Assembly: GCA_964342815.1 (NCBI GenBank)
Contig: CAYFHS010000020.1
Location: forward strand, 1-16,479
DNA from: an uncultured archaeon
Lineage (GTDB): Archaea; Thermoplasmatota; Penumbrarchaeia; JASLWR01
Length of the DNA stretch: 16,479 bases
Direction of reading: 5' to 3'
Below, piece by piece: positions 1 through 16,479 of this stretch. The notes beneath the pieces were generated by a model. That model saw only the letters and a list, made by a program, of their open reading frames with translations. It was not told the origin of the DNA and made no database searches. The position numbers and the translations under genes are program-made. Within the stretch, counting starts at the first letter, position 1; every line of letters begins with the position of its first letter.

Positions 1-2
1 AC

Positions 3-194
3 GACCAGACCTTCATCAGTTTCCGTGACGGCGACCACGACGGCAAGCTGTCCATCGGTGATCGGTTCGTGATAAAAAGCTTCGAGCATGTTGACGACGA
101 CGGCAGCACGGATTCTCCTGGATTTGCCGAGCCTGGTTTCTTCTTCGAGCTTAGGGCAGGTAAAAGACTTCTCTTCGAGGAGCAGATAAAGTAA
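3..194 (+). CDS. 3' end of a hypothetical protein (5'-truncated by the window edge) with a DxDxDG Ca-binding-like loop
   Basis: Frame from nt 3 is open to TAA at 192-194: DQTFISFRDGDHDGKLSIGDRFVIKS...LLFEEQIK*. It is followed directly by a hairpin and T-tract. DGDHDGKLSIGD resembles loops seen in archaeal surface/pilin-like proteins, but the product cannot be named from this fragment. Confidence 0.65.
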   Translation, partial: DQTFISFRDGDHDGKLSIGDRFVIKSFEHVDDDGSTDSPGFAEPGFFFELRAGKRLLFEEQIK

Positions 195-205
195 ATGGAA
201 TCCTT

Positions 206-254
206 AAGCCCATCCGCGATTTACGCGGGTGGGTTTTTTTATTTTTTATTTTTT
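206..254 (+). terminator. Intrinsic terminator-like hairpin plus T-tract
   Basis: Stem aagcccatccgcg (206-218) pairs with cgcgggtgggttt (224-236): 13 bp including two G-U pairs, loop attta. It is followed by ttttttt-a-tttttt-a-tttttt, 12 nt after the stop codon, and lies between convergent genes. Confidence 0.8.
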
Positions 255-327
255 AAAAAAACCATCTATTGTAAGTGAAAGATCAATTTTTCATCGTTTT
301 TCTGGAAAGTCATACTAGGCAATGATC

Positions 328-3300
328 TTAACTCATTAATTCTTTTCGCATCTCCAAATCATCTTCTTCGGAAATCTTGAAGCGCTTTTTAAAGCCTTGA
401 AGCATGACCTCCTCGTCAGTGGAGATTACCCCATCCGCCAGGGCTGCCTTAAGCATATCCTTGTAATGCTCGATATTCTCGAGCCGGTCCTTCATGGCTT
501 CCTTGAGTTTCTCAAACATTGAATCCGCACTGCTGAACCTTCTGACCTTATCCTTTTCCAGAGCCCGAAGGATTATCGAATCCATCTCGGCAGGAATTTC
601 TGGTCTAATTGCGCTAGGCGGTGCCGGGATATGGCTCACCAGGCGGCTCATAATGGTCACGGGGTCATCCCTCATGAAAGGATTTTCGCCAGTCAGCATC
701 TCGTAGAAGACGATCCCAAGCTGGAAAACATCTGTGGACCAGTCAATTTCACCGAAATTCTCGGGACTGATCTGCTCAGGCGAACTGTAGGCTAGAGTTC
801 CTTTTCCTCCCACAGTTTTCGAAACACTCTCCGAAGCCATGAACTTACCGATACCCCAGTCTGAGATCTTGGGCCTGCCGTCCTTGGTAAATAATATATT
901 TTCGGGTTTTATGTCGCGGTGCACCGATGCCATCCTGTGAGCATATGACATACCTGATAATATTTCCATTATGAGTGAGATCGCCTCATTTACCGGCATT
1001 TTACCCTTTTTCATTTTTTCGAGAAGGTTTCCCCCTTCCATATATTCAATAACCATGTAGGGAACGGGCCGTATGTCGCCCTTGTAGAAGGTCACCACGC
1101 CCCTGTGCTTCAGTTTCTTCCAGATATCCGACTCTTCCTTGAACTTTGTCAGGACGGAGGTATCTACAGTACTGTCCATGAACTTCGGAAGTTTGATTGC
1201 GTATTCCTTCCCTTCTGGTCCGATTGCCTTGTAAACGGTGGCAAATCCACCCGTGCCAAGTTTACTTACAAGTGTATAACCAGGGATGATGGTTTTAATC
1301 GTTGGAGAAATTACTTCGGATTCGTCGGGTGGAGCTTCTTCGGCTCCCCACACTTCCGGTTCTTCTTCAGGAGTACCCCAAACCTCAACATCCTCTTCCT
1401 CGTCAAATATTTCGGTTTCGGAACTTTCCAGCACTGGCCCGATGGATGGGCCGCCAGTTTCCTCATCCTCGTCGTCCTCTTCACCTTCGTCCTCATCCTC
1501 CTCCTCCTCGTCCCAATCATCCGTATCCCGGTGCTTGACAATTAGATATCTGACAATAAAAAGAAGGATAACCGCTACGACGATAACTATCCATATCCAC
1601 AGGTCCAATCCGAGAATGCCGCCTTTATCATCACTATCATCACCCGTACCGTCATTATCTTCATCATCTTCGATATCGTCATCGTCCGAAGGGACATCCT
1701 TGGGAGTGATGTTGATTGTGAGTGACAATGTCAGCGTTTCATTGGAATAACTGATGACGATGGGAAGTTGGTATTTCTTCACAGTCAGGGAAGAAGAATC
1801 CGTAATGGTACCGGTAACAATGATTGTGTCGCCGATGGGTATGAGAACGCTTCCCTTCATTTCGAGAACACCGGAGATGATTCCGGAAGGAGCAAACTCC
1901 ACCCTGGTCGGAATATTGCCGTTATTAGTCAATGTGATGTTAAATATTGCGCTTTGCCCCTGCTCGATATTTATTTCAGTGACAATCAACTCAGCTGTGA
2001 TATTGTAAATGGGAATGAAATCCTTTTGGACCGAAAATTTCCATGTCCCACTAATACATCGGCCCTGTATCGCACCGGCTACCGGTAGGATTTTCCAGTA
2101 ATAGGTTCTATTAAATGCGAGTTCAGTTACCTGATACCATTTTTTTACTGTAATATCTATCTCCTGAAGATTTTCTTTTTCCAGGCCGAAATAGATACTG
2201 TATATGATACCCTCGGTCTCGTTAAATACACTCCAGGTTAGGTTGGTGTATGTTGTATTAATAATGGATTGATCCGTTGGAGAGTGCAGATCAACCTCCG
2301 GAACGGAAACATCCAGGTCCACAGTGAAGTTCCATGTTCCGTTCTGGTACTGACCGGTAAGGATTCCGTCATTTGGGATTATGCACCAGTAGTATGTCTC
2401 TCCATCTACAAGGTCCGTTAGTGCAGTGGTGGTACCGGTAATGTTTTCTTTTTTCAGCGGCGGCGTGGAGTTGTTCCCGAAATACAGGTCGAACACGAGG
2501 TCTCCGGGTGCATTGTCTACGTCCACAGCCTTCCATTCAAGTGTCACCTCCGTTGATGGGACAACTCCTCCATTGATGGGTGAGACCAGTTGGGAAACCG
2601 GCGCGTCGTTCACACCGGTTACAGTGATATTGAACATGTTCGTTGGAGTTGATAGATCGTGCATGTTCGTGCAGTTCGCTATCACCTGTACAGTGCCGGT
2701 CCAGTTCTCTGCGAGATATGTAACATCAAGTTTGGAACCGTTAAGTTTGAGTGTAACATTTTCTTCGTCGGAGATGTATTGGATACCATAGGTGGACGGA
2801 GTCGTATCCGAGTAGATGTCGTTGAAATAAATTACCAGATCAGTTATATTCTCTTCAGGCGTATCCTCGGTGATGAGTATCTCGGAAGCTACGTTCTCAG
2901 AGAGTTCAGGGTGTACGATTTCGGGTTCAGGGATCTTTGTCCAGTTAACTGACCAATCGAAAAGAGTGGGTGTCTGTGTAGTGCTTGATTGCAGATAGGC
3001 TTTGAAATAGAGATTGGGATGACTTTTTGGACCAAGGATTGAAAGGTCGATTGTACCTTCACTTGTGTTGTTATATTCCTGGTAAAGAATATTACCTGTA
3101 CCAGCATCGAGGATAGAGATATTGAGGTATGTATTCTGAGAGACATCTCGATTAAAATGGAATTTATCCCAGGTTTGATCTTCAGGTAATGTTATGGTTT
3201 CGGAGTGGTGAATAGAATTGTTGTAATGATCCCTGCAATGGTCCTGAATTTCCGATAGAGTAAGAATGCGATCGTGTATGGCAACTTCGTCGATTGCGCC

Positions 3301-6300
3301 ATAAAAGGCAGCTCGGACAGCATCATTTTCGTGATAATCCCATGTGCCGCCGATTTCTAAAGGGGTTGATGAACCATCGAACGGTCCATTTGAATAACTT
3401 ACACTATCTCCCAATTGAATGCCATTTACATAAAAAGAGACTTTTTTATCATTTGTGTCCCTGACCACAGTAAAATGGTACCATTCACCGCTGTTAATAT
3501 TTGCTGCTTCCGTTGATTGCCTTGCTTCATTACTGCCACTTCCATATTCCCATAGGATGCTCAATTTTTTGGCAGGGGTGATGTAAAAGTAGTATAGAAT
3601 ATTTGTATGAGATGAACCATCAGTATTCCCTTTACCCTGTAGGATAAGAGAATTCTCTTCACTCAGTGCAACATATTTAGCCCAACATTCCAATGTTAAA
3701 TCGCCTGTGATCTGTAATGGTGGATGTGCGCCATAATTCACATAATCGTCAACACCATCGAACTCCAAGGCCCCTCCCCTCACTCCATTGGTCCAATTCT
3801 CCCCACCGTGAATTGTACCATCTATCCTGTTCCCGCTGGAATCAAGCGACATATTCCCCTCGCCTTCATCGAAATGCCACAATCCCACACAATCCACATT
3901 AGGTAAGACCTCGTTATCTCCAAGACGGGCGACTCCACCATAAAAAGAAATACCTGCCCTGTAGCTTCGGTGGATCTCCTCTAGAGAGCGGGCAATATTG
4001 GAGATGCGGACCTCATCAATTAAACCATTGAAAAATTTATTATTCCCCTGATATTTTCCAACAAAAAGAGAATTCGTGTTTGCTAATTCAGAATTAACAA
4101 TATCTTCACCATGTTCTTTAATTCCATTAACATAGATCTCAATTTTAGTGTTTGTTGCTATAGCAGTAATATGTGTCCATATCCCCAATGGTATTATTGA
4201 AGTGCTTCGAACTATCTCAGCTTCCCCTTCAACTCCCGTACCAACTTGAAATTTAATATATTTTCCATTATCAGTAAACAATAATCGATATCCATAAGCA
4301 AAGTGTAAATCTATATCTGCCTTATCCAAGATCCTTGATAATGCATTTCTTGAATTCATTTTGATCCAAGCTTCAATTGTAATTTCATTAATATTATCTA
4401 GATCATCTCTACTCCCACAATCGACATAATCATCCACCCCGTCGAACTGCAGCGCTTTCCCCTGCCCCCTCGGTCCCTCCGTCACATCGCATAACTGCGC
4501 CCGCCCGGAAGTATAACGCGATTGTATCTCCGAATACGTAAGGACCCGGGAATAAACGCCCACCTCGTCGATGGTTCCGTTGAAAGCCCGATCCAGGTTC
4601 TCACTGTTGCCAATTTGTAGATTTGAATCAATTTCTGAATCCAGTTTACCCGACGGTTGTCCACCAACAAAGGGACATTGAACACCATCAATATAGATAT
4701 TAAGGTCACTCCCGTTATAGGAGAATGCAACATGCTGCCAAGTGTTCAACTTGATGGTATCTTTTGCAGAGGCTAAAAACTCAAATTGATTTCCTATCTT
4801 CATACTGACGAATAGGGAATGATCCGGGCCACCGGGGCTGGCCGTATCATGGAGATACATGCCTAAAGATCCCTTATTTGTGATTCGTCCAAATCCATAG
4901 TTCCCATATGGACCCCAACTCCTTGGAAATATCCACGCTTCCATGCTGATCTCATCGGTAATATCGAGGCTTGGGTTGTTACCGCAGTCAATGTAATCAT
5001 CCTTACCGTCGAATATCAGAGCATCACCGTTTATTCCCCCTGAGGTCCACATAGGATCATTATCATCCACTCCGTTACTGCTCCCGAGCTGACCGTTATT
5101 ATCGTAATCGCTCTCGTCAGCAACATCCTGCCCCTCGCCTTCATCGAAATGCATCAGCAGCCTCGTATTACCATAATGAGTTCCGTCATTGTCTCCCACC
5201 ATATCTTTTGCCGACCCGTCATCGAAGTTCCAGTATGCCACAGTATTTTCATCGACAATAGAATGACTCGAGCTTTTTCCATCACCTGTGAAGCTGTCAC
5301 GCCACGTATTTTCCTTCACCCATTCAACACCCCAGGAATTCAGAGCGGGTGTGGCCATCTCATTGCCTGAAAAAAAGGCCTTGAGACGGATGGAATCAAC
5401 ATCAATATCGTTGAGATGTGCAAGGTCGATGTTGGATGGAGTGAGATTGAAATATCCAGGTATTACTCCATCGTCAGAGGTATCGATAACGGTTACTCTT
5501 ATGTCGGTATCGAATGGCTCATCTTTATTCAGAGCCAGCATATCCCATTTCATATTATAGGGAAGTGATATGGCTTTGGACGTTACGGATCCATATGTAG
5601 AGGATTCCGTCACATTCTCATGTAACCTTATTTCCGAAAGTTCAAGGGCCCTGTTGTAGAGGCGGACCTCATCGATGACGCCTTTGGAGTAAATGTTTCT
5701 ATAGGTTCTTCCACCGATTTGGATGGGTATGACGTCCTTAACTAAAGCAACTGATGAAGCTGTTTCGTTAACCAGTACTCCGTTGAGATATATCTTGAAT
5801 TTCGATCCGTCGTAAGTGGCTGCAATATGATACCATGTGTTCAAGGATAATTCCGTTTCTCCCCATAGATTATTCCCCCCCCCCCCAGCATTCCATGCGA
5901 ACCTGATCACCCTAGGATTTTCGTCGCTATTATTCGTTACAAGCAATTGCCATGGATATTTTGTGTTCCATCTATTGATAATATGGAATTCGTTCTCGAA
6001 ATCAGCAATCTGGATCCAGGCTTCGACACAAATTTCTGTTACATTGAACTCATCTGCCGATTCAACTTCAACAATGTCATCCACACCGTCGAACTCAAGT
6101 GCCCCTCCGCTTTTACCATCGGTCCAGTTCTCGCTCCCGTTTATTACCCCATGATTTGCATAGATGGAGTCATCCCTGGCAATAATTCCGTTACTTTCAT
6201 CGAATTTCCAATATCCGATTGGGCCGGAGTAGCTCAATTCTGCTGGGCCGCCCGTGATATCGATATTGTCCTTCTCTTGAATGCCATTCTCATCATCCAG

Positions 6301-6504
6301 ATCGTCGAACCAGCTACCGCCGAAATCGTCGTTCTCGGTATCGGCAGCCCGGATTTCCTTGCTCGTTCCAGGATTGTCTACCCCACGGCGTGAAATGCTT
6401 TCGATGTTTTCTGTTCTCGCGTTGTACTCATATACCCAGTATATTCCTGAAAACACCTGGAACAAGAACAGAAGGACTAAGGTAAATGCTACGAACCGTT
6501 TCAT
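328..6504 (-). CDS. Giant type-I membrane Ser/Thr protein kinase with extracellular LamG (concanavalin A-like) and Ig/FN3-like domains (~2058 aa)
   Basis: ATG at 6504 (MKRFVAFTLVLLFLFQVFSG, signal peptide-like) is preceded by AGGTTGGT; the track's TTG at 6516 is an alternative start. Four LamG-type units carry the motifs W/HxFDEG, ALxFDGxDD, EAWI, WxHxA and IDEV. These are followed by a cadherin-like unit (ITED...VNDAP), two FN3-like units (LxSP...LxW...TYYW), a CARDB-like unit (FNITLTNNGN), an Asp-rich linker and a TM helix at ~1537-1602 (LWIWIVIVVAVILLFIV). After an acidic linker comes the kinase at ~520-1278 with GTGGFATV, YAIK, FKEE, HRDIKPEN, DWG, YSSPEQ and DVFQLG, then a short helical tail. 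Confidence 0.93.
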   Translation of the reverse strand: MKRFVAFTLVLLFLFQVFSGIYWVYEYNARTENIESISRRGVDNPGTSKEIRAADTENDDFGGSWFDDLDDENGIQEKDNIDITGGPAELSYSGPIGYWKFDESNGIIARDDSIYANHGVINGSENWTDGKSGGALEFDGVDDIVEVESADEFNVTEICVEAWIQIADFENEFHIINRWNTKYPWQLLVTNNSDENPRVIRFAWNAGGGGNNLWGETELSLNTWYHIAATYDGSKFKIYLNGVLVNETASSVALVKDVIPIQIGGRTYRNIYSKGVIDEVRLYNRALELSEIRLHENVTESSTYGSVTSKAISLPYNMKWDMLALNKDEPFDTDIRVTVIDTSDDGVIPGYFNLTPSNIDLAHLNDIDVDSIRLKAFFSGNEMATPALNSWGVEWVKENTWRDSFTGDGKSSSHSIVDENTVAYWNFDDGSAKDMVGDNDGTHYGNTRLLMHFDEGEGQDVADESDYDNNGQLGSSNGVDDNDPMWTSGGINGDALIFDGKDDYIDCGNNPSLDITDEISMEAWIFPRSWGPYGNYGFGRITNKGSLGMYLHDTASPGGPDHSLFVSMKIGNQFEFLASAKDTIKLNTWQHVAFSYNGSDLNIYIDGVQCPFVGGQPSGKLDSEIDSNLQIGNSENLDRAFNGTIDEVGVYSRVLTYSEIQSRYTSGRAQLCDVTEGPRGQGKALQFDGVDDYVDCGSRDDLDNINEITIEAWIKMNSRNALSRILDKADIDLHFAYGYRLLFTDNGKYIKFQVGTGVEGEAEIVRSTSIIPLGIWTHITAIATNTKIEIYVNGIKEHGEDIVNSELANTNSLFVGKYQGNNKFFNGLIDEVRISNIARSLEEIHRSYRAGISFYGGVARLGDNEVLPNVDCVGLWHFDEGEGNMSLDSSGNRIDGTIHGGENWTNGVRGGALEFDGVDDYVNYGAHPPLQITGDLTLECWAKYVALSEENSLILQGKGNTDGSSHTNILYYFYITPAKKLSILWEYGSGSNEARQSTEAANINSGEWYHFTVVRDTNDKKVSFYVNGIQLGDSVSYSNGPFDGSSTPLEIGGTWDYHENDAVRAAFYGAIDEVAIHDRILTLSEIQDHCRDHYNNSIHHSETITLPEDQTWDKFHFNRDVSQNTYLNISILDAGTGNILYQEYNNTSEGTIDLSILGPKSHPNLYFKAYLQSSTTQTPTLFDWSVNWTKIPEPEIVHPELSENVASEILITEDTPEENITDLVIYFNDIYSDTTPSTYGIQYISDEENVTLKLNGSKLDVTYLAENWTGTVQVIANCTNMHDLSTPTNMFNITVTGVNDAPVSQLVSPINGGVVPSTEVTLEWKAVDVDNAPGDLVFDLYFGNNSTPPLKKENITGTTTALTDLVDGETYYWCIIPNDGILTGQYQNGTWNFTVDLDVSVPEVDLHSPTDQSIINTTYTNLTWSVFNETEGIIYSIYFGLEKENLQEIDITVKKWYQVTELAFNRTYYWKILPVAGAIQGRCISGTWKFSVQKDFIPIYNITAELIVTEINIEQGQSAIFNITLTNNGNIPTRVEFAPSGIISGVLEMKGSVLIPIGDTIIVTGTITDSSSLTVKKYQLPIVISYSNETLTLSLTINITPKDVPSDDDDIEDDEDNDGTGDDSDDKGGILGLDLWIWIVIVVAVILLFIVRYLIVKHRDTDDWDEEEEDEDEGEEDDEDEETGGPSIGPVLESSETEIFDEEEDVEVWGTPEEEPEVWGAEEAPPDESEVISPTIKTIIPGYTLVSKLGTGGFATVYKAIGPEGKEYAIKLPKFMDSTVDTSVLTKFKEESDIWKKLKHRGVVTFYKGDIRPVPYMVIEYMEGGNLLEKMKKGKMPVNEAISLIMEILSGMSYAHRMASVHRDIKPENILFTKDGRPKISDWGIGKFMASESVSKTVGGKGTLAYSSPEQISPENFGEIDWSTDVFQLGIVFYEMLTGENPFMRDDPVTIMSRLVSHIPAPPSAIRPEIPAEMDSIILRALEKDKVRRFSSADSMFEKLKEAMKDRLENIEHYKDMLKAALADGVISTDEEVMLQGFKKRFKISEEDDLEMRKELMS
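5875..5886 (-). repeat. G12 homopolymer (C12 on + strand) inside the kinase gene, encoding GGGG
   Basis: tattCCCCCCCCCCCCagca: 12 C counted directly. These are four consecutive GGG codons in the first LamG domain. Confidence 0.95.
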
Positions 6505-6526
6505 GTTACATACCAACCTGTAAGAT

Positions 6527-6577
6527 AATAATTGAATAAAACTGAAAAATCTTTAATAAGCTTTTTATTCAATTATT
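6527..6577. promoter_or_regulatory. Perfect 15-bp inverted repeat bracketing a TATA-like element upstream of the kinase gene
   Basis: aataattgaataaaa (6527-6541) and ttttattcaattatt (6563-6577) are exact reverse complements. The 21-nt spacer reads agcttattaaagatttttcag on the minus strand. Confidence 0.55.
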
Positions 6578-6641
6578 CAATTGATAATAAACAAAGATTA
6601 GTACGTATTTTTGTCAACTTAAATACCAGTTATCCACATTA

Positions 6642-6881
6642 TTAACCACCACCTACTGGAAGTGTTAAGGTCACATCATCATGGTTTTTTAAAAAAGTCC
6701 GGAGGCTCCCCTTTTTTCCATTGATTATAGGGATTATGTAACGGATGTGATCTTCATTGTAGTCCAATTTATTAAGAAGTGTAAGAAGAGAGCTGTTCTC
6801 TGGTAACTCTATTGTGAAATCATTATCATTATTCGGTCTTTTTAAAACTCCCGTAATTGAAACCTTTACAATGATGCTCAT
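6642..6881 (-). CDS. MoaD/ThiS-family ubiquitin-like (SAMP-like) sulfur carrier protein
   Basis: 79 aa with a beta-grasp-like pattern (IVKVSITG...IPIINGKK...LKNHDDVTLTLPVGGG) and a C-terminal diglycine. An AGGT RBS-like motif lies upstream. Confidence 0.85.
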   Translation of the reverse strand: MSIIVKVSITGVLKRPNNDNDFTIELPENSSLLTLLNKLDYNEDHIRYIIPIINGKKGSLRTFLKNHDDVTLTLPVGGG

Positions 6882-6908
6882 ACGATAACCTCACGAATTT
6901 ATTATTAC

Positions 6909-7154
6909 TCAACCTCCGGCGATAGGAGGAAGGAGTGCCAATTCATCACCGTTCTGAATTACTTCTTCGCCATGGGCATATACGTGGTTCAGGGAAATTA
7001 TGGTATATTTAATTGGTTTTTCCAGTTCCGGGTAATCCGCCAATAATCTTTCAATTATCTCGTCAATTTTGATACCTTTAGTGAATTCCATGTCCAACTC
7101 ATCCTGCCCAACGATCCTTCGCATGGAACCAAATAATTTCACCTTGATTTTCAT
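6909..7154 (-). CDS. moaD: MoaD/SAMP1-like ubiquitin-like sulfur carrier protein
   Basis: 81 aa: MKIKVKLFG...ISLNHVY...NGDELALLPPIAGG, the classic MoaD C-terminus (DExAxxPPxxGG). Confidence 0.9.
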   Translation of the reverse strand: MKIKVKLFGSMRRIVGQDELDMEFTKGIKIDEIIERLLADYPELEKPIKYTIISLNHVYAHGEEVIQNGDELALLPPIAGG

Positions 7155-7186
7155 TATAAGACCCTGTGTATAGTAGGTGTTGATAA

Positions 7187-7194
7187 TTAATAAA
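7187..7194 (-). promoter_or_regulatory. Putative archaeal TATA box for the moaD/thiS pair
   Basis: Minus strand reads aagaTTTATTAAtt, 33 nt upstream of the moaD ATG. No clear RBS is present, consistent with a short leader. Confidence 0.4.
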
Positions 7195-7207
7195 TCTTCT
7201 AATCAAA

Positions 7208-8005
7208 TTATAAAATTTCATCCATACTCCCGCTCCTATATCCCCTAATGTCCAGTGTTACGTACTGGAATCCGATCTCTACCAATTTATCGCATACCCT
7301 TTCTCGGAATTTTTTTTCCATAAACTTTTTCATATCATCCTCATCCACTTCGATCCTTGCGATTGAGCCGTGACTCCTTACCCTTACCTGTTTTATACCA
7401 AGTGATTTTAAAAAATCTTCACCAAGCTCAATACGCTTCAATTTTTTCTCCGTGATCTTTTCGCCGTAAGGAATTCTCGATGACAAACAGGCTGAACTTG
7501 GTTTAGCCCATACTGACAATCCGATTTCCTTGGCAATTTCCCTGATATCATCTTTCGATAAATTCGCTTCCACAAGCGGATGCCAGATCCCAGCTTCATT
7601 TGTGGCCTTGATCCCCGGTCTGTGCTCAACGAAATCCGAGGTATTCAAACCGTCCGCGATACAAGAGATATTATCCTGGTCCGCAACTTGTTTTAGGAGT
7701 TCCACCTCTTCACGTTTACAATGATAACACCGGTCATTTGGATTATCCGTAAATAAATTATTGTCGAGAGCGGATGTCTTGACTATCAAGTGTTTTATTC
7801 CGATCTCTGCTGCAATTTTTCTGGAATCAGTCAACTCGGCTCCTGCGAGAGTTTCGGAATCCAGAGTCGCTGCTACCGCTTTATCTCCCAACTCCTCATA
7901 TGCGATCCTAGCCACCAGAGCACTGTCCAGACCTCCGGAAAAAGATACGAGCACACTTTCCCGGGATGCCATTAATTCATGGAGCTGATCCAATTTATTA
8001 ACCAT
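7208..8005 (-). CDS. larE: ATP-dependent sulfur transferase LarE (PP-loop), CxxC-C cluster-binding type
   Basis: 265 aa with PP-loop SFSGGLDS, N...DRCYHCK, DGLNxSD...RPG, W.KPSSACLSSRIPYG, RVRSHG..ARIEV and GYRSGSMDE. GGTGA RBS upstream. Confidence 0.93.
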   Translation of the reverse strand: MVNKLDQLHELMASRESVLVSFSGGLDSALVARIAYEELGDKAVAATLDSETLAGAELTDSRKIAAEIGIKHLIVKTSALDNNLFTDNPNDRCYHCKREEVELLKQVADQDNISCIADGLNTSDFVEHRPGIKATNEAGIWHPLVEANLSKDDIREIAKEIGLSVWAKPSSACLSSRIPYGEKITEKKLKRIELGEDFLKSLGIKQVRVRSHGSIARIEVDEDDMKKFMEKKFRERVCDKLVEIGFQYVTLDIRGYRSGSMDEIL

Positions 8006-8177
8006 CTGGATGTTTCACCTGCCTTGTGTAAATTAGATATATCTGCTAAAATACTTTCAAGGATTTGAATGGAATTATACTAATTGATGGAATATTGATT
8101 AGAAGAATATTGTTGTAAGTAAATAATTTCCCTCAAATGTCCCCTATCGAGCAGGATCACTTAAAAACATTTGTAAA

Positions 8178-8405
8178 TTATACCGAGATTACTTCCTTTA
8201 CTTCCGGGAGTTCCTCTTTTATTGCCTTTTGAATGAAATTGACCAAAGTTAACTGCCGCATGGGGCAACCCGCACAACCCCCGCCCATTTTAACCTTTAC
8301 AACTCCATCCTCAACGGCTATAAGATCCACCTTCCCGCCGTCCATGGCCAGAGCGGGGTTAATTCGATTATCGATAACTTCTTTCACCTTGTCCATCATG
8401 CTCAT
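8178..8405 (-). CDS. NifU C-terminal-domain (Nfu-type) Fe-S cluster carrier protein
   Basis: 75 aa: INPALAMDGGKVDL...VKVKMGGGCAGCPM...IQKAIKEELPEVKEV, with the conserved CxxC. AAGGTGA RBS upstream. Confidence 0.92.
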   Translation of the reverse strand: MSMMDKVKEVIDNRINPALAMDGGKVDLIAVEDGVVKVKMGGGCAGCPMRQLTLVNFIQKAIKEELPEVKEVISV

Positions 8406-8473
8406 TTAATCACCTTTTAGTCACGGATTATAACCTTGTAACGTTATATTTATATATAACCGTTGTTGTTTTA
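8406..8473. promoter_or_regulatory. Compact divergent promoter with overlapping inverted repeats
   Basis: 68-bp spacer between divergent ATGs. It contains TTTATATATA (8449-8458), TATAAC-N8-GTTATA (8429-8448) and GTTATAT-N4-ATATAAC (8443-8460). Confidence 0.6.
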
Positions 8474-8839
8474 ATGGACATGGCCACATTTGCCAGACCT
8501 CCATGTGAAATCGTTGTGAGTAAAATACTACCTTCTATTAGAAGTGAAGTTGTGGGAATATTATCAAATACCTATGGTATGCGCCAGATAGAGATTGCAG
8601 AAATAATGGGTATCACACAGGCATCGGTAAGCCAATATCTTAACGCCAGCAGAGGGGCGGATGAATTGTTTTGGGAAGTATTTCCAGAGATAAAAGCATA
8701 TGCTGGCGAGGCAGCAAAAGAATTGGTAGAGGGCCGGAACAAATTAGGACCGGACAACGATTCTCCCTTTTTGTTATGCACAATATGCGGTAAGATCCGC
8801 AAGGATGACCGGTTCTGTACTTATCTGGCTGAGAGCTGA
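8474..8839 (+). CDS. Archaeal HTH transcriptional regulator (COG2522-like, resembling the N-terminal HTH of ThiN/ThiR-type proteins) with extra cysteines
   Basis: 121 aa: RPPCEIVVSKILPSIR...GMRQIEIAEIMGITQASVSQYLNASRG (HTH), then C-terminal LCTICG...RFC. Confidence 0.85.
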   Translation: MDMATFARPPCEIVVSKILPSIRSEVVGILSNTYGMRQIEIAEIMGITQASVSQYLNASRGADELFWEVFPEIKAYAGEAAKELVEGRNKLGPDNDSPFLLCTICGKIRKDDRFCTYLAES

Positions 8840-8937
8840 ATATAAAAAAGTAATAATTCGTATTAGAATTGTTTAACTGAATGAGCCGGATTCTTTTGCA
8901 TAATCGCAATAATTTTTTACGCTAGTAGCAGATGATT

Positions 8938-10776
8938 TTAAAGATCCGAGAGCAAGAACATTAATATCGCCAGCCCGAAAAACAGAACTGCGGTCATGAT
9001 CTTAATAAGACCCACCCTTTTCATGAAGATTGATTCGAGTTTTTCAGAAGTTACGCCGTGGTAAACTGCGAGAAAGACGCCTACCAGGGGAAGAATGAAC
9101 ATTGAGTTATACAAAACGAGATAAAAAAATGCCTTTGCCTGAAATCCCGGCTCACCCAATATATATACGATCGTCGGCAGATAAACCTGCCCGGTACACA
9201 TAAATTCCAGTGCCGAGATTACGGCGCCTGTAATAAATGCCAATCCCGCCAATCTCCTTGATTTTACATGCTTCCGGATGATCCTGTTTGTAAGTTTCTT
9301 AATACTCTTGGGTAGTTTCAGGGTTGTTTCCTCCCCCTTTCCCTTTTTTATCTTGTAGAAATCAATAAGGCTGTAGATCCCGAGAATTAGAGCAATCACA
9401 CCTGTAATTGGATACATCAGGGCCGAGATAGTCGATATCCCTTTTATGTAATTCAACCATTTATAGATGCCAATTCCCAGTAAAAGGTATGTGATGAAAA
9501 CACCCAGGGTATATGATATACCGGTCAGTAAAATAACTTTTTTTTCCCTCTTTCGTATGACCAGATAACTCACAAGGAGCATCAGTGTCACAAAGGCACA
9601 TGGATTTACCCCATCGATGAGTCCTGCTCCGATTACTACGAAAATATTGAAATCGATCGAAGGATCGTATGGTTCAGCCGAAGGGTAAGGACTGCCATGG
9701 GGATATTTTTTTATTTCATCCTCAAAATCTGCCTTTAACTCTGAAACGCTGGTGAAAGCTCGGTTCCCGATGAAAACTCCCAACGTTCCCCACTCACGTT
9801 TGGGTACATTGTATCTGTTGAAATATGATTGTTTCTTTTTTTCATTCTTTCTGTTTGAGGTATCGAATTCATCAATTACGAGTTGGTCATATTTGCGGCT
9901 CATTTCTCTAAGGAATTCCCGTGCTTGATGGCAAGTTCCGCATGTGGGGCTGTAGAATATAAGAACATATATTGCATCATCCTCAGGTGGCGGAGTTGGT
10001 TGACATTCCACCTTTTTAATAGGTGTATTCCTCCCTGCATATATTTTCAACTTTTCATTGAGAGCATCAGAGCCTATTTCATCATCAACAAGTGAATGAT
10101 TTTCATTTCCGATGAAAACCGCCACGTTAGCACTGCTCTTGGAGCTGTTATAAACCTTGAGGAATTCGTCCAGAAGACATGAGTTTGTTAAACTGTTAAA
10201 TGTATCGAAGAAGTTATGGCGAACATGAGATGTATTTAAGGATTGAATGAGTTCGAGAGCGGTTTGGCCGGACGAGGTGATGAATGGTGTGGACGAATTG
10301 TAAAAAAAAGCGATCTCCGTTGACCAGGTCACGTTCCATTCGGGCCAAAGCGATGCTCCGGTATCCTGGTATTCCGCTATTAAGGCGGCACTGCTTTCAT
10401 AATCCACATTTTCATACGATATATAATGATCAGCTATGAAAAGAAAGGGGTAGTCGTATCGTTCACGGTCAGGTACGTTATAAGCATTGAAAAACTGTTT
10501 AGCAAGGTTCTTTTTTTCGGAAAAAGTGACATCTAACCAAGTAACCTCGAGATAAGTGTAATTTTTTTCCAGTGCCGGGATTATATCATCCATTGCTTTA
10601 ATGCTGCAGGGGCAATCGGGATCATAGAAAAAGGCCATTTCGACAACAGCCCCATTTGTTGTATCAGTTCGGTTGCTGCCTGACGAGAATATGCTTGATC
10701 CGGTGATCATCCCCAATGTCATGACGGCTATTACCATAAGGTTAAGGAGGCGCGGAAGATGTTCATTTACTTTCAT
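8938..10776 (-). CDS. Membrane protein with three thioredoxin/glutaredoxin-like domains and a C-terminal CcdA/DsbD-like transmembrane domain
   Basis: 612 aa with GGAGG RBS. N-terminal hydrophobic helix, then repeats starting FFYDPDCPCS, FFYNSST and IFYSPTCGTCH. The polytopic C-terminus carries the two CcdA-type cysteines (GLIDGVNPCAF and LEFMCTGQVYLP). Confidence 0.88.
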   Translation of the reverse strand: MKVNEHLPRLLNLMVIAVMTLGMITGSSIFSSGSNRTDTTNGAVVEMAFFYDPDCPCSIKAMDDIIPALEKNYTYLEVTWLDVTFSEKKNLAKQFFNAYNVPDRERYDYPFLFIADHYISYENVDYESSAALIAEYQDTGASLWPEWNVTWSTEIAFFYNSSTPFITSSGQTALELIQSLNTSHVRHNFFDTFNSLTNSCLLDEFLKVYNSSKSSANVAVFIGNENHSLVDDEIGSDALNEKLKIYAGRNTPIKKVECQPTPPPEDDAIYVLIFYSPTCGTCHQAREFLREMSRKYDQLVIDEFDTSNRKNEKKKQSYFNRYNVPKREWGTLGVFIGNRAFTSVSELKADFEDEIKKYPHGSPYPSAEPYDPSIDFNIFVVIGAGLIDGVNPCAFVTLMLLVSYLVIRKREKKVILLTGISYTLGVFITYLLLGIGIYKWLNYIKGISTISALMYPITGVIALILGIYSLIDFYKIKKGKGEETTLKLPKSIKKLTNRIIRKHVKSRRLAGLAFITGAVISALEFMCTGQVYLPTIVYILGEPGFQAKAFFYLVLYNSMFILPLVGVFLAVYHGVTSEKLESIFMKRVGLIKIMTAVLFFGLAILMFLLSDL

Positions 10777-10826
10777 GGTTTGATGTTCCTCCGTCCCAAT
10801 TAGTCTGATTGATGATGTTCATACTT

Positions 10827-11089
10827 GACAAGTCACCACTTGTCCTGTGTGATGAGTTCACTGCGTTACGATGCATTGGAAATGCATCTTCTCCCGTAGC
10901 CATGCTTGGCGAGGGTGTAGCCTAGCCCCGGGGGGTCTGCGTAGCAAAGCGGACACCCTCAGGAGCAAGCTCCTTACGGGAGCCCGTTGGCTTACTGGCC
11001 TAGCGCGGTCACTTCGTTATGCACAATAAATTGTGCTCCGCCTTCGATTTCCGTGGGAAATCTACAGGAATCGAAACATCTGATGTTTC
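10827..11089. other. GC-rich multi-hairpin intergenic element (candidate ncRNA, structured leader or REP/MITE-like repeat)
   Basis: Stems seen directly: gacaagt/acttgtc (10827-10844); gatgcatt/aatgcatc (10870-10888); ctcccgta/tacgggag (10891-10982) enclosing gcca/tggc, gagggtgt/acaccctc (10911-10960) and aggag/ctcct (10961-10974); gcacaa/ttgtgc; gatttcc/ggaaatc; and a 17-bp palindrome gaaacatc-t-gatgtttc (11073-11089). No known RNA family recognised. Confidence 0.5.
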
Positions 11090-11159
11090 AAGATGAAATA
11101 GGAGCCATTATGGGTCACCTTTACAAATAAACCGCCTGGCCAACCCTTTCTGTTTACAA

Positions 11160-11262
11160 TATCGGAATCTATATATATAAACTCTGCATATATAAATATA
11201 ACAAGCCAATAATGGATGATTTGGCCATCTATTTAATATTATATTATTTGTATTATATGTTA
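11160..11262. promoter_or_regulatory. Very AT-rich divergent promoter region with TATA-like boxes
   Basis: ctatatatataaa and catatataaatataa give TATA-like boxes on both strands, between the minus-strand ccdA-like gene and the plus-strand surface-protein gene. Confidence 0.45.
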
Positions 11263-11290
11263 TGTGATTAATCAACTCCGTGGCGATGGA

Positions 11291-13954
11291 ATGAAAAAGT
11301 TTACTCTTGTCTGTTTTTTTTTGCTGATAATCCCAATTATAATCCTGCCCGAAGAGTTTCACTTTTCACTAGGAGATGCTGCCGGAGATGATGTCGATCC
11401 CATGGCCGTTAACGTCACCACGGCTAAGCATATGGTTGATTCGATTTCGTATCTCGTCATTCTGGATGTTCAGGAAACGCCCGATTATCTTGCAGGGCAT
11501 CTGCGGAACGCTCTCTCAATACCCTTGTCTGAACTGGAAGAAAGATTGGGAGACTTGAATCCGAATAGAGAGACGCTGATTTACGGAAAAACCGGTTATG
11601 GAAGCTCCGAGGCAAGAACGATCCTTTTAGATAACGGTTTTATCAATCTCTATGATATGTGCTGTGGGATCCGGGGATGGTCGGATGCAGGTTATCCTGT
11701 TTATAAAAAATATCCCTCTGTACGAAGCGCCGTACTCAGCGTACCGGAAGGAGATTCCGTTTTCCTTTCATCGGGTGTTTATGTAGGTGATTTTACCATA
11801 AACAAGACCATTTCTCTGCTCGGGGAAAACCAAACTTCAACAATTATCGAGGGTTCTGGCAGTGGAGTATCTATAAATGTCACTTCGGATCGTACCTTAG
11901 TGTCGTCCCTGACCGTTCGTAATGGCGAAATTGGTATCCTGTCTTTCGCTACCAGTGGAACTGAGATCTCCAACTGCACGTTTTCCGGTCTTGAGACTGC
12001 AGTATCTCTTTTATCGTCCAGATCCATCAAACTACGTGATAATACGATGTCCGATTGCAGCTTGTACATGGAAGGAAAATCATTGGAACATTGGGACACC
12101 CATTCCATTGATGGGACGAACCTGGTAAATGGAAAACCGCTTTATTACGCGACGAAATTATCAAACACGGAGGTCCTGGTTGACGCGAGTCTCATCATAC
12201 TTGTCAACTGCACCAACGTCACCGTGTCCGGGCGAGATTTTAATTCGAACAGCATTGGTATTACCCTGGCTTATTCAAGCTATAGCCACATTAGGAACAA
12301 CACATTCTATTCCAACGGTATAAGCGGGATTTCAATACACGAATCGCATGATAACATGATAATCGATAATACATTCGAATCGAATGGAGATGCGGGCATC
12401 AATTTAGCGGATAGCTCGCTAAATACGTTAAATCGAAATCTTATAAAGGATAATGGTGGTTATGGTGTTTCTCTATTACGTGGAACCGATAATCGAGTCT
12501 TTAATAACACGTTCATCAGGAACAACGGCGGGATGGTTCAGGCGGAAGATCGAAGTGATAATTGTTCGTGGGATGACGGATCGTTGGGAAATTACTGGTC
12601 AGATTATAAAATGAAATATCCCGGTGCTGCGAACGATAGCAGGGTCTGGGATACTCCCTATTTGATCCGTGGTACCCCCGAAATTTCGGACAGGTATCCT
12701 GCTGTTACCCCTACCGTAGCATTATCCAGTTACCCGGTATCCGATGCCGGACCCGACATTAATGTTATCCAGCATACCCTGGTGAGATTTGATGGCTCCT
12801 ATAGTTTCGACAAGGGGCAAATCACGAATTATACTTGGACTTTTCAATATGATGGCAAACCGGTGATTTTGAACGGAATAATATCTAGCTTCATTTTTCA
12901 TCTTGCTGGTATATACACGGTAACATTGAATGTAACTAATAGTCTGGGTCTCAGTGACCATGATGTGATAATCCTGACAGTTAATGACATTGAACCTCCC
13001 ACGGCAGACGCGGGAGAGGATCGAACAATCGACCAGTTCACATTGGTATTTTTCCTGGGGAAGAACTGTTCCGATAACATCTTGGTGGTGAACTACACGT
13101 GGTCGTTTAAATATGGGATGGACACCATCGTTCTGCATGGTTATAACGCTTCATTCAGATTCCAGGCGGCTGGTCGGTATAATGTGACCCTAAAGATATT
13201 CGATGCCAGCGCTAATTGGAATATCGATCAGATAGAGGTACTCGTAAGGGATATCACTCCTCCAGTGGCTAGTGCAGGAGATGATCAAAATCTTCCTCAA
13301 GGATCCCCTTTTATGTTCAACGCGGTAGAAAGCCACGATGATTCCGGGATACTCAACTACAGTTGGTCCTTTCGTGATGATGATTCGGAAATTCTCCTTT
13401 TTGGGATCCAATCTAGCTATACATTCAATCAACCCGGTGAATATCTGGTGATACTCAATGTAACGGATGTTGCAGGTCTTACGGGAACGGATATAATAAA
13501 TATTTCTGTGATTGACATTTATCCGCCGGAGGCAATTGCTGGTCCCGATATCAACATTCGCCAGCATGATAGCGTGGTTTTTAACGGCAGTGGTAGCAGC
13601 GATAATCAGGGGATCAGCAATTTCAGCTGGTCATTTGCCCATGGAGGTCGGAATATAACTCTTTTCGGTGGATCCGTGTCATACACCTTCGATCATCCCG
13701 GTAATTATACGGTCGTTATGAAGGTCAAAGATGATCAGGGACTGCAGGATGTGGATTTTTTGTACGTAAATGTTGAAAGGATTAATGAAAACGGGTCCGA
13801 TAATGGATGGTTTTACGGTGTCCTCGGCATAATCATTCTTTTTTCCGCACTAATGGTTTTGATATTAACTGTGAGGAGAGGTAAATCCTCAAATTCCATG
13901 GGGGATAAAAACGGGGAACAAGAATCTGAAGAAATGTCTATAAATGGAAAATAA
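11291..13954 (+). CDS. Surface protein: signal peptide, rhodanese-like domain, NosD/CASH-type parallel beta-helix, four PKD domains, C-terminal TM anchor
   Basis: Likely ATG at 11291 (MKKFTLVCFFLLIIPIIIL); the track's GTG at 11264 is an alternative start. Rhodanese signature: ILDVQ...YLAGHLRNALSIP...NGFINLY...GIRGWSDAGYPV. Beta-helix repeats: N.I.NNTF..N...GI.L, with GNYWSDY. Four PKD units begin PVSDAGPD, PTADAGED, PVASAGDD and PEAIAGPD. TM: WFYGVLGIIILFSALMVLILTV followed by RRGK. Confidence 0.9.
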   Translation: MKKFTLVCFFLLIIPIIILPEEFHFSLGDAAGDDVDPMAVNVTTAKHMVDSISYLVILDVQETPDYLAGHLRNALSIPLSELEERLGDLNPNRETLIYGKTGYGSSEARTILLDNGFINLYDMCCGIRGWSDAGYPVYKKYPSVRSAVLSVPEGDSVFLSSGVYVGDFTINKTISLLGENQTSTIIEGSGSGVSINVTSDRTLVSSLTVRNGEIGILSFATSGTEISNCTFSGLETAVSLLSSRSIKLRDNTMSDCSLYMEGKSLEHWDTHSIDGTNLVNGKPLYYATKLSNTEVLVDASLIILVNCTNVTVSGRDFNSNSIGITLAYSSYSHIRNNTFYSNGISGISIHESHDNMIIDNTFESNGDAGINLADSSLNTLNRNLIKDNGGYGVSLLRGTDNRVFNNTFIRNNGGMVQAEDRSDNCSWDDGSLGNYWSDYKMKYPGAANDSRVWDTPYLIRGTPEISDRYPAVTPTVALSSYPVSDAGPDINVIQHTLVRFDGSYSFDKGQITNYTWTFQYDGKPVILNGIISSFIFHLAGIYTVTLNVTNSLGLSDHDVIILTVNDIEPPTADAGEDRTIDQFTLVFFLGKNCSDNILVVNYTWSFKYGMDTIVLHGYNASFRFQAAGRYNVTLKIFDASANWNIDQIEVLVRDITPPVASAGDDQNLPQGSPFMFNAVESHDDSGILNYSWSFRDDDSEILLFGIQSSYTFNQPGEYLVILNVTDVAGLTGTDIINISVIDIYPPEAIAGPDINIRQHDSVVFNGSGSSDNQGISNFSWSFAHGGRNITLFGGSVSYTFDHPGNYTVVMKVKDDQGLQDVDFLYVNVERINENGSDNGWFYGVLGIIILFSALMVLILTVRRGKSSNSMGDKNGEQESEEMSINGK

Positions 13955-14098
13955 AATTGAGCGAGGATTGGCAACACAAAAATAGAAGGATTATTTGATA
14001 AAAGATAAAACCAATAACCTCAATGATATGAAAAATAGGATGATCGATCTAGGAAAAACAGTATTTATACAATGGGAAAAATTTGATGGGTGATAAAA

Positions 14099-16479
14099 AT
14101 GAGGATATTAAAGTACTGCATCGTGCTGATATTGATAATAATGCTACACACTGGGATGTTCATGGGATTGTTGGATAATTCCACAGGCGGGTATGTTCCC
14201 CCACCAGAAAGAAAGCGGGGTGATGCTCCCCCGTCATTAGTAGTGGATAACACGCCTTCTACGGCAAACACGGGTGAGATGTTCAATTTCTCTGCGAATT
14301 TTTCCGATGATTTTTCCGTAACGGATGTTTATGTGAATTATACTTACGACAACAATTCGTACTATAACATTTCTATGAACAATGTCTTTAATGAAACATG
14401 GAACGCCACAATAACAATAAATCAAACTGCACTTACACTGGATTATTACTTTATATATGTGGATAATGCCACAAACACCAATTCTTCACAGCTAACACGA
14501 ATAACCATCTTGGATACGATCCCACCCGTATCTGAAGCGGGACCCGATATCGAGGTGCCGCAATATGGTGCTCTCTGGTTTGATGGCAGCGGAAGCGAGG
14601 ATAATCGGGGTATAATAAATTATACATGGTTCTGGTGGTGCCACTTTTGCCATATATTCAAATATGCATATGGTGAAATTGTAAATATGTCCTGGCTTAC
14701 GGACATGGTTGATAATATCACAATGAATCTAACCGTTCGGGATGCAGCAGGAAATGAAGATCTCGATTCAATGGTTATTTTGATCCTCGACCGTGAAACT
14801 CCCATAGCCGAAATCGGAGATGACCTGTATATCGTGGACCAGTTCCAGCTTGTAAATTTCAATGCTTACAATAGTTGGGATAATGTCGAAATAACGAATT
14901 ATACCTGGATATTTGATGAGAATAATACCGATATATACCTCTACGGGATCTCTGTGAATTATTCGTTTAGTTTTCACGGTGAATATATCGTTGCGTTGAG
15001 GGTCACCGATGGAGAGGGGAACAGCGGGCCCGGCAGCTGGGATTCGATAAGAGTTATAGTTCTCGATATCTCTCCGCCCATAGCTAATGCAGGAGAGGAT
15101 GTCGTAATCGACCAGTTCATGACAGTGGTATTTAACGGCAGCGGGAGTACGGAAATGGTCGATTATGTCTGGAATTTTACTCATAATCGAGTTATGCAGT
15201 ATTTAACTGGGGTTTCACCGGAATACCATTTCTACAGCGCGGGAGTATATCTGGTGACATTGAATGTAAGCGATTGGCGGGACAATTGGTGTCTGGATAC
15301 CATGACGGTGACGGTTCTGGACATTGAAGATCCTGTTGCCAAGGCCGGGGAGGACCTGGAGATACTTTTGGGTGAATTCTTCGTACTGAACGCCAGTAAC
15401 AGCTGGGATATGGTGTCTGTGGTTAACTATTCCTGGAGTTTTTATTACAACGGTACGGATCATGTACTATATGGAGAAGAATTGACATTCGCATTCGAAC
15501 TGATGGGTGTTTATAATATAACCCTTCGTGTTGAAGACGAAAGGGGAAATTACGGGACTGATGTTTGCACGGTAACCACAATCGACCGTAAAGATCCACA
15601 GGTAAATGCCGGATCGGATATAGTGATCAATGAAGGGGGAACTGCAGTTCTCGATGGAAGTGGAACAACCGATCATTCGCCCATTGCAAATTACAGCTGG
15701 TCTTTTACATACTACGGTAACGAAAAAAAGTTATACGGAGTGAAGGTCTCCTTCGGCTTCGATATTCCGGGAGTTTATAACGTCTTTTTGCTTGTAAAAG
15801 ATATTTGGGGAAATGTTGGTTGGGATAATTTGCTGATCAGAGTGATGGACACGACACCACCTACCGCCTATGCGGGGGATAATATATTAACTACTGAAGG
15901 AAAGACCGTCATCCTGAACGGCAGCGGTGAAGATAACGTTGGAATTTCGAATTACAGCTGGAGATTTGAATACAACGGAGAGCTTCATCAATTATTTGGA
16001 AAATTGGTGCCATTTACGTTTGAGCTTGCCGGAAACTATACTATCTACTTGAAGGTCCGAGACGATGATGGTAACGTGGGAAACGACTCTATATGGGTGA
16101 ATGTTACTCCTCTTTTGTCGGATGATGATCCCGATGATGACGATAATGATGACGACAGCGATACTGGTGAAAGTTCCTCTGATCTCGACAAAATCAAGAT
16201 ATTGATCTCGGTGGCCGTGATTGTCGTATTTATTGTAGTATATTTGATCATTATAATATCGAAGAGGCGGAAGGAGCAGCAGTCATCATTGACACTTGAT
16301 GGTATTGAGGATGAAAGTATTGGTGAAACGGTGGATGAAGGTATTGAGGAAACGGTTGGTGAAAGTATTGAGGAAACGGTGGATGAAGGTATTGAGGAAA
16401 CGGTGGATGAAGGTATTGAGGAAACGGTGGATGAAAGTATTGAGGAAACGGTTGATGAAAGTTTTGAGGATACGGTTGA
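14099..16479 (+). CDS. Surface protein with six PKD domains, TM anchor and repetitive acidic cytoplasmic tail (3'-truncated; absent from the ORF track because it has no stop in the window)
   Basis: GGGTGAT RBS at 14088-14094, ATG at 14099. Manual translation is open to the window end: MRILKYCIVLILIIMLHTGMFMGLL (signal), an Ig-like unit, then PKD units PVSEAGPD, PIAEIGDD, PIANAGED, PVAKAGED, PQVNAGSD and PTAYAGDN. These are followed by DDDPDDDDNDDD, TM ILISVAVIVVFIVVYLIIIIS, KRRK and the repeats. Confidence 0.9.
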   Translation, partial: MRILKYCIVLILIIMLHTGMFMGLLDNSTGGYVPPPERKRGDAPPSLVVDNTPSTANTGEMFNFSANFSDDFSVTDVYVNYTYDNNSYYNISMNNVFNETWNATITINQTALTLDYYFIYVDNATNTNSSQLTRITILDTIPPVSEAGPDIEVPQYGALWFDGSGSEDNRGIINYTWFWWCHFCHIFKYAYGEIVNMSWLTDMVDNITMNLTVRDAAGNEDLDSMVILILDRETPIAEIGDDLYIVDQFQLVNFNAYNSWDNVEITNYTWIFDENNTDIYLYGISVNYSFSFHGEYIVALRVTDGEGNSGPGSWDSIRVIVLDISPPIANAGEDVVIDQFMTVVFNGSGSTEMVDYVWNFTHNRVMQYLTGVSPEYHFYSAGVYLVTLNVSDWRDNWCLDTMTVTVLDIEDPVAKAGEDLEILLGEFFVLNASNSWDMVSVVNYSWSFYYNGTDHVLYGEELTFAFELMGVYNITLRVEDERGNYGTDVCTVTTIDRKDPQVNAGSDIVINEGGTAVLDGSGTTDHSPIANYSWSFTYYGNEKKLYGVKVSFGFDIPGVYNVFLLVKDIWGNVGWDNLLIRVMDTTPPTAYAGDNILTTEGKTVILNGSGEDNVGISNYSWRFEYNGELHQLFGKLVPFTFELAGNYTIYLKVRDDDGNVGNDSIWVNVTPLLSDDDPDDDDNDDDSDTGESSSDLDKIKILISVAVIVVFIVVYLIIIISKRRKEQQSSLTLDGIEDESIGETVDEGIEETVGESIEETVDEGIEETVDEGIEETVDESIEETVDESFEDTV
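16310..16479 (+). repeat. Coding 24-bp tandem repeat (at least 7 copies) encoding DE(G/S)IEETV
   Basis: Units start at 16310, 16334, 16358, 16382, 16406, 16430 and 16454, with consensus gatgaaRgtattgaggaaacggtK. They are in frame with the ATG at 14099 and continue off the window edge. Confidence 0.95.

Follow-up and report, generated by a model that had tools for sequence, protein, structure and literature searches.

A putative type-I receptor-like Ser/Thr kinase with a four-LamG ectodomain in an uncultured marine Thermoplasmatota archaeon

The gene and its integrity

The window, by which we mean the whole 16,479-nucleotide stretch of DNA analysed (C20:1-16479), contains a reading frame that runs uninterrupted from 328 to 6516 on the minus strand. 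Counted from the ATG at 6504, the gene (328..6504, minus strand) comprises 2,058 codons followed by a TAA stop at 328-330, and its 2,058-residue product is identical to protein P0002. An in-frame TTG at 6516 provides an alternative start, and protein P0001 begins 4 residues upstream of the ATG-6504 product. Inspection of the intergenic sequence upstream of the gene (6505..6641, minus strand) revealed an AT-rich stretch whose TATA-like TTATTAAA box precedes the ATG by ~45-55 nt; we infer a candidate archaeal promoter. Among the runs listed as containing the gene sequence, none was an RNA run. Close relatives of the protein are named as belonging to Thermoplasmatota archaeon or uncultured archaeon metagenome-assembled genomes, in agreement with the archaeal origin assigned in the preliminary description, and the host is an uncultured marine Thermoplasmatota archaeon.

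A coding sequence of this kind might be an artefact, in which a surface-protein gene was mis-joined to a kinase gene or a pseudogene was read through: the source is a metagenome-assembled genome, the gene lies near a contig end, and an assembler could in principle be misled by repetitive LamG paralogues. However, the frame is unbroken over 6.2 kb, and the exact protein is found on 4 contigs, one of which comes from a Tara Oceans per-sample assembly. A Logan contig of 5,767 nt, produced by a different assembler, covers positions 264-5886 with 1 mismatch and bridges the ectodomain, the transmembrane (TM) helix and the kinase. Likewise, at least 4 relatives from other metagenomic samples (P0003, 71% identical overall; P0004, 55% identical; P0005 and P0008) retain the LamG-TM-kinase order, and seawater metagenomes from other studies contain fragments that match the kinase, and others that match parts of the ectodomain, without a mismatch. 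Since the protein recurs on four contigs, the Logan contig crosses the join and relatives elsewhere share the layout, the gene is real and not an assembly chimera. The chimeric join that the preliminary description had raised as a concern was looked for and not found, and an artefact, to which we assign a vanishingly small probability, is effectively refuted.

Membrane topology and ectodomain

A Kyte-Doolittle scan of the whole protein identified only 2 hydrophobic segments, at residues 1-25 and ~1631-1655. The first (6430..6504, minus strand) is of the signal type, with MKR followed by a hydrophobic core, and the same kind of N-terminus is present in paralogues and relatives. The second (1540..1614, minus strand), with a hydropathy peak of 3.05, corresponds to a single TM helix. 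An acidic linker adjoins the membrane on the extracellular side (residues 1605-1630; 1615..1692, minus strand), while the juxtamembrane linker that follows the helix (residues 1656-1740; 1285..1539, minus strand) is 45% Asp/Glu, carries a repeated EVWG motif and is conserved only among the closest relatives. Both segments have basic residues on the side predicted to face the cytoplasm (MKR at the N-terminus, and R/K/H/R after the TM helix), and all N-X-S/T sequons (35/35) and Cys residues (11/11) are N-terminal to the TM helix. The 35 ectodomain sequons compare with 19.1 expected, a number reached in 0 of 2,000 composition-preserving shuffles; the Asn-poor cytoplasmic part has 0 sequons with only 0.74 expected, so that their absence is not significant by itself. 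Topology was thus assigned from hydropathy, charge and sequon distribution. Because the sequons and Cys residues all precede the TM helix and the positive residues fall on the presumed cytoplasmic side, the ectodomain is predicted to be outside and the kinase inside, irrespective of whether the predicted N-terminal signal is cleaved or serves as an uncleaved signal anchor. The ectodomain is probably N-glycosylated.

Beyond an acidic linker that lacks a Pfam match and that relatives match weakly (residues 26-95; 6220..6429, minus strand), Pfam identified Laminin_G_3 (PF13385; E 3e-102) in four stretches, with LamG cores at residues ~139-293, 499-667, 688-853 and 916-1087. LamG domain 1, a ConA-like jelly roll recognised by Pfam and by AF2 with Foldseek, spans residues ~100-297 (5614..6207, minus strand). 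LamG domain 2 (residues ~430-670; 4495..5217, minus strand) and LamG domain 4 (residues ~870-1090; 3235..3897, minus strand) were delimited by Pfam, as was LamG domain 3 (residues ~685-855; 3940..4452, minus strand), which contains the best Pfam stretch. The AF2 model of LamG domain 1 (m2bdd319cd470; pLDDT 70) matched clostridial neurotoxin receptor-binding (Hc) domains in Foldseek, a likeness at the level of fold only; the N-terminal half of the Hc domain is itself a ConA-like jelly roll. The first two LamG domains are separated by a spacer beta-sandwich, A1 (residues 300-425; 5230..5607, minus strand), which has no Pfam match, is repeated at residues 1095-1192 (internal repeat E 1e-11) and is collinear in at least 14 relatives; the spacer block is strongly conserved in alignment A2.

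The remainder of the ectodomain is a stalk (residues 1095-1604; 1693..3222, minus strand) without a Pfam match, delimited by AF2, Foldseek and internal repeats. Its AF2 model (mf88e4e1af0bd, residues 1095-1625; mean pLDDT 84.9) resolves into five all-beta sandwich domains. Spacer A2 comes first and is followed by a cadherin-like domain that ends with VNDAP and by a pair of FN3-like repeats, and an Ig-like domain lies closest to the membrane. The best PDB folds found with Foldseek were cadherin ectodomains, titin and the Ig/FN3 strings of RPTP. Taken together, Pfam, hydropathy and AF2 bear out the ectodomain-TM-kinase order, four LamG domains and one TM helix of the preliminary description, and its Ig/FN3-like stalk is recovered in the model. 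The lectin-like character that it gave the ectodomain stands with respect to fold. It does not extend to the legume-lectin type: the Pfam scan (E <= 0.01) contained no legume-lectin family, only Laminin_G_1/2/3 and weak sialidase-type lectin modules. The LamG domains are therefore lectin-like in fold only.

Given that the ConA-like superfamily includes glucanases, the ectodomain could instead be a surface-tethered glycoside hydrolase, lyase or sialidase-type enzyme whose substrate turnover is reported by the kinase, and weak Pfam matches to a trans-sialidase C-terminal domain, a sialidase N-terminal lectin domain and a 3-keto-disaccharide hydrolase point in this direction. However, in these matches either the module is lectin-like and non-catalytic or the score lies under or barely over the cut-off, with no stretch passing alone, whereas Laminin_G_3, the family matched strongly, typically lacks catalytic activity. 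With no catalytic domain found within the ~1,600-residue ectodomain, we regard an enzymatic ectodomain as highly improbable.

A PknB-like kinase domain

Residues 1743-1994 (1747-1998 in P0001 numbering) match Pkinase (PF00069) with E 6e-44 and 150.8 bits, compared to a cut-off of 31.7, and cover model positions 1-256 of 263. The Hanks-type Ser/Thr kinase domain (residues 1743-1998; 511..1278, minus strand) contains a Gly loop, GTGGFATV (residues 1750-1757; 1234-1257, minus strand); Lys1771 in AIK (within 1183-1203, minus strand); an alphaC Glu within FKEES; HRD, as H1862-R-D1864 (898-921, minus strand); D1882-W-G, in which DWG takes the place of DFG (853-861, minus strand); and SPE (residues 1908-1910; within 775-786, minus strand). 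Every catalytic motif listed in the preliminary description is present, and these are invariant among relatives: across 30 of them, aligned with a mean column identity of 74%, no variation is seen in the catalytic Lys, the alphaC Glu, HRD, DWG or the PE that closes the APE motif. Within the same genome, certain paralogues no longer carry intact catalytic motifs (HRH, HRN, HGN), which suggests that the intact paralogues are under selection. The kinase is, as judged from its motifs, probably active.

The closest solved structures are those of Staphylococcus aureus Stk1 (4eqm; 4e-43) and Mycobacterium tuberculosis PknB (~4e-38), while matches to eukaryotic kinases reached ~1e-24 at best (AMPK, EGFR, B-Raf and ROCK), and no RLK/Pelle (IRAK-type) kinase was found in the top 60 structure matches. 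PknB, PrkC and Stk1 thus have the nearest kinase domain, and they share with the archaeal protein the RD type, a Ser/Thr-rich activation loop, a single membrane pass and an extracellular sensor. In contrast to PknB, in which the kinase is N-terminal, the archaeal protein has an N-terminal ectodomain and a C-terminal kinase; it also differs from these kinases in lacking PASTA domains, in having DWG for DFG and an ectodomain of ~1,600 residues, and in adding an acidic juxtamembrane linker and a conserved C-terminal tail. Membership in the Stk1/PknB PASTA family was considered and rejected. The match to NF033483 (E 1e-67) reached 229.4 bits against a cut-off of 450 and was limited to the kinase (model positions 9-280), the Pfam scan contained no PASTA domain, and the kinase follows the TM helix. 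The tail (residues 1999-2058; 331..510, minus strand) carries the motif AL.DG.IS..E..ML and is common to 37 family rows of the sequence set analysed, which are almost all giant proteins of the receptor type. A TerB-like domain was not accepted there, as the PF05099 match (E 0.0037; 18.0 bits against a cut-off of 24.4) amounts to a resemblance in motif.

The preliminary description had likened the protein to plant receptor-like kinases (RLKs) and TGF-beta receptors. The likeness of layout holds: plant L-type lectin RLKs also combine a signal, a ConA-fold ectodomain, one TM helix and a cytoplasmic Ser/Thr kinase, and plant RLKs in general show ectodomain shuffling on one kinase clade, pseudokinases and kinase-less receptor-like protein paralogues. 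Kinship does not follow. Although the protein has the type-I topology of the L-type lectin RLKs, its ectodomain is Laminin_G_3 and not legume-lectin, and its kinase is not of the RLK/Pelle type but resembles bacterial PknB more closely than it does any kinase of eukaryotes. Since the kinase is PknB/Stk1-like rather than plant RLK-like, the eukaryote-like layout is convergent and reflects kinship neither with TGF-beta receptors nor with the L-type lectin RLKs of plants. A bacterial protein annotated by JGI as 'serine/threonine protein kinase' (P0046) likewise combines a Hanks kinase, a TM helix and extracellular LamG; however, its kinase (~29% identical) is N-terminal (residues 56-300), with the TM helix at ~328 and LamG after it, which is the classical bacterial orientation. 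Among archaea, the Sulfolobales possess Hanks kinases of the ePK type, some of them membrane-bound, that act with FHA-domain partners (PMC5007285). Compared by description, large extracellular sensors of the kind seen here do not figure in what that review says on membrane, receptor and extracellular features.

Matches of the kinase region to PADLOC PD-T4-6 (E 1e-65) and mad6 (2e-62) and to NCBIfam MADS6 (2e-39) raise the prospect of a surveillance or antiviral sensor, in which varied ectodomains sense an attaching virus or a damaged envelope and the kinase sets off defence or dormancy, as has been proposed for single-gene defence kinases. The family is also diversified, confined to a few related genomes and inclusive of pseudokinases, features often seen in families engaged in host-virus conflict. 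However, these matches are limited to the generic Hanks kinase core and are no better than that to the PknB-type NF033483, and the score for NF047741 was 135.8 bits against a cut-off of 460. Moreover, the parts of the ectodomain have no meaningful PADLOC match, and no defence genes adjoin the gene in the window or in its relatives. We consider a role in antiviral surveillance improbable.

A shuffled receptor family and its likely function

The same genome encodes 21 kinase ORFs, at least 9 of which have the ectodomain-TM-kinase layout, with Pfam ectodomains that include LamG, PKD, PKD+MAM, WD40 and Kelch. It also encodes 39 ORFs with this LamG ectodomain, of which only 3 end in a kinase. Thus, the size and LamG nature of the ectodomain, which the preliminary description took to be the unusual part, are not unusual within this lineage. 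Of 301 Thermoplasmatota genomes sampled, 6 contained the kinase clade (E <= 1e-60), and all 6 belong to one small class. Among distinct close relatives (kinase >=46% identical), the kinase is C-terminal to the TM helix in 26/26, whereas it lies at or near the N-terminus in all 44 of the more distant (~30% identical) long kinases from the same search, which upholds the contrast originally drawn with bacterial kinases. The kinase-domain tree called for in that description separates the family from bacterial outgroups (SH-aLRT 100), and within the tail-bearing subclade LamG, PKD and beta-helix ectodomains are interleaved. These findings suggest that the kinase family is restricted to a few related genomes and was formed by shuffling of ectodomains onto one kinase.

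Outputs appear to have been exchanged as well. A collinear cassette of LamG, spacer, LamG(s), spacer, cadherin-like, two FN3-like and Ig-like domains and a TM helix is shared with kinase-less paralogues (P0037, P0007, G000 C25:49074-55019 and C5:18191-22405), in which the output is instead two winged-helix domains, a RING-like finger, a Pro-rich tail or an unrecognised conserved domain. The cassette is joined to two winged-helix DNA-binding domains in L053 (HTH_24, E 8e-22) and P0037, and to RING-type fingers in L045 and L049, where zf-RING_2 exceeds its Pfam cut-off. The remaining LamG-ectodomain ORFs end in two winged-helix domains, in RING-like fingers or in tails that are Pro-rich or unrecognised. 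The LamG ectodomain thus looks like a sensor module that is reused, with other outputs attached to it in related proteins, and, because the same cassette is joined to kinase, winged-helix and RING-type outputs, it would act as the signalling input. What is notable is therefore the family, in which ectodomains and cytoplasmic outputs are swapped, rather than the single gene.

Laminin_G_3 is a generic jelly roll found also in purely adhesive or structural surface proteins. Because of this, and because 36/39 LamG-ectodomain ORFs lack a kinase, many having only Pro-rich or unrecognised tails, the ectodomain may be primarily an adhesin or envelope scaffold that attaches to particles, polymers or other cells, with the kinase tethered at the membrane only to localise it and regulated from inside. 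The best fold matches of the stalk are to adhesion molecules such as cadherins, and LamG-like proteins of other uncultured archaea have been read as host- or matrix-interaction proteins (PMC5498576). However, fusion of the cassette through one TM helix to kinase, winged-helix and RING-like outputs is the pattern of a sensor and is hard to reconcile with a pure adhesin, and adhesion and signalling are compatible. We consider this explanation unlikely, albeit less so than an antiviral role.

We therefore favor, with reasonable confidence, the view that the gene product is a receptor-like Ser/Thr kinase of type-I topology that crosses the membrane once at the cell surface, would be activated through clustering by a LamG-bound ligand and belongs to a family with shuffled ectodomains. 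A Sec-type N-terminus would export the ~1,600-residue ectodomain, with a stalk of five Ig/cadherin/FN3-like domains holding the four ConA-fold LamG modules at a distance from the membrane, while the TM helix and acidic linker would join it to a cytoplasmic PknB-like RD kinase. As to ligand class, mode of activation and substrates, we infer that a multivalent ligand, such as a surface glycan, a polymer or the envelope of another cell, binds the LamG heads and clusters the receptors, whose kinases would then trans-autophosphorylate the conserved Ser/Thr-rich activation loop. PknB-type RD kinases are activated by dimerisation and activation-loop phosphorylation, and activation by dimerisation and autophosphorylation is presumed here by analogy. 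Once active, the kinase would phosphorylate targets in the cytoplasm, possibly with FHA proteins as readers.

Gene neighbours are not conserved, as P0004 and P0005 lie in contexts unlike that of the window, and synteny therefore suggests no partner or substrate. A search with PF13672 found no PP2C_2-type phosphatase in the genome, which is 89% complete. The genome does contain 2 FHA genes, one of which lies directly downstream of a Kelch-type receptor kinase, and FHA proteins are possible downstream readers of the receptor kinase.

Reading frame and extracellular architecture

The minus-strand frame runs uninterrupted from 6516 to 328, and translation from the ATG at 6504 yields 2,058 residues identical to P0002, a gene product in the public protein collection. 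A TTG at 6516 was rejected as the start because the ATG both matches P0002 and gives a typical leader of MKR followed by a hydrophobic core. The frame, domain matches, hydropathy and motifs together bear out the receptor-like kinase that the preliminary description had placed at 328-6504.

An assembly chimera of unrelated ectodomain and kinase was weighed against several lines of evidence. Four contigs encode exactly this protein, and on one of them, from the per-sample Tara Oceans assembly ERZ907987, the neighbours are the same as well. Positions 264-5886 are also covered, with one mismatch, by a Logan contig of 5,767 nt that bridges the kinase, the transmembrane (TM) helix and most of the ectodomain; this contig comes from a different assembler, but its run may be the source sample. 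Zero-mismatch fragments of the kinase and ectodomain halves are present in seawater metagenomes of other studies. In three other seawater samples contigs cover the gene in zero-mismatch pieces of 200-440 nt only, and the TM region is bridged by none of the listed pieces from other samples, only by the Logan contig. The same order of LamG, TM and C-terminal kinase recurs in four relatives from other metagenomes, namely P0003 (71% identical overall, 93% in the kinase), P0004 (55%), P0005 (2,432 aa) and P0008 (1,860 aa). Taken together, the four contigs, the Logan contig and the independent relatives establish that the gene is not a chimera. No RNA run is listed as containing the stretch.

Laminin_G_3 matches four stretches of the ectodomain (Pfam, E 3e-102), and comparison of the protein with itself placed the LamG cores at ~139-293, 499-667, 688-853 and 916-1087, together with a second repeated module of ~100 residues, without a Pfam name, at 300-400 and 1100-1190. 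Residues 1095-1625, which comprise the stalk, had no Pfam match. A model of these residues built from a 14-sequence alignment (A1) consists of five consecutive all-beta sandwich domains (mean pLDDT 84.9), the best Foldseek PDB matches of which are cadherin ectodomains, titin Ig strings and Ig/FN3 ectodomains of receptor tyrosine phosphatases. Since both the confident model and its matches show sandwiches of the Ig/FN3/cadherin type, the initial reading of an Ig/FN3-like stalk was correct. The model of LamG1 with the first spacer was of moderate confidence (pLDDT 70.2), and its best Foldseek matches, with identities of 14-16% and a high rmsd, were to the Hc (receptor-binding) domains of neurotoxins from clostridia. 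The N-terminal half of the Hc domain is a ConA-like jelly roll, and we rejected a relationship to the toxins, attributing the match to this common fold. We take the modelled LamG1 to confirm the jelly-roll fold class and nothing beyond it. Because the Hc matches speak to fold class alone, the term 'lectin-like' holds, with the jelly-roll model and the Laminin_G_3 matches behind it, for the fold only.

In a hydropathy scan two segments alone were hydrophobic: residues 1-25, which open with MKR ahead of a hydrophobic core, and residues ~1631-1655, which have an acidic stretch before them and R/K/H/R after them. Charges around both segments obey the positive-inside rule, and the assignment of outside and inside is independent of leader cleavage. 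Every one of the 35 N-X-S/T sequons, and each of the 11 Cys residues, precedes the TM helix. The 35 ectodomain sequons compare with 19.1 expected, a number reached in 0 of 2,000 composition-preserving shuffles, and this excess fits an exported ectodomain that is predicted to be N-glycosylated. The cytoplasmic part has none; this is a weak argument, since its Asn-poor composition predicts just 0.74.

A PknB-like kinase family in type-I orientation

The kinase domain (residues 1743-1998) matches Pkinase at 150.8 bits against a cut-off of 31.7 (Pfam), and all catalytic motifs are present: GTGGFATV, K1771, the alphaC Glu, H1862-R-D1864, D1882-W-G and S-P-E. Among solved structures the domain is closest to Stk1 of S. 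aureus (4eqm, 4e-43), followed by PknB of M. tuberculosis (about 4e-38), whereas the best eukaryotic kinases reached ~1e-24 in the same comparison. As Stk1 and PknB match far better than eukaryotic kinases, the domain is a prokaryotic PknB-like RD kinase in the opposite membrane orientation. The NCBIfam model PknB_PASTA_kin scored 229 bits, far under its 450-bit cut-off, and covered the kinase region alone. Of the eukaryote-style layout originally proposed, the order of ectodomain, TM and kinase stands, but there is no kinship with plant RLK/Pelle or TGF-beta receptor kinases; by these comparisons the eukaryote-like layout is convergent. An ESM Atlas search with residues 1095-2058 returned only generic bacterial kinase clusters, every score being below 0.9. 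PADLOC matches (PD-T4-6, mad6 and others) were judged to reflect generic kinase similarity.

Throughout the kinase family DWG replaces DFG invariantly, and the activation loop is strongly conserved and Ser/Thr-rich. The juxtamembrane linker of the focal protein is 45% Asp/Glu, and the 60-residue C-terminal tail of the protein carries a motif, AL.DG.IS..E..ML, common to 37 family rows of the set, nearly all of them giant and receptor-type. The tail had only a sub-threshold Pfam match, to TerB. Homodimer prediction for two copies of kinase plus tail (alignment A3) gave a score of 0.00 in a run without controls and counts neither for nor against a dimer.

The chief finding is this kinase family, more than the single gene. 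The source genome (4.35 Mb in 116 contigs, 89% complete, with the window as the first 16.5 kb of contig 20) contains 21 ORFs with a kinase of the focal type, or 22 matches by Pfam, and at least 9 of the 21 combine a signal, a large ectodomain, one TM and a C-terminal kinase. Ectodomains range from the four LamG domains of the focal gene and the LamG regions of paralogues on C49 and C53 to PKD domains (C5:58796, C20:63128 and C5:120256), PKD plus MAM (C20:54680, 2,750 aa), a WD40 propeller (C42) and a Kelch propeller (C8). The kinase follows the TM in 26 of 26 distinct close relatives (kinase at least 46% identical); among more distant long kinases (~30% identical and, by their given names, largely bacterial) it lies at or near the N-terminus in 44 of 44. 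One of the latter, P0046, also has LamG outside but, unlike the focal protein, has the classical bacterial orientation.

A quick maximum-likelihood tree of 95 family domains and 5 bacterial outgroups, with SH-aLRT as its only support measure, separated the family from the outgroup at 100. P0002, P0003 and P0004 formed a LamG clade (98) beside PKD-bearing members, and LamG, PKD and beta-helix ectodomains were interleaved within the subclade of giant tail-bearing receptors, so ectodomains have been exchanged on a conserved kinase module. Catalytic residues have been lost in some paralogues, with HRH at C5:120256-122787, HRN together with loss of the VAIK Lys at C48:117-1808 and C33:7760-9520, and HGN at C3:90791-92401. 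These four are candidate receptor or membrane pseudokinases, and the family thus appears to include pseudokinases while the focal protein is intact. Two giant receptor-type kinases lie in tandem 38 kb past the window (C20:54680-62932, and C20:63128-68044, 1,638 aa with PKD), and on contig C15 of another genome, G008, four or five genes of this type follow one another; both sets look like tandem duplication arrays.

Close-relative loci came from metagenome-assembled genomes annotated as Thermoplasmatota archaeon (an ETNP2-labelled record) and uncultured archaeon. A HMMER search of 1.84 billion cluster representatives returned, among its best 150 matches, ~75 single-domain relatives at least 46% identical, the remainder being multi-kinase proteins of roughly 26-40% identity. 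Kinase matches at E <= 1e-60 occurred in 6 of 301 sampled Thermoplasmatota genomes, all of the same GTDB class as the source, a class with only 37 species representatives; within its own family, 3 of 4 genomes held 16-23 matches to the focal kinase.

One ectodomain on several outputs, and a proposed mode of signalling

The LamG ectodomain is not confined to kinases. Thirty-nine ORFs of the source genome match it at E <= 1e-10, and 3 of the 39 carry a kinase. The 36 others include C25:49074-55019, C1:288748-293916, C5:18191-22405 and C7:72499-78537, and in giant kinase-less proteins the order is collinear: LamG, spacer, LamG(s), spacer, cadherin-like, two FN3-like, Ig-like and TM domains. Most of the LamG ORFs have a signal-type N-terminus, one TM and then 140-540 cytoplasmic residues. 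We surveyed the cytoplasmic tails of this genome, and of relatives from other metagenomes, with Pfam. The tail at locus L053 consists of two winged-helix DNA-binding domains (HTH_24, E 8e-22), as does that of the relative P0037, suggesting a membrane-tethered transcription factor. Tails at L045 and L049 match zf-RING_2 at 33.4 and 29.5 bits (cut-off 27.3), with weaker matches in four others; further tails hold zinc ribbons, Pro-rich sequence or, in one case, a weak DnaJ match. Many tails had no Pfam match, including a conserved domain of no known family that follows a Pro-rich linker. Such multi-output wiring is what one would expect a signal-input domain to show. That a single ectodomain is connected through one helix to outputs of kinase, DNA-binding or RING-like type is the main argument that the focal protein is probably a receptor and not just an adhesin.

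By analogy with PknB-type RD kinases, whose activation by dimerisation and activation-loop phosphorylation is established, a multivalent ligand may bind the distal LamG domains and cluster the receptors; clustering would then permit trans-autophosphorylation of the activation loop and phosphorylation of cytoplasmic targets. Since the genome has two FHA-domain genes, on contigs C8 and C9, readers of phospho-Thr should be available. One of them (match C8:38207-38362, locus L034) immediately follows a Kelch-type receptor kinase (C8:38689-41601, minus strand) on the same strand, and the two appear to form a compact pair of kinase and phosphoThr reader. PP2C_2 (PF13672) phosphatases were not found in the source genome, at its 89% completeness.

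In its fullest form our reading is that a family-level lineage of marine Thermoplasmatota independently evolved a eukaryote-style surface receptor system. Each genome would encode dozens of type-I single-pass proteins in which ectodomain cassettes (LamG, PKD, beta-helix and propellers) and outputs (active Ser/Thr kinases, pseudokinases, RING-type fingers and winged-helix DNA-binding domains) are swappable, the LamG kinase acting by ligand-induced clustering and trans-phosphorylation. Taken jointly, we regard these propositions as tentative, with a chance of being right that falls a little short of even. If they hold, the system is a prokaryotic equivalent, reached by convergence, of the RLK/RLP repertoire, its LamG kinase works like a plant or animal receptor kinase, and it provides a natural setting for asking how receptor-kinase signalling arises.

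In bacteria, Hanks-type membrane kinases that carry extracellular sensors are familiar. To our knowledge, characterised archaeal Ser/Thr signalling consists almost entirely of a handful of kinases from Sulfolobus and haloarchaea. According to a survey of transmembrane kinases across kingdoms, two-TM histidine kinases dominate prokaryotic repertoires (PMC10463195). Membrane-bound Hanks kinases are also known in archaea, and the passages on membrane-bound and receptor proteins in one review describe no large extracellular sensor on them (PMC5007285). As membrane Hanks kinases are known in both bacteria and archaea, the kind is already known. Within the part of the literature covered, we found no description of a large LamG/Ig ectodomain on an archaeal kinase, of archaeal type-I receptor Ser/Thr kinases, of a whole kinase clade in which type-I orientation is the norm, or of an expansion with shuffling of both ectodomains and outputs.

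The family-level picture is accordingly of more interest than the focal gene. It shows that an archaeon can build receptor kinases of 'eukaryotic' orientation with very large modular ectodomains and wire one ectodomain cassette to different outputs, and it offers a clean case of a receptor-kinase layout evolved convergently from a PknB-like kinase. The kinase has no specific relationship to eukaryotic RLKs, so there is no direct bearing on eukaryogenesis. Concrete, testable candidates for environmental or cell-contact sensors are thereby provided in abundant uncultured marine archaea, and the kinase with its tail and the single LamG domains are defined constructs for biochemistry.

Neighbouring genes and signals in the window

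Directly upstream of the focal gene, on the same strand, lie two ThiS/SAMP-like genes, next to which is a PP-loop ATPase. Conserved synteny was not found, P0004 lying beside MMPL transporters and a response regulator and P0005 beside an AAA ATPase; because these contexts differ from the ThiS/PP-loop genes of the window, no operon partner is assigned. The ThiS-like pair (6642-6881 and 6909-7154, minus strand) are tandem small beta-grasp genes of 81 and 79 aa that both end in Gly-Gly; one matches ThiS (E 7e-13), and their mutual identity is 24% (E 2e-6). With the QueC/ThiI/NAD-synthase-like PP-loop ATPase (7208-8005) and a 75-aa NifU-like gene (about 8178-8405), both also on the minus strand, they look like a putative SAMP/ThiS-type sulfur-carrier or ubiquitin-like modifier module. 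This modifier-like module and the RING-like receptor tails occur in the same genome, and a link may be worth considering.

A strong 13-bp GC-rich hairpin at 206-236, with A-runs and T-runs on its flanks and scored for the plus strand, separates the stop codon of the kinase gene (328) from a plus-strand ORF that converges on it and ends near 200; the hairpin may be a bidirectional terminator. No other terminator-like hairpin was found near the end of the focal gene, where the minus strand has a T-rich run after the stop. A sigma-70 promoter scan returned 21 sites against 16.2 expected and is uninformative for an archaeon.

A 612-aa ORF (8938-10776, minus strand) is unannotated apart from a marginal glutaredoxin/thioredoxin-like match around residues 268-313. 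On the plus strand, an 896-aa surface-type protein (11264-13954) carries a rhodanese domain, a NosD-type right-handed beta-helix and four PKD domains, and a second, of at least 796 aa with five PKD domains, runs off the window (14090-16477). The domain types of both also serve as ectodomains of kinase paralogues.

Follow-up and report, generated by a model that had tools for sequence, protein, structure and literature searches.

How are the LamG domains of a giant archaeal membrane protein arranged: one after another along a chain, or one inside another? The question is raised by a gene in a 16,479-nucleotide stretch of DNA (the window) from an uncultured archaeon. Residue numbers throughout are those of its 2062-aa open reading frame (window 328-6516, minus strand), in which Met5, at window 6504, is likely the true start. 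The features of the protein are collected in Table 1, and the order of its ectodomain can be written as scaffold1[LamG A] - scaffold2[LamG B[LamG C]][LamG D].

Table 1. Features of the reading frame, from the N- to the C-terminus of the protein
Feature	Residues	Window	Strand	Basis or remark
Whole ORF, 2062 aa		328..6516	minus	reads as a type-I membrane receptor-like Ser/Thr kinase
Putative signal peptide or anchor, hydrophobic	5-25	6442..6504	minus	MKRFVAFTLVLLFLFQVFSGI, read from sequence
Scaffold copy 1, N-terminal segment (SWFDDL...ITGGPAELS)	66-98	6223..6321	minus	collinear with paralogues; motifs
LamG A, complete	99-302	5611..6222	minus	Pfam LamG_3 92 bits; N1 28.7 bits
Scaffold copy 1, C-terminal segment	303-400	5317..5610	minus	scaffold HMM 34-132, 62 bits; scafC HMM
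Scaffold copy 2, segment a (KENTWRDSFTGDGK...)	401-424	5245..5316	minus	scaffold HMM 1-25, 19.6 bits
LamG B, strands beta1-beta2 (orphan N1)	425-450	5167..5244	minus	N1 HMM 11.2 bits; AF2
LamG C, complete inner domain (RLLMHFDEGEG...SGRAQLC)	451-676	4489..5166	minus	Pfam LamG_3 90 bits; inner-type junction
LamG B remainder, beta3 to C-terminal helix	677-856	3949..4488	minus	Pfam LamG_3 101 bits
Scaffold copy 2, segment b (SFYGGVARLGDNEVLPNV)	857-874	3895..3948	minus	motif shared with two-insert paralogues
LamG D	875-1099	3220..3894	minus	Pfam LamG_3 87 bits; N1 31.6 bits
Scaffold copy 2, segment c	1100-1195	2932..3219	minus	scaffold HMM 39-133, 85 bits
Stalk	1196-1638	1603..2931	minus	without family match
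Transmembrane helix, core	1639-1655	1552..1602	minus	read from sequence
Hanks-type protein kinase domain	1747-1998	523..1278	minus	Pfam Pkinase and motifs

Profile searches return four full-length Pfam Laminin_G_3 matches (aa 143-296, 503-665, 692-849 and 920-1091), all above the gathering score of the family (PF13385; 86.7-100.6 versus 27.6 bits). The split match that had been predicted for an interrupted LamG is absent; no split is visible because the Pfam model begins at ALxFDG and does not include the N-terminal strands. We built an HMM for the N-terminal strand motif of LamG (N1), which gives one match of at least 6 bits on reversed sequences as against 1492 on real ones. It matches this protein at aa 102, 426, 454 and 879 (28.7, 11.2, 28.0 and 31.6 bits), so that the four N1 motifs and four LamG bodies run in the order N B, then N N B B, then N B. 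The first motif of the central pair lies in TVAYWNFDDGSAKDMVGDNDGTHYGNT (aa 424-450, window 5167-5247), the start of LamG B. LamG C is inserted at the beta2-beta3 turn of that domain, which resumes with DVTEGPRGQGKALQFDGVDDYV from aa 677 (window 4488). The initial annotation had claimed a LamG interrupted by a complete second LamG, and this is what we find, with aa 425-450 parted from 677-856 by 451-676; the ectodomain sequences it quoted are all present, at most three bases from where it had placed them. When the tail of the LamG B motif (N1B) is spliced to the head of body B, the distance from W to FDG is 40 residues, compared with 42 in an ordinary LamG. LamG C is complete, and LamG B, itself inserted in the scaffold, hosts LamG C.

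We then have a predicted structure of the nest, obtained with AF2 for aa 400-880 from a shallow alignment (23 rows) that included 12 collinear nested homologues. The fold was limited to this segment, as rows jumped between paralogous LamGs in MAFFT alignments of aa 400-1195 (796 residues). In the model (pLDDT 80, pTM 0.72) the orphan strands of LamG B appear as E26-31 and E47-49, with pLDDT 81-86. VIA-align places domain 4 of the Geobacillus arabinanase AbnA (PDB 5HON, 5hon_A, 206 aa) over model residues 23..454 with 195 residues aligned (Z 22.8, rmsd 2.6), an alignment that spans the 221-residue insert, LamG C. On the insert by itself (model 51..271) the same domain (5hp6) aligns over 200 residues with Z 23.4. 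In the model, LamG B and LamG C both superpose as jelly rolls of the LamG-like kind, and the two parts of LamG B, a host interrupted in sequence, are predicted to form one fold, as the initial annotation had anticipated for its discontinuous segments.

The pairing of N1B with body B was read from pLDDT, from secondary structure and from where the structural alignment begins and ends, rather than directly from contacts. This leaves some room for a different pairing, in which N1B belongs to body C and the LamG C motif (N1C) to body B, or in which N1B is an extra edge strand on LamG C or on the scaffold. We regard such a pairing as improbable. The alignment to the insert covers 200 of the 206 residues of AbnA domain 4 on a contiguous stretch that corresponds to N1C (model 52-76) plus body C, and the 195-residue alignment over 23..454 is compatible, for a rigid body, with N1B plus body B only. 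A swap would also require long crossing linkers, whereas the real ones are short: in 38 clean units of distant homologues, where the N-N-B-B order is collinear and the spacings are fixed, the N1 motifs are 2-3 residues apart and the bodies 18-34.

A slightly less probable reading is that of beads on a string, with aa 425-450 a decayed remnant of a LamG, partly deleted or duplicated, that acts only as linker, and LamG B either folding with no such strands or taking them from aa 677-686. N1B is indeed weak, its score falling at the 10th percentile of N1 matches as against 28-32 bits for the other three motifs of the protein, and a body without the strand motif is possible because 384 LamG bodies in the homologue data set have no detectable N1. 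Yet N1B is predicted as two confident beta-strands, and an alignment to a single LamG runs all the way from model residue 23 to 454; the non-folding remnant, which the initial annotation had held up against its own proposal, is not borne out by the model. N1B is also conserved, with 21 of 27 residues identical in an orthologue (G003) from another genus whose overall identity is 65%. Finally, random leftovers are unlikely because runs of N1 motifs equal runs of bodies: across 227 homologues, 45 of the 52 runs of two or more N1 motifs are followed by exactly as many bodies (k = 2, 3, 4, 6).

That the domain order is false, through a chimeric contig, a collapsed repeat or faulty gene calling, has a vanishingly small probability in our estimate, for although the gene is repetitive and its source is a metagenome-assembled genome of 116 contigs with 3.2% contamination, the 6.2-kb reading frame of the nested-LamG kinase is uninterrupted, identical copies of the 2058-aa protein (cluster P0002) occur on three contigs, the orthologue fragment, which comes from an independent genome in a different genus, shares both the junction and the S-N-N-b start, and the nested order is seen in dozens of unrelated assemblies.

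The homologues indicate that the arrangement follows rules. Among proteins with equal numbers of N1 motifs and bodies, 16 of 17 read as balanced bracket words, compared with 2.2 expected on shuffling. Other uncultured archaea have giant surface proteins with LamG nesting of up to six layers, the deepest homologues being P0092 and P0149 with six levels. The tripeptide G[NS][TP] precedes 77% of inner N1 motifs but only 3% of ordinary ones, and the N1 of LamG C fits the inner-type consensus. The entry junction is conserved as G-x-x-Y-G-N-T followed by x-L-L-x-H-x-D-E, and the exit junction as a helix and then W/x..G..G.AL.FDG. BLAST comparison of inner, outer and plain LamG bodies, with stack-based labels that are noisy, did not find a separate inner-body subfamily. 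The LamG C body itself gives no sign of a nest origin in common with the distant homologues because ordinary LamGs match it ahead of inner ones.

The host of LamG B is in turn a domain in pieces. The scaffold is about 135 residues in size and has two copies in the ectodomain; the motifs W.D.L, GG.A.L and TP.L..W.V.W are each present twice, and the split form that had been described for this module stands. An HMM made from uninterrupted copies matches in pieces (positions 1-25 at aa 397-421, 34-132 at 303-400 and 39-133 at 1100-1194), with zero matches of their own for aa 857-874, which is too short, and for the N-terminal piece of copy 1. The motif of the former occurs at the same position in two-insert paralogues, and the latter is collinear with seven paralogue units that have a single insert. 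AF2 folds an uninterrupted paralogue copy with pLDDT 90.7 and pTM 0.84, and the model has the fold of a CBM/galactose-binding-like jelly roll (Z 10.0-10.7, 119-129 of 137 residues, rmsd ~3 Å), with a Foldseek E-value of 9e-5 to an alginate CBM. The scaffold has no meaningful Pfam match, the best being to CBM_2 for one of five members (E = 0.016), and its profile has zero matches to PDB sequences at E<=10. Domains that the scaffold is predicted to resemble include CBM16, CBM61, CBM4, CBM86, the Fbs1 sugar-binding domain, the reelin subrepeat and MAM; this likeness is one of fold only, and unlike CBM and galactose-binding-like domains the scaffold hosts whole-domain inserts at two loops.

These insertion sites fall on loops 12-18 and 34-38 of the scaffold model. 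Loop alpha comes after strand one (W.DSF) and loop beta after the strand GG.x.L; loop beta is occupied by LamG A in copy 1 and by LamG D in copy 2, whose loop alpha takes LamG B. The genome also encodes paralogues whose scaffolds carry 0, 1 or 2 LamGs, or inserts of another kind, and wherever there is an insert it lies at one of these two loops, which upholds, for the scaffold, the earlier idea that the ectodomain grew by repeated loop insertion. From the paralogues and the split HMM matches we infer that the split scaffold of this protein would likewise be one domain.

The remainder of the protein appears to make it a receptor. A Pfam search of the stalk (aa 1196-1638) gave zero matches. The kinase domain scores 150.8 bits against Pfam Pkinase PF00069, for which the cut-off is 31.7, and its catalytic motifs can be read in the sequence: a GTGGFATV loop, the AIK lysine and HRDIKPEN, with DFG replaced by DWG. 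Profile score and catalytic motifs place the protein among the Hanks-type (eukaryote-like) Ser/Thr kinases. The same topology, a signal peptide (putative here), an ectodomain, one transmembrane helix and a cytoplasmic Hanks kinase, is found in bacterial PASTA kinases such as PknB and in plant lectin receptor kinases. Plant L-type lectin receptor kinases present a ConA-like fold outwards, as here. The likeness to the plant proteins is one of domain types, and the present kinase differs from both groups in being archaeal, in its ~1600-aa ectodomain of nested jelly rolls and in having DWG rather than DFG.

Recursive domain insertion is already known. A close parallel is SI3 of the cyanobacterial RNA polymerase beta' subunit, in which sandwich-barrel hybrid motifs are recursively inserted over six levels (PMC13114784, Protein Sci 2026). 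There too, domains of one type take in further domains of that type and are themselves inserted, with A1-B1-C-B2-A2 patterns over several levels, and the depth equals that of the distant LamG homologues P0092 and P0149. SI3, however, has another fold and is a single lineage-specific case in a cytoplasmic enzyme, whereas the LamG nest is an extracellular jelly roll whose insertion site is always the same hairpin, marked by a conserved junction motif, and the design is found again in many surface proteins from several groups of archaea. Neither ConA-like nor LamG domains are mentioned in the supplements of PMC13114784. Unlike LamG B and LamG C, the domains of multi-LamG proteins with known structures (laminin LG4-5, neurexin) are arranged in succession; laminin LG4-5 pairs superpose on the nest model only at an rmsd of 15-17 Å, and we found no solved chain that reproduces the placement of the two model domains relative to each other (best query TM-score 0.36). 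Our literature searches found no paper describing a LamG-in-LamG architecture.

Taken together, the ectodomain is very probably a tree of jelly-roll domains produced by domain-in-domain insertion, and not a chain. It would have three layers, with the scaffold hosting LamG B and LamG B hosting LamG C. A LamG may be insertable without disturbing its host because its first and last strands lie side by side, so that a whole domain would fit into a tight hairpin. The resulting head would be compact, rigid and branched, with four LamG faces for the recognition of a ligand, probably a glycan; its role as a "lectin head" is suggested by the predicted fold. Binding could then be relayed to the kinase in the cytoplasm by the single transmembrane helix. 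Opinion is evenly balanced on a broader proposal, namely that the LamG beta2-beta3 hairpin is a dedicated, conserved socket that makes LamG a self-recursive building block, from which archaea assemble branched lectin trees of up to six layers under a strict bracket grammar as a general means of diversifying surface recognition proteins. Such a socket would be entered through the motif YGNT-xLLxHxDE and left through AGKAKxxxW..GK.G.AL.FDG, and would be in use in the present lineage, in DPANN groups and in Hydrothermarchaeota.

Linear profile annotation of this protein reports four LamGs in a row and overlooks the scaffold as well as the nesting; for surface proteins of this type, architecture databases and arguments built on structure would therefore be systematically wrong. 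The equality of N1 runs and body runs offers a simple sequence grammar with which such proteins can be found at scale. A recursive jelly roll of one fold, whose socket is fixed and whose junction is conserved, would lend itself naturally to binding heads that are rigid, branched and multivalent, and insertion of a LamG at the YGNT hairpin may serve as a template for protein engineering. As the nest appears, from the sequence, to serve as the sensor in a receptor kinase from an archaeon, the design may be tied to signalling, beyond adhesion.

A single open reading frame encodes, in order, a hydrophobic N-terminal segment, an ectodomain of ~1600 aa, one transmembrane helix, an acidic linker and a Hanks-type kinase. 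An identical cluster of 2058-aa proteins, present on three contigs, points to Met5 as the translation start. The kinase reads as having an HRDIKPEN motif and a GTGGFATV loop, with DWG replacing DFG, and the C-terminal tail that follows it ('...DGVISTDEEVMLQGFKKRFKISEEDDLEMRKELMS', aa ~2000-2062, window 328-520, minus strand) has no Pfam match. The source genome is archaeal (4.35 Mb, 116 contigs, 89% complete), and its full-length SSU rRNA matches the archaeal model with 1513 bits. Within LamG A the coding strand carries 12 consecutive G (window 5875-5886, minus strand; in the codons for residues AGGGGNN, aa 209-215), the longest homopolymer noticed in the kinase gene; a one-base insertion or deletion there would cause early truncation of the protein. 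Two large surface-type proteins are encoded elsewhere in the window on the plus strand, one with rhodanese, NosD/beta-helix and PKD repeats (11264-13954) and one made of PKD repeats that continues beyond the window end (14090-16477).

Features of the kinase gene and its product
Feature	Position	Evidence
Open reading frame, 2062 aa	window 328-6516, minus strand	
LamG A	aa 143-296	Pfam Laminin_G_3, full-profile match
Scaffold HMM, profile 34-132	aa 303-400	62 bits
Scaffold HMM, profile 1-25	aa 397-421	19.6 bits
LamG C	aa 503-665	Pfam Laminin_G_3, full-profile match
LamG B	aa 692-849	Pfam Laminin_G_3, full-profile match
LamG D	aa 920-1091	Pfam Laminin_G_3, full-profile match
Scaffold HMM, profile 39-133	aa 1100-1194	85 bits
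Transmembrane helix (core)	aa 1639-1655	
Hanks-type kinase	aa 1747-1998	Pfam Pkinase, 150.8 bits

The Pfam Laminin_G_3 model starts at the 'ALxFDG' strand, so the two N-terminal strands of ordinary LamG_3 domains in this family (N1, 'hWxFDE..G...D.SG.gN.G.l.G') lie outside it. An HMM for N1, built from 559 canonical examples and refined through repeated searches (at >=6 bits, one match on reversed sequences versus 1492 on real ones), locates four N1 in the protein, at aa 102, 426, 454 and 879. Combined with the four LamG bodies these give the order N B, N N B B, N B, in which body B is preceded by just 'RAQLCDVTEGPRGQGK', without an N1. When 'WNFDD...THYGNT' is spliced to 'DVTEGPRGQGKALQFDG', the distance from W to FDG is 40 residues, compared with 42 in LamG A; this near-equal length and the lack of an N1 directly before body B indicate a clean cut. 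The four Pfam matches and the N N B B order confirm the proposal of the initial annotation that one LamG is interrupted by a complete second one, and the splice length places its nest boundaries correctly to within one codon.

Structure prediction points the same way. AlphaFold2 modelling of aa 400-880 used an alignment consisting of an orthologue fragment, twelve collinear distant N-N-B-B units, each verified as an exact substring of a homologue protein, and short paralogue pieces, and gave a mean pLDDT of 80 and a pTM of 0.72. The orphan N1 of LamG B is modelled as two strands (E26-31 and E47-49; aa 425-430 and 446-448) with pLDDT 81-86; the scaffold pieces flanking LamG B, for which this construct has no partner, have pLDDT <50. 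Against solved structures, VIA-align returned two near-complete alignments of one single domain, AbnA domain 4, for which its output gives the first and last aligned residues only: 200 residues of 5hp6 align to model residues 51..271, corresponding to LamG C together with its N1 (Z 23.4), and 195 residues of 5hon_A (206 aa) align to 23..454, that is the orphan N1 and body B with the insert skipped (Z 22.8, rmsd 2.6). In this model a sequential rigid-body alignment of 5hon_A at 2.6 A over 23..454 fits only the orphan N1 plus body B. The predicted strands and the alignment across the insert thus support the suggestion that the discontinuous segments of LamG B fold as a single domain. No solved chain matches LamG B and C in their mutual position (best query TM-score 0.36), and laminin LG4-5 pairs superpose on the nested model at an rmsd of 15-17 A only.

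A full-library search with aa 400-880 recovered proteins whose best stretch spans the query end to end at equal length. We tokenised 227 homologues and the ORFs of the window's genome with the N1 and body HMMs and found consecutive N1 in 31 proteins, with strings such as NNBB, NNNBBB and NNNNBBBB among the homologues, NNNNNNBBBBBB in P0092 and P0149 (both checked by eye) and NNNNBBNBBB in P0058. A run of k consecutive N1 leads into exactly k bodies in 45 cases out of 52 (k=2 in 33, k=3 in seven, k=4 in three and k=6 in two). Of the 17 proteins whose N1 and body counts agree, 16 form balanced bracket words, compared with a mean of 2.2 and a maximum of 9 in 2000 token shuffles. Across 38 clean N-N-B-B units, successive N1 are spaced 28-41 aa apart, and 18-34 aa separate the end of the inner body from the start of the outer one. 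Tandem duplication yields N-B-N-B, not N-N-B-B; therefore, a whole-unit copy would probably have to insert at the hairpin. P0058 (L097, Aenigmatarchaeota MAG contig JAUWZW010000006.1) seems to have one host LamG with two successive inserts, before and after the beta2 strand (breaks following '...DESAYDNT' and '...GRIYGNT'); because these flank beta2, the LamG hairpin may offer two adjacent entry points.

Inner junctions carry a signature. G[NS][TP] directly precedes N1 in 77% of 96 inner cases versus 3% of 1281 ordinary ones, and 'GTHYGNTRLLMHFDEGEGQDVADESDYDNNG' of the window protein agrees with the inner-N1 consensus, 'GtiYGNTvLLlHfDEg.G.TAyDeS.ygNNGT'. The body of LamG C is closest to ordinary LamGs; by sequence, LamG C is a domain with an inner-type junction and a body without inner-type character. 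An orthologue fragment from another genus of the same family, 65% identical and cut off by a contig end, shares the S-N-N-b start, with 21/27 identities in the orphan N1. Scanning species-representative genomes with the junction motif located nests in MAGs labelled Hydrothermarchaeota (NNBB), Aenigmatarchaeota (NNNBBB and NNNNBBNBB...), Woesearchaeota and Nanoarchaeota; Micrarchaeia and Diapherotrites are among the named homologues carrying nests.

The scaffold hosting these LamGs occurs in three states. Uninterrupted (five clear copies), 'W.DSF.G.GK...N..iS...' (~38 aa) runs directly into '[RK]S..I.LP...TP.L..W.V.W'; in the next state one LamG sits behind 'GG.l.L.dn..p' (loop beta), and in the third a second LamG sits behind 'W.DSF.G.GK' (loop alpha). 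Copy 1 of the window protein (aa 62-402) has one LamG and is collinear with seven paralogue units (22-34% identity); copy 2 has two, plus the nest. The tabulated scaffold matches, which fall in separate pieces of the window protein, come from an HMM built from uninterrupted copies. By HMM, the C-terminal module is found 43 times across 24 large ORFs in the window's genome, and the family, whole and split, occurs in 29/61 related genomes searched. The scaffold has no sequence match in Pfam or the PDB. AlphaFold2 modelling of an uninterrupted scaffold copy from a paralogue (25 aligned sequences; pLDDT 90.7, pTM 0.84) predicts eleven strands, and the two insertion sites map to its loops 12-18 and 34-38. 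The predicted fold is a CBM/galactose-binding-like jelly roll, resembling a reelin subrepeat, the Fbs1 sugar-binding domain, CBM16, CBM61 and CBM4 (VIA Z 10.0-10.7, 119-129/137 residues) and an alginate CBM (Foldseek E-value 9e-5). We infer that the split pieces in the window protein form such folds.

This gene family is prone to insertions, and four paralogues in the window's genome (G000) carry other inserts. L101 (G000:C4:78658-80505, minus; tokens N b N B e S) has a DUF2341 plus complete LamG_3 cassette within another LamG_3 body, behind 'TVEAWMKP', a second LamG insertion site distinct from the beta2-beta3 hairpin. BNR/sortilin/Reg_prop-type propeller repeats split a LamG_3 body in L102 (~280 aa; G000:C2:265360-267222, minus) and L103 (~235 aa; G000:C25:40767-42575, plus). 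In L104 (G000:C2:336574-337842, plus), scaffold loop beta holds a ~330-aa block containing DUF2341 in place of LamG.

The analysis shows the part order, the two fixed scaffold loops, the conservation of the junctions and, by prediction, that the split LamG folds as one; the nested-ectodomain interpretation of the initial annotation is supported. The termini of a LamG probably adjoin each other and, lying side by side, would therefore let it plug into a hairpin. The resulting head would be compact and branched and would display four LamG faces; it may bind a putative ligand, probably a glycan, and signal through the single transmembrane helix to the kinase.

Recursive insertion is already known, most clearly as the six-level SBHM nest of cyanobacterial RNA polymerase SI3 (PMC13114784); our literature search found no description of a LamG inside a LamG. 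To the known cases the window protein adds an archaeal receptor kinase carrying a nested LamG and a new CBM-like host domain bearing two sockets, and the present analysis adds a bracket grammar, a conserved inner junction and nests six deep among distant homologues.
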